From the NCBI GenBank assembly GCA_963836175.1, contig CAWIIS010000006.1:95213-159212 (forward strand): a stretch of DNA of 64,000 nt. Direction: 5' to 3'. The notes under the pieces were generated by a model. It was not told the origin of the DNA. It searched no databases and saw only the letters and a program-made list of their open reading frames with translations. This DNA is from Nitrospirota bacterium (GTDB lineage: Bacteria > Nitrospirota > UBA9217). The translations under genes were made by a program, and so were the position numbers. Below, one piece after another: positions 1-64,000 of the stretch (position 1 is the stretch's first letter; every line of letters starts with the position of its first letter).

Positions 1-1711
1 CCTGCAGGTAGGCCAGGCTCTGCTCCGCCACCGCCTTGAACACCGGCGCGGCCACGCTGCCGCCGTAGATGACGCCTTCCGGAGCTGTCGACCATCACCA
101 GGATCACCAGCTTCGGCGACGTCGCCGGCACGAACCCCACAAAGGAACTGACATAGTCCTTCTTTGAATACTGCGCCGGTCCGCTGGTCGATCTTCTGCG
201 CCGTGCCGGTCTTGCCTGCCGCGGTGTAGCCTGCGGGCTTCGCCTTCTGGCCCGTGCCGGCCTCGACGACCCGCTGCAGCATCCTGCTGACCTTGGCGCA
301 GGTCTCTTCCGATGATCACCCGGCCGACGGCCTGCGGCTGCGAATTTCTTGCCCTCCCGCCGTCCTGGTCCACGATCTCCGAGACGATATAGGGCTTCAT
401 CAGCATGCCGCCGTTGGCCAGCGCGCCGTAGGCCGCGGCCATCTGGATCGGCGTCACGCCGATCTCCTGGCCGATGGCGATGGAGCCGATCGAAACGCCC
501 GACCAGAGCCGCTGGTCCTTGAGCAGCCCCGGGATCTCGCCGGGCATGTCCACGCCGGTCTTCTGCCGAATCCGAAAGCGGTGATGTATCTGGAGAACCG
601 TTCCTTGCCGAGCCGCAGGGCGACCTTGATCGTCCCCACGTTGCTCGACTCGGCGATCACGTCCGTGAAGGTCAGCACGCCGTTCCGGTGGGCGTCGCTT
701 GATCACCCGGTCGGCGACCTGGATCTGCCGGCGCTGCAGTCGAATCGCTCCAGCGGGATGCACCACCTTCTCTTCGAGCGCGGCCGCTGCAAGGAACGGC
801 TTGAAGATCGAGCCGGGCTCGAACAGCATCGGTCACGCCGCGGTTCCGCCACTCCTCGGGCCGGTACTGCTGCGGCTCGTTCGGATTGAAGGCCGGCCGG
901 CCGTGCGGCCGTGGCGCACCGACAGCGCCAGCAGCTCGCCGGTCCGCGGGTCCATGACGATGCAGACGCCGCCCTTTGCCCGGGCTGCCGCGACAGCACG
1001 TCGTCCAGTTCCTTCTCGGCGATATGCTGGATCACTTCATCGATCGTGAGGATGATGTCATTGCCCGGCCTTCGGCAGCTGGTACTGGAAGCCGGGGCCG
1101 CCGGGAAACACCGTCCTGCCCACGGCGTCCTTTTCCGCCAGCACCCAGCCGTTCTACGCCGCGAAGCTCCTTGTCGTAGGAGCGCTCCAGGCCTTCGAGC
1201 CCTTCGTTGTCCACGCCCGTAAAGCCGAGCACCGGACCGGCAAGGGTCTTCTTGGGATAGAACCGGCGGCTCTCGAACCTGAAGCCCGACGTCCCTGGAC
1301 CCCAGGTCCTTCACTTTCTCGGCGCGGGCCGGCTCCACCTTGCGGCTGATCCAGACGAACTGCTTATCGCTCGCTGAGCCTGCGCTCCAGCATTCTGCGG
1401 GTCTTCCCGCAGGATCCGCGAAAGCTGCTGCGCCATCTGCCGGGGGTTCTCGATCTCGGACGGTATGCCGTAGACCGACTCCACATCGAGGCTCACGGCA
1501 AGTTCGCCGCCTCTGGCGGTCGAAGATCGTGCCGCGTTTTGGTTCCAGCTTGACCACGCGCTCCTGCTGCCGCTCGGCGCGGGCCGCCAGGTCCGCCCCG
1601 GTCGATGACCTGCAAATACACGAGCCGCCCCGCGACGAGCACGAAGCCCAGCCCGATCAATGCAACTATGAGGAGTATCCTCCCCCGCCTGTCCATCCGC
1701 CCCTGCTCCAT
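1..1711 (-). CDS. ftsI: Peptidoglycan D,D-transpeptidase FtsI/PBP3-like. The 3' part runs off the window and the gene is split by several frame changes
   Basis: ORF 1493..1711 gives the N-terminal membrane anchor ([27 protein letters not shown]). ORFs 703..1557, 454..678 and 104..829 carry PBP dimerisation and transpeptidase pieces, including SxxK (GSIFKP) and SxN (SSNVGT). It sits after ftsL in the dcw cluster. Confidence 0.85.
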
Positions 1712-1750
1712 GCTGCACCCTGCCTCGTCGCGACCGCGTGACCGAACCGG

Positions 1751-2137
1751 TTATTTCGAGCGCTGCTCATCCGACCGGCGCTGTGCTGCTTCCGGCTGTC
1801 GCTTCACGACGATCAGATTTTCCTTGGCGATCCGCACCATGCCGAGGCGCTTGAGCGCGATCTCCTCGATCCGTGCGGGCGACGACAGGCTGGCGGCCTC
1901 GATGCGCAGGGCGCTATTCTCACGTTCAAGGTCGCGCTTCTCCTGCTCCAGCGCCTCGATCTGATAGCCCAGCCGGACGATCTTGACCTTGCCGCCCACA
2001 TAGAGCAGCAGGACCGCGACGATCGCGAGAACTGCCAAGACCCGGCGCAGACTCCCCCGGTTGCCCCGTTCGAATACAAAAGACCCTATGTCGCCTGTTC
2101 GTGTCTGCATTTTTTCACCGCACCGGCTTCTCCGCAC
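1751..2137 (-). CDS. ftsL: Cell division protein FtsL-like (single TM segment plus coiled coil)
   Basis: 128-aa ORF with a TM helix (VLAVLAIVAVLLLYV) followed by a leucine-zipper-like segment (LGYQIEALEQEKRDLERENSALRIE). It lies between rsmH and ftsI. The start codon is uncertain (GTG at 2137 or ATG at 2110). Confidence 0.75.
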   Translation of the reverse strand: MRRSRCGEKMQTRTGDIGSFVFERGNRGSLRRVLAVLAIVAVLLLYVGGKVKIVRLGYQIEALEQEKRDLERENSALRIEAASLSSPARIEEIALKRLGMVRIAKENLIVVKRQPEAAQRRSDEQRSK

Positions 2138-2371
2138 CAGGCTACCGAAGAAGTTTAGTCAGTTACAATTCAATGTCTCAAATCTAAATATTTAAGGCAG
2201 GGAAAATCCTGAAATCTTTGACACTGATTAAAGCTGATAACAGCTATGAAGGAGAATCGTTCTTGTCTTTGTTTTATCATAGCCGTCGTCATATCTTTTA
2301 TCTATGTCAAAAATACCCCTGCGTGTTCTGGTTACATTCTTAAAGAAACGCCCGCCGCCGACTCCTGGTTT

Positions 2372-3298
2372 TTACAGCTTCTCCGCACCCCGAAGCTTTG
2401 CGCTCCGCGAAGCCGGGTTGCGGTCAACCTCGTCAGCCCCTGCGATGACCGGCCTTTTGGTCAGCACCCGGAGCTCCGGGATTTTTCCGCAGCCGCAGCG
2501 CGGCAGTTTCGGCGGACAGATACAGGCAGTGGCGGCCGTCACAAAGGCCTGCTTGATGATCCGGTCCTCAAGGGAATGAAAGGAGATGACGGCGATCCTG
2601 CCGCCGGGCCTGAGTGCGCGGACCATATGCTGCAACCCCTCGCGGAGTGCGCCGATCTCGTCATTCACCGCGATGCGGAGGGCCTGGAACGTCTTCGTGG
2701 CAGGGTGAATGCGCCGCGGGGGGTATGGAGGGAACACACTCGCGACGATGCCGGCGAACTGGACCGTGCCCGTGATCGGCCCCCGGGTCCGCGCCCGCTC
2801 GATTGCCCTGGCGATGGCAACTGCTTTGTCTTCTTCCCCGTATTCGCGGAAGATCCGGACGAGTTCCGCGATGGGAAGCGTATTCACGAGGTCCGCCGCG
2901 GTCCGCGGCATGGATTGGTCCATCCGCATATCGAGCGGCCCGTCAAGCATGAAACTGAAGCCCCGCTCCGGGGTGCGCAGGTGGAACCAGGAGACCCCCA
3001 AGTCGAGCATGATACCGTCGACAGCGTCGTAGCCAAGTTCGACCAGCACCGCAGGCAGCTCCCGGAAATTCCTCTGGCGCAACACGGCGCGGCTGCCGTA
3101 AGGCGCCAGAATCTCGCTGGCCCGCGCCAGCGCCTGGGCGTCCTGGTCCAGCCCGATCACCACGCCGTCGGGCGCCGAACGCTTCAGGATCTCCGCTGCA
3201 TGCCCGCCGCCGCCGAGCGTCCCGTCCACATACACGCCGCCCGAACGGGGCGCGAGCAGATCAACCGCCTCGTGAAGCAGAACGGTGATGTGTTCCAA
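2372..3298 (-). CDS. rsmH: 16S rRNA (cytosine1402-N4)-methyltransferase RsmH/MraW
   Basis: 308-aa intact ORF with the canonical N-terminus (HITVLLHEAVDLL...VYVDGTLGGGGHA) and the DLGVS and SFHSLEDR motifs. It is in dcw context. Confidence 0.95.
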   Translation of the reverse strand: MEHITVLLHEAVDLLAPRSGGVYVDGTLGGGGHAAEILKRSAPDGVVIGLDQDAQALARASEILAPYGSRAVLRQRNFRELPAVLVELGYDAVDGIMLDLGVSWFHLRTPERGFSFMLDGPLDMRMDQSMPRTAADLVNTLPIAELVRIFREYGEEDKAVAIARAIERARTRGPITGTVQFAGIVASVFPPYPPRRIHPATKTFQALRIAVNDEIGALREGLQHMVRALRPGGRIAVISFHSLEDRIIKQAFVTAATACICPPKLPRCGCGKIPELRVLTKRPVIAGADEVDRNPASRSAKLRGAEKL

Positions 3299-3300
3299 TT

Positions 3301-3412
3301 GCGGAGTTGCGGATTTCGGATTTCGGATTTGGATCAGGATCAGATCTCATGCTGCAATCCTCACCGCACGATTCCGTGCCCTACATTCCGCAATCCGCAA
3401 TCCGCAATGCTC
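3301..3412. repeat. REP-like element: inverted arrays of 7-nt tandem repeats (cggattt x3 ... ccgcaat x3)
   Basis: Read directly: ttgcggatttcggatttcggattt at the left and attccgcaatccgcaatccgcaatgc at the right, flanking about 50 nt. It lies between the STAS gene and rsmH. A related copy is at 47803..47834. Confidence 0.8.
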
Positions 3413-3413
3413 C

Positions 3414-3773
3414 TCACAGTCCCAGCGGAAGATTCGTTGCCGCCTTGGTCACCCCAAAGCTCCTGGCTGCCTGGAGCGGCGTATCGAACACCTGGAACTC
3501 CTCGAGCATGCCGGTGGTGCGGAATATATTCTTGATGTAGTCCGACAGTCCGGCCAGCCTGAGATCTCCGCCAAAGGACTGGAGCCGCTTTTTTTCATCC
3601 ACCAGCGTTGAGAGGATCGTAAAATGCACGTGCTCGACGGACTCGAAGTTCAGGATGAGGCCGTACATATCGCCCTTGACAAGCTGGCCGATGACGCGGT
3701 CCACCTCTGCCATCTTTGCAGCATCGATCTCGCCTTCGAGATTCATCTGATATACTTTGAGCTTGGTCTCCAT
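3414..3773 (-). CDS. STAS-domain protein (anti-sigma-factor-antagonist-like) inserted between mraZ and rsmH
   Basis: ORF 3414..3794. The likely start is METKLKV at 3773, 1 nt after the mraZ stop (3775..3777). STAS-like pattern: EGEIDAAKMAEVDRVIGQLV...LILNFESVEHVHFTILSTLV...LAGLSDYIKNIFRTTGM. Confidence 0.7.
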   Translation of the reverse strand: METKLKVYQMNLEGEIDAAKMAEVDRVIGQLVKGDMYGLILNFESVEHVHFTILSTLVDEKKRLQSFGGDLRLAGLSDYIKNIFRTTGMLEEFQVFDTPLQAARSFGVTKAATNLPLGL

Positions 3774-3774
3774 G

Positions 3775-4209
3775 CTATAGGCCCAGTGCTGCAAGCGTCT
3801 CGTTGATCTTGTCGCCGTTTTGAGAATGTCTCGCCTCCCATGCCCCGCTGTCCCAGATCTCTATTTTGTCGATGATGCCGATGAGCACCACGTTCTTTGC
3901 GATCGTCGCATGTTCGCGGTGCGGCGGCGGAAGGAGAATGCGGCCCTGCTTGTCCAGTTCGCACTCCGTTGCGGACGAGAAGAAAAAGCGCATGAAGTCC
4001 TTCACTTCCTGCTTCATCATCGGCAACGCCCTGATCTTTCCCTCGAGCTTCTCCCACTCCTCGAGCGGATAGACCGTCAGGCACTTGTCGTAGTCCATGG
4101 CCAGCACGAGCCTGCCGTCATAGCGGTCGGAAATGATGTCCCGGAACTTCGACGGCACGCTTACCCTGCCCTTGGTATCAACAGTATGTTCAAAACTGCC
4201 TCTGAACAC
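3775..4209 (-). CDS. mraZ: Transcriptional regulator MraZ
   Basis: ORF 3775..4224. The internal GTG at 4209 gives the canonical MFRG N-terminus, with GGAGGA 4-5 nt upstream. Two SpoVT/AbrB-like halves are present (DTKGRVSVPSKFR and LDKQGRILLPPPHR). Confidence 0.93.
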   Translation of the reverse strand: MFRGSFEHTVDTKGRVSVPSKFRDIISDRYDGRLVLAMDYDKCLTVYPLEEWEKLEGKIRALPMMKQEVKDFMRFFFSSATECELDKQGRILLPPPHREHATIAKNVVLIGIIDKIEIWDSGAWEARHSQNGDKINETLAALGL

Positions 4210-4226
4210 CAGCTCCTCCAGCACTG

Positions 4227-4291
4227 CCCACTTTCCCCCACCTCATACCACCTGCCAGCCAAAGTATATCTATCACGCATAGTGATGTCAA
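4227..4291 (-). promoter_or_regulatory. dcw/mraZ promoter plus MraZ-box operator
   Basis: On the minus strand: TTGACA (4291..4286), a 17-nt spacer, then TATACT (4268..4263). Downstream are three GTGGK repeats with starts exactly 10 bp apart (plus-strand cccac/cccac/accac at 4227, 4237, 4247). This matches the known MraZ operator layout. Confidence 0.7.
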
Positions 4292-4465
4292 GAAAATTAT
4301 TAATTTTATAGCAGGTTACGAGGTGGGTAGGATGACCACGAAAAAACTGTTTTTAGACGTGACAAGGGGTGGTAAAAAAGGTAATATGGGCTGCTGGACA
4401 ACAGGGGTCAGACCTGGCACGCTGAACCAATTAATGAGGTCTGCATCCTGCTGTCGTATTTTATT

Positions 4466-4810
4466 ATGAGCGACTCCTTTTTCTTTACAGCCGACGAACA
4501 GCATATCAAACGCGAGAAGAGCAAAGCGCGCGAACTCCGGGCTTCGCAGTGGTGGAAGCGGAAACGATCGAGCGGGACATGCTACTATTGCGGCAAGACG
4601 TTCAAGCCTGCGGAGCTGACCATGGACCATCTCGTGCCGGTCGTGCGCGGCGGCAAGTCCGCGCAGGGAAACCTTGTCCCGGCATGCAAAGACTGCAACA
4701 GCAAGAAAAAATATCTTCTCCCGTCGGAGTGGGAGGAGTATGTAACATCGCTCAAAAAAGAACCCGCGCGCGGACCAGAAAACGGGCCTGAGGGTACGGA
4801 CCCGGCTTGA
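4466..4810 (+). CDS. Small HNH endonuclease
   Basis: 114-aa ORF with CYYCGK...DHLVPVVRGG...NLVPACKDCNSKK, which is an HNH/ββα-Me zinc-finger signature. Confidence 0.85.
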   Translation: MSDSFFFTADEQHIKREKSKARELRASQWWKRKRSSGTCYYCGKTFKPAELTMDHLVPVVRGGKSAQGNLVPACKDCNSKKKYLLPSEWEEYVTSLKKEPARGPENGPEGTDPA

Positions 4811-4897
4811 CGGAGATCGCGCCATGAACAATACTAGCGGAGCGAGTCTTCAACGCCCCTCAGCTGTTTCGCATACGCACTTGATGGAGCGGACCTC

Positions 4898-5698
4898 ATG
4901 AGCTTTGCGACATTCGCTATGAAAAAAAACACTCTGCGGCTGATCCTGTGCATATTTTTTATCATGACCGCAGTTCCGTCTTTCGCATCGCAAATGCTGG
5001 TGCAGATCGGGACGCGGCCCGGCGTTACTGTCCAGGTCTATTATATAAAACACGCCGCTGCCAGGGCTACCGTGGTCCTGCTGCCGGGAGGAAACGGCAG
5101 CATCGGGCTCACCTATGGCTTCCCTGTTTCCTCCAGCTTTCTTGTCAGGAGCCGCGACTATTTTGCCGCCAGAGGCTTTAATGTCGCCGTCCTCGACAAA
5201 CCGAGCGATACTGATAATCTCGATTTCAATTTCCGGTCCGGTCCCGATCATCTGGAGGACCTTCGCCAGGTTGTGGCATATCTGAAAAATGACGAAAACC
5301 TTCCGGTCTGGCTCGTCGGAAACAGCAGAGGGACCATCTCCGCAACAGCCGCGGCAATTGCCTTTGGGAATGAAGAATTGGCGGGTATCGTGCTCACCTC
5401 GAGCATAACGTCCTGGTGGAAGAAGGGTGCGGTCACGTCGCAGAACCTGAAGGCCATTCGCATCCCGGTGCTGGTCGTGCATCACGCACGGGATGCATGC
5501 CGGATCTGCAAACCAGGCCAGGCTTCCCGGATCGTGGAAGACCTGACGAATGCGCCGGTCAAAAAACTGGTCATGGTAGAAGGCGGCGGCCCGCCCTCGG
5601 GCAAGGAATGCACCCCGACGCATTGGCATGGGTTCGTGGGGATGGACCAAGAGGTCGTTCGCCTCATTGCCGACTGGATCAAAGCTCCGGTGAACTGA
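4898..5698 (+). CDS. Secreted alpha/beta-fold hydrolase (dienelactone-hydrolase-like)
   Basis: 266-aa ORF with a signal peptide (LILCIFFIMTAVPSFAS), a nucleophile elbow (GNSRG) and a late HHARD segment. Confidence 0.7.
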   Translation: MSFATFAMKKNTLRLILCIFFIMTAVPSFASQMLVQIGTRPGVTVQVYYIKHAAARATVVLLPGGNGSIGLTYGFPVSSSFLVRSRDYFAARGFNVAVLDKPSDTDNLDFNFRSGPDHLEDLRQVVAYLKNDENLPVWLVGNSRGTISATAAAIAFGNEELAGIVLTSSITSWWKKGAVTSQNLKAIRIPVLVVHHARDACRICKPGQASRIVEDLTNAPVKKLVMVEGGGPPSGKECTPTHWHGFVGMDQEVVRLIADWIKAPVN

Positions 5699-5759
5699 GT
5701 GGGGCGGAAAATAATAGCTTGGATATAAACGCTTGTGCCTGCTGCCCTTCGAATGCTTT

Positions 5760-6473
5760 TTACAATAAAACTTTCTCCAGCCGTTCCTTCCTCTTCGCCC
5801 AATCAGGCATGTATTTCGATAACAACTTGTAATACCCGTTATTATGCGTGTGTTCCTTTAGATGACACAGCTCATGCATTATTACATAATCGATGCAATA
5901 TAGGGGAGCTTTAACGAGGTCCGTGTTAAGCAGTATGTCACCGGCCTTGCTGCAACTCCCCCACCTCTTAGTCATTTTCTTCAATTTGACCACGGGATAG
6001 GGTACTTTTAGGCCCCTTGCGGTTTCATAGCATTGCTGTAAGCGTTTAGAGAATATTTCCCGTGCATGCTCCTGATACCATTCAGTAAGGAGACGTTTTA
6101 CCTTTTGCCTATTATCTGGCACAGGTGTCATTACTGAGAAATTGGGGCCTTTGAGCTTCACAACGTTGTCAGAATGTTTTTTTACTCTTAGCCTATATTG
6201 TCGGCCAAGAAACAGGTGGGTTTCTCCTCCGACATATCGCCGAGATGGAGTCCGCGGTTCGAACTGTCGAAAATAGTTTATCTGCTTCCTGATCCAGCGG
6301 GCTCGTTTCAGTACCCGCTTTTGTACAGCAGCGGGCGTTGTACCGATCGGTGTTTTTACCACTACCTTGCCATCGGGATGAACCGCGATTTCCATCGTTT
6401 TTCGATCTATGTACACAACATCATATACGATGCTCTGCCTGCCGTATGTAACACTATCGTTATAACCCGTCAT
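5760..6473 (-). CDS. DUF45/YgjP-type (M48-like) zinc metallopeptidase, translationally coupled to hsdR
   Basis: 237-aa ORF with HEXXH (VIMHELCHLKEHTHN). Its start overlaps the hsdR stop in ATGA (6470..6473). Confidence 0.8.
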   Translation of the reverse strand: MTGYNDSVTYGRQSIVYDVVYIDRKTMEIAVHPDGKVVVKTPIGTTPAAVQKRVLKRARWIRKQINYFRQFEPRTPSRRYVGGETHLFLGRQYRLRVKKHSDNVVKLKGPNFSVMTPVPDNRQKVKRLLTEWYQEHAREIFSKRLQQCYETARGLKVPYPVVKLKKMTKRWGSCSKAGDILLNTDLVKAPLYCIDYVIMHELCHLKEHTHNNGYYKLLSKYMPDWAKRKERLEKVLL

Positions 6474-9400
6474 ACAATCTTCCTGCGCTGAGCTAGGTGC
6501 ATTGCCTGTTGTATAATTTCGTCCATTTGTTCTGTTGTTAGCTTCAGGCTGTACTTATCCTTTAAGCCGTCGTAGAGATAGTCGTCTATTTCGTTCATGG
6601 TTCGCTTCTGAGCATCGTGATCATCCCAAAAGTTCACCTTTCGATTGCGATCGAGAATAGCAATAATTTCGTTTGCCGACTCAACCGCAAGTTGCTCGAC
6701 CGAATGACCGTCACCGCTATTGATTAGAAGCGGCTTCAATACACCATAAAAAGCCATGGCATTTTCGTTGCCTTTTATTGACTGAGGCACATCATCATGT
6801 TCTCGTGTGACAATTTTGTTTTTAATTTCAGTCACTCGGTTCAGATATTCAAGGTCCGAAATGCGTTTGGCCCTGAATGCATCAATAGCTTGTTGAATCA
6901 GCTTCGAGAACCTCTCATAAAACGCGGGGTCCTCCTCCATTTTCTCGGTGATGACCTTCTTAGTAGCGTGTGCAATCGCATCAGCCTTGGCAGCAGTAGT
7001 CTTACTCACGGCATAGACACCGTGCTCCTCTTTGACCTGGCCGAACTTGCTCTCATCGAAAATGTTTACTGGTTCATTAAGCCGAATAACCTCATTTGCC
7101 TGAATATGAGTGTCCAGCAGCTTCTTAATCTTCGGCTCAAAATCTCGATAGTCAATTGTCTCTGCATAACGCAGTTTCACAGACGCCTTAAGATTATGGA
7201 ATCGTTTGAGATCATCTTTATATTGAGCAAGCTTTCCATCCGGAGTCTTCATGATGAAGTCTTCAGCGGATAACGCCATACCAAGCACATTGCTGTAGTC
7301 AGCTAAGCGTTGATAAAACTCTGCACGCAATGCATCATCACTCAAAAGGACTTCATATGCTTCTTCGTCATGCTGGTTTTTAACTTCTTTGAATAGATCC
7401 CAAAGGTCGGAATAGAGCTGGGGTAGTTTGGCAACTTCGGCATTGAGCGATGTAAGGGTGCCCTCCAGATCCTTTTCGTCAAAATCCGACAAGCCTGCTT
7501 CGGCGTACATCGTTAACGCCTGGTCAAGCTCACCAAGGATGCTGGCATAATCCACGATATAGCCAAACTCCTTTTCCGCGCCCAATGTCTCATCTTCATA
7601 AAGGCGGTTCACACGGGCGATTGCCTGAAGCAAGGAGTGCTCGCGAAGAGTCTTGCAGAGATACATGACCGTATTGCGAGGCGCATCGAAGCCCGTCAAG
7701 AGTTTATCCACTACGATAAGAATTTCTGGTTCTTCGGCGTACAAGAATTGGCTCGTGATCTGCTTGTTGTACTCCTCCTCTGAGCCGTACCGTTTCATCA
7801 TCTTCTTCCAAAACTGTATGACCTCATCGTTCGGTTCTTCATCGACCTCGTCATACCCTTCCCTGCTATCCGGTGGAGAAATGACAACCTCAGAAGTGAC
7901 GTGCCCAAACTCGTTCAGGCAAGCCTGATACCGCAATGCGGCTAATTTGCTCGGCGTCACCAGCTGAGCCTTAAACGGCGTGCCCTGCCAGTTAGCACGG
8001 AAATGTTCGCTGATGTCAAAAGCCCGCATGTAGATAACCTTGTCGGCCTTGTTCAGCATCTCAGCGCGAGCATATTTCTTCTTGAGATCGGCTTTTTGTT
8101 CTTTGGTTAGACCTTGCGTATGACGCTCAAACCACAAGTCTATAGCTTGTTTGTTCTGGACCATCTCAACATGCCGTCCCTCATAAAGGAGCGGCACAAC
8201 AGACTTGTCTTTCACGGCCTGCTGAATAGAGTAGTGCGGCTCGATCAGTCCGCCGAACTTGATAAAGTTATTCTTTTCCTTTTTCATGAGTGGCGTGCCG
8301 GTGAAGCCCAGGTAGCAAGCTCTCGGAAACATCTGGCGCATCCGGGCATGCATATTCTTGAACTGCGTCCTGTGAGCTTCATCGACCAGCATGAACACAT
8401 CAACAGATTCTTCCTGGTGTTTCTTTACGTTTAAGGCCTTGTCGAATTTATGAATCAGCGTCGTGACAATAGTTGCCCTCTTTTCAGAAACAAGCTCCAA
8501 AAGGTCACGGCCGGTTTTCGCCCTGTGGGGATCAAGACCGCATGCAGAAAAGGTATTCCCAAGTTGCTTATCGAGATCGACACGGTCGGTTACCAATATG
8601 ATACGCGGGTTAGGAATATCCTTGTCCAAAGCAAGGTTTCTTGCAAGCCATATCATCGTGAGCGACTTGCCTGATCCCTGTGTATGCCAGACTATGCCGC
8701 CTTTTCGACGGCCGTCTACGTCGATTTGTTTGACTCGTGAGATCGTTGACTTGATAACAAAATACTGCTGGTAGCGAGCGATCTTCTTAATTCCACCGTC
8801 GAAGATGATGAACTTGTAAGCTAGATCAAGCAGCCTCTCCGGCCGGCAAAGGCTATATATGGTTTTATCCTGCTCTGTTACCTGGCGTCCACCTTCGATT
8901 TCCAAAGCATCGAAGAATTTGCGTGCAACAGCAAAATCGCCGGAAAAGAGGGTGTCTTTGACCTCAGGTGTTAACTGTTTTTTAATGCATGTTTCAACTT
9001 CGGTTTCTTTGTCCTGCAACTCTTGCCACACGCTCCAAAACTTTCGGGCGGTTCCGGCAGTGGCATACATTGCTGCATTCTTATTAAGACCCATCACTAG
9101 CTGAGCATAAGTGAAAAGTTTAGGGATATAGTCTTCCTGCTGGTTTCTGATGCTCTGTGAAATGGCCTCTTTGATTTCGATTTTGGGTGACTTACACTCG
9201 ATTACGGCAAAAGGAATACCATTCACAAACAGTACAATATCAGGTCTGGCTGTTTCATCGCTTCGCGTGCGGCTCACGCTGAATTCCGCAGTAACATGAA
9301 AAGCATTGTTTTTCCAGTCCTGCCAGTCTATATAACGCATAGTGAAACTCTTCGAATCACCATCGACAGTTTGTTCCTGCGCTGTTCCTAATGTTAGTAG

Positions 9401-9694
9401 ATCGTAAACAGCTTCATTGGTTTTCTGCGACCCATCCCACTTAACATTTTTTAGCTTCTGAATTGCAGACTGGATATTTTCTTCGCTGAATAGATACCCC
9501 TCTCCTTTGTACTGGATACGGTTGATTTGCTTAAGTTGTTTACGAAGAATTTCATCCAGCAGCACATTCCCAACCTTACCCTGACGCTCTGTCATGGATT
9601 GTTCGGGAGTTAAGTATTCAAATCCAAGGTTGATAATCTGTTGCAATGCTGGAATCTGAGAGAGGTATTTTTCATTAAATCGAAATCCTTCCAT
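6470..9694 (-). CDS. hsdR: Type I restriction enzyme R subunit (HsdR)
   Basis: 1074-aa intact ORF with an N-terminal nuclease region, SF2 helicase motifs (GSGKS Walker A, DEAH) and a long C-terminal helical domain. It lies downstream of hsdS with a TAATG overlap at 9694. Confidence 0.95.
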   Translation of the reverse strand: MEGFRFNEKYLSQIPALQQIINLGFEYLTPEQSMTERQGKVGNVLLDEILRKQLKQINRIQYKGEGYLFSEENIQSAIQKLKNVKWDGSQKTNEAVYDLLTLGTAQEQTVDGDSKSFTMRYIDWQDWKNNAFHVTAEFSVSRTRSDETARPDIVLFVNGIPFAVIECKSPKIEIKEAISQSIRNQQEDYIPKLFTYAQLVMGLNKNAAMYATAGTARKFWSVWQELQDKETEVETCIKKQLTPEVKDTLFSGDFAVARKFFDALEIEGGRQVTEQDKTIYSLCRPERLLDLAYKFIIFDGGIKKIARYQQYFVIKSTISRVKQIDVDGRRKGGIVWHTQGSGKSLTMIWLARNLALDKDIPNPRIILVTDRVDLDKQLGNTFSACGLDPHRAKTGRDLLELVSEKRATIVTTLIHKFDKALNVKKHQEESVDVFMLVDEAHRTQFKNMHARMRQMFPRACYLGFTGTPLMKKEKNNFIKFGGLIEPHYSIQQAVKDKSVVPLLYEGRHVEMVQNKQAIDLWFERHTQGLTKEQKADLKKKYARAEMLNKADKVIYMRAFDISEHFRANWQGTPFKAQLVTPSKLAALRYQACLNEFGHVTSEVVISPPDSREGYDEVDEEPNDEVIQFWKKMMKRYGSEEEYNKQITSQFLYAEEPEILIVVDKLLTGFDAPRNTVMYLCKTLREHSLLQAIARVNRLYEDETLGAEKEFGYIVDYASILGELDQALTMYAEAGLSDFDEKDLEGTLTSLNAEVAKLPQLYSDLWDLFKEVKNQHDEEAYEVLLSDDALRAEFYQRLADYSNVLGMALSAEDFIMKTPDGKLAQYKDDLKRFHNLKASVKLRYAETIDYRDFEPKIKKLLDTHIQANEVIRLNEPVNIFDESKFGQVKEEHGVYAVSKTTAAKADAIAHATKKVITEKMEEDPAFYERFSKLIQQAIDAFRAKRISDLEYLNRVTEIKNKIVTREHDDVPQSIKGNENAMAFYGVLKPLLINSGDGHSVEQLAVESANEIIAILDRNRKVNFWDDHDAQKRTMNEIDDYLYDGLKDKYSLKLTTEQMDEIIQQAMHLAQRRKIV

Positions 9695-10947
9695 TACGAC
9701 ACCTCCCTGACAGTCTTTATCCGCAACTCACCAGTAAGAAGCTTTTGCATTAGAGCGTTCTTTTGTTCTTTCAGCAATTCAAGGTTGCGCTGCAAGAGAT
9801 TAATTTCTTTCTGAGCAATTTCTAGCACGGCATTAATCTCTTCCTGTTCATTAAGATGTGGCAGCGGGACAGGTAGTTTAGAAAACTCATTCCACCGTAA
9901 ACTGCCACGGCGATCTACAGAAGCGCTGGTATTTGCTTCAAAGATGTGTCTGTATGTTTCGGTTTTAAGCATCTTATAAAGATAGCCGTCATTAACTTGC
10001 TTCTCATCCGTCCTGAAAACGGTGTACATCGGGCTAACCAGTCCGTTAGGGTATAGATTCTGATATCCGATAGAGCCTTCTTCAATGTGATTTGTGGCAT
10101 AGGCAAATTGACCATACTCAACTACTTTATACGTGGATGTGTCTTTGCTGAATATCTGTTTATCAAAGTACTTAAGTGAATCGACGAGTCCCTGATACTT
10201 AGTGCACGAAAGAACAGGGATAGCGCCACCATGACGATTTTTTGTGCTTATCTCTTTCGCGATTGAACCAAATATCACAATACTCCAGTCGTCCGGAATA
10301 GAAAACCACGGTTTCGTCAAACGCCCTTTCGTTTTTCTCCCTTTAAGCCGTACTTTTCCAAATAATAGCTTATGAGCTAAGTCCTTTTTGCGATGCTCCG
10401 TCGCCTCAATCAGCCTTTTTTCTTTTTCAATGGCAGTAGCCCAAGCTGAATTAATTTTTACAATCTCATCTTGCTCTTTTCTGCCCGGCAACCAAAGTTT
10501 ATATTGAGATAAATCTTTCCAATAAATGGCCGCCACGCTTGTACTTCCGGCCGCGAGCGTATTAAGTTGTTTCTTACCTTGTCCGTGCGTCATCTGCAGA
10601 CAAACAAAATCAGGGTTTACAGATCGATGAAAACGAACTCGAAGAAGATTGTTATCGAATGTTGCAGTAGCTTTTTCTCCATGCCAAACGGCAGTCTTGC
10701 CGACAAGTTCCATTGTGTTGCGGGTGTTAAATAGGAGGTCTCCACTTTCAAGATAGAATTCCTTAGGCACACTTTTTAGATCGATAGATTCAACATTAGC
10801 TAAAGCTAACGCCCCCCACCTTAAATTGCCCATCTTCAATAAGGGCATTGTGTCTGTCCCTGAGAACCCACGCGTTGTGATACCAAGGGTTGCAGCAATC
10901 GTTATTTCTTCAAATTTCTGAACTTTCCAGCCAGATGGCAACTTCAT
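9694..10947 (-). CDS. hsdS: Type I R-M specificity subunit, full length with two TRDs (HsdS)
   Basis: 417-aa ORF with two variable target-recognition regions separated by conserved coiled-coil spacers (EKEKRLIEATEHRKKDL and KEINLLQRNLELLKEQKNALMQKLLTGE). Confidence 0.9.
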   Translation of the reverse strand: MKLPSGWKVQKFEEITIAATLGITTRGFSGTDTMPLLKMGNLRWGALALANVESIDLKSVPKEFYLESGDLLFNTRNTMELVGKTAVWHGEKATATFDNNLLRVRFHRSVNPDFVCLQMTHGQGKKQLNTLAAGSTSVAAIYWKDLSQYKLWLPGRKEQDEIVKINSAWATAIEKEKRLIEATEHRKKDLAHKLLFGKVRLKGRKTKGRLTKPWFSIPDDWSIVIFGSIAKEISTKNRHGGAIPVLSCTKYQGLVDSLKYFDKQIFSKDTSTYKVVEYGQFAYATNHIEEGSIGYQNLYPNGLVSPMYTVFRTDEKQVNDGYLYKMLKTETYRHIFEANTSASVDRRGSLRWNEFSKLPVPLPHLNEQEEINAVLEIAQKEINLLQRNLELLKEQKNALMQKLLTGELRIKTVREVS

Positions 10948-11113
10948 TTATTACCCTCACTTTTCATCTTTTACCTGTTTCACTTTCTCTATTCCCTGCT
11001 AGATCTGCTTCAACTCCGGCATATCCTCCTGCTCTGCGCAAACCGCGCCGCCTCACATCATGGAAGTACTACCTTCGTTCATGAAGAGTATAAGCTCGCC
11101 TGCAGACACGCTT

Positions 11114-12632
11114 TCATATCGCGATCCCAAGCTCTTCAAGATAGTGCCTCATTTTTTTCCGCACCTCAGTCAATTCGACCTCAAGTTGCTCGATCTCTTT
11201 CTGGACTGCAGCCACATCTATCTTTTCCTCTTCCTCGAACGTATCCACATATCGCGGGATATTGAGGTTAAAATCATTTTCTCTTATCTCATCAAAAGTG
11301 GCGATGTGAGCGTATTTATCCACATCTTTACAGGCATTGTACGTAGCAACAATTTTTGCGATGTGCTCTTTCAAGAGAATATTACGAGTCTTTGCTGACT
11401 GGTAATCGTGGCTTGCATCGATGAATATTACATTTCGCTTTTTATCATTGACACCACCCTTCTCTCGGGAGCGGTCAAAAATTAAAATCGCTACTGGAAT
11501 AGATGTCGTAGGAAACAAATTTGCCGGGAGCCCCACGACTGCATCAAGTACATTATCCTCGATTAGTTTCTGGCGTATTCGGCCTTCTGCGCCTCCACGA
11601 AACAATACTCCATTCGGGACCACCACGGCCACACGTCCTTCTTTCTCAAGCGCCGCTTCCACCATGTGGCTGATAAAAGCATAATCGCCCTTGCTCTTGG
11701 GTGGAATACCGCGCCAAAAGCGGTTGAATCGGTCGCTCTCTGCTTCTGCAGCACCCCACTTATCAAGCGAAAATGGAGGATTGGCAACAACTATGTTGAA
11801 CTTCATGAGGCGATCTTTTTCTACCAATGCGGGATTGGTTAAAGTGTTGCACCATTCGATTCGAGCACCATCCATGCCGTGCAGAAACATATTCATACGG
11901 GCCAGCGCCCAGGTGCTGCCGTTCACTTCCATACCGAATAGCGCGAAGTCTCGACCACCGACCTCCTTAGCCGCCTCGATCAAAAGACCAGCTGAACCAC
12001 ATGCAGGATCGCAGATACGATCACCCGGCTTTCGGCCGGACAAGCCTGGCCAAAAGCTCGGACACCTTGTGCGGGGTATAGAACTCGCCGGCCTTCTTGC
12101 CGGCGTCAGAGGCAAAGCGTTCTATGAGGTAAATATACGTGTTGCCAATAACATCTTCGGAAACACGACTTGGACGCATATCGAGCTGGGGCTTATTAAA
12201 ATCTTCGAGGATATGTTTTAACAGGCGGTTCCTGTCCTTGGTCTTGCCGAGGTTCGACTCACTGTTGAAGTCGATATTGCGGAACACGCCCTCGAGTTTG
12301 GCTTTGTTCGCCTCTTCGATAGCGTCCAAGGCCACATTGATTATCTCGCCGATATTCGGTTCGCTTCGCTGATTATAAACGTCGTAAAAGCTTGCCCCTT
12401 TGGGCAATACGAATCGCTCCCGCCCTAGCTTCCGCCGGATGCGCTCATCATCATCGCCGTACTCTTTTTTGTACTCCTCATAATGATCCTGCCATACGTC
12501 AGAGATGTATTTCAGAAACAGCATCACTAGGATATAGTCCTTATACTGGGCCGGGTCCACCGGTCCCCTAAAGGTGTCACACGCCGCCCATGCGATATTA
12601 TTGATCTCTTCCTGCGAAACCTTTGTGGTCAT
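11114..12632 (-). CDS. hsdM: Type I R-M N6-adenine DNA methyltransferase HsdM, with one frame change near 12026..12034
   Basis: The N-terminal fragment is ORF 12021..12671 (HsdM_N-like, ends FYTPHKVSELLARLV). The C-terminal fragment is ORF 11114..12115 (DPACGSAGLL SAM motif, NPPF catalytic motif in VVANPPFSL). The likely start MTTKV at 12632 overlaps the stop of the upstream half-hsdS in ATGA. Confidence 0.9.
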
Positions 12633-13222
12633 TTTGAATTCTCCTTTTTGCTTTTGGCTACTTTCAAACATACTGCGTTAATCAGCCGCGTTCGCTTTTC
12701 CTGCAGCTGTGCAAGAAGTTGCTTTTCTTTTTCCAAGAGACTGCTCAATTCGACGATCTTCTTCTGTTTGTCAATGGATGGAACTTCAACTTCAAGCCCT
12801 TTGAAGGCTGACAGGGATATCAACGGCATATGGGTTCCGTGACGAGCATTCATATGTAGAAATTCCTGGGCGGGTGCTTGATTGATATACCAGGAGATGT
12901 ATTCCGGCAGCACCTCGGGCTTTTTGATTCTAATGACAAAGAAATGACTGGCTGCAATAGCATGCCTGAGATCATTGACTATCGGTGCGGCCCAGTTCCT
13001 GTGACCACGCGAAAGAAATAGGACATCACCCTTATTGAGGTGAAACTGTTCTACAGACTTGTCGATATTTACTTGCATGAGACTGTCAGCGTGCAAGTTG
13101 CGGTTATCGTCAAAGTCGCGGATCTGAATAACGGAATGAGTCCCGTCATCGACTGGCTCTATCTTCGCCCTGAACTGATAACCGATGTTGATATCAGCGA
13201 TGTCTGTTATATGAGCTTTCAT
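12629..13222 (-). CDS. hsdS: Half-size Type I specificity protein (single TRD plus one conserved coiled-coil)
   Basis: 197-aa ORF with one TRD followed by VPSIDKQKKIVELSSLLEKEKQLLAQLQEKRTRLINAV, which is typical of an HsdS conserved region. It is translationally coupled to hsdM. Confidence 0.8.
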   Translation of the reverse strand: MKAHITDIADINIGYQFRAKIEPVDDGTHSVIQIRDFDDNRNLHADSLMQVNIDKSVEQFHLNKGDVLFLSRGHRNWAAPIVNDLRHAIAASHFFVIRIKKPEVLPEYISWYINQAPAQEFLHMNARHGTHMPLISLSAFKGLEVEVPSIDKQKKIVELSSLLEKEKQLLAQLQEKRTRLINAVCLKVAKSKKENSK

Positions 13223-13281
13223 ATTTCCCTTTAAGATAGGGCCGCCTGCGGTGCAGACGGCCCCCCATTTGTTAATCTACA

Positions 13282-13617
13282 TCAAGGTACGAGCTGGTCG
13301 TTACAAGGCGGCTTACAGTTGATCATGAGGTCCGCCTCTTCTGCTTTGCGAGTCCGTTCTCCGTTGCCGTTACCATGCACATGAATATGCGTCGCTCCTT
13401 GCCTCTTCGCGCACGGCTCTTTCTCGTGATTTCCGATCCGCGTGTTCAGATTCTCGGTCTGCCCGATGTAACAGGCCGACCAACTGCCGGGCTGACTCTG
13501 TTTGGCAAAGATGTAGTTGCCCGGAATTTCCTTGAAGCTTGTGCCTAACGGATAGACACTGTACTCATACTTCTGGCCAGATTTGCCCGGCCATGTTACC
13601 GATGGTGCATCACCCAA
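13282..13617 (-). CDS. Small stand-alone GIY-YIG nuclease-family protein
   Basis: 111-aa ORF with a TTG start and AGGAGG 8 nt upstream. GIY-YIG-like motifs are present: GNYIF ... CYIGQTENLNTRIGNHEK ... ERTRKAEEADLMIN. Confidence 0.65.
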   Translation of the reverse strand: MGDAPSVTWPGKSGQKYEYSVYPLGTSFKEIPGNYIFAKQSQPGSWSACYIGQTENLNTRIGNHEKEPCAKRQGATHIHVHGNGNGERTRKAEEADLMINCKPPCNDQLVP

Positions 13618-13649
13618 TCTTGTTTCCTCCTAATTATGAAATTTATGTC

Positions 13650-13725
13650 CAAGCTCAGTTGGACAACTCCATTGGGCTTCGGGCAGTGCTGTCCTTCGCC
13701 CCTACTCCTTTCTGAACTGAGCTTG
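13650..13725 (-). other. Structured leader: 11-bp perfect inverted repeat enclosing about 54 nt, directly upstream of the GIY-YIG RBS
   Basis: caagctcagtt (13650..13660) pairs with aactgagcttg (13715..13725). Nested complementary GGACA/TGTCC and GGGC/GCCC segments lie inside. Confidence 0.5.
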
Positions 13726-13804
13726 ACAGGAGGTAAAAAAACGGATAGTGTTCACTTGAAAGTTGTCCGTCTTTTCTCCGGCAAGCTTTGCCCGAGTTGA
13801 AGAC

Positions 13805-13839
13805 AAAAAGGCTCTGTGTCGTAAGCACAGAGCCTTTTG
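13805..13839. terminator. Bidirectional intrinsic terminator downstream of the TA operon
   Basis: 9-bp GC-rich stem (ggctctgtg 13810..13818 / cacagagcc 13826..13834) flanked by an A-run on one side and a T-run on the other. Confidence 0.75.
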
Positions 13840-13964
13840 CTTTTTGTTTTCATGATTCACCATACTTCATATTATATAATAGACAGATGTGCTTGTCAAA
13901 TATTTAATTGAGTATGGCAAATATGTCAATAATTAATAACTTATTGATTTTACAATGTTAACAA

Positions 13965-14975
13965 CTAATATCTCAGCTCGTCGGCATACTCATATGAAAT
14001 AAACTGACGATCAGGAGTTTCAATATAGCCTTTCTCTTGATGCGAAAATTCGCTTATCGACGTCGACGTCATGTCTTTGAAATGCTCCTTTACCGAAGCG
14101 AGCAACTTCAATTCGGAGGTGGTGAATAATGACAAATCCGGCTTTTTGAGCGACGTAAGTTGTTCACCGGAATATCCTCCAGGATAAAATTCTTCAGTTA
14201 CGCCAATAGCATTCTCATCCACCAGTGTTGCAAAGTAATAATCATACTTGTCAGGAACTGGTCCGTAAGGATAGCGCGCATAGCGCATTCCCGTGATGGA
14301 CAAGCTGTAATCCTTGAAATGCTTGAAATCGGCATAGAAAAGAAGCTTGTTAAGCTTTGTTTTCAGTATGCCCCCTATGCAAAAGAATAGAATGGCATTT
14401 GTGAATTTTTCTATATCGAGCTTTCGATATCCGCTGAATTCATCAGGAGTATAGTGCCCAAAACGCTCTTCGTAAATGTTTTCAAAACTCCGGCTTTCCT
14501 CGTCCAAGGCTTTCAACTCTTTTATAAGCCGCTCCCCTTTTTCCGCGGAGCTGAAGGCCTCCGGGGTTTCTTCGATGAGCTTCAATAGATTATGCGGTTC
14601 CACGGCGCGCCGAAAAGCCTTCTCATGCGCCTCGTCCTGGAGCGCGCCGTTCTCGTAGCGGGAGAGCGTGGCTAAGCCCCAGCCCAGAAGACGACTCACC
14701 TCCTGCTGCGTGAGGCCGTACCTCTCGCGGCGTTCCCGGATCTCTTCGGGCTGGAGCATGCCGTGCCGCTTACGATATTCTCGATACGCTTGATTGATTG
14801 GATCAACAGTTGACTTGGGGGGCCTAAATTCGTTACCGCACTCTAAACACTTAAAATACTCGACATTCAATTCTATTGCTTCACCGCGAACCTTGAACTC
14901 TTCCTTCGTTTTAATTAATTCCGTATTCGTTTCTTTTTCACAGTTTAAACATATATTTTTCATAATATTCGTCAT
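13965..14975 (-). CDS. Fusion antitoxin: MqsA-like zinc ribbon plus XRE-type HTH, fused to a C-terminal Panacea (DUF4065/SocA-like) domain
   Basis: 336-aa ORF. The N-terminus has CLNCEK...CLECGNEF (zinc ribbon). This is followed by RERYGLTQQEVSRLLGWGLATLSRYENG (HTH, as in MqsA). The C-terminal half has KLNKLLFYADFKHFKDYSLSITGMRYARYPYGPVP, typical of DUF4065/Panacea. It lies 18 nt downstream of the toxin gene. Confidence 0.8.
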   Translation of the reverse strand: MTNIMKNICLNCEKETNTELIKTKEEFKVRGEAIELNVEYFKCLECGNEFRPPKSTVDPINQAYREYRKRHGMLQPEEIRERRERYGLTQQEVSRLLGWGLATLSRYENGALQDEAHEKAFRRAVEPHNLLKLIEETPEAFSSAEKGERLIKELKALDEESRSFENIYEERFGHYTPDEFSGYRKLDIEKFTNAILFFCIGGILKTKLNKLLFYADFKHFKDYSLSITGMRYARYPYGPVPDKYDYYFATLVDENAIGVTEEFYPGGYSGEQLTSLKKPDLSLFTTSELKLLASVKEHFKDMTSTSISEFSHQEKGYIETPDRQFISYEYADELRY

Positions 14976-14993
14976 AATTTCTCACCCCTCATC

Positions 14994-15353
14994 TCATTTT
15001 TTGAGTGGGTAGCACATTGGAAATTTAGCTTCGTGAAAAGAGATGCATTTTGCGTATTTTTTTCCAGCGATCTCTGCAATCTTTAGCTTGATGTAGACCT
15101 CCTTTCCATCAATGTTTTTTCCGAATTCCCAAACAGAGCCGGGTCTATCTTTGTCAGGTTCTGGACCGCTGCAATAATTATCAATGGATAAAGACAGTAA
15201 TTCATTCAGGGCATCTGATATTGTAATCCCTAGATCGATAAATGCATTTCCGGATTCTGTCCGTTTAACAAAAATGTCAACTTCGCTACTAGCTGATAAC
15301 TTCTTGAATTCCTTCAAAAATATCGCAACACCTAACATTTTTATACTATTCAT
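14994..15353 (-). CDS. MqsR-family toxin (mRNA interferase-like)
   Basis: 119-aa ORF whose C-terminal half aligns by eye with E. coli MqsR (SVWEFGKNIDGKEVYIKLKI ... CISFHEAK versus IWQDVYRPRLVTGQVYLKITV ... IVSFKEK). GGAGGTGA RBS. The toxin-first gene order matches mqsRA. Confidence 0.75.
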   Translation of the reverse strand: MNSIKMLGVAIFLKEFKKLSASSEVDIFVKRTESGNAFIDLGITISDALNELLSLSIDNYCSGPEPDKDRPGSVWEFGKNIDGKEVYIKLKIAEIAGKKYAKCISFHEAKFPMCYPLKK

Positions 15354-15395
15354 TCAATGGGTTCACCTCCTCTCTTTTTGTGAATATTATTCTGA

Positions 15396-15448
15396 ACAAT
15401 ATCACTTATTGGCATATTTGTCAACTTTAATTTATCAATTGATAAATT
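15396..15448 (-). promoter_or_regulatory. TA promoter with an adjacent 20-bp perfect palindrome (candidate antitoxin operator)
   Basis: Minus strand: TTGACA (15424..15419), a 17-nt spacer, then TATTGT (15401..15396). The perfect palindrome aatttatcaattgataaatt (15429..15448) lies 4 nt upstream of the -35. Confidence 0.6.
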
Positions 15449-15554
15449 GAGTAGGCCAAAAAAAGGGTGTGCTTGTTATCATGGCCCGTGTAGAACCTTC
15501 TGATTGCTCTGCCAAGCAAATATGACCAGCCTCCCTGAGGCGGAGTAGCCTGAA

Positions 15555-16412
15555 TCATTTCACCTGACCCGGCTTCATGCCCGTTAGGCTGAACACGAAT
15601 GACCCGATCGTGATCGTGCTCTTCATGAGAACCGGGACCTTCCGGCTGTCATCCGTAAGCCAGATAAAAACCTCCCCTTTGTTCAGGAAGACCCCTTCGT
15701 ACAACGGATGGGTCTTGACCTTGATCGCAGCAAACTCACCGGCAGGCGTTTTCACCGTCTCCCTGCCCAGCGTCAGGACCTCGATAGACCAATTCTTGTT
15801 GCTGTCAAAAACATTGACCGTGATCACCTTGCCGATGGTGAATTCATCGATCGTCCGGAGATAGTAGAGCGACGACAGTGCATCCTGCACCTGCTCAGGG
15901 ATGTCCAGGGTCTTCGGGGCATCGTCGTTCTGCGTGCTGATGACTTTCTTTCGCGGATGGTCGAAGACCACGTCGCGGCGCATCTTTTTCTTTCCGTGGC
16001 TCTGCCTGATGCTGTAGGAGAGGCTTTTCATGATCTGCGGATCAAACGTGCTCCGGACGGTGTCATTCACCGGAAAGATCTTATTCACGGCCCCTTTGGA
16101 GCTGCCCGTCGTGACGAACAAAAGGCCCGGCCTTCCACCCGGCAGCGTTTCGCTTTTGATCTCCATGACCGCGGTCCCTGCGGAGAGGAGCCTGGACCAG
16201 CTGACGTCGTAGGTCAGTCTTTCGCCGGGCTGGAGCGCCCGAATGCCCGGTTGGGCGGAAACGATCTGCTGCTCTGCTGCGCTAACAGCGCCGGGAACGA
16301 GCAGCCGTCCGAACAGGAGAAGATACAGGACCGCTGTTTTCAACAATATATGACGACATTCGCCGCGTGAAAAGATATCCATGCGCTTTGAATGTATCAA
16401 AACATCGGGCAT
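15555..16412 (-). CDS. DUF3108-like secreted protein
   Basis: 285-aa ORF with a signal-like N-terminus and the pattern LTYDVSWSRLLSAGTAVMEI ... typical of DUF3108. The start is uncertain. Confidence 0.55.
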   Translation of the reverse strand: MPDVLIHSKRMDIFSRGECRHILLKTAVLYLLLFGRLLVPGAVSAAEQQIVSAQPGIRALQPGERLTYDVSWSRLLSAGTAVMEIKSETLPGGRPGLLFVTTGSSKGAVNKIFPVNDTVRSTFDPQIMKSLSYSIRQSHGKKKMRRDVVFDHPRKKVISTQNDDAPKTLDIPEQVQDALSSLYYLRTIDEFTIGKVITVNVFDSNKNWSIEVLTLGRETVKTPAGEFAAIKVKTHPLYEGVFLNKGEVFIWLTDDSRKVPVLMKSTITIGSFVFSLTGMKPGQVK

Positions 16413-16452
16413 ACGTCAAACAGCGCGGGACGACCCTGAGAACAGTGCTGTA

Positions 16453-16535
16453 TTTGCGAGGAGCGACGCGGCAATCTCAATTTTTTAAACATGATGCAAA
16501 AAGCGAGACTGCTTCGCTACGCTCGCAAAGGCGGC
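16453..16535. repeat. REP-like hairpin element (family: gcaatctc ... gagattgcttcgctacgctcgcaaag)
   Basis: tttgcgaggagcgacgcggcaatctc (16453..16478) is an inverted, degenerate copy of gcgagactgcttcgctacgctcgcaaaggcggc (16503..16535). A second locus is at 42567..42632. Confidence 0.75.
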
Positions 16536-16671
16536 TTTATCGATTTATTATGAAATCTTCAAATTTGAGAAGAGGTCTGCTGCGGTTTTTACAGTTGATG
16601 GTCCAGAAATGAGGGAGGCGTTGATAATACAACGGCAGGTGAAGTGCGTGCGGCGCAGTGCAGTGGGCAGC

Positions 16672-17619
16672 CTAAATCTTTTTCATTCTCCGGACCCGGC
16701 GCCGGTATTTCCTGACCGGCGGCTCCTGGAAGGAGATTTCGAGGTCCGGATTCGTTCCAAGCTCGGCAAGCGTCTGGGTGCTCTCCCAGAGCCGGAACCG
16801 TGATGCGGCCCCCAGGACCGCGGTATAGATGATGCCCTTCTCCGTATCCATGGCGCCGACGAAACAATGCTGTGCGCTGCTCGTAAATCCTGTCTTGCCG
16901 CCGAGCATGTTGCTCCGGTACCACAGCATATCATCGGAATTTTCCAGGTAGAGCTCCCTGCCCGCTGTTGTGGTGACCAGCCACTCTTTTTTCCCCAGGA
17001 TCTCCTTGATCAGCGGATAGGTGAGCGCCCGTTTCATGATGATGGCCAGATCGCGGGCCGTCGTATATTGCTTGCCTTTGGGCAGCCCCGAGGCGGTAAT
17101 GAAATGCGTATCGCAGGCCCCGATCTCCTCCGCCTTCCGGTTCATCAGCGCCACAAAAGCATCCTCCGAACCGGCAGCCTCTTCGGCCAGCGCCACGGCC
17201 GCGCCATTGATCGATTTCATGAGCGCCAGATGGAGAAGATCAGAGACCGTCAGCTCATCGTCCGTTTTCAGCCTGGGTTTGATGGAGCGCGTTGCTGCTG
17301 CAGTGCGGCTCACCGTAACCGGCGCTTCCGGCGCAAGGCGGTCCAGGGCCACCATGGCGGTCACCAGCTTTACCGTGCTGGCAGGCGGCAGTTTGGCTGA
17401 AGGGTTCTGAGCGTACAGCACGGATTCCTTGTCATCCATCACAAAGCACGCCTTGGCGGAAACGACCTGCGAAGAAGGTGAAAAGGAAGAGGCCGGCGGG
17501 ACCGCTGCCAGCAGAAGGACCGCGCCCAGCAGATAACGGATCGATCGTTTCAAGAGAGCTCCTGAGATCACGAACATGGATATCGGGTAAAGTAGTATAC
17601 CGGCCCTCGCCGCAGCCAT
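16672..17619 (-). CDS. D-alanyl-D-alanine carboxypeptidase (S11, PBP5/6-like)
   Basis: 315-aa ORF with a signal/TM N-terminus, SxxK (ASTVKLVTA), SxN-like (MKSINGAA) and KTGFT (GGKTGFTSSA). Confidence 0.85.
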   Translation of the reverse strand: MAAARAGILLYPISMFVISGALLKRSIRYLLGAVLLLAAVPPASSFSPSSQVVSAKACFVMDDKESVLYAQNPSAKLPPASTVKLVTAMVALDRLAPEAPVTVSRTAAATRSIKPRLKTDDELTVSDLLHLALMKSINGAAVALAEEAAGSEDAFVALMNRKAEEIGACDTHFITASGLPKGKQYTTARDLAIIMKRALTYPLIKEILGKKEWLVTTTAGRELYLENSDDMLWYRSNMLGGKTGFTSSAQHCFVGAMDTEKGIIYTAVLGAASRFRLWESTQTLAELGTNPDLEISFQEPPVRKYRRRVRRMKKI

Positions 17620-17727
17620 GCAACGGGCAGAGAGTATCAGGACTGGCTTGAAAAGTCAACAGCACGCACTTGACACGGGTTCCGGCGGCGCTACACTTGA
17701 AGCAGAACAGCGTGGGAGGAAAACACC

Positions 17728-20244
17728 GTGGACCTGCATAACCGTGAAGTGCCCTCCGCCGAACTCCGGCATGCCTGCGATCCCGCCGAATTCCCTTTTG
17801 AAACTACAGCGGAACTTATTCCCTCCGATGAGGTCATCGGCCAGGAGCGCGCAGTGACGGCCATCGAGTTCGGCCTCTCCATCACGAACCACGGATACAA
17901 CATCTTTGTGTCCGGCATTCCGGGCACCGGCAGAAATTCCATCGTCAGGTCCATTGTACAGCGGATCTCCCGGGAGCTGCCCGTGCCCGACGACTGGTGC
18001 TACATCAACAATTTCAAGGACCCCGACCGCCCGCGGGCCATCAAGCTCCCTCCGGGAAAAGGCGGCGAGTTCCGGCGCGACATGGAGAAGTTCATCGAGT
18101 TCATGCAGAGCGAGATCCCCAAGGTCTTCGAATCCAAGGAATACGAGGAACAGAAGACCGCGCATCGCCGACGAGGCGGAAAAGGCGAAGGAAGTCCTGT
18201 TCAGCGATGCCGCCCGGCTCGCCCTCGAACTCGGATTTCAACTTACGATCACGCGCACCGGCATCGTCAAGGTCCCGATGTGGAAGGGCAAGCCGCTCAC
18301 GCCCCAGGAACTGGAGACCCTCTCGCCGGAGCAGCGGCACGAGCTGGAAGACCACGAAAAAAAGGTGGACGCCGGGATCCGCGACTTTCTGTCCAAGGCG
18401 CGGCTGCTCGACAAGCAGGCGCACGAAAAGATCCATGAGCTGAACCGCCGGGTCGCGCACTTTTCCATGGGGCACCAGCTCGACGACCTGAAGGAAAAAT
18501 TCAGCGTCAACCCGCGCATTCCCGAATATCTCGCCGAAGTGGAAGAAGACATCCTGAGCAACCTGCGGGAGTTCCTGGGCCAGACGCAGGAGCTGCCCTT
18601 CCAGATCGAGGGCATGGACAAAGGGAGCTTTCTCGAGCGCTACAAGGTGAACGTCATCGTGGACAACGCCGGGACCAAGGGCGGGCCGCGTCGTCGAGGA
18701 GGTCAATCCTACCTACAACAACCTGGTCGGCCGCATCGAGCGCAAGGCGCGGTTCGGCGCATTCTTTACCAACTTCACCATGATCACGGTCCGGCTCGGT
18801 GCTCCAGGCCAACGGCGGGCTACCTGCTTTTGAACGCCATCGACGTGCTCCGGAGCCCCTTTTCCTGGGACGCGCTCAAGCGGATCATCAAGCGGCAGGA
18901 AGTAAAGGTCGAGGACGTCACCGAGCTCTACGGTTTTGCCACCGGAGGCATCAAGCCCGAACCCATCCCGGTGTCGCTCAAGATCATCATGCTCGGCAGC
19001 CCCTGGCTCTATTACCTGCTCTATCAATTACGATGAGGACTTCAGGGAGATCTTCAAGGTCAAGTCCGACTTCGACACCCGGACCCCGGGTTCAAAGGAC
19101 GAAACCCTGCGGTACGCGAATTTTGTCGGCAGGACCGCGAAGAGCGACGGACTGCTCCCTTTTGACCGGAGCGCTGTCGCCGGCATTGTGGACCACGCCA
19201 CGCGGCTTGCCGAAAAAAAGAACAAGCTCTCGCTCCGCTTCAGCGAACTGTCGGACCTGGTGCGCGAGGCCTCGTACTGGGCTGTGAAGGCGGGGAGTTC
19301 CGTGGTTACCGGCGTCCACGTGGACAAAGCGCTGGACCAGAAGATTTACCGGTCGAACCTGCTCGACGATCGCATCCAGGAGCTGTTCGCCGAGGGCACT
19401 CTGATGGTCGATGTCTCCGGTTCAGCAGTCGCGCAGGTGAACGGGTTGTCCGTCTACGACATCGGCGATTTTTCTTTCGGCAAGCCGTCGCGCATCACCA
19501 GCCGCGTGTACCTCGGCAAAGCCGGCGTCGTCGACATCGAGCGCGAAGCAAAGCTTTCGGGCCGCATCTACAACAAAGGCGTGCTGATCCTGTCGGGCTA
19601 TCTCGGCGGCGCCTTTGCCCGGGACAAGACGCTTTCGGTCTCGGCTAGCCTTGCCTTTGAGCAGAGCTACGGCGAGATCGAGGGCGACAGCGCCTCGGCG
19701 GCCGAGCTGATCGCGCTGCTCTCGGGCATCGCCGAAGTGCCGGTCAGGCAGGACCTCGCCATCACCGGCTCGGTCAACCAGAAGGGCGAGATCCAGCCCA
19801 TCGGCGGCGGTGAACGAGAAGATCGAGGGTTTCTTCAGCGTCTGCAGAAACCGGGGATTGACCGGCGACCAGGGCGTGATCATTCCGCAGCTCAATGTAA
19901 AGAACCTCATGCTCAAAAAGGACGTGGTCGAGGCGGTCAAGGAGGGGAAGTTCCGGATCTATGCCGTCACGACCGTGAATGAGGCGCTGGAACTTCTGAC
20001 GGGCATGCCGGCAGGCGAGCGGAAGGATGACGGCGCCTATCCCGAAGGCTCGGTCAATTTTCTGGTGGACAAGCGGCTTCGCGAGATGTCGAAGAAACTG
20101 AAGGCCGAAGACAAGGGAGAAGAGAAAAAAAGAAGGAAGAAAATGATGATGCCGCACCGAAGAAGGACCCGGGGCCAATGCCGTAGAACGGCCCGGCAAA
20201 GGATCAGGGAGCGCTTTCTGACATTTACCGTTATGCGGCTTTAG
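17728..20244 (+). CDS. Lon-like AAA+ serine protease (COG1067/LonB-LonC-type), split over four overlapping frames
   Basis: Four fragments cover the gene. ORF 17728..18438 has Walker A (SGIPGTGRNS). ORFs 17906..19036 and 18936..19982 carry the S16 protease domain (GDSAS). ORF 19810..20244 carries GVIIPQLNVKNL. The exact stop is uncertain. Confidence 0.8.
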
Positions 20245-20701
20245 GCTCTGCATTCTTTTCCAAGACAATCAGAATGCAATTATCATTCAGCGGCTCCCGC
20301 CTTATTTCCTTGTATCCCAGTTTTTTGTAAAGATGCAGGTTGCGAGCGCTCTTATGCCCGGTGGACAATTCATATCGATCTACCGAGGCTGCATATTTAT
20401 TCTCGATATTCTGCATTACACTTGATCCGATACCCCTGTTTTGTAAATCTGGATCTACTATGAGTTTCTCTATATAAAGGATGCGATCCTTAATGAAGCA
20501 TCGGATGCTCGCGATAATTTTTCCTTCAAGCTCCACCTTGTAAATCGTTTTCAGAGTGAATTCCTTTTTGAGGTCATCAAGCGTTTGTGTGAGCGATGGC
20601 AGGTTGAAGTCGCAGTAGATCAAGGCCTGGCCATGAAATGCCTTCTTCTGGAGCTCCAATATTTGGCCTAAATCTTTCTCTCCTGCTGCTTCAAGTTCCA
20701 T
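20231..20701 (-). CDS. GNAT-family N-acetyltransferase
   Basis: ORF 20231..20857. The likely start is MELEAAGEK at 20701, because the upstream part of the ORF is made of REP-like repeats. The acetyl-CoA site is LQNRGIGSSVM. Confidence 0.8.
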   Translation of the reverse strand: MELEAAGEKDLGQILELQKKAFHGQALIYCDFNLPSLTQTLDDLKKEFTLKTIYKVELEGKIIASIRCFIKDRILYIEKLIVDPDLQNRGIGSSVMQNIENKYAASVDRYELSTGHKSARNLHLYKKLGYKEIRREPLNDNCILIVLEKNAEPKAA

Positions 20702-20740
20702 CACGATATCCTCATAAAGACTATCTTCCACTACCGACAG

Positions 20741-20780
20741 CACCCTCTCCCCTCCGAAAGAGAGGGCTGGGGAGGGGGAA
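20741..20780. repeat. REP-like palindromic element (ctctcccc...gagaggg...ggggaggggg family)
   Basis: caccctctcccctccgaaagagagggctggggagggggaa. Related copies are at 28519..28555 and 47871..47922. Confidence 0.75.
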
Positions 20781-20823
20781 ACATCGTTATCTCGGCCACG
20801 GTCTAGTATGAGACTTTTTTCTA

Positions 20824-20850
20824 CCACGGAACACACGGAATACACGGAAA
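20824..20850. repeat. Short dispersed repeat (ccacggaacacacggaatacacggaaa family)
   Basis: Related copies are at 22722..22748 (inverted), 29634..29665 and 44221..44252. Confidence 0.75.
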
Positions 20851-20898
20851 AAACCAATTACTTTATCAGGATTATCTTCTTTTCTGTGGTTAAATGAT

Positions 20899-21945
20899 CT
20901 ATCGACTTGCCAGTTCAATCAGATCCGCCTGGTAGCCCCCGATCTGCACTCCAAGCCACTCGACATGGCGATCGCACCTGTTCTTCATATTCTCGTAATA
21001 GCGCGAAAGCTCGTCCATGCGATCGAGCATTCTGAACGTGCCGGTCCTCGTGATATTCCGGATTTTCGCATCGAGCTCGCTGGTTTTTCTCTTGAGCACT
21101 GCCATGTCCGCTTCATACGTTCTGATCATACCCCGAACAGCAGAGACCACCGGGCCCGGCTCTTCTCCGCCAATGACCCTGGCAAGCTCGTGTAATTTTA
21201 CGAACTCATCGGCCTTAATGATCAGCCAGCTCTCTTCATAATTCCCCAGCTCGGCCAGGCATTCAAAATACTTCTGCTGCTCACCAAGCGTTTTCAGCTC
21301 GCCTTGAAAGTAGAAAACCTCCGCATCGGAGAGGTCCTTGTATATCGCCTCCCGGCGATCATACGATCGATACGCCGGCCAAAGCTCGCGCGCCAGCTCC
21401 AGGTCGTCCTTGTCTACCAGGATGCGACGCTCCAATACGGCCGTATTCAGCTTTTGCATGCGTTCATCGAGCTTTTTCTTTTCTTCTTCCAGCTTCTGCA
21501 TCATTCCGGCGAGTTCAAGGGAAAGCTTCCGATACCCCTTTGTCAGCTCATCATATCGCGCGGTCCATCCGGCATCTGCCTGCGGTTTCGAGAAATACGC
21601 GCTCACTTCGAGATCGAATTCAGCAGCCATCCCCCCGAGCCAGTCGGCATATTTTTGATACCATTCCAAAAGACCGAGGCGTTCTTTTGCCTTGTTCCCG
21701 GGCTCGCGGCTCTCCGCAGCATCGACCTGTTCGGTCAGCACAGCGAGGGTTTCGCCCACGGACGCAAGCGTCCTGCCGAGGTCATCAGAGCCCCTCAGAA
21801 GGAACGTTTTTTCCCGTTCGATCCTTTTTTTGGACGATACCTGCTGAGCGGTTCCGGGTGCATCGACTGCGTTGGCTGCTGATACGGGGAGCAGGAGAAG
21901 CACTGCGGCGAAAGGAAGGTGCCAGTGTGGTTTAAGTAAATGCAT
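20899..21945 (-). CDS. Hypothetical secreted coiled-coil protein
   Basis: ORF 20899..21978. The likely start is MHLLKPHW, followed by a signal peptide (AAVLLLLPVSAANA). Long heptad-like segments are present. I do not recognise a family. Confidence 0.5.
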   Translation of the reverse strand: MHLLKPHWHLPFAAVLLLLPVSAANAVDAPGTAQQVSSKKRIEREKTFLLRGSDDLGRTLASVGETLAVLTEQVDAAESREPGNKAKERLGLLEWYQKYADWLGGMAAEFDLEVSAYFSKPQADAGWTARYDELTKGYRKLSLELAGMMQKLEEEKKKLDERMQKLNTAVLERRILVDKDDLELARELWPAYRSYDRREAIYKDLSDAEVFYFQGELKTLGEQQKYFECLAELGNYEESWLIIKADEFVKLHELARVIGGEEPGPVVSAVRGMIRTYEADMAVLKRKTSELDAKIRNITRTGTFRMLDRMDELSRYYENMKNRCDRHVEWLGVQIGGYQADLIELASR

Positions 21946-22017
21946 TTCGTTTACCCTCTCCCGAACTGATCTGAACAAGTTATTCCGGCCGGGAGGCGCG
22001 CCTCGGCAAGCGGGGAG

Positions 22018-22518
22018 TCAGGCATATTCGTAGCGCTCAATTCTTACCAAGGCCAAGTCACCAATTCGTTCAGTCGACACTTGCACTACATAGGCTTTTA
22101 TCCCGTCGGCCTTTTTGATCTGCAGTAAAGTTGAATCCCCGCTGTGTGGCTTGCCTGTCGTGAAGGTATCCACGATCGCATCTTTGATCTTGCAGTTTTC
22201 ACAATTACTATCTCTCCCGCAGCCCGCTTCCGTGAACGAATGAATGCAGTCAAAGACTTGGCCGCCCCGGTGACCGGCGACTTCGTGCGGTTCTTTCTTG
22301 AACAAGCCAAGCGCCCTTCTGTTTGCGGTAATCACCAACCTTGGATTTCCCTGCATCAAAAGAATCGGTGCATCGATTGCTTCAAGCAATGCGCTGGTGT
22401 TCGGCTCACCAGACGCCTGAAGGGAACAGGCTTTACAAATGCCGTGTGTTATGTTTTTCTCTGTGGATTGACTATCCGAATCAGTTTTCTTTTCACACAC
22501 CTTACAGGTCTTCGTCAT
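22018..22518 (-). CDS. Hypothetical Cys-rich protein: N-terminal zinc ribbon plus a PAS-like domain with an embedded Cys/His cluster
   Basis: 166-aa ORF with CKVCEKK...CKACS at the N-terminus, then a PAS-like core (PILLMQGNPRLVITANRRALGLF) carrying DCIH...GCGRDSNCENCKIK. Confidence 0.5.
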   Translation of the reverse strand: MTKTCKVCEKKTDSDSQSTEKNITHGICKACSLQASGEPNTSALLEAIDAPILLMQGNPRLVITANRRALGLFKKEPHEVAGHRGGQVFDCIHSFTEAGCGRDSNCENCKIKDAIVDTFTTGKPHSGDSTLLQIKKADGIKAYVVQVSTERIGDLALVRIERYEYA

Positions 22519-22585
22519 ATGCTCTTCTTTCAGACTGACTGCCTATCGGTACGTTCACCCGCCGCGCAGCGGTCGGCGTAGTCGG

Positions 22586-22704
22586 TAGGTTGAGTAGAAC
22601 GAAGTGAAACCCAACGCCTTTTTAAGTTGTGCCGGAATTGATACTCAGATTGCCGGAATCAATAAGCAAACCTGTCGGGTTTCGCCCTGCTCTACCCGAC
22701 CTAC
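22586..22704. repeat. MITE-like unit: about 31-bp imperfect inverted repeats flanking about 57 bp
   Basis: gtaggttgagtagaacgaagtgaaacccaac (22586..22615) matches the reverse complement of gtcgggtttcgccctgctctacccgacctac (22674..22704). The two arms differ only by transitions. The interior carries a duplicated ttgccggaat motif. Confidence 0.65.
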
Positions 22705-22721
22705 AAACTTCATTTCTTTAC

Positions 22722-22748
22722 TTTCCGTGTGTTCCGTGTGTTCCGTGG
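22722..22748. repeat. Short dispersed repeat (inverted copy of 20824..20850)
   Basis: tttccgtgtgttccgtgtgttccgtgg. It is followed by ttaaatggatct, as at 20888..20899 (ttaaatgatct). Confidence 0.75.
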
Positions 22749-22941
22749 TTAAATGGATCTCCCGTCAAGGAAGGCATCGAGCAGCTTCAGATCACCGGCT
22801 GTCCAGCGGTTATCATTGTCCAGGTCGCCCAACATGACCAGTTCTGAGTGGATCTCGATGCGGTGGGTCGGAATGGCAATTTTCCAGTATGTAAAGCGAT
22901 ATTTTGCTGGAGCCAACCAGTTAATCTCTATTCGGAACCCG

Positions 22942-23024
22942 GTTTAAGATAACATAAACAAGTTTATGATAGCATAAACCGGTTATTGCTATCATAAACG
23001 TTTGTGGTTTACGCTATGATAAAC
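22942..23024. repeat. Array of four 18-bp imperfect palindromes (GTTTAT-N6-ATAAAC), candidate operator or centromere-like site
   Basis: Units are at 22942..22959, 22962..22979, 22982..22999 and 23007..23024. Read on the minus strand they are GTTTATCATAGCGTAAAC, GTTTATGATAGCAATAAC, GTTTATGCTATCATAAAC and GTTTATGTTATCTTAAAC. Unit starts are spaced 20, 20 and 25 bp apart. Confidence 0.85.
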
Positions 23025-23205
23025 TTCTTCAGTTCGGCATCCTTCATTTTCCCGAACTGGAGATACCATGCCCGTGTCTTCGGATCCGATTTTCCCTGCG
23101 CAGCCTTGGCCTTTTCCTCAAAGCTTTGTCGCCATATCCAATACGGGCACGGAACCCGTGAGGTTCAGGTCTACTTTCATATCACCCTTCAAGATTCCAC
23201 CCGCA

Positions 23206-23661
23206 TCAACACAAATCGGGATTAGCTGCTGTGATCATCGACTTTGCCGCCAGGATCATCTCATCCAGGTCTTCCAGGTTCACGCTCTTGGCGTCCTGCT
23301 CGTGAATGTAGCGCCACCGGGCAAAGGCGGTGTCGAGTTTTTCGAAGTGTTTCACCAACTCGTCCGACGACAACGCCGTGTTGGAGAACTCGTCGAACCT
23401 GACGAGGAGCGTCTTCCGGGTCTCTTCCTTCATGCGCCCAAACAAGGCGGCCAGGGGCATGGGCTCGTCGCTGTCGTTGTCCTCAAGCGCCAGCAGGCAT
23501 TTGAAGTAGAGCTTAAGCGCCAGGGCGGCACAGGTCACCGCGGGTTGGGCCATCGGCAGGAACGATCCTGCTTCCTGTTCCTGCGTCTTCATAAGGATCG
23601 TGGCCCCCAGGTAGTAGGCGTTTGCGGAGCTGTAGTACACCAACGCGTTTGTCTTGTCCAT
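23206..23661 (-). CDS. HEPN-like protein (RX4H motif), function unknown
   Basis: 151-aa all-helical ORF. FARWRYIHEQ contains R-x4-H near the C-terminal helix. The LALKLYFKCLLAL helix resembles HEPN helix 2. It lies 35 nt downstream of the flotillin gene on the same strand. Confidence 0.5.
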   Translation of the reverse strand: MDKTNALVYYSSANAYYLGATILMKTQEQEAGSFLPMAQPAVTCAALALKLYFKCLLALEDNDSDEPMPLAALFGRMKEETRKTLLVRFDEFSNTALSSDELVKHFEKLDTAFARWRYIHEQDAKSVNLEDLDEMILAAKSMITAANPDLC

Positions 23662-23696
23662 GCTCTCCTCCTTGTTTTCTGTAATAACAACGATCG

Positions 23697-25258
23697 CTAA
23701 ATTACCTTCCCCTTGCCGTCCTTCTCGCCTTCCTTCTTCTCCGTCATTGCTCCCAGATAGCTCGGCAGTTCCACGCCCGCCATCCTGGCCACATCCTGAA
23801 GCGGCGGAATGCTGCGCACGAGGCTCGACAGAAAATTGGAGGTGGACGAACTGCCGTCGCCGTGGCCGCCTGCCGAATCCCAGACCGTCACCTTGTCGAT
23901 CTTGATGTTCTTGATGGCCTCGACCTGCATGGACACGATCTGCTCGATCTTCTCGGTCATGAGCAGCGTCGCGGCCGCCCGGGCGTCGCCGTTGCAGCTC
24001 TTGACCAGGTTCTGATACCCCGCGGCCTTGCTCTCAAGCACCTGCCTGATGCCCTTTGCCTCGGCCTCGTACTTGAGCAGGATGCGCGTCGGCCACGCCC
24101 TTGTGCCTCGCGCCGGGTCTTCTCGGCCTCGGCCTCGGCGGCGATCTCGATCATCTTTTTCTCGATCTCCTGCTTCACCACTTCTTCGGCGTTCAGGCGC
24201 TCCTGTTCCGCGCGGTACTGGGCCTTCTGGATCTCCACCTCGGCCTCGCGCCTGGCCACCTCGCCCTTCTGCAGCGCCTCGGCCTGGCGCATGGCCAGCT
24301 CGGCATTGGTTGCCGCGATATCGGCCTTGGCCTTGTTCTCGCCCGTGACCGCTTCGGCTTCCTGCGCCTGCACATACACGCGGCGGTCGGCCTCGGCTTT
24401 TTTCTTTCCCTTTTCGGCCTGGGCCACGTTCTCGGCGATCCGGATCTCCTTCTCCCGGTTGGCCTCGGCTTCGCCGACCGATGCCGCGGTCTCCTGCTGC
24501 TGCACGAAGACGCGGCGGTCCGCATCGGCCCGCTTCTTTCCCTTTTCCGCTTCTGCCGTGTTCTCGGCGACCTTGATCTCCTTGTCCCGGTTGGCCACGG
24601 CCTGGCCGATGGCGCCCAGCTTGTCCTGCTCGCGCCACGTCGACCTTCGCCCGGTTGATGGCTTCGGAGGCGGCCTTCTTTCCGATGCTCTCGATGTAGT
24701 CGGACTCGTCGGTGATGTCCGTGATGTTCACGTTGATCAGGTACAGGCCGATCTTGTTCAGCTCCGGCTCGACGTTCTTGCGGATGGACTCGAGGAAGCT
24801 TTCGCGGTCCTGGTTGATCTGCTCGATCGTGAGCGACGCCACGGTCAGGCGCAGCTGGCCGAAGATGATCTCCTTGGCCATGTCCTCGATGCGCTGGGGC
24901 GGCAGGTTCAGGAGCCGTTCGGCGGCGTTGTTCATGATGTTCTTGTCGACGCTGATGCCGACGGTGAAGGTGCTCGGCACGTTGATGCGGATGTTCTGGA
25001 GCGAGAGCGCGTTCTGGAGCGGGATGCTGATGGTGATCGGCGTGAGGCTCATGTAGCGGAGTCCTGGATCAGCGGCCAGACCAGGGCGCCGCCGCCGTGG
25101 ATGCACCGGGCCGACTGCCCCTCCCCCACTTTTCCGTACACCACGAGGATCATGTCCGAGGGGCACCGCTTGTACCGCGACGCCAGGAACACGACTGTTG
25201 AGACCACCAGAATGATCAGTGCCGCGATCGGCAGGACCCACAAACCCATGTTGAACAT
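23697..25258 (-). CDS. Flotillin-like SPFH/Band-7 protein, with several frame changes
   Basis: The N-terminal TM and SPFH start are in ORF 25049..25258. The SPFH core is in ORF 23697..25241 (FTVGISVDKNIMNNAAERLL...GQLRLTVASLTIEQINQDRESF). The EA-rich flotillin coiled coil is in ORF 23957..24598. The C-terminal part is back in the first frame. Confidence 0.85.
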
Positions 25259-25417
25259 ACGACCTCCTTGATTACTTTTTCATTCGAAATCAACCAAATT
25301 TTGCACAGGGAAATCAATTTCCCGCCGGCGCTAAGGACATTAACCTCACGTGATCTCTGCGGCTAAGGTTTACAGCGTCCTTGTCCTCCTAAGGATTTTT
25401 TCCTGCAGTTTCATCAT

Positions 25418-25997
25418 TCACATCTTCTCAACAACCAGCACGCTGTCGTTCACTTCCAGGACCCTGATCCGCTCGCCGGTCTTGATCTCCGCCCCGTCCT
25501 TTGCCACTGCCTCGAACTCGCGCGGCCTGCCGTGCATCGCGACCTGCACCTTGCCCGTCCCCTTTGCGCGGATCGTCAGATAGACCGTTCCCTGTTCTCC
25601 GATGGCAGCCGCATTGTCCATGGTGCCGCTGGACTGGAGCTTCTTGACCGAGGAAAAGATCCTGCCGATGAGCCAGACCGTTCCGATCCCGGCGGCAGAG
25701 CGCGCTCGCCAGGGCGACGCCGCCGCTTGCATGGCTCTCGCGCAGCATGGCGAAACCGACCAGGCCGAACATCATAAAGAACGCGGTCAGCCCCTGGAGC
25801 GTCAGCAGCTTGAAGCTGACGTCGGCATCAATGTGGTCCACATCGGCATGACCCACCTCGAGGTCCGTGTCCGCGTCGGTGTCGCTGCCGCCGAAGAGCT
25901 GGATCATGAACCTGACGATGAACAGCCCCCCGCCGATAACCGCGCAAACAATGAAAAAAAGCTCAAGACCGCTGAATTCCGTACCTGCACCACTCAT
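25418..25997 (-). CDS. NfeD-like membrane protein, with one frame change
   Basis: The TM part is in ORF 25428..25997. The C-terminal OB-fold is in ORF 25418..25732 (IGEQGTVYLTIRAKGTGKVQVAMHGRPREFEAV...IRVLEVNDSVLVVE). It is immediately upstream of the flotillin gene. Confidence 0.8.
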
Positions 25998-26213
25998 GGC
26001 GTTCCTCCAATGTTCTGATGCTGCGATTTGATCGGTTATTGCAGACCCGTATGCGGAGAGCTATGAAAAGAGTATGTGAATAGGCATTTGTTGTCAAGGA
26101 AATATCGGTAAACCGGGGAGGGTATTTTCAGGGCAATGGAAATAGCAGGGTTCAGGGATCGGGGGACAGGGTATCGTGGTGCGGGTTTAAGGTCGAAGGT
26201 GCCATGAAAACAG

Positions 26214-26244
26214 CAACAAAAAACGCGCTGACCATTTCAGCGCG
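26214..26244 (-). terminator. Intrinsic terminator after the 26270..26794 gene
   Basis: On the minus strand: stem cgcgctga / tcagcgcg (26237..26244 / 26224..26231) followed by TTTTTTGTT. Confidence 0.7.
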
Positions 26245-26269
26245 CGCGTCCTTTCGTTTGGAAAAGCTC

Positions 26270-26794
26270 CTACGCTGCCCGCTCCCAATCAACGCGGGCC
26301 AGCTTGTTGTCATGAGAGAAGTGGTATGCCACTTCCCCGTGAAAGGCCTTCTTGATGGCCCTGCCGAGCCGCTGCGCCAGCCGCTCGTTCGTGGTGGTGA
26401 TGATGAGGCTCCCGTTCCCGTTCTCCTTCACCGACATGACCCGCTCCAGGGGATTAAATCCCCGCGCCCGCTCCTCCTCGTTCTTGACGAGGTTCAGCAG
26501 TTCCTGTTTGTGCGGCAGCACATATCCACCCTTTAGCGTCACGATGCCGCCGGGTATATCGTCCTGCATCTTACGGCATGCCGGGCAGACCATCACCGTG
26601 GTGGCGGGATCCTGCATAACCGTATCGTATCGCTCGGGTGCAACGGACCAGCGCTTGTTGCTGTTCACGGCATGACAGCGCTCGCAGACGGAAACTTTTT
26701 TGCTTGCCCCTCTCGGGAGATAGGGGTCTGTGGTGATCGTTTTCTTTTTATACGATGGTTTGTAGTTCTTTGCGGTGCTCGCATTCATTTTCAT
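26270..26794 (-). CDS. Conserved hypothetical zinc-ribbon protein (two CxxC pairs, possibly BCAM0308/NMD3-like)
   Basis: 174-aa ORF with CERCHAV...CPACRK followed by an alpha/beta domain. The family assignment is from memory only. Confidence 0.45.
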   Translation of the reverse strand: MKMNASTAKNYKPSYKKKTITTDPYLPRGASKKVSVCERCHAVNSNKRWSVAPERYDTVMQDPATTVMVCPACRKMQDDIPGGIVTLKGGYVLPHKQELLNLVKNEEERARGFNPLERVMSVKENGNGSLIITTTNERLAQRLGRAIKKAFHGEVAYHFSHDNKLARVDWERAA

Positions 26795-26837
26795 AATTAC
26801 CGCCTCCTCCTACTCACGCGTTGCGATCAGGATGAGC

Positions 26838-27056
26838 TTACTTCACCTTCCGCTGGATCTCGGGAAACTCTTTCTTGAACTCAGGGATGTTCCTCGCAAG
26901 GAACAGCTGGAGCGCCTTGATCTCCGCTTTGAGGTCCCTGATCTCCTCGTCGAATTCTTTATCGCGTTTTTTCATGCTGTCCGCAAGGTTTGACAAGGCC
27001 TTTTCCTGGATCTTAAGCCGCTCCTCCGTGCCGGTTGCAGTATTCCGATTGTTCAT
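26838..27056 (-). CDS. Small hypothetical coiled-coil protein
   Basis: 72-aa charged helical ORF, co-directional with its neighbours. Coding is supported only by ORF length and context. Confidence 0.35.
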   Translation of the reverse strand: MNNRNTATGTEERLKIQEKALSNLADSMKKRDKEFDEEIRDLKAEIKALQLFLARNIPEFKKEFPEIQRKVK

Positions 27057-27073
27057 GTCGCACCTCTTATGCG

Positions 27074-27395
27074 CTATTTTTTCAGCTTCATCCCGAGCTT
27101 CTGTTCCACCGACTCAAGCTTCTTCTCGATCCGCTCTTCCTTGTCCTTGCGGTCGTCGATCGTGATGCTCGTGACCGCCCGATCAGCGTCCTTCATCACC
27201 TCCTGATAGCACTCTTTGATGACTGCCATGACCCGGTCCCACTCGCCCTTCGAGCACGGTCCCCATGGGGTTCGCCTTGTAGGGAATGCCGCTCCCGGCA
27301 ACGATCTTCAATACCCGTGCGACCACGGGGCTGACGCTCACACCTTTGCCCAGAGGAACAATGCTGAACTCCGCGAGTATGGTCATAGGTATCAC
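27074..27395 (-). CDS. MTH1187/YkoF-family (DUF77) thiamine-binding-like protein, with one frame change
   Basis: ORF 27183..27395 has the N-terminus MTILAEFSIVPLGKGVSVSPVVARVLKIV..SGIPYKANPMGTVLEG. The continuation is in ORF 27074..27301 (EWDRVMAVIKECYQEVMK). Confidence 0.7.
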
Positions 27396-27603
27396 CTTAT
27401 ATAAGAATCCTTAGTATCACAATCTTTCACTGGTACGGTACGACTTACGTCGGTCGTTTTCTCTATCCTGATTCAAGTATACCGCCCTTGCCGGAGCATG
27501 TAAAGACGGCCACGAGGCTGCTTTTCACGCTTGTAAGCCTTTGAACCCTGTGCGATAATGGATTGCTTTTCCCGGCTCGTCACGGACCGGCTAAACTACA
27601 ACG

Positions 27604-28380
27604 ATGGTCAGAGCTCTCATAAAAATTGCGGGGACGTTTATCCTTTTTATCCTCTACCTGTTGGCGTCGCTTGCTGCGCTCGCGCTCCCGGTCGCGGGGC
27701 GCGTCAGGCGGGCATGGCTGAACAGGCTCGTGACCTTTTTTGCCGGACTCGTTCTCCGGCTGTACGGAGTGCGCGTTACCGCAACAGGCAGCGAGAAGCT
27801 CGCGCATCCGCACGGAGGAAACCTGGTGGTCGCAAACCATCTCTCCTATGTTGATGTGCTTGTCATAGCATCACTGGCGCCAGTGGTGTTCGTCACGTCC
27901 ATTGAACTGCGGAACACTCTGCTGCTGGGCCAGCTCGCCCGGCTGAGCGGCAGCCTGTTCGTTGAGCGCCGCAAAGCGTCGGGACTCAAACAGGAGATCG
28001 ACGCCATCATCGAAGTGCTGAACCAGGGATTTTCGGTGGTGCTTTTTCCCGAGGGCACGACGTTCAACGGCGACGGGGTCCAGCCGTTCAAGCAGTCGCT
28101 CCTTGATGCGGCAATCAGGGCAAAGTGCAGCATCCTGCCGGCCTGCCTTCGCTACCAGCGCGTGAACGACCAGCCGCTTTCAGTTGCTTCGCGTGATGCG
28201 GTATTGTATTACGGCGGCATTTCTTTCTTTCAGCATTTCCCCCGGTTTCTCGCGCTCCGCTCCGTCGAGGTGAAGATCTCGGTGCTGCACCCGATCACTG
28301 CGGGTGCGGATGAATCGCGCAAGCATCTTGCTCTGCGCGCCCATGAGGCGATCTGCGCAGAGTATCAGGCGCTGGCGTAG
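27604..28380 (+). CDS. plsC: Lysophospholipid (1-acyl-sn-glycerol-3-phosphate) acyltransferase
   Basis: 258-aa ORF with an N-terminal TM segment, HX4D (NHLSYVD) and an FPEGT motif. Confidence 0.8.
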   Translation: MVRALIKIAGTFILFILYLLASLAALALPVAGRVRRAWLNRLVTFFAGLVLRLYGVRVTATGSEKLAHPHGGNLVVANHLSYVDVLVIASLAPVVFVTSIELRNTLLLGQLARLSGSLFVERRKASGLKQEIDAIIEVLNQGFSVVLFPEGTTFNGDGVQPFKQSLLDAAIRAKCSILPACLRYQRVNDQPLSVASRDAVLYYGGISFFQHFPRFLALRSVEVKISVLHPITAGADESRKHLALRAHEAICAEYQALA

Positions 28381-28518
28381 AAGCTGACCTTCCGCTGTCC
28401 CGTGTGCGACCCTCTTTTCCGGCATCGCTTGCCAATGAACTACTACTCAGGTAGAATTAACTCATCAATGCAGGCAGCCCAAGCGTATGAAGCCGGCGCT
28501 TCACTTCCCCCCACCTTT

Positions 28519-28555
28519 ATCCTCTCCCCCGAGGGGAGAGGGTAGGGTGAGGGGT
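28519..28555. repeat. REP-like palindromic element (same family as 20741 and 47871)
   Basis: tatcctctcccccgaggggagagggtagggtgagggg. Confidence 0.75.
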
Positions 28556-28588
28556 TTTCATTCGTTCCCGTCCAGATAGGAGAAAAAC

Positions 28589-29620
28589 ATGCAGCTTCAT
28601 TTCACCAAAACCAACGGCCCAGTCGATGATGCCATCGACCGGCTTATCAAGGAAGCAGGCGACGTCCAGCGCCCTGAGATCGTGCGCGAAATGGTGCTGG
28701 CGGCGCTCAAGGCTGGTCAGGAGGACGATGAACGCGCCGACCTCAAGCTCATGAACTCGACGCTCAAGGAAATGCGCTTCACGGCCAAGGTCTTCGGCCC
28801 CTACCGCGGTGTGCGCAAGGTCACGGTGTTCGGGTCTGCGCGTACGAAGCCGGACACCGCGATCTATGCCATGGCGCGTGAGTTCGGCAGAAAATTGTCC
28901 GAGGCGGGGTACATGGTCATTACCGGCGGCGGCGCGGGCATCATGCAGGCGGTGAACGAGGGCGCCGGACCCGAACATTCCTTCGGCGTCAACATCAGGC
29001 TGCCCTTCGAACAAAAGGCGAACCCGGTGCTCGACGGCAACCCCCGCCTCATCACGTACAAATATTTTTTCAACCGCAAAGTGGCTTTCCTCAAGGAGGC
29101 CCATGCCGTGGCGCTCTTTCCCGGAGGGTTCGGCACGCTCGATGAGGCGATGGAAACGCTCACCCTGATCCAGACCGGCAAGCGGGACCCGCTGCCGCTC
29201 GTGCTGGTCGATGAACCGGGGGGCAGGTACTGGGACGGGCTCGTCAGATTCTTTACCGAGGAGCTCCGTTCGCATGGTTATATCGATGCCGAGGACTTTA
29301 CGCTCTTCGAGCGCGCGGCCTCCGCGGATGAAGCGGTCCAAAAGATCGCCCGTTTCTACCGTTGCTACCACAGCATGCGGTATGTGAACGGCCAGCTCGT
29401 GCTCCGGCTCACGTCGCCGCTCGCCCCCCAGATGGTGGCCCGCCTCTCCGAAGAATTCAGCGACATCCTTGCACCGGGGGGCGGCATGGCGATCTCGGGC
29501 CCCTTGCCTGCCGAGGCCGACGATGCCGAGCTTGCCCATCTGCCCCGGCTCGTGATCGATTTCAACCGCAGGGCTTTTGGAAGAATGCGAAACCTTATTG
29601 ACCGGATCAATGATTGCTAG
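28589..29620 (+). CDS. LOG-family / TIGR00730-type Rossmann-fold nucleotide-binding protein
   Basis: 343-aa ORF with VTVFGSAR, ITGGGAGIMQA and PGGFGTLDE motifs. Confidence 0.8.
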   Translation: MQLHFTKTNGPVDDAIDRLIKEAGDVQRPEIVREMVLAALKAGQEDDERADLKLMNSTLKEMRFTAKVFGPYRGVRKVTVFGSARTKPDTAIYAMAREFGRKLSEAGYMVITGGGAGIMQAVNEGAGPEHSFGVNIRLPFEQKANPVLDGNPRLITYKYFFNRKVAFLKEAHAVALFPGGFGTLDEAMETLTLIQTGKRDPLPLVLVDEPGGRYWDGLVRFFTEELRSHGYIDAEDFTLFERAASADEAVQKIARFYRCYHSMRYVNGQLVLRLTSPLAPQMVARLSEEFSDILAPGGGMAISGPLPAEADDAELAHLPRLVIDFNRRAFGRMRNLIDRINDC

Positions 29621-29633
29621 GTTCAGATATCAT

Positions 29634-29665
29634 CTACCACGCAGACACGGAGACACAGAGAAAAG
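29634..29665. repeat. Short dispersed repeat (ccacgcagacacggagacacagagaaaa variant)
   Basis: Related to 20824, 22722 and 44221. Confidence 0.65.
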
Positions 29666-29682
29666 CAAAAGGAGGGATAACC

Positions 29683-30084
29683 ATGGATCGCTTTATACGT
29701 ATTCTTTTGATGTTCATGATCGCAGGAAGTATGGGCCTTGTGGTGTGCAGTGCTCAGGCGGAAACAGCCGGCAACGAGCCGGCGGTCCAGACGAAGGAAA
29801 GTGCAAAAGATACCCGGATCAAGGAGCTCAAAAAGGAGCTGGACGAACTGGACAAAAAGGCTGAAGCTCTTGCCGCAAAAACCCGCAGTGACATTGCAGA
29901 GCAGAGGAAGCAATTCAAGAAAGACCACGAGGCCGCTGTAAAAAAACTTGATGCCCTGAAGGCAGACGCGTCGCGGAAATGGGAGGATGTGAAGCCTGAT
30001 TTGGAAGCAGCGCTTACTGACGTGAAACGAGCCTTCGAAAAACTGCGCTCGAAGTCGGAGGAAGAACCCAAAAGCGGCAAGTGA
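29683..30084 (+). CDS. Secreted lysine/glutamate-rich coiled-coil protein
   Basis: ORF 29614..30084. The likely start is MDRFIRILL, after AAAGGAGGG, with a signal peptide ending in AQA. Confidence 0.55.
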   Translation: MDRFIRILLMFMIAGSMGLVVCSAQAETAGNEPAVQTKESAKDTRIKELKKELDELDKKAEALAAKTRSDIAEQRKQFKKDHEAAVKKLDALKADASRKWEDVKPDLEAALTDVKRAFEKLRSKSEEEPKSGK

Positions 30085-30308
30085 CGTCGCCGAAAGACTA
30101 CTGCTTTGATCTTGCCGGGCGGCCCTCTGAGGCCGCCCGGTAATGCCTGACTTTATCTACGAAAATCTGCGCTCATCTGCGGCCAATGGTCGTGTTTTTG
30201 GTTCATTCTTCTCCTTGCCATCGGTTAATCCTTACTGGTTTTTTCTGCCCCAAAACACCCTTTCTGCTGCAAAATCCTTGACTTTTCCGCCCTAAGTTGT
30301 TATTTTAC

Positions 30309-31951
30309 ATGGCTACGTTCGTCGAACGCAGCAACTCTACCATGGACTATTCAGACGAAATACAGAAACGGCGCACCTTCGCCATCATCAGCCACCCCGA
30401 CGCGGGAAAGACCACGCTGACCGAGAAGTTCCTGCTCTTCGGCGGCGCGATCCAGGTGGCCGGCGCGGTGAAGTCGAACAAGATCCGGAAGAGCACCTCC
30501 TCGGACTTCATGGACATCGAGCGCCAGCGCGGCATCTCCGTTGCCACGTCGGTCATGGGCTTCGACTACAACGGGCTCAAGATCAACCTGCTCGACACGC
30601 CGGGGCACAAGGATTTCGCCGAGGACACCTACCGCACGCTGACCGCCGTGGACAGCGTCATCCTCGTCATCGACTGCGTCAAGGGCGTGGAAGAGCAGAC
30701 CCTGCGGCTCATGGAAGTCTGCCGCATGCGGAACACGCCGGTCATCATCTTCGTGAACAAGCTCGACCGCGAAGGCAAGGACCCCTTCGAGCTGCTGGAC
30801 GAGCTCGAAGTGAAGCTGAACATCAAGGTCCAGCCGCTCTCCTGGCCCATCAGCATGGGCACGTCCTTCAAGGGCGTGTACAACCTCTACAACAACAGCC
30901 TCCACCTCTTCCGTGCCCGGCGGCGTCAACCGTGCAGACCGACGTGCTGGAGATCAAGGGCATTGCCGACCCGGTGCTGGACCAGCAGCTCGGCGACTAT
31001 GCGGTCAAGCTCCGGGAGGACGTGGAGCTGATCGAAGGCACGCACAATCCCTTTGACGTGCAGGCCTATCTGCAGCGGCGAGCTCGCGCCGGTCTTCTTC
31101 GGCAGCGCCATCAACAACTTCGGCGTCAAGGAGCTCCTGGACACCTTCACCGAGATCGCGCCCACGCCCGGCAGCCGCCCCACGGACCAGCGCATCGTCA
31201 ACGCCGACGAAAAGGACTTCACCGGGTTCGTGTTCAAGATCCACGCGAACCTGGACCCGCGCCACCGCGACCGCATCGCCTTTATCCGCGTCTGCTCGGG
31301 CAAGTTCGAGCGGAACAAGATGTTCCTCCACGTGCGCCTGGGCAAGAACATCCGCTTCACCAGCCCGGCGAGCTTCCTGGGCGCCAGGAAGAGCATCGTG
31401 GACGAGGCCTTCCCGGGCGACGTGATCGGCCTGTACGACACGGGCAACTTCAAGATCGGCGACACCCTCACCGAAGGCGAGAAGCTCATGTTCCAGGGCA
31501 TCCCGACCTTCTCTCCCGAGGTGTTCAAGGAGCTGGTGAACCTCGATCCGGGCAAGTCCAAGCAGCTCGCCAAGGGCATCGAGCAGCTCACCGACGAAGG
31601 CGTGGCCCAGCTCTTCACCCAGCAGCAGGGCAACCGCAGGATCGTGGGCACCGTGGGCCAGCTGCAGTTCGACGTGCTCCAGTACCGGCTGGAGCATGAG
31701 TACAACGCCAAATGCAGCTTCGAATCCATGGACATCTACAAGGCATGCTGGATCACCGCGACAGACAACGCGGAGATGGAGAAGTTCTGCCAGGTTCAAG
31801 TCGGACCGCATCGCCACGGACAAGGACGGCAACATGGTGTTTCTCGCCGAGTCGGAATGGGTGCTCCGGAACATGATCGAGGCTTACCCGGACGATCAAG
31901 TTCCACTTCACGTCGGAGTTCAAGCGGGAGATGCAGGAAGTAAAGAAGTAG
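30309..31951 (+). CDS. prfC: Peptide chain release factor 3, with several frame changes
   Basis: ORF 30297..31031 matches the PrfC N-terminus ([29 protein letters not shown]). ORFs 31053..31943 and 31696.. carry domains II-IV. The C-terminus ends at TAG 31949..31951. The alternative start is ATG at 30343. Confidence 0.9.
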
Positions 31952-32162
31952 GCCGGTTCTATTATTTCGCGGATAACCACAGATCAGCTTCACCAGCGCT
32001 ATTTCAACCTGCCTCAACTATTTCAGTCAAAAATTGCCCTGCCTTTTGCAAAAAAATACACAATTGACAGTGTCACTGGATTCATCAAGTCTTTCTTCCT
32101 CTCCGTTGCCACGGCATTCAACGCCTGTTCATAAAGCTCAGAACGACCGGAAACATCTTGAA

Positions 32163-33527
32163 TTATTCAAGGTTGTCGAACGTTGCCGGTACGATGTTTG
32201 AAAGCGCGGGGAATATATGCATACATCCGGTGATGGATTCAACATCGGCCTTGTGCATGATCGCATTGGCGACTTCCTGAATGAGCGTTGCGGCATGCGG
32301 GCCGATGATATGAAAACCCAGGATCCTTCTTGTGTCCTTTTCGACAACGGCCTTTGTGAAACCCTTGTGCTCCATCATTGCCTCTCCCATCACCGTATCG
32401 GAATATAAGGTGCGGCCCACGAGGATCTTGTGATCGTGCCGGGCCTGCCGTTCTGTCAGGCCCGCGGATGCTATCTGCGGATGCGTATAGACCGCATAGG
32501 GGACGGACTCAAAATCCATGCTGATCTGTTTTTTGTGCCTGGCGTTGTGCCATGCCAGTTCAGCCTCCTTGTCTCCGGCATGGGTAAACATTTTTCTACC
32601 GATGGCATCGCCAAGCGCCCAGATGTGCTTTTTGTTCGTCCTGAGATACTTGTCGATCTTTATGAAACCGGCCTTGTCCGTCTCTATACCCGCATTTTCC
32701 GTTTTCAGCAGATCGGCGTTGGATCTCCTGCCTGCATTGACCATCACGTGCGACGCGGAGATCCTTTTTCCCCGTCCGGTTCTGACATCCTTTGCCAGCA
32801 CGGTATACCCGTTGCCGCCCCGTTGTATTTCCATTGTCTCGGCACCCATATGCAGTTCGATGCGTTTTTCCAATTCCCGTTTTAACAGCCTGGATATCTC
32901 CGGTTCACCAAAAGGCAAAAGCGCTGGGTTCCTGTCAATGAGCTTGACCTTCACACCCAGAGCAGAGAAAAAATGCGCATATTCAAGCGATATGAATCCG
33001 CCTCCGATAAGGATGATGCTGTCGGGCCTGCTTGCGAGTCCCAGGACGCTTTCGTTGGTCAGGAAAGGGATCTTATCAAGCCCCTTGATCGGGGGAACCA
33101 ATGGCCGCGCACCGGTGGCTAGAAAGATCTGTTTGCCTCTGATCTTATGGCCACCGGCTTCGAGGGTATGCTCATCGATGAAACGCGCCTCTTTGTTTAT
33201 GAACTCGAGATTCCCGGTCTCCTTTATCGCCTTTTTTATGGAGTCTCTGCCCCTGGCGACGACCCTTCTCGTCCGCTCCATGACTGCGTTGAAGTTGACA
33301 TCGATCGTTCCCGAACGGATGCCGAACTTTGTATTTTCTCGTGTTTCGATCATTCTGTCCGCAGTATAGATAAGCGTTTTAGAAGGTACACAACCGCTGT
33401 TAACGCACGTTCCGCCTGGATGTCCCTTATCGACAAGGGCAACGTTCAGACCTCCTGAAACTGCTTTAAAGGCGATTCCCAGGCCGACGTCGCCCGCGCC
33501 AACGACGATAACATCATATGCCTTCAT
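32163..33527 (-). CDS. Class I pyridine-nucleotide-disulfide oxidoreductase (dihydrolipoamide dehydrogenase / mercuric reductase-like)
   Basis: 454-aa intact ORF with FAD GxGxxG (VVGAGDVG), the redox-active disulfide GGTCVNSGCVPSK, NAD-binding GGGFISLE and a C-terminal dimerisation domain. Confidence 0.85.
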   Translation of the reverse strand: MKAYDVIVVGAGDVGLGIAFKAVSGGLNVALVDKGHPGGTCVNSGCVPSKTLIYTADRMIETRENTKFGIRSGTIDVNFNAVMERTRRVVARGRDSIKKAIKETGNLEFINKEARFIDEHTLEAGGHKIRGKQIFLATGARPLVPPIKGLDKIPFLTNESVLGLASRPDSIILIGGGFISLEYAHFFSALGVKVKLIDRNPALLPFGEPEISRLLKRELEKRIELHMGAETMEIQRGGNGYTVLAKDVRTGRGKRISASHVMVNAGRRSNADLLKTENAGIETDKAGFIKIDKYLRTNKKHIWALGDAIGRKMFTHAGDKEAELAWHNARHKKQISMDFESVPYAVYTHPQIASAGLTERQARHDHKILVGRTLYSDTVMGEAMMEHKGFTKAVVEKDTRRILGFHIIGPHAATLIQEVANAIMHKADVESITGCMHIFPALSNIVPATFDNLE

Positions 33528-33560
33528 GGCCCACCCCTTCGCCGCAGCGGCGATCAGCCC

Positions 33561-34094
33561 TTATTCCGAGGCAAGATCAGCTTCCAGGTCTATAAAAAGC
33601 TGGACCTCCCTGCTCACCATGATGCCGTTATTCGCCATCGGCTGATTCCACATGATCCCGTAGTCTTCACGGTTTATTATGGCTGATACTGCAAAGCCCA
33701 TGCTTGATCCGTCGCCGAGGGGGTCGTCTACCGGCCCTGAAAATTCTACCGAGGCGGTTATCTGACGTGTTATACCGTGGATCGTCAAGTCGCCGCTCAC
33801 TTGTGCCTTGTTGCCGTTCACTGCCTGTATCCTCGTAGAGGTGAACGAGATGGTGGGATATTTATCGACCTCAAGGAAATCCGCGCTTTTCAAGTGGTCG
33901 TCGCGTTTCTGGATCCCCGTAAATATGCTTGATGCGTCGATGGACAGTTCTATTGAAGAGTTGGTAATGTTCAGCGGATCAACATAAACGGTCCCTCCAA
34001 CTTTGCAGAACTGGCCCCGAACATTAGCGATCATCATGTGGCGGACTGAAAATGCCGCTCCCGAGTGGTCAGGGTCTATGATCCATTTCGACAT
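33561..34094 (-). CDS. YceI-family (polyisoprenoid-binding-like) protein, no signal peptide
   Basis: 177-aa ORF with WIIDPDHSGAAFSVRHMMIANVRGQF...LTIHGITRQI, a typical YceI pattern. Confidence 0.85.
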   Translation of the reverse strand: MSKWIIDPDHSGAAFSVRHMMIANVRGQFCKVGGTVYVDPLNITNSSIELSIDASSIFTGIQKRDDHLKSADFLEVDKYPTISFTSTRIQAVNGNKAQVSGDLTIHGITRQITASVEFSGPVDDPLGDGSSMGFAVSAIINREDYGIMWNQPMANNGIMVSREVQLFIDLEADLASE

Positions 34095-34116
34095 TGGTCA
34101 CTCCTTTTTTATTGTT

Positions 34117-35163
34117 TTACTCACGCAGAAAACACTGCGGATCTTCGGCCAGGTAATTGGTACTGCCATGAGCGCGTGCAAATTCATAGGCTATTGCCCT
34201 GCAGCCCCTGCATGCCATCCATTTGTTGCAGCTGCCGCATTTCCCCTCATATCGGGACCTGTCCCTGAGTGAGGTCAAGACCTCTGATGTAGACCATATC
34301 TCCCTCAGGGAGTCTGTTCTGACATTTCCCAGGGAAACAGGAAGCCTTCTGCAGGGAGTCACCGTCCCGTCCGGCAGGATCGTCAACCCCGAGACGCCTG
34401 CAGCGCATCCGCCGGAGGGAAAGGAGCCGGCATCATCTGTACCCGCCGGTCTTCTGAATTGTGACGCGACGGGATCACCGGTGACGATCTTCAGGTTGCC
34501 GGTATTCAGCGAGAATATCCTGCCGTACAGCTCTTCCAGGACCTCCTTCGTCAGCATTTTGTTCAATAAATTTCTACCGCTTCCCGACGGTACCAGCCTC
34601 GAAAATCCCAACCTCTGAACGCCGATCGAAGAGGCGAGGTCTATCACGTCGAGAAAATAGGTCGCATTTATATCGGAAAGCGTCGTATTCATGGTCACTT
34701 CTATTCCCGCGTCAAGGAGGCATTGTATACCGAAAAGGGAACGCTTCAGACTTCCCTTGCCTCTTATTGCGTCGTGGATCTCCTCGGGACCCTCAATGCT
34801 TACCTGGACCCCTTTTACACCCAGCCGGGAAAGGACCACAGCCTTATCCTTCGTGATGAGTGTCCCGTTCGACAGCAGATAGGCATCAATTCTTTTATCG
34901 GCAAGTTCTTCCAGTACAGGAAAAATATCCTGCCTCAGGAACGGTTCTCCGCCGGTTATATTGAAACTGGAGGAAAAAGAAACATCATAGGCCGCTGACC
35001 ACTCCCCGAGCATATCGGCGACTTCACCTATGACACTTCGTATCTCCGCCAAGGACATCTCATCCGAGCTCTTTCCGGATTGATAGCAGTGCGTACAGGC
35101 AAGGTTGCATCTCTCCGTAAGATGCAGCTGAATGAAAAATTCCAGGGTATTGTTTATTGACAT
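34117..35163 (-). CDS. Radical SAM enzyme with a C-terminal SPASM/twitch domain
   Basis: 348-aa ORF with CX3CX2C (CNLACTHCY), GGEPFL, and C-terminal Cys clusters (GGCAAG...PCRRL...CGSCNKWMACRGCRAIAY). Confidence 0.9.
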   Translation of the reverse strand: MSINNTLEFFIQLHLTERCNLACTHCYQSGKSSDEMSLAEIRSVIGEVADMLGEWSAAYDVSFSSSFNITGGEPFLRQDIFPVLEELADKRIDAYLLSNGTLITKDKAVVLSRLGVKGVQVSIEGPEEIHDAIRGKGSLKRSLFGIQCLLDAGIEVTMNTTLSDINATYFLDVIDLASSIGVQRLGFSRLVPSGSGRNLLNKMLTKEVLEELYGRIFSLNTGNLKIVTGDPVASQFRRPAGTDDAGSFPSGGCAAGVSGLTILPDGTVTPCRRLPVSLGNVRTDSLREIWSTSEVLTSLRDRSRYEGKCGSCNKWMACRGCRAIAYEFARAHGSTNYLAEDPQCFLRE

Positions 35164-35325
35164 TGGTTTTTGATGAGCTGAATTCAGGGTTTACAACGGA
35201 CAGTATTGCCCAAGGGTATTGAAAGACCAGGCAGATATGATGATCGTACCGATATCGCCCTCAGGGATCATGCATATCTGCCTTTTTTCGCTGCCGAACC
35301 GGCAGTTTCAGCTCTTTCAGCCCTT

Positions 35326-35430
35326 TCACTTGTGACATGTCATCCCAGGATGGTCTTGTGCAGACTTTTTGAGATTAGCCCAGAAAGCAGCCTCTTTTGC
35401 GAGGTCCTTTGCCGACAATGTCTTCTTCAT
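35326..35430 (-). CDS. 34-codon small ORF (MKKTLSAKDLAKEAAFWANLKKSAQDHPGMTCHK), candidate precursor peptide
   Basis: Hand-translated from the minus strand. AGGAGGTGA lies 7 nt before the ATG, and a strong sigma70-like promoter lies upstream. It is the first cistron before the radical SAM gene. It falls below the ORF-track length cutoff. Confidence 0.45.
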   Translation of the reverse strand: MKKTLSAKDLAKEAAFWANLKKSAQDHPGMTCHK

Positions 35431-35493
35431 CCTTCTTTCACCTCCTTTCCGCCTAAAAGGTTATTGATACAAATAGAAAATCCTATATTACAT

Positions 35494-35523
35494 ATAGTAT
35501 GGCTGCTTTTTGCCTTTTGTCAA
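35494..35523 (-). promoter_or_regulatory. Sigma70-type promoter for the small ORF / radical SAM operon
   Basis: Minus strand: TTGACA (35523..35518), an 18-nt spacer, then TACTAT (35499..35494). Confidence 0.6.
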
Positions 35524-35586
35524 ATACCCGGAGGTCAGCCATCTTGACGCGACAGTGCATTAAACGAACTGCGGGTAATAATCCCG

Positions 35587-37212
35587 TCATCGGCTCAATC
35601 TGGTAACCTCCTGTTCGAAGCCGGGGAGAATCGCTTTGAAATAGGCGTTCTTGATGAGTTGACCAATGATCTGGAGAGTACTGGCCTTAGGACTCTCCAC
35701 CGGCCCGGCAATGTCGGCCTTGGTTGCAACCTCCCCTCGGGGCCTGTTTTCAAGAAGCTTGGCGACTCCGCCAACCAGCCTCTCGTACATCTTATGAAAG
35801 GCGCTTTTTTCCGTCTCTTTTCGCTTATCGTACACCTTCATGTCTCTGAACAGAGGTTTAACGTAGCCGGAGATGGCGTTGTTCTTGACATGCAGCTGGG
35901 TATAGAATGAAAAAAAACCGGCAGTGACGTCGAAATTTCCGTAGGCCCGAAGCAGATCGTTCATGGCAGTCAGCTTTGTATCGTCGATTTTAAGATCGAT
36001 ATCGAAATCGGGTCCTTGTAATTCCGGCCGGAAGTGTGCCACCGCAGTCGTATTCCCGCTTCCCATGAATTTTCCCCGAAGCCGCGCTTCGGCAGGACCT
36101 TCTGCAAACTGGTTGGACAGATTACTAAGATGAACATCGGCGTCGGCGATGAAGACACGGTAAGGCGGACTGACGCCCTTATTGATCATGCCGATGGTGC
36201 TTCCGGTCAGGTCCAACTGGTCGAGCCGAAGCAGAATACCCGGCTCGTTGCTGACTGCGGCCGCCGCCGTTTTGACTTCGGTGGCGCGTCTTCTTTCCAC
36301 GGCTGCGGTACCCGTCGTGTGGATGTAATCGACTTCCAGGTTTTTAATCGTAAGGTCTTTCACGTGGGCTGTCTTTACTTTCGGGGCATATTCCGCACTG
36401 CCTGAAGCGAAGAATTCACCGTTGCGTATCGACAGATTTGCGCGGGCGAATACCGGCTTGAAATAGTCAAGCGGAACCTTTTCGAGCTTGAAATCGGCCT
36501 TTACTCCCGGAACCGGTTCAGCCAGGAAGTTAGCGTTGCCGTCAACGACTCCATAGCCGGTATCGAAAATTACCGTTTCCAGGTGGAACGAGGAGGGATA
36601 GGCCTTGTCCGGCGAATGGATATTGCGGATGTTTTCTGCCTGCAGCTTTATGCGACTCAGGTGAAGAGGGCGATCCGGATCCTGATCGATATAAACGACA
36701 TCTCCATTTGTTATCGTCAGGAGGTTGATCTTCAACGGGTAAATGTCTTCTACTGCCTGCTGCCATCCGCGTTCCTTGACCGGTGTTTCACTTTCGGCTT
36801 CCGCGCGGAGCTGCTGCAGGTTGATGTGAATTTTCGGCTGGTCGATATCAAACTCGGCAACCAGTTTTCCTGACAATACTCGTCGCCAGTGAATACTTGC
36901 TTTCAGGAACGGGAATTCAGCGACGGGAGGGGTGGGGTGTGCCTGTTGAGAAACGGTCAGCCCTTTCAAAGTGATAGATAGTCCTATCAACTGGAAATGC
37001 AATCCCGACAACCGCACGGAGTACCCTTTCAGATGACGGTTCATGTTCATTTCCATGGATTCTCTGAGCGGCTTGTCCAGAAAAAACGATGCGATGAAAA
37101 GAATCAGCAGAAGGCCGCCAAGTACGGCGGCGGCCCGAAGTAACCACTTGGGAATCGAGTTGATTATTCTTAAGCCCGGATTTCCCGCACCTTCCCGTCC
37201 CTGCTGTGCCAT
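35587..37212 (-). CDS. DUF748-domain (AsmA-like) membrane-anchored protein
   Basis: 541-aa intact ORF with an N-terminal TM segment (LLRAAAVLGGLLLILFIASFF) and a long beta-rich body resembling DUF748 proteins. Confidence 0.6.
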   Translation of the reverse strand: MAQQGREGAGNPGLRIINSIPKWLLRAAAVLGGLLLILFIASFFLDKPLRESMEMNMNRHLKGYSVRLSGLHFQLIGLSITLKGLTVSQQAHPTPPVAEFPFLKASIHWRRVLSGKLVAEFDIDQPKIHINLQQLRAEAESETPVKERGWQQAVEDIYPLKINLLTITNGDVVYIDQDPDRPLHLSRIKLQAENIRNIHSPDKAYPSSFHLETVIFDTGYGVVDGNANFLAEPVPGVKADFKLEKVPLDYFKPVFARANLSIRNGEFFASGSAEYAPKVKTAHVKDLTIKNLEVDYIHTTGTAAVERRRATEVKTAAAAVSNEPGILLRLDQLDLTGSTIGMINKGVSPPYRVFIADADVHLSNLSNQFAEGPAEARLRGKFMGSGNTTAVAHFRPELQGPDFDIDLKIDDTKLTAMNDLLRAYGNFDVTAGFFSFYTQLHVKNNAISGYVKPLFRDMKVYDKRKETEKSAFHKMYERLVGGVAKLLENRPRGEVATKADIAGPVESPKASTLQIIGQLIKNAYFKAILPGFEQEVTRLSR

Positions 37213-37227
37213 CTTCCCTCCGTGTCG

Positions 37228-37458
37228 TTATGCAGCGTGGGTCTTGCTTCCAGCCTTACTGGTAGACCTGCTGCTCCTTTTGCCTGAGGGTGGTGGCACC
37301 TTAACCCCTTTACTCCTGGCTTCCGACAAGCCGATCGCGATTGCCTGTTTCGGGTTTCTCACTTTTTTTCCGCTTGCGCCGCTTTTCAGCTTGCCTTCCT
37401 TCATCTTTTCCATCGCCCGTTTCACGGCCGTCTGAGCTTCTTTTCCGTAGCGAGCCAT
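37228..37458 (-). CDS. Small basic conserved protein (DUF6496-like)
   Basis: ORF 37228..37536. The likely start is MARYGKEAQ, after AAGGAGG. The pattern AVKRAMEKMKEGKLKSG..GKKV.NPKQAIAIGLSEARSKG is typical of this family, as far as I remember it. Confidence 0.55.
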   Translation of the reverse strand: MARYGKEAQTAVKRAMEKMKEGKLKSGASGKKVRNPKQAIAIGLSEARSKGVKVPPPSGKRSSRSTSKAGSKTHAA

Positions 37459-37729
37459 TTTAACCTCCTTCAGGTCGCTTTCTTCATCAGAAGGTCTAAA
37501 GCGCGCCTTTCTCGCACTCTTCCAATCTTCAAACAACAGCCGGGGATTCAGCTGATCGTATATCCCCGGCCGGAAATCAGTTCCGCTTATCGTGTGCGCG
37601 TTACGCAGCCTTGGTTTTCACTTCAGCCTTGGATCCTACATCCTGGGCACCGGTGCGCACCAGTATTTCCTTCGCTTTCTTTTTTAAAGCTTAATGTGGA
37701 AACGCATCCTTTGTATGCGTATGCAGCTG

Positions 37730-37945
37730 CTATGCAGCCTTTTTACTCTTGCGTCTTGCCATGAAATTGTCATACTCCTTCATGGCCTCATCCCGCGAGT
37801 AACCATACCGTTTTTGCAGGCTCCCGATCAGTTTTTCAGATTCGCCTTCTATCTGAGTCAGATCGTCGTCAGTCAGCTTACCCCATTGGACTTTGACCTC
37901 TCCTTTGATCTTCTTCCATTCGCCTTTGAGAATATCTGTGTTCAT
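37730..37945 (-). CDS. CsbD-family stress-response protein
   Basis: ORF 37730..37996. The likely start is MNTDILKGEWKK, after GAGGAGG. The CsbD signature is KGEVKVQWGKLTDDDLTQIEG....LIGSLQKRYGYSRDEA. Confidence 0.85.
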   Translation of the reverse strand: MNTDILKGEWKKIKGEVKVQWGKLTDDDLTQIEGESEKLIGSLQKRYGYSRDEAMKEYDNFMARRKSKKAA

Positions 37946-38417
37946 AGTTACCTCCTCTAGAATTTGGATTAATTTACTTACTTTTATTCTTCCCAAAAAT
38001 CATCTATAAGTCAAGACGCAATAAGTATGAAACATGCGGTCCGTGTGCCCAAGGTTGCACATACCTCGGGCATTCGGATAGATTAGACTCATGGGCAACT
38101 CTAAGAAAATTAGAAAAACAGGATTATCCCGCGGCAAAAGCTTAGTGCTTCGAGCATAAATTTTAGAGGATCGGGCTGTTGCGTAATGCAGGACTGGAAG
38201 ACTCGGGTCTTCGGCATGAAGCTGAATGTGATTTGCAGATCGTGTATTGACTCAGAGTAGCATTGCTGTCAGCATCAAAGATTGGACCCCACATGTCCTA
38301 CAGAACAACTCAATCTTTAAGTCTGATAATCATATGAAGGCACCTCAGCATACCAGAGCGCCTCGGCACTCTGGTATGCTTCAAGGAAAGAGTCCAATCT
38401 AACCTTGGAGGTGCTGT

Positions 38418-39437
38418 ATGAAATTGTACACGAGTTTTGACCTGCATTCAAACAATTCGTATCTCGGCATTAAGGATGAAAATGGCAAGCCTGTATTCAG
38501 GAAGAAACTGCCGAATGATCCCGAAATTATTCTCAATGCGCTTAAACCACATAAAAACGATATCGTCGGGATCGTCGTCGAGTCCACCTACAACTGGTAC
38601 TGGCTGGTCGATCTGCTTATGGCAGAAGGATACGTGGTTCATCTTGCCAATCCGTCAGCAATCCAGAAGTACTCAGGACTCAAACATGCTGATGATCAGG
38701 ACGATGCTTTATGGTTGTGTGAAATGCTTCGGCTCGGTATCTTGCCCGAGGGATACATCTATCCCAAGGATGACCGGCCGGTACGCGATCTTCTGCGAAA
38801 ACGCATGCACCTGGTGAGACTGCGGACCTCACTCATCGTGAGCCTGCAGAACATCCTCAGCCGAAACAACGGATTTAAGCTCAAAACAGCTGATGTCAAA
38901 GCGTTGAGCGAGGATCGGGTAGCTCCATATCTTTCGGCAAACGAGGACCTTGCTCTATCTGGGACCGTCAGTAAAGAGTCCATCGATTTTCTGACGCGGC
39001 AAATCAAAAAGATCGAGGCCATAATAGAAAATAAGGTTGAACTGACACATCCTTACGAGAAACTGCAAAGCGTATTCGGGATCGGCAAGATTCTGGCTCT
39101 TACCATCATGCTGGAAACCGGCCCGATCAGCCGCTTTGCCAAAGTCGGCAACTACGTATCCTACTGCCGGAAAGTTTCGACCAAATGGCTTAGTAACGAC
39201 AAGGTGAAGGGTAAAGGGAACAAGAAAAGCGGCAATAAGTATCTTGCATGGGCCTATTCCGAGGCGGCCGAACACGCACGGCGCCACTACACACAGGCCA
39301 GGACATACTACAATCGCAAGATGCAGAAAACCAACTTTATGACCGCGCACAACGCCCTTGCGCACAAACTGGCGAGAGCATCATACTACGTCATGCGTGA
39401 TGAGGTGAACTTTATGCCGGAGAAAATCTTCGTATGA
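38418..39437 (+). CDS. IS110-family (DEDD) transposase/recombinase
   Basis: 339-aa intact ORF. The N-terminal RuvC-like region is FDLHSNNSYLGI...GIVVESTYNWYWL. The C-terminal Tnp domain is GIGKILALTIMLETGPISRFAKVGNYVSYCR...SGNKYLAWAYSEAA. RBS is GGAGG. Confidence 0.9.
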   Translation: MKLYTSFDLHSNNSYLGIKDENGKPVFRKKLPNDPEIILNALKPHKNDIVGIVVESTYNWYWLVDLLMAEGYVVHLANPSAIQKYSGLKHADDQDDALWLCEMLRLGILPEGYIYPKDDRPVRDLLRKRMHLVRLRTSLIVSLQNILSRNNGFKLKTADVKALSEDRVAPYLSANEDLALSGTVSKESIDFLTRQIKKIEAIIENKVELTHPYEKLQSVFGIGKILALTIMLETGPISRFAKVGNYVSYCRKVSTKWLSNDKVKGKGNKKSGNKYLAWAYSEAAEHARRHYTQARTYYNRKMQKTNFMTAHNALAHKLARASYYVMRDEVNFMPEKIFV

Positions 39438-39851
39438 TCACAAGATGGCTGGAGCGGTGAACCTGCATAGGGTGTGGAAGAACCACTAAGTCTGATTGGT
39501 AATCCGCTCCACCCAATACTTATAGAGTTCTCGGAATCTTTACTGCCCGTGCCGTGAGCCACCCTGGGGCTGGCTAACAACCACATGATCTGTGATACCC
39601 TTTTTGGACACGGCAAGGAGCCGAAGATTTTCTGGTCCCCGCTCTGCGGGGAAAGGGTCATGCTGAGAACCGCGCATCACCAGCGAGACCTTAATCCAGA
39701 TGGGTGACTGGTACAGTGAAGAACTGATACCGAAACTGAATGAAACTACGGCAATAGTAAGGAAATCGACGACTGCATAAAGATCGACGAGAAAATTTCA
39801 TTTTCTCGCCACTAGGTGGGCTTTTTCACTTGACGGGATCCTTCAAATGGG

Positions 39852-39888
39852 TGACCCCATACGACCCTGACCCCATACGACCCGACCC
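39852..39888. repeat. Tandem 16-bp repeat (tgaccccatacgaccc x2 plus a partial unit)
   Basis: Read directly. It lies near the probable right end of the IS110 element. Confidence 0.8.
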
Positions 39889-40007
39889 TTAAATTTCTGC
39901 CCGTTCCTCAGCATCGCCGGCAGCGCAGATGAGCGATGCGAAAACCAACAGACGTTCATAATCGCCATCAGTGGAATGCGCAGGCCTTGTATTTGATGGC
40001 AAGATTA

Positions 40008-41600
40008 TTATTTCCTTGTTTCGCTTCTTTTCTCCATAAGTGCCTGTATCTTCCGGGTTAAGATCAGAGGTTGATCCCGATCCAGTGACAGAGATCGCTG
40101 ATAGTAATGTAGCGCTTTTTCATAGTCACCTGTTTTATCAAAAATAAGTCCTAAACCATAATAAGGCCGTGGATCAGCTGGTTCGTACTGGATGGCATTT
40201 TCCAGGCTGTTTTTTGCCTGGATCAAGTCTCCCTTCCCGATATATGCGCCGCCCTGAATCAGGTAGGGCATGTTAAAGCGAGGAGCCAATAATGCGGCTT
40301 TTTTACTAATCAGAATAGCTTTGTCAAAATCCTTTTTTTCATACAGATACGAATTTCCAAGTTCAACCAATGCAAACACAAAATTGGGGGAAAACTCCAG
40401 TGCTTTTTCCAGGTATGTTATGTTATCCTTCCAGTAGCGGGTCCGGTTGAACGTCATCATAGATTGGGTGATTATCAGCATGATTATGATGGCGATGGGA
40501 AGTGACTTTTTTCCCTTCACGTTTGAAAGAGCGAGCGCTATGCACGCACAGAATCCGAACGAAGCAAAGTACAACATCTTATCCGCCATCAGGTAGTTGT
40601 TATATGCTCCCACATTATAACTGATGGATATATATATGAAGAACCAAAGATACCAAAACAAATACTCTCGCTTGTTGCGCCAAAGGAACACACCTCCTGA
40701 CACAAGCGCCAGGACTACCCCATACGACAGCATTACCTCAGTGGTCAGCCGGGGAAAAAGTTCGGCCTGATATATCGTTACCGGCGCGTCCGGAAAAACA
40801 AAGATCTTCACGTACCGCTTGATGATGACAGCAACAGTGTTGGCCAGCGTGAGAGGTTCCACATCGGTTAGCAGGGTTGAACCGACGACTGCCCTTCTCA
40901 CCAGAAGAAATCCCCCCGCAAGCGCCAGGTAGATGACCGTTCGAGCATATCTTCTCGGACCGCTCTCTTGAGGATAGCAGTATTCATATAATACGAGGAT
41001 TATCGGCAGCAACACGGCGCTTTCCTGACAGAACAGTGCAAAGGCATAGACCGAGCAGGAGAGAACATACCGCTTCTGATGATAGAGTAATAATGTGAGA
41101 AAAGAAAAGAATGCCACGAACAGATAGGTGTCGGAATAGGCCCAGCTTACCGCCTCCGCTCGGGCGGGATTTACTGCGAAGAGAAGAGCTGCAACGAACG
41201 CCGTCTGAACATTTTTCACAAGCGTATGGACGAAAAGAAAGGCTAACACCACGACTGCAGCGTTCATCACAATATTTACGATGTTGTACCCGATGGGATT
41301 GCCGCCAAACATCTGATACTCAATCAGATGGATAATCTTTATCAGGGGACGATAATAGAGAAGCGCCCCTTCCAATTGCAAATGTGCAGGGAAATGCGCT
41401 GTCGAGCTCTCAATAAAATATTGGGGAATATATTCAATTTCCCGAATAGAGGGATCTGAACTGAAAACCACCCTGGAATCCCAAACAAATTCATTTTGCA
41501 CTGAATTTACATACTGGAGCAGAGCCATACAAAACAACAAAATCATCAATAGCTGTATTAGTTTATTCTCTTTCTTGACATGTTCAGCGTCATGCATCAT
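40008..41600 (-). CDS. Polytopic membrane protein with C-terminal TPR repeats (PMT/TMTC-like glycosyltransferase family 39-type architecture)
   Basis: 530-aa intact AT-rich ORF with about 10 predicted TM helices followed by TPR-like repeats (YLEKALEFSPNF..., LENAIQYEPADPRPYYGLGLIF...). Confidence 0.6.
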   Translation of the reverse strand: MMHDAEHVKKENKLIQLLMILLFCMALLQYVNSVQNEFVWDSRVVFSSDPSIREIEYIPQYFIESSTAHFPAHLQLEGALLYYRPLIKIIHLIEYQMFGGNPIGYNIVNIVMNAAVVVLAFLFVHTLVKNVQTAFVAALLFAVNPARAEAVSWAYSDTYLFVAFFSFLTLLLYHQKRYVLSCSVYAFALFCQESAVLLPIILVLYEYCYPQESGPRRYARTVIYLALAGGFLLVRRAVVGSTLLTDVEPLTLANTVAVIIKRYVKIFVFPDAPVTIYQAELFPRLTTEVMLSYGVVLALVSGGVFLWRNKREYLFWYLWFFIYISISYNVGAYNNYLMADKMLYFASFGFCACIALALSNVKGKKSLPIAIIIMLIITQSMMTFNRTRYWKDNITYLEKALEFSPNFVFALVELGNSYLYEKKDFDKAILISKKAALLAPRFNMPYLIQGGAYIGKGDLIQAKNSLENAIQYEPADPRPYYGLGLIFDKTGDYEKALHYYQRSLSLDRDQPLILTRKIQALMEKRSETRK

Positions 41601-41916
41601 GGTGGCCTGCTTTCAGATGTAGTTCTCTCGCTATTTGATCATAGTGCTACGTGATACTATCATAGAGCCGCCATCAAAACAATAGAACAATGTACCGAGG
41701 TCTCGAAGGCCGGCTGGGCTGCGCTTTTAAATGCGTATTCTCCCCTTCAGAAGACATATTCGATTCCCGGACAGGCAAATCGTTACTTGTTAAAGGTCAC
41801 GACATCGACACAGATTTATGATGCCACGACATCGTGCACAAAAGCTCTTTGACAATCGAGTAGTAGCCATATCATGAACACCACCAAACCATAGGAGGTT
41901 TTCTGAAAAAGAAGAT

Positions 41917-42590
41917 TCAGCAGGAACGAGCAGCGGCAGTGCAGAGATACACTGCCGGAGAAGATCCCGAGAGCATCTGCGCCTCTATGAAAGGATTTGC
42001 CTTCTTCGCTAATTTAATATCCATCTTCAACTGCTGTTTGAGCACCTTCCGCACATCAGCCATGCGGACACTCTCCGGTGTTTGTATTTCAACGACGCGA
42101 GCCGATGTTGCCGGACCCGTTGCTTCCTCACGATCGGCACCTCGCGCAGCGGAGCGATGAGCGTTGTCGATCATCGGGGAACTCTTTTGCGAAGTCTTTG
42201 GGAGAATCTCCCAACCTCTTGCTCGATTCGGGACCTTTGATCAGGTCGGCCATAGCAACGCCTCGAAGCGTAAAAAAGAGCGTCGGATCTTCGTCGAGCC
42301 TGGCGCCGATGCCATACAGCGTGGCTGCAATGTGCTTGCACATGCTCGCCCAGTCCGAACAGGAACACTCGAGTTCTATCTCCCTGGGTGACGGGAACAA
42401 GCCTGTCTTTGGCTGCAGGAACGCCTCTTCGACTGCCTTGGGGAATTTCCCGGCCAGCAGTTCGACCAGCGACGCAAGTTTCCCTTCGCACGCGTGGACG
42501 ACCAGGTTCCAGGTGTTCTTATTCAGCTTTTGTATCCTGATCGTGACCTGATAGGGTTTCGCCCGGGAGCGGCAATCTCGATTTATCTGG
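41917..42590 (-). pseudogene. SWIM zinc-finger family protein remnant (N-terminally truncated, frame-shifted)
   Basis: ORF 42128..42400 carries the SWIM CxC...CxH motif (CSCSDWASMCKHIAATLYGIG). Adjacent frames carry upstream (KPYQVTIRIQKLNKNTWNLV) and downstream pieces. The reading frame closes at a REP-like repeat near 42590 with no start codon. Confidence 0.6.
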
Positions 42591-42632
42591 CAGATACGAA
42601 CGACGAGATTGCTTCGCTACGCTCGCAAAGAC
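42567..42632. repeat. REP-like hairpin element (second locus of the 16453..16535 family)
   Basis: gggagcggcaatctcg ... cgagattgcttcgctacgctcgcaaagacggc. Confidence 0.75.
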
Positions 42633-42692
42633 GGCTTTTTTCGACCTGTTACGGATGCATCAAGAATATATGCTCTCTGCAAAGCGATGTCA

Positions 42693-42711
42693 ACGATTAC
42701 GATGGGTAATG
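42693..42711. repeat. Left copy of the 19-bp direct repeat flanking the ISNCY-like element
   Basis: acgattacgatgggtaatg, identical to 44120..44138. Confidence 0.9.
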
Positions 42712-44119
42712 TCAACCCAAAGTAGAAATGTCCTACTCTTACCAAGATAGAAATGTCCGCTTTTTAAGAAGCAATAGGAAATTGTACGTTTGCTCTGCGG
42801 AGTCTCTTCCAGGGATGATCTGATGGTTGATACCGACTTGTCGGTTTCTTAATGACTGCCGGTGTTTTAGGGTTTTCTTTTGCTGGCCGTGTTTTGATCT
42901 CCCGGTATGTTAATTCCAAACCCCTGTGAGTGATATGCAGAGATCCATCGAGTCGTTCTTCCACCGCGACCTTTTTAGTCTTTATAGCGTCTTTGATCTG
43001 GTACAGTTTGCCATTATAAGCTATGGTGAAATCGTTTCGTAGCGTACGCTCCTCTCGAATGCAGAAGATCTTGTCGAGTTCCCTTATGGATAGCGCGCGT
43101 TGGTGTACATCGACTGCAGAAACGGGTTTTACCTTGAATTTCGCATTGTATATTGGATGATACTTTATCAGGAATTCGTTTGCCTGCACGACACTATTTA
43201 CCCTGGCAAGCCTCATCTCTTTAACCAATCGATCCTGGAGTGTTCGAAAACTTCTTTCTACCCTCCCTTTTGCCTGGGGTGAATTCGCATGGATGACCGT
43301 TACTCCGAGTTCGGTTAGACTCCGTTCAAACTGGCTCATGGGTTTTTTATCTTCCAACTCATCCTCGATGCTCTGCTTGGCATTGGATTTATACGTTGAG
43401 TGCTTGTCCAAATAAACGCTCTGTGGAATGCCGTAGCGCTTTATATACCGCTTGAAGCTGTCCATGGCTGGCATGGTCCCCTCATAGTCATAAAAGCGCC
43501 CATACACCGTTCCTGTGGCATCATCGATATATCCCATTAATACGCACTCAGGGCCTCGGCCTTCGAACCAGTCATGAGGGGAGCCATCCATCTGGATCAT
43601 TTCACCGAAATGGTGCTTTCTCTCGCGCCACTGCCGGTGCTTTCGACCCTTCCGCTTCTCATAGGGGATGCTTTCCTGATTAAGCCATAGACGAAGGGTT
43701 TCGTCGCTAAGCTTGATTTCATGAACATCAAGAAGCTTCTCGCAGGCAAAGGTCGGGCCAAAATCACCGTATTTCTCCCGATACAACTTGAGTGTTTTGT
43801 CTTTGACCTTCTGAGGGAAGCGACGATTCGAGGCTTTGCCGCGAGAACGATGGCTAATGCCATCGTCTCCCTCCTTCCGTACTCGCTTAAGTATCCGCCT
43901 AATCTGCCTGCTGCTCAAGCCTATGAGTTCAGCAGCCGTCTTCTGCGTAATCCGTCTATCCAACGCCTGGTGGATAATGTGCAGTCTTTTTGTCTCTCTT
44001 CTGCTCATTGTTATCATGTCCTTGTCCGTCACAGTACCCTCCAATAACGTCAGGGTATTGTAACTTAGAATAGGACATTTCTACTTTGGCAGAATAGGAC
44101 ATTATCATTTTGGGAGCAC
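42712..44119 (-). mobile_element. ISNCY-like insertion sequence with imperfect terminal inverted repeats
   Basis: Bounded by the identical 19-bp direct repeats. Both ends contain CCCAAA..(A/G)TA(G/A)AAATGTCCTA motifs in inverted orientation, each duplicated internally (left 42716..42760, right 44067..44115). It carries a single DDE transposase gene. Confidence 0.8.
42764..44044 (-). CDS. ISNCY-family DDE (rve) transposase
   Basis: 426-aa intact ORF with N-terminal HTH regions (RRETKRLHIIHQALDRRITQKTAAELIGLSSRQIRRIL). The integrase core has D...D...E context (IQMDGSPHDWF, GYIDDATG, SPQAKGRVERSFRTLQDRL). Confidence 0.85.
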   Translation of the reverse strand: MEGTVTDKDMITMSRRETKRLHIIHQALDRRITQKTAAELIGLSSRQIRRILKRVRKEGDDGISHRSRGKASNRRFPQKVKDKTLKLYREKYGDFGPTFACEKLLDVHEIKLSDETLRLWLNQESIPYEKRKGRKHRQWRERKHHFGEMIQMDGSPHDWFEGRGPECVLMGYIDDATGTVYGRFYDYEGTMPAMDSFKRYIKRYGIPQSVYLDKHSTYKSNAKQSIEDELEDKKPMSQFERSLTELGVTVIHANSPQAKGRVERSFRTLQDRLVKEMRLARVNSVVQANEFLIKYHPIYNAKFKVKPVSAVDVHQRALSIRELDKIFCIREERTLRNDFTIAYNGKLYQIKDAIKTKKVAVEERLDGSLHITHRGLELTYREIKTRPAKENPKTPAVIKKPTSRYQPSDHPWKRLRRANVQFPIAS

Positions 44120-44138
44120 ACGATTACGATGGGTAATG
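44120..44138. repeat. Right copy of the 19-bp direct repeat flanking the ISNCY-like element
   Basis: acgattacgatgggtaatg. Confidence 0.9.
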
Positions 44139-44220
44139 ATGGGGTATATGCAAAAGGGAATAAAATATTTACAAAGGAATGCAACTCAACAATTCTGATC
44201 AAGTCGTAAGAAGTTCTTTT

Positions 44221-44252
44221 TTACCGCGGAGACACTGAGACGCAGAGAAAAT
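44221..44252. repeat. Short dispersed repeat (ttaccgcggagacactgagacgcagagaaaat variant)
   Basis: Related to 20824, 22722 and 29634. Confidence 0.65.
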
Positions 44253-44328
44253 CTCTATTATTTTCAAGGTGCCTTCCCGCGCCTCCGCGCCTCGGCGGTG
44301 GACAGTGACTTTTCTACGAATGTATTAA

Positions 44329-44838
44329 TTATAAAACGACCTCTCCGGTCTTCCTGTTTGACCTCTCCTGTTTCGGATCAAAACGATCTATTTTTTTTAT
44401 ATAGATCGTCTTATCAACTGACGCGTGCAGAGTGCCGTCGGCATCAACGAGCTCAACGAGATAGGACCGCTCCACGGACGGCGAGGCTCCGGCCGCAGTC
44501 TTGATGGCAGCGATCTCTTCGCCCGTCAGAATAAACTGCGCGTACAACGTGCCTTTCCCCGGCCGCTTGAAGCGGATCGCAGCCGCCTTGTCCCAGACCA
44601 CATACTCGGGTCCAAGGATCTTCATCAGCATGATCATATAGATGGGATCGACCGCAGCATACATGCTTCCGCCGAAAATCGTGCCCACGATGTTTCTCGT
44701 CCTCCAGCTTAACGGCACCTTGATGCGCACTTCGCGCCAGTCAGAGGCGATATAGGTGATGCGCGCACCCGTGCCGCGATAGGCGGGAAAGAAATTGAAT
44801 CCCAAGCGCGTGAGCGTTGTTGACAGCGATTCCGGCAT
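44329..44838 (-). CDS. DUF4442-like hot-dog-fold (thioesterase-like) protein
   Basis: ORF 44329..44910. The likely start is MPESLST at 44838, because the upstream part overlaps the trpB2 terminator. The pattern FFPAYRGTGARITYIASDWREVRIKVPL...IFGGSMYAAVDPIY fits DUF4442. Confidence 0.6.
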   Translation of the reverse strand: MPESLSTTLTRLGFNFFPAYRGTGARITYIASDWREVRIKVPLSWRTRNIVGTIFGGSMYAAVDPIYMIMLMKILGPEYVVWDKAAAIRFKRPGKGTLYAQFILTGEEIAAIKTAAGASPSVERSYLVELVDADGTLHASVDKTIYIKKIDRFDPKQERSNRKTGEVVL

Positions 44839-44903
44839 GGTGTGCCCCTTCCCCTGTTGACTGACTTTACCGAACAGCGCCCGATGGGGCATCAATAAAA
44901 GAA

Positions 44904-44931
44904 AGCCCACGGCACTTCATCGCCGTGGGCT
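44904..44931 (-). terminator. Intrinsic terminator after TrpB2
   Basis: 10-bp stem agcccacggc / gccgtgggct, followed on the minus strand by a T-rich run (ctttcttttatt). Confidence 0.65.
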
Positions 44932-44957
44932 TTTCGTATTTTATGCGAAAACAGTGA

Positions 44958-46320
44958 TTACGCGATGACCGGAAGTTTTGCCAGCGATTTTTTGATGTCC
45001 TCTTCCGGATGCTCGTGGTCCATCAGCTTGCCTTCGTGGTAGTCGGCATAGGCCTGGAGGTCCAGGTAGCCATGGCCGCTCAGGTTGAAGAGGATGGTCT
45101 TCTGCTTGCCTTCCTCTTTGCAGAGCAGCGCCTCATCGATGGCGGCCCGGATCGCATGGGCGCTTTCGGGCGCCGGGAATGATCGCCTCGGTGTTCGCGA
45201 ACTGCATGGCTGCCTCGAACACGGCGGTCTGGTGATAGGCCCTGGCCTCGATGAGCTTGTCGTGGTACAGCTGGGACACGAGCGGCGAATCGCCGTGATA
45301 CCGCAGTCCGCCGGCGTGGATGCCGGACGGCATGAAGTCATGGCCCAGGGTGTACATCGTCATGAGCGGCGTAAAGCCGGCAACATCGCCGAAATCATAC
45401 CGGAACTCGCCCTTGGTGAGCGTCGGGCAGGAGGTCGGCTCGACCGCAATGACCCGGACGTCTTTCTTGTTGCCCTTGATCTTGTCATGCAGGAAGGGGA
45501 AGCCGATGCCGGCGAGGTTGCTCCCGCCGCCGCAGCAGCCGATCACGATGTCCGGATAGTCGCCGACGATCTCCAGCTGCTTCTTTGCCTCGAGCCCGAT
45601 GACGGTCTGGTGCAGGCAGACATGGTTCAGCACCGAACCGAGCGCATAGTTCGTGTCGTTGTGCGTGGCCGCGTCCTCCACCGCCTCCGAGATGGCGATG
45701 CCGAGGCTGCCCGAGCTGTCGGGTCGACTTCGAGGATCTTCCTGCCCGAGTTCGTCGCGTTCGACGGGCTGGCGTGCACCGTAGCGCCCCAGGTCTCCAT
45801 CATGATCCTGCGGTAGGGCTTCTGGCCGTAGCTCACCTTCACCATATAGACCGTGACGTCGAGGCCGAAGAGCTTGCCGGCCAGCGCCATGGAGGAGCCC
45901 CACTGGCCCGCGCCGGTCTCGGTCGCGATGCGCTTGATCCCCGCCTTCTTATTGTAGTAGGCCTGGGGGATGGAGGTGTTCGGCTTGTGGCTGCCGGCGG
46001 GGCTTACGCCTTCATATTTATAGTAGATCTTCGCCGGCGTGCCGAGCAGCTTCTTCGAGCCGGTGCGCGCGGAACAGCGGCGACGGCCGCCAGAGCGAAT
46101 AGATGTCGAGCACCTCTTCGGGGATATCGATCCAGCGCTCCTGCGTCATTTCCTGCTCAATGAGCGCCATGGGGAAGATCGGCGTCAGGTCGTCGGGCCC
46201 GACCGGCTGCTTCGTGGCCGGATGCAGCGGCGGCTTCGGCAGGTTCGGCATGTCCGCCATGATGTTGTACCACTTGGTCGGGATCTCTTTGTCGGAAAGA
46301 ACGATCTTGGTCTGTCTCAT
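44958..46320 (-). CDS. trpB: TrpB2-type tryptophan synthase beta-like PLP enzyme, with several frame changes
   Basis: ORF 46018..46320 has the TrpB2 N-terminus ([22 protein letters not shown]). ORFs 45627..45890, 45133..45903 and 44958..45341 carry the PLP-binding core (GGGSNLAGI) and the C-terminus ([16 protein letters not shown]). Confidence 0.85.
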
Positions 46321-46497
46321 ACTTCCTCCTCAAACATTATGGTCATGACTCAGATGCAACAAAGTGCGGCTATTTTATACTATTTGTGGGGCTTGCACAA
46401 AGGTATTTTATTTCCGTGTTTTTTTCCTGACAGGGTCAGCAGCTCAGGAAAGCTTGAAAGATTGTTACCGCAGACGAAGAGGGAGAAATTACCATAG

Positions 46498-46533
46498 CCC
46501 CTCCTTGACTAAGGAGGGGTTGGGGTGGTGGGT
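46498..46533. repeat. REP-like hairpin (cccctcctt gacta aggagggg + ttggggtggtgggt)
   Basis: Read directly. It lies between the RAM-domain gene and trpB2. Confidence 0.6.
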
Positions 46534-46544
46534 TCTCAGCCGCT

Positions 46545-46820
46545 TCACGAGCCGATGGAGAACATGCTTTCCAGGTCGTGGCGGGAGTGCACCCTGAACG
46601 CCATGAGTGTTTCGGACGTAAGGATGCCGTCTACTTTCAGCATATGGTTCGTCACCAGTTCCGCCATCTGCTCGCTGTCCTTCACCCGGATGACCACGGC
46701 AAGATCGTACCTTCCGGCGACCGAATATACTTCCGTGATGCCCTCCATCTCCGCAAGCGCTTCGGCAACCGTATTCACTTTGTCACGCGCCACCGTTAAC
46801 AGGACCAGAGCTGTGTTCAT
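46545..46820 (-). CDS. Stand-alone Lrp/AsnC ligand-binding (RAM) domain protein
   Basis: 91-aa ORF after GAAGGAGG. The pattern ALVLLTVARDKVNTVAEALAEMEGITEVYSVAGRYDLAVVIRVKDSEQMAELV is typical of the AsnC_trans_reg domain. No HTH is present. Confidence 0.75.
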   Translation of the reverse strand: MNTALVLLTVARDKVNTVAEALAEMEGITEVYSVAGRYDLAVVIRVKDSEQMAELVTNHMLKVDGILTSETLMAFRVHSRHDLESMFSIGS

Positions 46821-46883
46821 AGGGCCTCCTTCGCAATGATTTGTTTCAGTATATCAGATTCCATCTTTCAAGGTTGCCGGTTC

Positions 46884-47795
46884 TCAGGTCCGGACGCATC
46901 GCGGCTCCGGCGCGGACAGGACGCCGGTGTGGTGATAGGCATGGGCAGGACAGCCGCCGTGGCACAGCGCGTGAAGACCGCAGGTCCTGCGCGGGCAGCG
47001 GTTGCCGGCAAACTCCTTGAAGAAGGAAAGCACGGGATGATGCCAGAGGATATCCAGCGGATCGGTCAGGATGTTGCCAAGCCGGAAATCGGGCTTGCCG
47101 AAGAACAGGTTGCAGGGATAGACCGAGCCATCGGGCATGATCCCGAGCTTTGTCGTGCCGGCGGGGCACCGCACCTTTGCCAGCTCCGGGTATGCTGCGT
47201 CCGGCAGAAAACCCGAACAGAAAACCGTTCCAACGTTCTGCCTGTTGAAGTGGCTTGGTGCCGCAGGGAAAAACTCATCAAAGGGGACCGTGTCTCTGAG
47301 CTGCGAAGCTTCGAGTGCATCTTTATACAGCAGGTAAAAGGTCTTCGGTTCTTGCGAGAGGATTTCCTGAACCAGATGAACATCGAGCGTTCGGGTGTGG
47401 ACCATCTTTACAACCGGCCGATGGTCATGGATGAACGTGCGGACCGCGGTGAACGTTGCGCGGTCGTTGATCGAGATGCCGATCGAAAGATGATCGAACC
47501 CGGCAAGCAGGTCCTGCAGCTGCGGGAGGTTCGTGCCGTTCGAGCTCATGTTCACGCGCAGGCCCCGGCGTCCGGTTTCGCGCAAAAGGCCGGGCATGTC
47601 ATGGTGAAGCGTCGGTTCGCCGCCCATCAGGTCGATCGTGGTAACGGGCCACTCACGGAGCCGTCCGAGCATGGTTCTGAAATCGATGAGCTGCATGTCC
47701 TCCATGAACGGCATCGTGTGGTTGAAGCAGAACGAGCAGGACCGGTTGCACCGGAGCAGCGGATAGAGCTGGATGTAGTCAGGGCCGGTTCTCAT
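46884..47795 (-). CDS. Radical SAM / SPASM-domain protein (second copy in the window, unrelated in sequence)
   Basis: 303-aa ORF with CX3CX2C (CNRSCSFC), GGEPTL, and C-terminal Cys clusters (RCPAGTT...YPCN...CGLHALCHGGCPAHAY). Confidence 0.85.
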   Translation of the reverse strand: MRTGPDYIQLYPLLRCNRSCSFCFNHTMPFMEDMQLIDFRTMLGRLREWPVTTIDLMGGEPTLHHDMPGLLRETGRRGLRVNMSSNGTNLPQLQDLLAGFDHLSIGISINDRATFTAVRTFIHDHRPVVKMVHTRTLDVHLVQEILSQEPKTFYLLYKDALEASQLRDTVPFDEFFPAAPSHFNRQNVGTVFCSGFLPDAAYPELAKVRCPAGTTKLGIMPDGSVYPCNLFFGKPDFRLGNILTDPLDILWHHPVLSFFKEFAGNRCPRRTCGLHALCHGGCPAHAYHHTGVLSAPEPRCVRT

Positions 47796-47802
47796 AAATT
47801 CT

Positions 47803-47834
47803 ATTGCGGATTTCGGATTGCGGAATGCGGAATG
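47803..47834. repeat. Heptamer-type REP-like repeat (attgcggatttcggattgcggaatgcggaatg)
   Basis: Same family as 3301..3412. It starts 8 nt upstream of the radical SAM start codon. Confidence 0.75.
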
Positions 47835-47870
47835 AAAACCTTAACATTTCGCGTCGTTACTATTTCCGCC

Positions 47871-47922
47871 ACTTCTTTATCCTCTCCCCAGCGGGGAGAG
47901 GGCTGGGTTAGGGGGACTTTCA
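47871..47922. repeat. REP-like palindromic element (third copy of the ctctcccc...ggggagaggg family)
   Basis: acttctttatcctctccccagcggggagagggctgggttagggggactttc. It is nearly collinear with 28511..28558. Confidence 0.8.
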
Positions 47923-47931
47923 ATTTACTTA

Positions 47932-48790
47932 TTAAATAACGAAGCACCTACCCTTCTTTTTGATAAACCCTTCCTTCTCCATCTGCACAAGATTGTTCTT
48001 CACCCGCTCCGCTTCCATGGCAACCTTCTTCACGATCTGCAGGGCGGTGAGCGGCGCGTCAGCGACCAGGACCTTGAGTATCCTGCCCCGTACCTGCCGG
48101 TTCGAGTTCTCGAACGGGGACTGGCGAGTATAATGCGCGCTCCTTCGGTTGGGATTGGCATGCTGCTGCTTCAGCATGGTCCCGTAATCCATGAGAGCAT
48201 TATACCATTTCCGGGGGTCTGCAGGGTCCAGGGTCCGCTCGACAAACGGAATAAGCTCGTCATCATGGATACCCTCCTTGTCCTGAAAGAACTCGTGGAT
48301 ATAGACGCGGCGGATGTTCGTGTCCATGAAGACCACGGGCTTGTTGAACGCAAAGGCCATGACCGCGCCTGCGGTGTATCTGCCGATGCCCGGGAGCGCA
48401 AGAAGCTGCTCACGCTCGGACGGCAGCCTGCCTCTATGCTCTTCCATCACTTTTTGCGCGAGCGCTTTGAGCGCAAGGGCCCGGCGGTTGTAGCCCAGGC
48501 CGGACCAGAGGGAGAGCAGCTTCGGAAGCGGGGCTTGTGCCAAGAGCGGCAAAGTCCGGAAAGGCGGAAAGGAAATCCCTGTACTTCCCGATCACCCGCT
48601 CGACCTGCGTCTGCTGGAGCATGATCTCGGACACGAGAACGCGATAAGGGCTTCTCGTTTTCCTCCACGGCAGGTCGCGTCCGCTTGCGTGGTAATGGCC
48701 GTATACCTTCTTCCGGAATGCCCTGACTTTTGCGGGGGCAAGTGTTCCGTTGTTCTTCGCTCGAAGCTGCGTTATGGTCTTTCTCTTCAT
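47932..48790 (-). CDS. MutY/Nth-family HhH-GPD DNA glycosylase with a C-terminal winged-helix-like tail, one frame change
   Basis: ORF 48434..48790 has the N-terminus (RDLPWRKTRSPYRVLVSEIMLQQTQVERV). ORF 47932..48552 has WSGLGYNRRA, LPGIGRYTAGAV (HhH-GPD) and a C-terminal segment without the 4Fe-4S Cys cluster. Confidence 0.75.
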
Positions 48791-48817
48791 GATTCGTTCC
48801 GGGCAGGCAGCAATGAT

Positions 48818-49381
48818 TTATTTTTTTCTGAGCAGCACATAGAGTGCGCCAAGACCGCCGTCACACTGGCGCGCGGTGACAAAGGCAATGAGGTCCTTCC
48901 GGTAGCGCCCCGCAAGCCGCTTCACGACCCATGCCTTGATCTGCGGCCCCTTGACGGAACGGAGGCCTCTGCCGTGAATGATCTTCACACAATGCAGCCC
49001 CTTTTTAAAAGATTCGTCAAGGAACAGCGCAAGCTCATCGTCCGCCTCCATAACGGTACATCCGTGGAGATCGAGAAAGGCCTGGACGGAAAAGCGCCCC
49101 GCGTGCAGTTCCGGGAGGATGGTATCGTGATACTCCGGGCTCACCCATTCCACGTATTCCTGCGTGTCCGGCAGGTGCATCGGCCGGTGTCCTGCCGCGA
49201 TCTCGCCGAGGACCGCAAGCGCTGCGCCGTCCGGGTCGCGGCATTCGGCAGACGTGACCGTCTTCCGGTGATGTTGAACACAGGGGAGCGCCCTGAAGAC
49301 TTCGATCTCCTGGACATCGCGCATCTCGCTGCTGAACAGCTCTTCGTCCGTGTACTCTTCTTTTTTCTTTTGGCGCGGCAT
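48818..49381 (-). CDS. Smr-domain protein (SmrA/YdaL-like)
   Basis: ORF 48818..49573. The conservative start is MPRQKKKEEY at 49381. The Smr core is LDLHGCTVMEA...LHCVKIIHGRGLRS...GGLGALYVLLR. Confidence 0.8.
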   Translation of the reverse strand: MPRQKKKEEYTDEELFSSEMRDVQEIEVFRALPCVQHHRKTVTSAECRDPDGAALAVLGEIAAGHRPMHLPDTQEYVEWVSPEYHDTILPELHAGRFSVQAFLDLHGCTVMEADDELALFLDESFKKGLHCVKIIHGRGLRSVKGPQIKAWVVKRLAGRYRKDLIAFVTARQCDGGLGALYVLLRKK

Positions 49382-49593
49382 TGGAGGAGGCGCAGCTGAT
49401 GCCTGCTGCTCCAACGCTTTTCGGAGCTTTTCAAAAGGACGACGGGGAAAATATCGCCTTCCTGTTGCGCATGGAGAATTATAACCGATTTGCGCTTGTA
49501 TGGCGATAGGGACTTGGTCAATGCCGAAGATGGAGGCCTTAGAAACAAAAAACCCATGCCGATTGGTCGGCATGGGCGTGAAAGAAAAAGATC

Positions 49594-49963
49594 AGAGCGG
49601 GTCGTAAGCCGAGTTCTGTCCTCTCGGTTTCCCGGAAGTGGTGATCATTTATCTGGGCCTTCGATTGCTCGAAAGCACGAGCGATCTACCCGGAAGTCTC
49701 GGACGGGCCGTCCTTACTCCCGATTGCTCGGGAGACGCTTCCCTATGTGACCTTGCTCCAGGCGGGGTTTTCCAAGCACTCCCGGTCGCCCGGGAATCTG
49801 GTGGGCTCTTACCCCACCGTTTCACCCTTACCCTTGCGGGCGGTCTTCTTTTCTGTGGCACTATCCATGGGGTCGCCCCCTGTCCCGTTTCGGGACCGCC
49901 TTGCCCTGCGGAGCTCGGACTTTCCTCCCTCCGTTGCCGGAGAGCGATCACCTCACCCGCTCT
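49594..49963 (-). ncRNA. rnpB: RNase P RNA, bacterial type A
   Basis: The minus strand reads AGAGCGGGU...GGAGGGAGGAAAGUCCGAGCUCC...GGUAAGGGUGAAACGGUGGGGUAAGAGCCCACC...ACAGAACUCGGCUUACGACCCGCUCU. The universally conserved CR-I, CR-IV and CR-V blocks and P1 pairing between the two ends are recognisable. Confidence 0.93.
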
Positions 49964-50153
49964 GAATGTGAAAACAGGAGCCTGAAGTCAGGAGACAGAA
50001 ACCAGAAGAAAGCCCACAGTACAATGCAGTTCCTTCTGAATTCTGACTCCTGGCTCCTGACTTCTTATGTTATCTTCTCATCGATCGCCTTGTTCGCCAG
50101 AGCATCCGCGTCACGGTTCTGTTCCCGCAGAGCGTCGTCGGAACTCCGTGCTC

Positions 50154-50880
50154 TCAGGAGACCTTTTGCGCGTTCGCTTCCTTATAGTACAGAATGCGGT
50201 TGCAGTTGGGGCAGGTAATGATGCTGGCGTTCTTTTTAACGTTCACATACACCTGCGGGGGAATGCTCATGTAGCAGCCGGAACAGGACTCCGCACGCGC
50301 CTCGGCAACGGCGAGGCCGGCTTTGGTTTTCAACAGCTTTTCATACAGGAGCTCGTTGTGGGCTGGATCCTGCGAGGCGATTTTTCCTCTGGCCTGCTCC
50401 ACCGAGTGCAGTTCTATCTCGATCTTCGCAAAGTCGGCCTCATGCTGTTTCTGTTCGGCCTGGATCGAGACCTCCTCCTCACGCAATCGCTGCTCGGCAG
50501 CTTTGATCGCCGCCGAGGCGACATCGATCTTTTCCATGAGCGAGATAATATCATCCTCGATGGTCTTATTCTCCAGTTCACCCGTTTCTATTTCCTTCAG
50601 CAGCGCCTGGTATTCCTTGTTGTTCTTGATCTCCGACGAGCGTGTCTTCAGCTTCTCGACCTTCTGCACCCCAGCTTCCAGGTCCTGATCACGGTCCCGC
50701 TTGTTTCTTCTGTGCGGCCAGAAGAGCTTCTTTTGAGCTTTCGAGTTCCGTCTGGCTTGCGGTGCGTTTGCATTCGAGGTCAGCCAGCGCCTCGGGCAGC
50801 TTTTTTTTCTGTGCGACAAGCGTGCGGATATTTCCGTCAATTTCCTGAAGCTGTATAAGTAAGCTGAGTTGTTCGTCCAT
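50154..50880 (-). CDS. COG1579-type coiled-coil protein with a C-terminal C4 zinc ribbon, one frame change near 50700
   Basis: ORF 50689..50880 has the N-terminus (LSLLIQLQEIDGNIRTL). ORF 50154..50891 carries the rest (KNNKEYQALLKEIE ... CSGCYMSIPPQ...CPNCNRILY). Confidence 0.75.
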
Positions 50881-50888
50881 CGCCCCTC

Positions 50889-50918
50889 CAAAAATAAAAA
50901 TGCGCCTCTCGGCGCATT
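50889..50918 (-). terminator. Intrinsic terminator downstream of the tRNA
   Basis: Minus strand: aatgcgcc gaga ggcgcatt followed by TTTTATTTTT. Confidence 0.7.
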
Positions 50919-51022
50919 CTTGTGAACTGAGACCTACCGTGCTGTCAGCAGGCAGATACCCGTGTTAAACTTCGCTGTCGATGAGATCCCCTGCATCTGC
51001 TGTACATCCTTCCCTCAGAGAG

Positions 51023-51098
51023 TGGTGGGCCCACCAGGACTCGAACCTGGGACCAACCGGTTATGAGCCGGTAGCTCTACCAACTGAGCTATGGGCCC
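51023..51098 (-). tRNA. tRNA with anticodon CAT (Met by anticodon, but with tRNA-Ile2/lysidine-like features), CCA encoded
   Basis: Hand-folded cloverleaf: GGGCCCA-TA-GCTC-AGTTGGTA-GAGC-T-ACCGG-CTCATAA-CCGGT-TGGTC-CCAGG-TTCGAGT-CCTGG-TGGGCCC-A-CCA. Confidence 0.9.
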
Positions 51099-51220
51099 TG
51101 CGGAAAACGTGTTCAGAATGATCGTTGTGACCTGCAGGCCTTTCACAACGAGCTGCATCTTGCCACAACGCTTGGAGAATGTCAAGAAAACGCCGGTGAA
51201 CCGTCAGTAAAAGGTCCTCG

Positions 51221-53050
51221 TTATTCCATGAAGCTCTTCAGCTGTTTGCTTCTGCTGGGGTGGCGCAGTTTCCTGAGTGCCTTCGCTTCGATCTGCCGGA
51301 TGCGCTCGCGCGTCACGTCGAACTCCTGGCCGACCTCTTCGAGCGTATGGTCCGTCTGCTCGCCGATGCCGAACCGCCAGCGGAGCACCTTTTCTTCCCG
51401 CTCGGTCAGCGTGTTCAGCACCTTGCGGACCTGCTGGTGCAGGTTCTTCCGGATGGCCGATTCGAGCGGCGAGGCCACCTTCTTGTCCTCGATGAAATCA
51501 CCAAGGTGGCTGTCCTCTTCCTCGCCGATCGGCGTTTCCAGAGATATGGGCTCCTTGGCGATCTTCATGATCTTGCGCACTTTTTCGACCGGCAGTTTCA
51601 TCGTGGCAGCGACCTCTTCGGTGGAAGGCTCCCGCCCGAGGTCCTGCACCAGCCCGCGCGAGGTGCGGATAAGCTTGTTCATGGTCTCGATCATGTGCAC
51701 CGGGATGCGGATCGTCCTCGCCTGGTCCGCGATCGCCCGCGTAATGGCCTGACGGATCCACCACGTGGCATAGGTGCTGAACTTGTACCCGCGCTGCCAT
51801 TCGAACTTGTCAACGGCCTTCATGAGGCCGATGTTCCCTTCCTGGATCAGGTCCAGGAACTGGAGGCCCCGGTTGGTGTACTTCTTGGCAATGGAGACGA
51901 CCAGCCGCAGATTGGCCTCAACGAGCTCGCTCTTGGCGTACTTGGCCCGCTCTTCAGCGCGCTCGTAGGACCGGAGCGCCTTTTTCAGGTCCTCGGCAGG
52001 CACGCCGCATTCTGTCTCGACCTTTTTGATGCGCTTCCCGGCATTGCGGTAGGTGCGCTCGACCGCCAGCAGGGCCTCCTGCCGCATCTCGAACCGCCGT
52101 GCGGCGTTCTTGAGCTCCCGCTCGCCCTGGCGCATCCGTTTGAACGCGTCCTTCAGATCGGTCAGGGACCGGCCGGTCTTGCGTTCGAGCCCGTGGATAT
52201 CCCGCTCCGACTGCAGGATTTCGCTCACGAACTCCCGGAGCTTCATGACGACACGGTCCGTCTGACGGCAATGGATGTTCAGCGCCTCGAGCTTGTCGAA
52301 AAGGGCATACCGCGTGGTCTGGATCTTTTCACGCAGGTCCTTCTTCTTCGCCTCGGTGCAGCGGCTGCTGGCCACGTGGTTCACGAGCGTGTTGAGGTCC
52401 TTGCTGTGCCGGTCGATCTCGCCGATCAGCTTGAGCACGCGGGCGTGCACTTCTTCCTCGTTCTGCGTCTGGATATCCTCCAGGTCGTCCTCGCCGGCAT
52501 GGACGACCTCATGGATGCTGATCTTTCCCTTCCGCAGCTTGTCGCCCAGGTCGTGCACATCCTGGAGCGAAAAAGGCAGGCTGTACAGGATCTGGGACGC
52601 CTCACGCTTCCCCTCTTCGATCCGCTTCGCGATCGAGACCTCGCCTTCCTTGGACAGGAGGGGCACCGTCCCCATCTCCTTGAGGTAGAGCCGGACCGGG
52701 TCATCGGTCTTCCCCACGCCGACCTCGACCTCTTCCTCCTCGGCCTCTTCCTCGGCCGCCTCGTCGAGGCTTGCTTCCTCGCCCTCAGCGCCTTCCTCCA
52801 GCTCATCCTCGGCCGGCTGACGCGTCTTGCTGTCGTGCCGCGTATCGGTTATGTCGATGTCGAGCTCGCCGTCCCCGAACAGCGAGATGATGCTGTCCAG
52901 TTGCTCCGTGGAAACATCCTCCGGAGGGATCGCTTCGCTTGCTTCCTCGTAAGGCATGTAGCCCCGCTCGGCGTTTTTCGCTGCCGGCTTTTTCGTATCC
53001 CCTGTCTTGCCCTTCTTTACCATGCGCTGGTGCTCCTTTACGTGCTGCAT
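51221..53050 (-). CDS. rpoD: RNA polymerase primary sigma factor RpoD
   Basis: 609-aa intact ORF with an acidic region 1.1/NCR, region 2 ([53 protein letters not shown]), region 3 and region 4.2 ([20 protein letters not shown]). Confidence 0.97.
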
Positions 53051-53089
53051 CGAATCACTGTATCGCCAAGAGCGATAGACAATTGGTTT

Positions 53090-54893
53090 CTATTCCGTGC
53101 TCGTACCCGACTTGCCGGGGATCTTCCTTCCCGGTCTCCTGCTCAGTTCCAGCTGTTCTTCCGTGAGTCGTTTTATCGTTGCGACGTCGCCTTGCGCTTC
53201 CGCTTCCTGAATTGATTTAATCAACAACTTCATTTTCTTTTCCGGGTCTTTTTGCTTGATGACCTCTACACAATCCTGAAACGATTTCGCCGGGTCTTCA
53301 TAGACCATATCGAGCACGGCATAATGGGAGATGAGGTTCTTCAGTTCCTCGTCCTCTTCCCGCAACAGAGCGCTGGTGTCCAGTTTTCCCTGCTCGTCCA
53401 GCATCTTGAAGATCCGTTCCACGGCACGCTGGAACAGGGGGTCGGTAAAATCGCGGGGCTCGATCCGGTCCTTCAGGCTCCGCGCGATCTCCTCGTCTTT
53501 CAGCATCAGATGGATCAGGATCTCCTCTGCCCGGGGCCGGCGCCGTCCTGCCGCGTGCGCGACCGGAGCGTTCCTGTCTGCCGGCGCGAAGGGCAATTTC
53601 ATCGTCTGCTTCGGCATCTCCTGACGGAGAACGGTCTCGTCCAGATCGAGGATCTCCGCCGTTTTCTTGAGGTAATGGTCGCGTTCGATCCCGCTCGGGA
53701 GCCTTGAGATATACGAGAGCATCTCCTCCGCTTTTTCGATCTTTTCATCGATGCTGCGGCTGGGACTGCTCTTCACCACCTGTTCGATCACGAAGTCCAT
53801 GAACTTGGATGACTCGCGCAGCCGGGCGGCAAAGGCCTCCTGGCCCTGCTTCTGCAGGAACGTGTCCGGGTCATCGCCGCCCGGCAGGGACACCACGTTC
53901 ACCTTCATGCTGCTTGATACGAACAGATCGAATCCCCGGAGCGAGGCCTTTACGCCGGCCGGATCGGGGTCGAAGATCAACACGAGCTTGTCTGCGAACC
54001 TCCGCATCAGGCGGAGATGCCCGTCGGTAAGCGCCGTTCCGAGCGTTGCAACAGCGTTCCGGATGCCGTACTGGTGGCAGGCGATCGCATCAAGGTAGCC
54101 TTCGACGATGATGAAGTATCCCTGCTTGCGGCCGTGGTCCTTGGCCATGTCCAGTCCGTACAGCACGTGGCTCTTGCTGTACAGCGCTGTTTCCGACGAG
54201 TTCAGATATTTGGGCAGGGAGTCGTCCATCACCCTGCCGCCGAAGGCGATCACCTGGCCGGTCATATCGCGGATCGGGAAAATGATCCTGCCGCGGAACC
54301 GGTCGTAATATCCCTCGCCCTCGCTCCGCTTGACCACCAGCCCGGCCCGTTCCATCTGGCTAGGCGTGTAGTTCCGGTGTTTCAGGTGCTTCAGCAGGCC
54401 GTCCCATTCAGGCCGCACATAGCCGAGCGCAAACTCCCTGATGATCGCATCGCTGACGCCGCGTTTCCTGAGATACTCCCGCGCTGCGCTTCCTGCGGGG
54501 CCTTCGAGCTCTTTGTTTGAAGTACTCCGCTGCTTCGGCGACGATCTTGAGGAGCGTCTTTTTCTCGTCCTCGGACCTTTTGTCCTGCCGGTGGTCCCGG
54601 TTGTCCTGCGGCAGCGTGATGCCTGAGCGTGCCGCCAGGGTCTTGATCGCTTCAGGAAAATTCAGCCCTTCCTGCAGCTCCACAAACTTGAAAACGTCTC
54701 CGCCGACGCCGCATCCGAAACAGTGAAAGATCTGTTTTTCCGTGTTCACGTTGAACGACGGGGTCTTTTCCGAATGAAAGGGGCAGAGGCCCAGCCAGTT
54801 CTTGCCCGTCTTCTTGAGCGCGACGTATCCTGAAATCAGATCATAGACATTGATGCTGTCCCGTACCCGCCTTATGACATCCTCGGAATACAT
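53090..54893 (-). CDS. dnaG: DNA primase DnaG, with one frame change near 54510..54525
   Basis: ORF 54408..54893 has the zinc-binding domain (CPFHSEKTPSFNVNTEKQIFHCFGCGVGGD). ORF 53090..54418 has the RNA polymerase/TOPRIM core (IVEGYLDAI, LIFDPDPAG) and the C-terminal helical domain. Confidence 0.93.
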
Positions 54894-54894
54894 C

Positions 54895-57285
54895 TTATTT
54901 CTTCAGCTCCACAACAGTGACGCCGGCGCCGCCTTCGGCGGGCTCGCCCGCCCGCGTTCCCGCGACCAGCGGGTGATGCTTTAAATAGCCGGTCATGGCG
55001 GTCTTGAGCGCCCCGGTCCCCAGTCCATGGATGATCGTCACCACGGACAGGCCGCCGAGCCCCACCCGGTCGAGGTATCGATCGACCTCGGCAAGCGCCT
55101 CGTCCACGCGAAGACCGAGAAGGTTCAGCCGGTCCGGCGCCTGCTCCAGTTCCATGAAGGTCCGCACCCCATCCCGGCGCTGCGGCCTTTCGCGGCCGCC
55201 CTCGCTCGCCGGGTACCACCTCTTCCGCCGATATTTTCAGCGTCTTCCCGTCGAGCTCGATCTCCAGAACGCCGTGCTGTACGCTCAGAACCGTGCCGCT
55301 CCTGGCGAGGCGGGGGACCCTGACCTGGTCGCCGGGATGCACGTCCGGCATGCAGCCGGAAGGTACGCGTCTCTGCTCGACCTGCTCGGGCTCGAGCGTG
55401 CGCGCAAGGGATTCGATGTCCGAGCGGACGTTCTTGATCGCGGTCTGCTCCAGAGCCTTCACGTTCGAAAGTTCCCTGAGCTTCTGCCGCATCAGCGCAA
55501 GGACGTCCCGGGCCTCCTGGTGCGCCTTGGCCCTGACCGTGCGGGCTTCTTCTTTTGCCGCCTGCAGCGCGGCCTCGGTCTCGCCCTGTTGCTGCCGGAC
55601 CAATGCGAGATCCCTGGCAAGGACATCCCGTTCGCTCTCAAGCCGCTGCGTGTCCTGCTCCACCTGGCGCAACAGCGTTTCGAGCCGGGCGTCGTCCTCA
55701 CTGAGCCGGGCGCGGGCGCGCGTGATTACGTCATCCGGTATGCCGAGCCGGGCAGCCATATCCAAGCCCGTAGCTTCTTCCCGGCCTGCCCGGCGTCAGG
55801 CGATAGGTGGGCTGCAAGGTCGCCGGATCGAACTCCATTGCCGCATTCACAGCGCCGCCGGTCTCCGCTCCGAACAGCTTCAGCGCATTCTGGTGCGTCG
55901 TGATCATGGTGACGCATCCCCGTTCGATCAGGCTTTCGAGCACTGCCGCGCCGAGGCCTGCCCCCTCTGCCGGGTCAGTTCCCGAGCCGAGTTCATCGAG
56001 CAGCACCAGGGAATGCTCGTCTGCCAGCCGGAGGATCTCCGGCAATCTGGCTCACGTGGGACGAAAAGGTGCTCAGGTTCTGTTCCAGGCTCTGCTCATC
56101 GCCGATATCGGCGAAAAAGGAGCCGAAGCAGGGAAGCTCGCTTCCCTCTGCTGCGGTAACGGGCAGGCCCGCCTGCGCCATGAGGCAGAGAACACCCACG
56201 GTCTTCAGGACCGCTGTTTTACCGCCGGCATTGGGTCCGCTCAGGACCAGGACCCGCGCATCCCTGCCTATCACAATGTCGTTCGGCTGGATCTTGTCCG
56301 CACCACCCGCGGTTTTCGCCTTCCAAAGAAGCAGCGGATGGCGCGCAGAGCGGAGCCGAACGTCGCCTTGCATTGACAATGCCGGCACTGCGGCCCCGTA
56401 TTCGATGCCGAAGCGCGCTCGTGCCGCAATTGCATCGATCGCCGCAAGCGTTCCGGTCATAGCCTCGATCGGTTCAACCTCCTGCGCAAGCATACCGGTC
56501 AGTTCCCGCAGGATGCGCTCAACCTCTTCGCGTTCTTCCATGCGAAGTTCGGCGAGGCGGTTGTTCTGTTCCAGCACTTCAAGGGGCTCGACAAAGAGCG
56601 TGGACCGCGAGCCCGATTGTCCGTGCACAACCCCCCGGATGCTCTGCCGGAAGTTCGGCTTGAGCGGGAGCACATAGCGGTCGTCCCGCATCGTGATCAC
56701 CGGCTCCTGCACGACCTTCTGAAAGGACCCGTCCTGCAGAATGCCGGACAGGCGGCCCAGGATATCGTCGCGCATCCTGTTGATCTGCTTCCGCACCCTG
56801 CGGAGCGCGGGGCTGGCCGAATCTCTGACCTCCGCCTTCTCATCAATGGCGTTTGCGATCGCGTCTTCGATCTGCGGCAGCGGCTGGATGACCGCGGCGC
56901 GGGCGCGGAGCAGGGGAACTCCCTGACGCGCCAAGCCGCCCTTTTCTCCGATACGTTCGAAAAAACCTTTGATCCGCCTGCCGGCGCCGAGCGTTTTTGC
57001 GATCTCCAGCAGCTCCAGCGGCGCCAGCGTCATACCGCTGACACGAAGCTTGTCGACCGATGCTCCGATGTTCAGGATCCCGTCAAGCGGCAGGTTCTCT
57101 CCGCTCAAGAACAGCCAGGTGCATTCCTGCGTTTCCTGAAGCCGCTCCGCCACAACAGCCGGCGACAACGCCGGCAGCAGCTCGGAAACAGCGGCCCGGC
57201 CGGGCTCTGATGCGGCAAATCCGGCCACCAGGCTCCGCACCTTGTCATACTCCAGGACCTTCAGGGTATGTTCGTTCATAGACAA
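54895..57285 (-). CDS. mutS2: Endonuclease MutS2 (MutS ATPase plus C-terminal Smr), with several frame changes
   Basis: ORF 55993..57285 has the N-terminal and core domains with Walker A (LSGPNAGGKT). ORF 55731..56045 has LVLLDELGSGTDP. ORF 54872..55765 has the coiled-coil linker. ORF 54895..55167 has the Smr domain (LNLLGLRVDEA...VTIIHGLGTGALK). Confidence 0.9.
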
Positions 57286-57298
57286 AAAACGCGACCGG

Positions 57299-58258
57299 TC
57301 ATGCTGACCGCTTGAACCGCTTGAAACCGGAACAGGCGACGATCTGCAGCGGCTCGCTGGCCTCGAGCTTGTCGAGCAGCAGGTTCAGGCCGAGCGTATC
57401 GCTCGATATGTGCCCTGCGATCACCACATGGAGATGGTGCTTCTCAGCCTCTTTCCGGTGGTCTTCGGGCAGATGCATCGCAACGAGGGTCCCCACGCCG
57501 GACTGCACAAGCTTCTCGATGGTCTCTTTGGAACCAGAGGTGCCGCCGGTCATTTTCACAAAGATCCTGCCTGTGCGCTGCTCATCGGAACCCACCAGAA
57601 TTCGGGGGCCGGCGTTGTTCCTGCCGGCTTCCTGGTATTCCGGGATATCCTTTAGAAGTTTCAGTACGTCCTTTAACCGCTGCGGCGGCGTGCGGTCGAA
57701 GAGTTGCTGCAGATGGCTCGACACCAGATTGTCGGCCGGGGTATGGATGCAGCAATAAGGAATATCGAGCAACCGCGCCGCATCAACCGGCCGGGTGTGG
57801 TTCACCGGTAGCAGGCTCCGCTCGACTTCTTTCATCCTGCTGCTCAGCTGGTCCTCGGCAACATTGATCGGCACGCCGAAACGGTTCAGGATATCGGCCT
57901 GCATCTTCATTACTTCGTAGAAATTTGCATAGGCGCGGCCTTCGGGGTGATGGGCGAGAACAAGGTCGATGCCGGCGCCCTTCTCATTCAGCCGGTCGGC
58001 GAGCAGCAGTTCCGGTGATTCAATGTCGATCCCGACCAGGATCTTTCGCACCTGTTGGTCCGGACTGCCATGCAGGACCCTGCTGTCGGCATAGGGATTG
58101 GTAAGCTGTTCAGGGTCAAATGAGGCTTGCTCGCCGGGCTTAAGGTCGTCGAAAGAGACCCGTTTTTCATACAGCTCCTGTTCAACAGCTGCCCTGCCTC
58201 GCGGGTCGGCGTCTATACCATGCTGGATCGCACCATTGAATAGTTCTTGAAGCGTCAC
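57299..58258 (-). CDS. NIF3-family (GTP cyclohydrolase 1 type 2-like) dinuclear-metal protein
   Basis: 319-aa intact ORF. Conserved His/Asp-containing blocks (DLVLAHHP, CCIHTPADN, VIAGHISSD) fit NIF3/YbgI-like proteins. Confidence 0.6.
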   Translation of the reverse strand: MTLQELFNGAIQHGIDADPRGRAAVEQELYEKRVSFDDLKPGEQASFDPEQLTNPYADSRVLHGSPDQQVRKILVGIDIESPELLLADRLNEKGAGIDLVLAHHPEGRAYANFYEVMKMQADILNRFGVPINVAEDQLSSRMKEVERSLLPVNHTRPVDAARLLDIPYCCIHTPADNLVSSHLQQLFDRTPPQRLKDVLKLLKDIPEYQEAGRNNAGPRILVGSDEQRTGRIFVKMTGGTSGSKETIEKLVQSGVGTLVAMHLPEDHRKEAEKHHLHVVIAGHISSDTLGLNLLLDKLEASEPLQIVACSGFKRFKRSA

Positions 58259-58270
58259 TGCGGAACTCCT

Positions 58271-58307
58271 AAAAAAAATCAGGGGGCCTGGTCCTTATGG
58301 CCCCCTG
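58271..58307 (-). terminator. Intrinsic terminator after the GatB/YqeY-domain gene
   Basis: Minus strand: cagggggcc ataaggacca ggccccctg followed by TTTTTTTT. Confidence 0.8.
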
Positions 58308-58350
58308 TTCAGCCTTATCGTAGAATGCAGCTCGCTCCGGCAAACAGGCG

Positions 58351-58794
58351 TTAACCCAGTGCACTTTTTACCAGCTCGCTCACTAATTTTCCGTCTGCGC
58401 GGCCGCCCACCATAGGGATCAGGGTCTTCATGACCTTGCCCATATCCTTGCTGCCCTGGGCCCCCGACTGGGTGATGGCCTCACGGACCAGAGGCTCCAG
58501 TTCTTCGCGCGACAACTGCTGCGGAAGATACACCTCAAGGAACGCGATCTCCGAGGTCTCTTTGTCAACAAGGTCCTGTCTCCCGCCCTTGGCGAATTGC
58601 ACGACAGAGTCTCTCCGCTGTTTGATCAGCGAGCGAACGGCTTCAAGCACTTCGTCCTCGGTCAGCGGTCCCCGCTTGTCGATCTGCCTGTTCTTAAGGG
58701 CAGCGCTCAACATGCGAAGCGTTGATACCTTTTCCTTTGCTCCTGCTTTGAGGGCACCCTTTGTGTCTGCGTCGATCTGCTCCCGTAAACCCAT
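58351..58794 (-). CDS. GatB/YqeY-domain protein
   Basis: ORF 58351..58812. The likely start is MGLREQIDADTKGALKAG. Typical YqeY pattern: LRMLSAALKNRQIDK...LTEDEVLEAVRSLIKQRRDS...GGRADGKLVSELVK. Confidence 0.85.
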   Translation of the reverse strand: MGLREQIDADTKGALKAGAKEKVSTLRMLSAALKNRQIDKRGPLTEDEVLEAVRSLIKQRRDSVVQFAKGGRQDLVDKETSEIAFLEVYLPQQLSREELEPLVREAITQSGAQGSKDMGKVMKTLIPMVGGRADGKLVSELVKSALG

Positions 58795-58846
58795 CCGGTC
58801 CCCTCCTCGCACTTCTTTGTATGAACAGCAAGTTCAGTTGCCCGCG

Positions 58847-59047
58847 TTAACCCTGTCTGAAGATACGCGCTGTCTTCGCTGCCTTCTTGCGTGCAGCTAT
58901 CGCTTTTTTCTTCTTTTTTACGCTGGGCTTCTCATAATGCTCTCTTTTTTTGACCTCGGAAAGAACACCCTCTTTTTCGATGCTCTTCTTGAACCTTCTC
59001 AAAGCGACTTCAAAAGGCTCATTGTCACGTAATCGTATGCTCGGCAC
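58847..59047 (-). CDS. rpsU: 30S ribosomal protein S21
   Basis: ORF 58847..59074. The likely GTG start gives (M)[41 protein letters not shown], the canonical S21 sequence. Confidence 0.9.
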
Positions 59048-59282
59048 CCCTGCTACACCCCCCTCCCAACACATCTTATTGATTTAATGGTAATTATGAA
59101 TGTCCGCCAGTGCGGATAGGCCAGTATGAAAAATTTTTCTAAAACAGCTAAACCGCTCATCAAGGCGAAGAGCGGCATAATCACTAAAATTAACAAGTCC
59201 ATCGATGAATGTCAAGAGAAATTTTCTTTAATTTCGACAGGTTGTCAGCTTCTTTCACCGTGGCTGGAAATGGGAAAAACCC

Positions 59283-60488
59283 TCAACTCCGATACGCAGC
59301 GTTGATCTTAATATACTCGTTTGACAGGTCGCACGTCCATATCGTTGATTCAGCCTTGCCCTTGTGCAGATCAATGGTTATCTGCACCTCCCGCTGTTTC
59401 AAGGCGAGCGCAGCCTCGCGGTCGGCGGCCTTGCCCAGCCCCAGCCCCTTCTCTACGAGTTTGGCCTTCCCGATCGAGATGTCGGTGCGGCTCTCGTCCA
59501 TGTCCACGCCGGAGTAGCCGAGCGCAGCCATGATCCTGCCCCAGTTCGCATCTTCCCCGAAGAGGGCGGTCTTGACGAGGCTCGATTTTGCCACGGTAAC
59601 GGCAGCGCGCTTTGCCTCTGCCGGGTTCTTCGCTCCCCGCACCACGATCTCTACGAACTTGGTCGCGCCTTCGCCGTCGCGGACCACCTGTCGCGCAAGC
59701 GATCTGGTCACGGCATCGAGGCAGGCCTGGAACCGATTCTGTTCCTTGGCGCCTGCGGCAATCCTCTTGTTCCCGGCCGCGCCATTTGCCATGCACAGGA
59801 CCATGTCGTTGGTGCTCGTATCGCCATCGACGGTAATGCTGTTGAACGACGTTTCCACTGATGACAGCAGGCACTTTTTGAGCAGGGGCGGGGCAATGGA
59901 GGCGTCCGTCATGATGAAACAGAGCATCGTTGCCATATCAGGGTGGATCATGCCCGAGCCTTTGGCGATACCGGCAACCGTGATGGTCTTGCCGCCGATC
60001 TCCTCCTGCACGATCGAGAGCTTCGGATAGAGGTCGGTGGTCATGATCGCTTCTGCGGTCTGCTCCCAGCCCGCGGGCGAGAGCAGTCCGGCGGCGGTCA
60101 CGATGCCTGCCTCAAGCTTCGCCATGGGCAGAAACTCGCCGATCACGCCGGTTGATGCGATGTAGACTGATTCGGGCCTGATGCCGAGTTCCCGGGCAGC
60201 GATCTCCGCCGTGGTGCGCGCATCGGCCAGGCCTCGTTTTCCGGTGCAGGCGTTGGCACAACCGCTGTTGGCCACAATGACCTGGCCCTTGCCCGACTTT
60301 ACTTTTGCTGCATCCAGCAGCACACAGGCCGCCTTGACACGGTTCTTCGTGAACACCCCGGCTACGGCAGCCTCACGGTCTGAATAGATAAGCGCCAGGT
60401 CCTTTTTGTCGGTCTTCTTGATGCCACAGTGGATGCCCCAGGCTTTAAAGCCGGGCACGGAAAAACTTTTTGTATCCAGAATCCTCAT
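59283..60488 (-). CDS. argJ: Bifunctional glutamate N-acetyltransferase / amino-acid acetyltransferase ArgJ
   Basis: ORF 59283..60530. The likely start is MRILDTK. ArgJ blocks are present: GFKAWGIHCGIKK, ATMLCFIMTDA (autoprocessing Thr site), DGDTSTND, NWGRIMAA. Confidence 0.93.
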   Translation of the reverse strand: MRILDTKSFSVPGFKAWGIHCGIKKTDKKDLALIYSDREAAVAGVFTKNRVKAACVLLDAAKVKSGKGQVIVANSGCANACTGKRGLADARTTAEIAARELGIRPESVYIASTGVIGEFLPMAKLEAGIVTAAGLLSPAGWEQTAEAIMTTDLYPKLSIVQEEIGGKTITVAGIAKGSGMIHPDMATMLCFIMTDASIAPPLLKKCLLSSVETSFNSITVDGDTSTNDMVLCMANGAAGNKRIAAGAKEQNRFQACLDAVTRSLARQVVRDGEGATKFVEIVVRGAKNPAEAKRAAVTVAKSSLVKTALFGEDANWGRIMAALGYSGVDMDESRTDISIGKAKLVEKGLGLGKAADREAALALKQREVQITIDLHKGKAESTIWTCDLSNEYIKINAAYRS

Positions 60489-60530
60489 CGTTCTACCCCT
60501 GTCAGAAGAATAGGCGGATCTGACCTGCAC

Positions 60531-61583
60531 TTACGGAAAGAGTCCGGCGTTTGCGAGGCCTGCGGTTTCCTCGAACGCCATCATCAGGTTCATGTTCTGT
60601 ACCGCCTGGCCCGCAGCCCCCTTCACGAGGTTGTCGATGGCCGAGACCACAACCGCGCGTCCGGTGCGGGGGTCGACAGTGATGCCGATATCGCAGAAGT
60701 TCGACCCGCGCACGTTCCGCACGTTGGGCTGCTGCCCCAGCGGCAGCACGCGGACGAACGGTTCATGCTTATAGAAATCCAAATAGCGCCCATGAAGCGT
60801 CGTGGTGTCCATGTTTTCCGTCAACCGGGCATAGATGGTCGTCAGGATCCCGCGGTTCATCGGAATAAGGTGAGGCGTGAACGACACGGTCACCGGATGA
60901 CCCGCAAGCGCGCTCAGTTCCTGCTCGATCTCCGGTGTATGACGGTGCGTGCCGATCTTGTATGCCATCAACCCTTCATTCGCTTCCGGATAATGATAAG
61001 CAAGCGCCGGACTTCGTCCTGCCCCGGTGACGCCGGACTTGGAATCGATGATGATGCTCGCGAGGTCCGCCATGCCCTGTTTGATGAGCGGCGCAAGCCC
61101 CAGGATCGCGCTCGTGGGATAACATCCGGGGTTGGCGATGAGCGAAGCTTTTTTGATCTGTTCCCGCCGCAGCTCCGGCAACCCATAGACCGCCTGCTTC
61201 AGCAACTCGGGGTACTGGTGGCCGTGCTCATACCACCGCTCATAGACCGCCGGGTCTGCAAGCCGGTAATCCGCAGAAAGGTCAACGACCTTCGTGCCGA
61301 GCGCCCGAAACTTGTTCGCCGCATCCTGGGCCGTCACGTGCGGGAGGGCGAGGAACACCAGATCGGCCTTCTTCGCCAGAACGGCAGGGTCCAGGGGCTC
61401 GCAGATAAGCCGGGTCAGGCTGGCCAGATGGGGGAAAATTGCGGTGAGGGGCTGACCTGCGGACCGTTCTGACGTAATGGCGCTCACCGTCACGTTCGGA
61501 TGATTGAGGAGTATCCGCATGAGCTCCCCGCCCGTGTATCCGCTCGATCCGACAATGGCCACGTTCAATTTCTCTTTACTCAC
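60531..61583 (-). CDS. argC: N-acetyl-gamma-glutamyl-phosphate reductase
   Basis: 350-aa intact ORF with VAIVGSSGYTGGEL and the active-site block ANPGCYPTS. Confidence 0.95.
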   Translation of the reverse strand: MSKEKLNVAIVGSSGYTGGELMRILLNHPNVTVSAITSERSAGQPLTAIFPHLASLTRLICEPLDPAVLAKKADLVFLALPHVTAQDAANKFRALGTKVVDLSADYRLADPAVYERWYEHGHQYPELLKQAVYGLPELRREQIKKASLIANPGCYPTSAILGLAPLIKQGMADLASIIIDSKSGVTGAGRSPALAYHYPEANEGLMAYKIGTHRHTPEIEQELSALAGHPVTVSFTPHLIPMNRGILTTIYARLTENMDTTTLHGRYLDFYKHEPFVRVLPLGQQPNVRNVRGSNFCDIGITVDPRTGRAVVVSAIDNLVKGAAGQAVQNMNLMMAFEETAGLANAGLFP

Positions 61584-61621
61584 GACCGGTACCTGACCTG
61601 AGGCCCTGCGTTTCCGCAGGG

Positions 61622-61655
61622 CAAAATAAAAGGGAAGGCATCTCTACCTTCCCTT
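61622..61655 (-). terminator. Intrinsic terminator after rpsI
   Basis: Minus strand: aagggaagg tagagatg ccttccctt followed by TTATTTT. Confidence 0.7.
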
Positions 61656-61702
61656 GATCGAAACAGGATATGCAACATAGACAGCAGTAGGTATAGGATC
61701 CC

Positions 61703-62107
61703 TTATCTCTTCGAAAACTGGAACCGTGCCCGCGCGCCCTTTTGACCGTACTTTTTCCGCTCTTTCGATCTCGGGTCGCGGGTCAGGAGGCCTTCCTTGC
61801 GCAGTTTGCCCCTCGACTCTTCGTCGATCGTGAGCAGCGCCTTGGAGATGCCATGCCTGATGGCGCCAGCCTGTCCGGAATTGCCGCCGCCGAGCACGCT
61901 CACGAGCACATCGTACTTGTCGATCGTGCCGGTCACTTCGAAAGGCTGGCGGATGATCATCTTGAGCACGTCCCGACCGAAATACTGGTCAATGGATTTC
62001 TCATTGATGGTTATCTTGCCGTTGCCGGGCATCATCCACACCCGTGCAATTGAATTTTTCCGTTTTCCTGTCGCGTAAAATCTCGATACTGTCGCAGCTG
62101 ACATCAA
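61703..62107 (-). CDS. rpsI: 30S ribosomal protein S9
   Basis: 134-aa ORF with [14 protein letters not shown]...[19 protein letters not shown]...[25 protein letters not shown]. Confidence 0.97.
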
Positions 62108-62134
62108 ACTTCCTCCTCAATAATACCGCGTACT

Positions 62135-62569
62135 CTATGCCTCAATATTCATCGCTGCCGGCTGCTGCGCATCGTGCGGATGGGTTTCACCGGCATACAC
62201 CTTCAGCTTGGTCATCATCTGCTTGCCCAACTGCGTCTTCGGCAGCATGCCCTCGACTGCCTTGGTAATCACATCCTCGGGCTTCGTCTTCAGAAGCGTC
62301 CCGGCATTGATGGACTTAAGGCCGCCCGGAAATCCCGAATGATGGTAATACATCTTCTGATCAAGCTTCCTGCCCGTCAGATGCACCTTGTCCGCGTTCA
62401 CGACGATCACAAAATCGCCGGTGTCAACATGTTTGGTATAGATCGGCTTGGTTTTGCCTTTCAATACCGAAGCAATTACCGTCGCCAGCCTGCCGAGAGT
62501 CTTGCCCTTGGCATCGACGACAAACCATTTTCTGACGATATCTTCTTTTTTTGCCGAGTACGTACCCAT
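62135..62569 (-). CDS. rplM: 50S ribosomal protein L13
   Basis: 144-aa ORF with [26 protein letters not shown]...[12 protein letters not shown]. Confidence 0.97.
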
Positions 62570-62614
62570 AATTCCCGCCTTGCTTGTTAAGGTGTAGTTT
62601 TTTTAAGAATTGTG

Positions 62615-62643
62615 AATATAAACAAATTCTCCATGTTTGTCAA
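62615..62643 (-). promoter_or_regulatory. Sigma70-type promoter of rplM-rpsI
   Basis: Minus strand: TTGACA (62643..62638), a 17-nt spacer, then TATATT (62620..62615). Confidence 0.6.
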
Positions 62644-62846
62644 GCATTTTATATACCCCTGGCTCCGGATGCACGATCAGCCAGGTGATACCGGGTCGAT
62701 TTTATCAAAAAAACATTACAAATTAACAGCTTAACAATCATGTTCCGGCCAGACGGACTTATCATGAACGGCCTTAAAAACAAAAAGGCAACGAGACGCC
62801 TCGCTGCCTTTTTAGCGCGTTTTACTCTCTGGCCCCCTGGGCACAA

Positions 62847-63164
62847 CTACACCATTTCAGACGCTTCTTTTTTTCCCCTCATGACTGCAGGAGCTGCAAC
62901 GAGAGAGCCCGTCAGCGTGCCGAGCAGACCGCCAACCACAATGCTCACCGTGGCTGCGCAGGCAATGCCGACCCCGATCCCCATAGCAATGGCAGCGCGC
63001 ACAAAGAGCGTAGGCTCAACAGTACCACCCATGATCTTCTGGAGCAGGATAAGGGTCCCAAAGCTGCCGAAATAAAACCCGGGGACGATCCCGGCCACAA
63101 GGAATACCAGCCCGCCCACTGTTGCGCCTATTTTCATTCCTGTTTTTATTGTTTCGTTCTTCAT
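62847..63164 (-). CDS. Small Gly/Ala-rich integral membrane protein (paralog A)
   Basis: ORF 62847..63182. The likely start is MKNETIKTG. Three hydrophobic, glycine-zipper-like helices are present. It has the same architecture as 63211..63534. Confidence 0.55.
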   Translation of the reverse strand: MKNETIKTGMKIGATVGGLVFLVAGIVPGFYFGSFGTLILLQKIMGGTVEPTLFVRAAIAMGIGVGIACAATVSIVVGGLLGTLTGSLVAAPAVMRGKKEASEMV

Positions 63165-63210
63165 GATACAATCCCCTTTCATCCGCAGCTGTTATGTTTT
63201 GTGACCTGTT

Positions 63211-63534
63211 TTATTTTTGTTGGATCTTGCCTGATGCAGCGGCCTCTTTGGCGCGCATTCCTGATTCAAGCACCTTGCCTGCGATCCAGCCGATGGACGA
63301 TGTGGCTGTCACGATCACGATACCGGCGACCAGTACCCCGATAAGCATGGAGGCCAGAACGATCATCCGGGACATGAGGCCCGACTTAAGAGGAAGACCG
63401 AAAAGCCATCCTGCGATATTGATCCCCATCGCACCGCCTAACAGGCTGCCAGGCATGAGTCCGAACAAGGTGAACAGCACCAGCCCTGCACCAGCCCCAA
63501 GGTATGCTGTTTTTCGTGCTATTGTGGTCTTCAT
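63211..63534 (-). CDS. Small Gly/Ala-rich integral membrane protein (paralog B)
   Basis: 107-aa ORF, collinear with paralog A (N-terminal K/T-rich segment, GxxxG-rich helices, basic C-terminal tail). Confidence 0.55.
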   Translation of the reverse strand: MKTTIARKTAYLGAGAGLVLFTLFGLMPGSLLGGAMGINIAGWLFGLPLKSGLMSRMIVLASMLIGVLVAGIVIVTATSSIGWIAGKVLESGMRAKEAAASGKIQQK

Positions 63535-63892
63535 AATGAATTTCTCCTTTTCATCGGCCTTAAGTTATTATTTTGCATCAATTGTGCCAAACATAAACGC
63601 ATTGATTTAATTACTATTATTATCCACCTGCCATTTGCAGAGATGAGAAAAGAACAGGGGCGTTTATTACTATTGCGAATAGAATTGCCCGTATATTCTA
63701 CCTTCCTTGCCTTCGCTGTAAATGACCTGCCGATTTTTCTTGTATTGCTGATGAACCTGTGCTATTTTATGGGTCGCCCTTTTAGGGCATATTCTAAATC
63801 CGCACGCGCCAGGACCTGCAGGCAGATGTCCCGAATCTAACGTCGGGCCTGTCCGGGGATGATCGGCGCGGAGGCAAAACAGGAGGGACACA

Positions 63893-64000
63893 ATGTCCGC
63901 AATCACGATGAAGGAGCTGTTGGAAGCAGGGGTGCATTTCGGCCACCAGGCAAAACGGTGGAATCCCAAGATGAAGAAGTACATCTTCGGGGAGCGTAAC
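63893..64000 (+). CDS. rpsB: 30S ribosomal protein S2, 5' part only (runs off the window)
   Basis: Hand translation gives [36 protein letters not shown], the canonical S2 N-terminus. AGGAGGG lies 7 nt upstream. Confidence 0.93.

Follow-up and report, generated by a model that had tools for sequence, protein, structure and literature searches.

A predicted two-selenocysteine peptide and an adjoining radical SAM/SPASM enzyme that may modify it, in Nitrospirota and other bacteria

The closest known system to the locus described here is the 'selenobiotic/selenobacteriocin' pair SbtA/SbtM (TIGR04081/TIGR04082), in which SbtM acts on a selenocysteine (Sec) peptide and a thio(seleno)oxazole is formed (Lewis et al. 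2021; PMC9204691). It is the one natural Sec peptide handled by a radical SAM (rSAM) enzyme in the literature searched. In the thioether SPASM maturases PapB and Tte1186, Sec is accepted for Cys, and the substrate Sec or Cys ligates the auxiliary cluster (PMC10177961). The 'UXX-star'/UxxU selenoprotein families have also been tabulated (PMC13188914). Within the window, i.e. the whole 64-kb stretch of DNA analysed, we found a locus which we lean towards reading as a small selenoprotein and a radical SAM/SPASM enzyme most likely modifying that selenoprotein; judged from sequence, it would most likely be a new selenopeptide-maturase pair. The computed comparisons given below support the structure of its genes, their conservation, the match to the SECIS model and the class of the enzyme. 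The features, all on the minus strand, are as follows.

35494..35523 (-): sigma-70-like promoter match (TTGACA 35523..35518, 18 nt, TACTAT 35499..35494), a 10/12 consensus match only
35438..35446 (-): Shine-Dalgarno AGGAGGTGA, 7 nt ahead of the ATG
35308..35430 (-): predicted selenopeptide gene, 40 codons plus stop, from the TGA pattern across 37 loci
35328..35326 and 35319..35317 (-): predicted Sec codons (UGA) of the selenopeptide gene
35310..35308 (-): terminating TGA of the selenopeptide gene
35291..35305 (-): SECIS-like hairpin CUGCCG-GUU-CGGCAG (hairpin 1), beginning 2 nt past the true stop
35230..35282 (-): long terminator-like hairpin (hairpin 2), arms GGCAGAUAUG / CAUAUCUGCC, then a weak U-rich tail (35229..35221)
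34117..35163 (-): radical SAM/SPASM enzyme, 348 aa, with CX3CX2C at C19/C23/C26 and a seven-Cys SPASM motif
33561..34094 (-): cytoplasmic YceI-family protein, 177 aa, accessory (Pfam PF04264, 4.4e-47)
32163..33527 (-): class I pyridine-nucleotide-disulfide oxidoreductase, 454 aa, accessory, with a CVNSGC redox centre and HxxxxE

The preliminary description had given the peptide gene as a 34-codon ORF at 35430..35326 (-). This ORF and its translation are present, but its end appears to be a TGA misread as a stop, as the frame continues in 37/37 loci. Two UGA codons are most likely read as selenocysteine, so that in place of 34 residues a peptide of 40 with two selenocysteines is predicted (ending C-x-x-U-x-x-U-K-S, here C-H-K-U-K-G-U-K-S), the deduced selenopeptide being MKKTLSAKDLAKEAAFWANLKKSAQDHPGMTCHKUKGUKS. 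The single Cys, placed earlier four residues from the C-terminus, is actually third from the annotated end. In the window, AAG GGC TGA AAG AGC TGA follows in frame beyond the TGA of ...CHK. The first TGA (codon 0) is kept in 37/37 loci; at the second (codon +3), 36 loci have TGA and one (L038) has TGC (Cys), the sole Sec/Cys pair seen. The pattern TGA-NNN-NNN-TGA-AAR-AGY/TCC/ACT holds in 37/37 loci with a stop immediately or 1-3 codons later; at codon +6, 16 loci have TAA or TAG and 10 have TGA, and the other 11 carry at least one sense codon before the stop. Codons +1, +2, +4 and +5 past the first TGA show synonymous variation (AAG/AAA; GGC/GGT; AGC/AGT/TCC for Ser), and tail insertions are of whole codons with an in-frame TAA, TAG or TGA always present afterwards (37 loci). 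On aligning the loci, E13, W17, C32, K34, U35, U38 (Cys in L038) and K39 are invariant. Thus 37/37 loci show what is looked for in a bacterial selenoprotein, an in-frame UGA flanked on either side by conserved coding sequence. Elsewhere TGA is an ordinary terminator, closing 5 of the 17 window genes checked, which we count in favour of recoding at the peptide gene.

Upstream of this gene, the Shine-Dalgarno sequence described earlier was found at 35446..35438 with its 7-nt spacing, and GGAGGTGA or a near variant occupies the same position in most of the 37 loci. The near-consensus promoter TTGACA-18-TACTAT is likewise present (10/12), yet alone it is weak evidence, because 4 matches of this grade occur in 3.9 kb, about as many as shuffles yield. 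In 22/37 loci the peptide start has a promoter match of at least 10/12 at 31-69 nt on its 5′ side.

Downstream, only the second of the two hairpins is terminator-like, judging by its sequence. The 6-bp-stem hairpin at 35291..35305 is present as described (CTGCCG-GTT-CGGCAG), but the attenuator role given to it did not hold, and it fits a SECIS-like element instead. Its stem is of 6-7 bp and its loop is GGUC, GUU, GGUCA or GUC in 33/37 loci; in 34/37 the distance to the loop is 16-18 nt for UGA2 and 25-27 nt for UGA1. Covariation analysis showed 98.6% of alignment cells to be paired, with 20 cells changed on both sides (compensatory); 0/500 shuffles were as good and slid controls were only 17-61% paired. 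The bSECIS model has a 3-9 nt loop whose two initial positions contain G, a 4-16 bp stem, a distance of 16-37 nt from the UGA and MFE <= -7.5 kcal/mol (PMC13188914). All of these are found in hairpin 1, where the MFE of -12.7 kcal/mol is that of a 43-nt stretch including hairpin 1 and a second small stem. It may be noted that an Rfam search gave no match, which counts against the selenopeptide reading. The second hairpin was confirmed on its perfect 10-nt arms (-29 kcal/mol, z = -4.9), and 0/200 shuffles equalled it. In most loci an equivalent separates the peptide gene and the rSAM gene; a T-rich tail comes after it, or the T-run is pulled into the stem, and in 17/37 the 8 nt next to the stem on its 3′ side include 5 T or more. 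The window has a weak T-tract (4 T in 8), at a site that the terminator scan did not report.

The preliminary description had proposed a search for similar short ORFs ahead of homologous rSAM genes. The same layout, with a homologous small ORF carrying the same tail, was found ahead of the orthologous rSAM/SPASM gene in 36/39 other genomes from several anaerobic phyla (Nitrospirota, Desulfobulbaceae, Geobacter and Syntrophorhabdales). Therefore, we take the peptide-rSAM/SPASM pair to be real and conserved, and the short precursor gene conserved beside a modifying enzyme, as expected of a RiPP pair, is present in these 36/39 loci. The peptide is absent within 5 kb in the remaining 3/39, which counts against the pair; these three form one nested clade. 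Across the loci the conserved core is the peptide and the rSAM enzyme and nothing else. Of the operon proposed earlier (peptide, hairpin, maturase, YceI, reductase) it is this core that stands, YceI (19/39) and the reductase (5/39) being accessory. No selA, selB, selC or selD was found in the 64-kb window or the 39 flanks; for the window, this counts against the selenopeptide reading. Desulfobacterota commonly use Sec. In Nitrospirae, selB/selC have been described (PMC13188914).

The radical SAM enzyme with its SPASM-type domain was confirmed at 35163..34117 (PF04055, 2.7e-19; PF13186, 9e-13). Both CX3CX2C and the seven-Cys SPASM motif of the class are found, and all ten Cys (19, 23, 26, 253, 271, 309, 312, 318, 321 and 344) are invariant in 30 homologues. 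On comparing its AF2 model, the closest solved folds were SkfB (nearest), MoaA, anSME, PqqE and SuiB. By Pfam it holds only the Radical_SAM and SPASM domains, with the cluster motif from residue 19 and no RRE/PqqD-like domain, and there is no RRE gene nearby and no conserved small neighbour gene in the 39 neighbourhoods, so the RRE expected of a RiPP pair is lacking. The best NCBIfam profiles are those of tetrapyrrole enzymes (AhbD 182, NirJ2 180 bits), with peptide-maturase profiles slightly below (ACGX 161, GeoRSP 142, MftC 130, SbtM 129 bits). The lack of an RRE and the tetrapyrrole enzymes as best profiles are points against the maturase reading. No NCBIfam or Pfam model claims the enzyme: identity as AhbD (TIGR04545) or NirJ2 (TIGR04055) was rejected (182 and 180 bits, cut-off 500), and as MftC or PqqE at 130/265 and 80/381 bits with no MftB/PqqD-like or peptidase neighbour.

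The YceI protein (34094..33561) lacks a signal peptide, as described earlier, since its Pfam domain starts at residue 4. Its gene is directly 3′ of the rSAM gene in 19/39 loci, or between peptide and rSAM in L036. The class I reductase is likewise present at 33527..32163 (best NCBIfam model NF004947, 500 bits against a cut-off of 592), with orthologues in the operon in 5/39 loci, all of the window's own clade (L001, L002, L006, L007 and L010). The gaps among the three genes are 22 and 33 nt, as given before.

As in SbtA/SbtM, the locus combines a short ribosomal peptide, two selenocysteines, a SECIS and an adjoining radical SAM/SPASM enzyme in anaerobic hosts of Desulfobacterota/Geobacter type, with Gly immediately before the second Sec (K-G-U, most loci) as at the SbtA G-U site. 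However, SbtM membership was rejected (129 bits against a cut-off of 350): the 348-aa enzyme matches only positions 199-515 of a 516-position model, and so the first ~200 SbtM positions have no counterpart. SbtA membership was also rejected, the peptide giving no match to TIGR04081 or any other NCBIfam model; its C-x-x-U-x-x-U-K-S lies at the extreme C-terminus whereas SbtA has GGUG/SGUG, and the family is frequent in Nitrospirota too. The thioether maturases (PapB, Tte1186/SCIFF, QhpD and the sactisynthases SkfB and AlbA) share the rSAM and SPASM fold and, on our reading, a short peptide substrate with a reactive Cys, and differ in profile score (window enzyme PapB 70/340, SkfB 73/300, AlbA 64/850 bits), in that the window system lacks an RRE and an acceptor motif such as CxxxD/E, and in its native and apparently obligatory Sec. 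The 'UXX-star'/UxxU families (NF041114, NF041211, NF041115) resemble the peptide in a Sec three residues from the C-terminus (U-K-S-stop), in a UxxU pair apparently served by a single SECIS and in the metal-binding or redox roles proposed for them; the window peptide matches none of the three models and is a stand-alone 40 residues tied to an rSAM enzyme. With PqqA/PqqE and MftA/MftC it shares a highly conserved small precursor with C-terminal reactive residues, an adjoining rSAM/SPASM gene, no exporter and, in some genomes, a redox enzyme in the operon, but it has no PqqD/MftB chaperone or peptidase, and the reactive residues are Cys/Sec instead of Glu-Tyr or Val-Tyr.

The following account of Sec insertion, of the peptide as substrate, of the chemistry and of what YceI and the reductase do is our inference. 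The 40-codon gene is preceded by a strong ribosome-binding site and by a site resembling a promoter, and within it the SECIS-like hairpin would direct selenocysteine to two in-frame UGA codons. The product, MKK...KEAAFW...NPG-x-x-C-H-K-U-K-G-U-K-S, may join a helix-like recognition half at the N-terminus to a C-terminal Cys/Sec/Sec triad at i, i+3 and i+6. Past the peptide gene, the terminator-like hairpin would let only a fraction of transcripts reach the rSAM gene, and this partial read-through is proposed to make the peptide more abundant than the enzyme. A Sec or Cys of the tail would be bound at the auxiliary [4Fe-4S] cluster, by analogy with SbtM, PapB and Tte1186, and the 5′-deoxyadenosyl radical would then take hydrogen from the tail, leaving either a Se-C/S-C cross-link or a Sec that has been oxidised or heterocyclised. 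The product probably remains intracellular because no protease or transporter is conserved in the 39 neighbourhoods, and it would act there as a redox-active or metal-binding selenopeptide. The window's clade would have acquired in addition the cytoplasmic YceI barrel and the CVNSGC flavoprotein, which plausibly holds a selenylsulfide or diselenide in reduced form. An extension that we regard as unlikely is that the cassette serves to build a prosthetic group from the peptide on the basis of selenium, the rSAM enzyme turning the obligatory C-x-x-U-x-x-U tail into an intracellular selenium redox or metal-binding centre that the flavoprotein recycles and the YceI barrel handles. If true, rSAM enzymes would make peptide cofactors of a third kind besides PQQ and mycofactocin, and this one would be the first needing selenium.

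A possible, though less probable, reading is that the Sec peptide is real but not a substrate, being a small partner of an rSAM enzyme whose target is not a peptide but, for example, a tetrapyrrole (cf. AhbD, NirJ) or a lipid/isoprenoid held by YceI, with the CxxUxxU triad as electron or selenium donor or as metal/selenium carrier. The YceI family is described as lipid/isoprenoid-binding, and YceI in 19/39 loci, the recurrence of redox flavoproteins nearby, the missing RRE, protease and exporter, and conservation over the whole peptide rather than a core, as for a small protein, are consistent with this. So is the match to AhbD and NirJ2, which top the profiles over full length, resemble the window enzyme in size and are likewise without an RRE; several window-family members carry the JGI label 'AdoMet-dependent heme synthase'. 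Yet the scores are so far below the 500-bit cut-offs (AhbD 182) that no function transfers from the named rSAM families. Moreover, the link to a selenopeptide in 36/39 loci sets the family apart, as AhbD and NirJ have, to our knowledge, no associated peptide gene, and we know of no small Sec-peptide subunit of any rSAM enzyme. Tight two-gene linkage with a conserved Cys/Sec short peptide is instead the known pattern of rSAM/SPASM maturases.

Two other readings were considered. We regard it as very unlikely that the small ORF is a functionless selenium-sensing leader, where stop or readthrough at UGA sets the terminator and places the rSAM operon under selenium control. The order of a short two-UGA ORF, SECIS, strong hairpin (U-tract in most loci) and operon would suit such a leader, but the amino acids are conserved over the full length (E13, W17, C32, K34 and K39 invariant), no alternative SECIS-terminator arm pairing is conserved across loci, and a ribosome terminating at the true stop would not get as far as the terminator stem, which is ~25 nt further 3′. 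In addition, the peptide gene of L004 is 1.5 kb off with an opposite-strand ORF between, and YceI intervenes in L036. Most improbable is that the TGA at 35328..35326 is the true stop of a 34-residue one-Cys peptide, with only an RNA element conserved beyond it. All gene callers do end the ORF there and the 64-kb window holds no Sec machinery; against this, conservation past the TGA is codon-periodic with synonymous changes (AGC/AGT/TCC, GGC/GGT), insertions are of whole codons with an in-frame TAA, TAG or TGA always following, the second TGA becomes TGC in L038, and a hairpin with a G[G/U] loop stands at SECIS spacing.

If the pair is a selenopeptide and its maturase, it would be the second, unrelated family of its kind beside SbtA/SbtM, more widespread (147 clusters at 90% identity) and marked by two Sec plus Cys in a fixed triad. 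With two genes in ~1.4 kb, the chemistry on selenocysteine is directly testable, as is the reason why these anaerobes of the subsurface invest selenium in a peptide of 40 residues. The pairing was not found in the family libraries or literature searched: no Pfam model matches the peptide, and its extended form gave no NCBIfam match at E <= 10 save a chance 12.7 bits for one homologue. No all-Cys form was seen among the 120 matches listed or the 108 representatives (exhaustive HMM search), which suggests that selenium is essential to the product. Nearly all selenoprotein families, unlike this one, have a full Cys homologue, and we counted this against the Sec reading. In the public entries (120 of the 147 clusters listed) the peptide always ends by residue 34 and is a "hypothetical protein" or nameless, and such truncation would explain why it was missed by selenoproteome censuses and RiPP-mining tools. 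One sequence, P0242, is the same gene with TGA translated as W (...CHKWKSWKSW).

The short ORF at 35430..35326 on the minus strand, whose translation agrees with that of the preliminary description, was found with its SD sequence AGGAGGTGA (35446..35438, 7 nt ahead of the ATG), the promoter match TTGACA-18-TACTAT (35523..35494), the 6-bp hairpin at 35305..35291 and the long hairpin at 35282..35230 (-29 kcal/mol, z = -4.9), all as described earlier. The three downstream genes, separated by 22 and 33 nt, are likewise present, and encode a radical SAM (rSAM)/SPASM enzyme (domains PF04055 and PF13186), a YceI protein whose domain begins at residue 4 and a pyridine-nucleotide-disulfide oxidoreductase of class I whose redox centre is CVNSGC. 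The Cys is third from the annotated ORF end and not fourth as had been stated. Homologues of the enzyme number in the thousands, the closest being from Nitrospirota/Thermodesulfovibrionales, and a scan of species-representative genomes gave 39 orthologous rSAM loci (46-91% identity) from Nitrospirota, Desulfobulbaceae, Geobacter, Syntrophorhabdales and Dissulfurispiraceae. In a tblastn search with the 34-aa peptide, 36 of these 39 loci had a homologous small ORF directly ahead of the rSAM gene, which is the recurrence on which the preliminary description had staked its pairing of peptide and enzyme. The consensus of the peptide is MKK-LSK--L-KEAAFW---KKA-KENPGK-C[HR]K.

The end of the ORF at TGA after 34 residues, as claimed earlier, was not confirmed. 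When the intergenic regions were compared, the bases directly after the annotated stop were found to be conserved across phyla, and a conserved in-frame coding pattern continues past the TGA in 37 of 37 peptide-bearing loci (the window and 36 others).

Codons from the annotated stop onwards in the 37 loci
Codon 0: TGA in 37 of 37, window included
Codon +1: Lys (AAG 31, AAA 3); Ser or Glu in 3
Codon +2: Gly or Ser (GGC 19, GGT 7, AGT 7, AGC 4)
Codon +3: TGA in 36 of 37; TGC (Cys) in one, L038
Codon +4: Lys (AAG 32, AAA 5)
Codon +5: Ser or Thr (AGC 22, AGT 7, TCC 3, ACT 5)
Next codon: stop in 26 loci (TAA/TAG 16, TGA 10); one to three extra codons and then a stop in the other 11

The switch between AGC and TCC for Ser, the third-position changes and the insertion of whole codons are a signature of translation and not of an RNA motif, and the 'stop' TGA of the window is most likely a selenocysteine (Sec, U) codon. 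Elsewhere in the window TGA serves as an ordinary stop, closing 5 of the 17 genes checked. With both UGAs read as Sec and a hairpin behind them that fits a SECIS element, the gene is predicted as follows.

35430..35308, minus strand, selenopeptide gene, deduced product MKKTLSAKDLAKEAAFWANLKKSAQDHPGMTCHKUKGUKS (U, predicted Sec)

Within the family, an exchange between Sec and Cys was found only in L038, as its TGC (4840-4860; L017 is a relative), and the first Sec is replaced in no locus of the 37. It may be noted that the tail is lengthened to U-K-S-U-K-S-G-S in L033 from Geobacter (4866-4900) and to U-K-G-U-K-S-G in L036 (4237-4260), each followed by TGA; because this final TGA is 2 nt short of the stem in the former and coincides with its first base in the latter, it is taken as a stop, though it may be a third Sec. 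In a public protein entry of the family (P0242) this gene has been translated with TGA as Trp, giving ...CHKWKSWKSW (public gene call ...CHKWKSWKSWSCRSATRH), which indicates that some pipelines use a UGA-sense code on such contigs and read through the Sec codons as well as the true stop.

The first hairpin had been taken for an attenuator, whereas its conserved stem, loop and spacing match the SECIS model instead. Across all loci its distance from the true stop is 0-11 nt, mostly 1-3 nt, and its loop is GGUC (17), GUU (7), GGUCA (5) or GUC (4). In 34 of 37 loci the distance to the start of the loop is 16-18 nt from the second UGA and 25-27 nt from the first. Stem covariation was assessed on an alignment of the 37 loci (A1) along with shuffles (n=500) and slid controls. 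Pairing over the six stem positions amounts to 98.6%, and 20 cells differ on both sides; one pair is CG in 25, UA in 11 and AU in 1, and another is UA in 28, CG in 5 and AU in 1. None of the 500 shuffles matched this pairing, and the slid controls were 17-61% paired. The 43-nt stretch holding the hairpin has an MFE of -12.7 kcal/mol, which includes a second small stem. The hairpin, GUUGCCGGUCGGCAAC, resembles the mini-SECIS of E. coli fdhF, GGUUGCAGGUCUGCACC. An E-value scan of 31500..38500 against Rfam gave no match to any family, whether riboswitch, leader or SECIS. The bacterial SECIS model has a stem of 4-16 bp located 16-37 nt from the UGA with MFE <= -7.5 kcal/mol (PMC13188914), and the values for the first hairpin agree with it. 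Both UGAs would depend on this one hairpin; selenoproteins of the UxxU type, with two Sec, are included in the same review (PMC13188914).

A long hairpin follows in most loci, with a T-rich tail or with the T-run pulled into the stem, and at least 5 T occur in the first 8 nt past the stem in 17 of 37. Placed between the peptide and enzyme genes, it has the character of an intrinsic terminator. In the window its T-tract is weak and the site is absent from the output of the terminator scan. The stem base GGCAGAT(A/G)TG / CA(T/C)ATCTGCC is kept in sequence across phyla, whereas the apex is free to differ in both length and sequence; this conservation exceeds the need of a plain terminator, so a protein may bind at the base or the RNA may be processed there. 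Because GGCAG is present in both window hairpins, attenuation by alternative pairing of the SECIS and terminator arms was considered, but this likeness between the arms is not kept in other loci. Upstream, 22 of 37 loci match the promoter consensus at 10/12 or better, 31-69 nt before the start, and the RBS GGAGGTGA, exact or as a close variant, recurs in most.

On clustering the ORFs of 40 loci, the only recurrent neighbours were rSAM (40), YceI (15) and the reductase (5), with no universal third gene besides peptide and rSAM. By tblastn, YceI is downstream of the enzyme in 19 of 39 loci and the reductase in 5 of 39, all near relatives of the window. Locus-specific neighbours are DUF255 thioredoxin-like, B12-rSAM, rubredoxin-reductase-like, FMN reductase, ChaN and dienelactone hydrolase genes. 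Three loci (L008, L018 and L021) have an rSAM gene (56-60% identical, at about 5001..6047) flanked by argS and a holin-superfamily-IV membrane protein gene, without a selenopeptide gene within 5 kb. Since they form one clade nested among peptide-bearing loci, the peptide gene was lost or moved there. In L004 (3403-5001) the selenopeptide and rSAM genes are 1.5 kb apart, with a 434-aa ORF without a Pfam match on the opposite strand, and the interval may be an insertion. The reductase orthologue of L010 (6663-8026) matches in three pieces in different frames, reflecting either a pseudogene or sequencing errors.

The two-selenocysteine peptide predicted here, unannotated until now and widely conserved, is paired with an rSAM/SPASM enzyme of its own. 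Neither NCBIfam (June 2026 release) nor Pfam matched the peptide in its 34-aa or 40-aa form, with U as C or X. A profile search of a 5.8-billion-protein collection gave 147 clusters, and among the matches listed (120 of the 147) all are unnamed or 'hypothetical protein' and span only the first 34 residues or fewer. The enzyme is below the cut-off of every NCBIfam model.

Enzyme scores against NCBIfam models
AhbD: 182 bits (cut-off 500)
NirJ2: 180 bits (cut-off 500)
ACGX: 161 bits (cut-off 400)
GeoRSP: 142 bits (cut-off 400)
MftC: 130 bits (cut-off 265)
SbtM: 129 bits (cut-off 350)

A literature search for a CxxUxxU peptide/rSAM family found nothing, and no CxxUxxU peptide is among the 119 families of prokaryotic selenoproteins in an inventory from 2026, whose only rSAM-linked peptide is the 'selenobacteriocin' SbtA (PMC13188914). 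None of the families of Haft & Tolstoy 2025 (mSystems), as tabulated in PMC13188914, fits. Two motifs were also set aside: a single-Cys heme-attachment 'CH' motif, since 12 of 37 loci have Arg, Gln or Leu in place of the His, and an HMA-like GMTCxxC motif, since GMTC is found only in the window and L002, with GK[VTL]C elsewhere.

The computed comparisons support the gene structure, the signals for recoding, the conserved linkage and the class of the enzyme. All three cluster-binding Cys sets of the enzyme are invariant and no RiPP recognition element was found in it; its fold is nearest to SkfB, MoaA, anSME, PqqE and SuiB, AF2 and Foldseek placing it only generically among SPASM/Twitch enzymes with the SPASM part of the model at low confidence. 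We infer that it would act on the C-terminal Cys/Sec/Sec triad. In PapB and Tte1186 a substrate Cys or Sec ligates the auxiliary cluster (PMC10177961), and SbtM oxidises Sec Cbeta, forming a thio(seleno)oxazole at Gly-Cys/Sec in what is described as the first SeCys-containing RiPP made by a radical SAM enzyme (PMC9204691). By analogy with these, the enzyme would likely either form a Se-C/S-C cross-link or else oxidise or heterocyclise Sec. As in SbtA, Gly directly precedes the second Sec in most loci. With no conserved protease or exporter the product probably stays in the cell. The CVNSGC reductase could return a diselenide or selenylsulfide to its reduced form.

Other readings were weighed against this. 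The peptide may instead assist, as a redox, selenium or metal partner, an enzyme whose substrate is not a peptide; the missing recognition element sits easily with this, and we regard it as unlikely while still giving it some weight. That the small ORF is a selenium-sensing leader would accord with its place ahead of a terminator-like hairpin; the conserved residues of the peptide speak against this, and we hold it to be quite improbable. As for the TGA being a true stop, neither Sec machinery nor tRNA-Sec was found in the 64-kb window or the 39 flanks. All-Cys homologues were found neither by a profile search with Cys in the tail, among the matches listed, nor by an exhaustive HMM search, whose extra matches were eukaryote-type WxxW-repeat proteins irrelevant to the family. 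Given the coding pattern beyond it, a true stop has in our estimate hardly any chance. We retain the reading of the pair as a kind of rSAM-modified (seleno)peptide, in which both Sec insertion and modification are predicted.

Other features of the window are as follows.

6470..12115, minus strand, type I restriction-modification system (hsdR, hsdS, hsdM)
13965..14975, minus strand, SocA/Panacea-MqsA-like antitoxin gene
30297..31031 (frame 0), 30932..31699 (frame 2) and 31053..31943 (frame 0), plus strand, ORFs of prfC
38418..39437, plus strand, transposase-like ORF upstream of a DUF748 gene

The prfC gene (peptide chain release factor 3, 30297..31943, plus strand) is split over its three overlapping ORFs, a layout which implies a pair of compensating frameshifts separated by about 130 nt. 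Further genes of the window look broken too, for example the LonB-like region at 17728..19982, and these could reflect assembly error or real decay.
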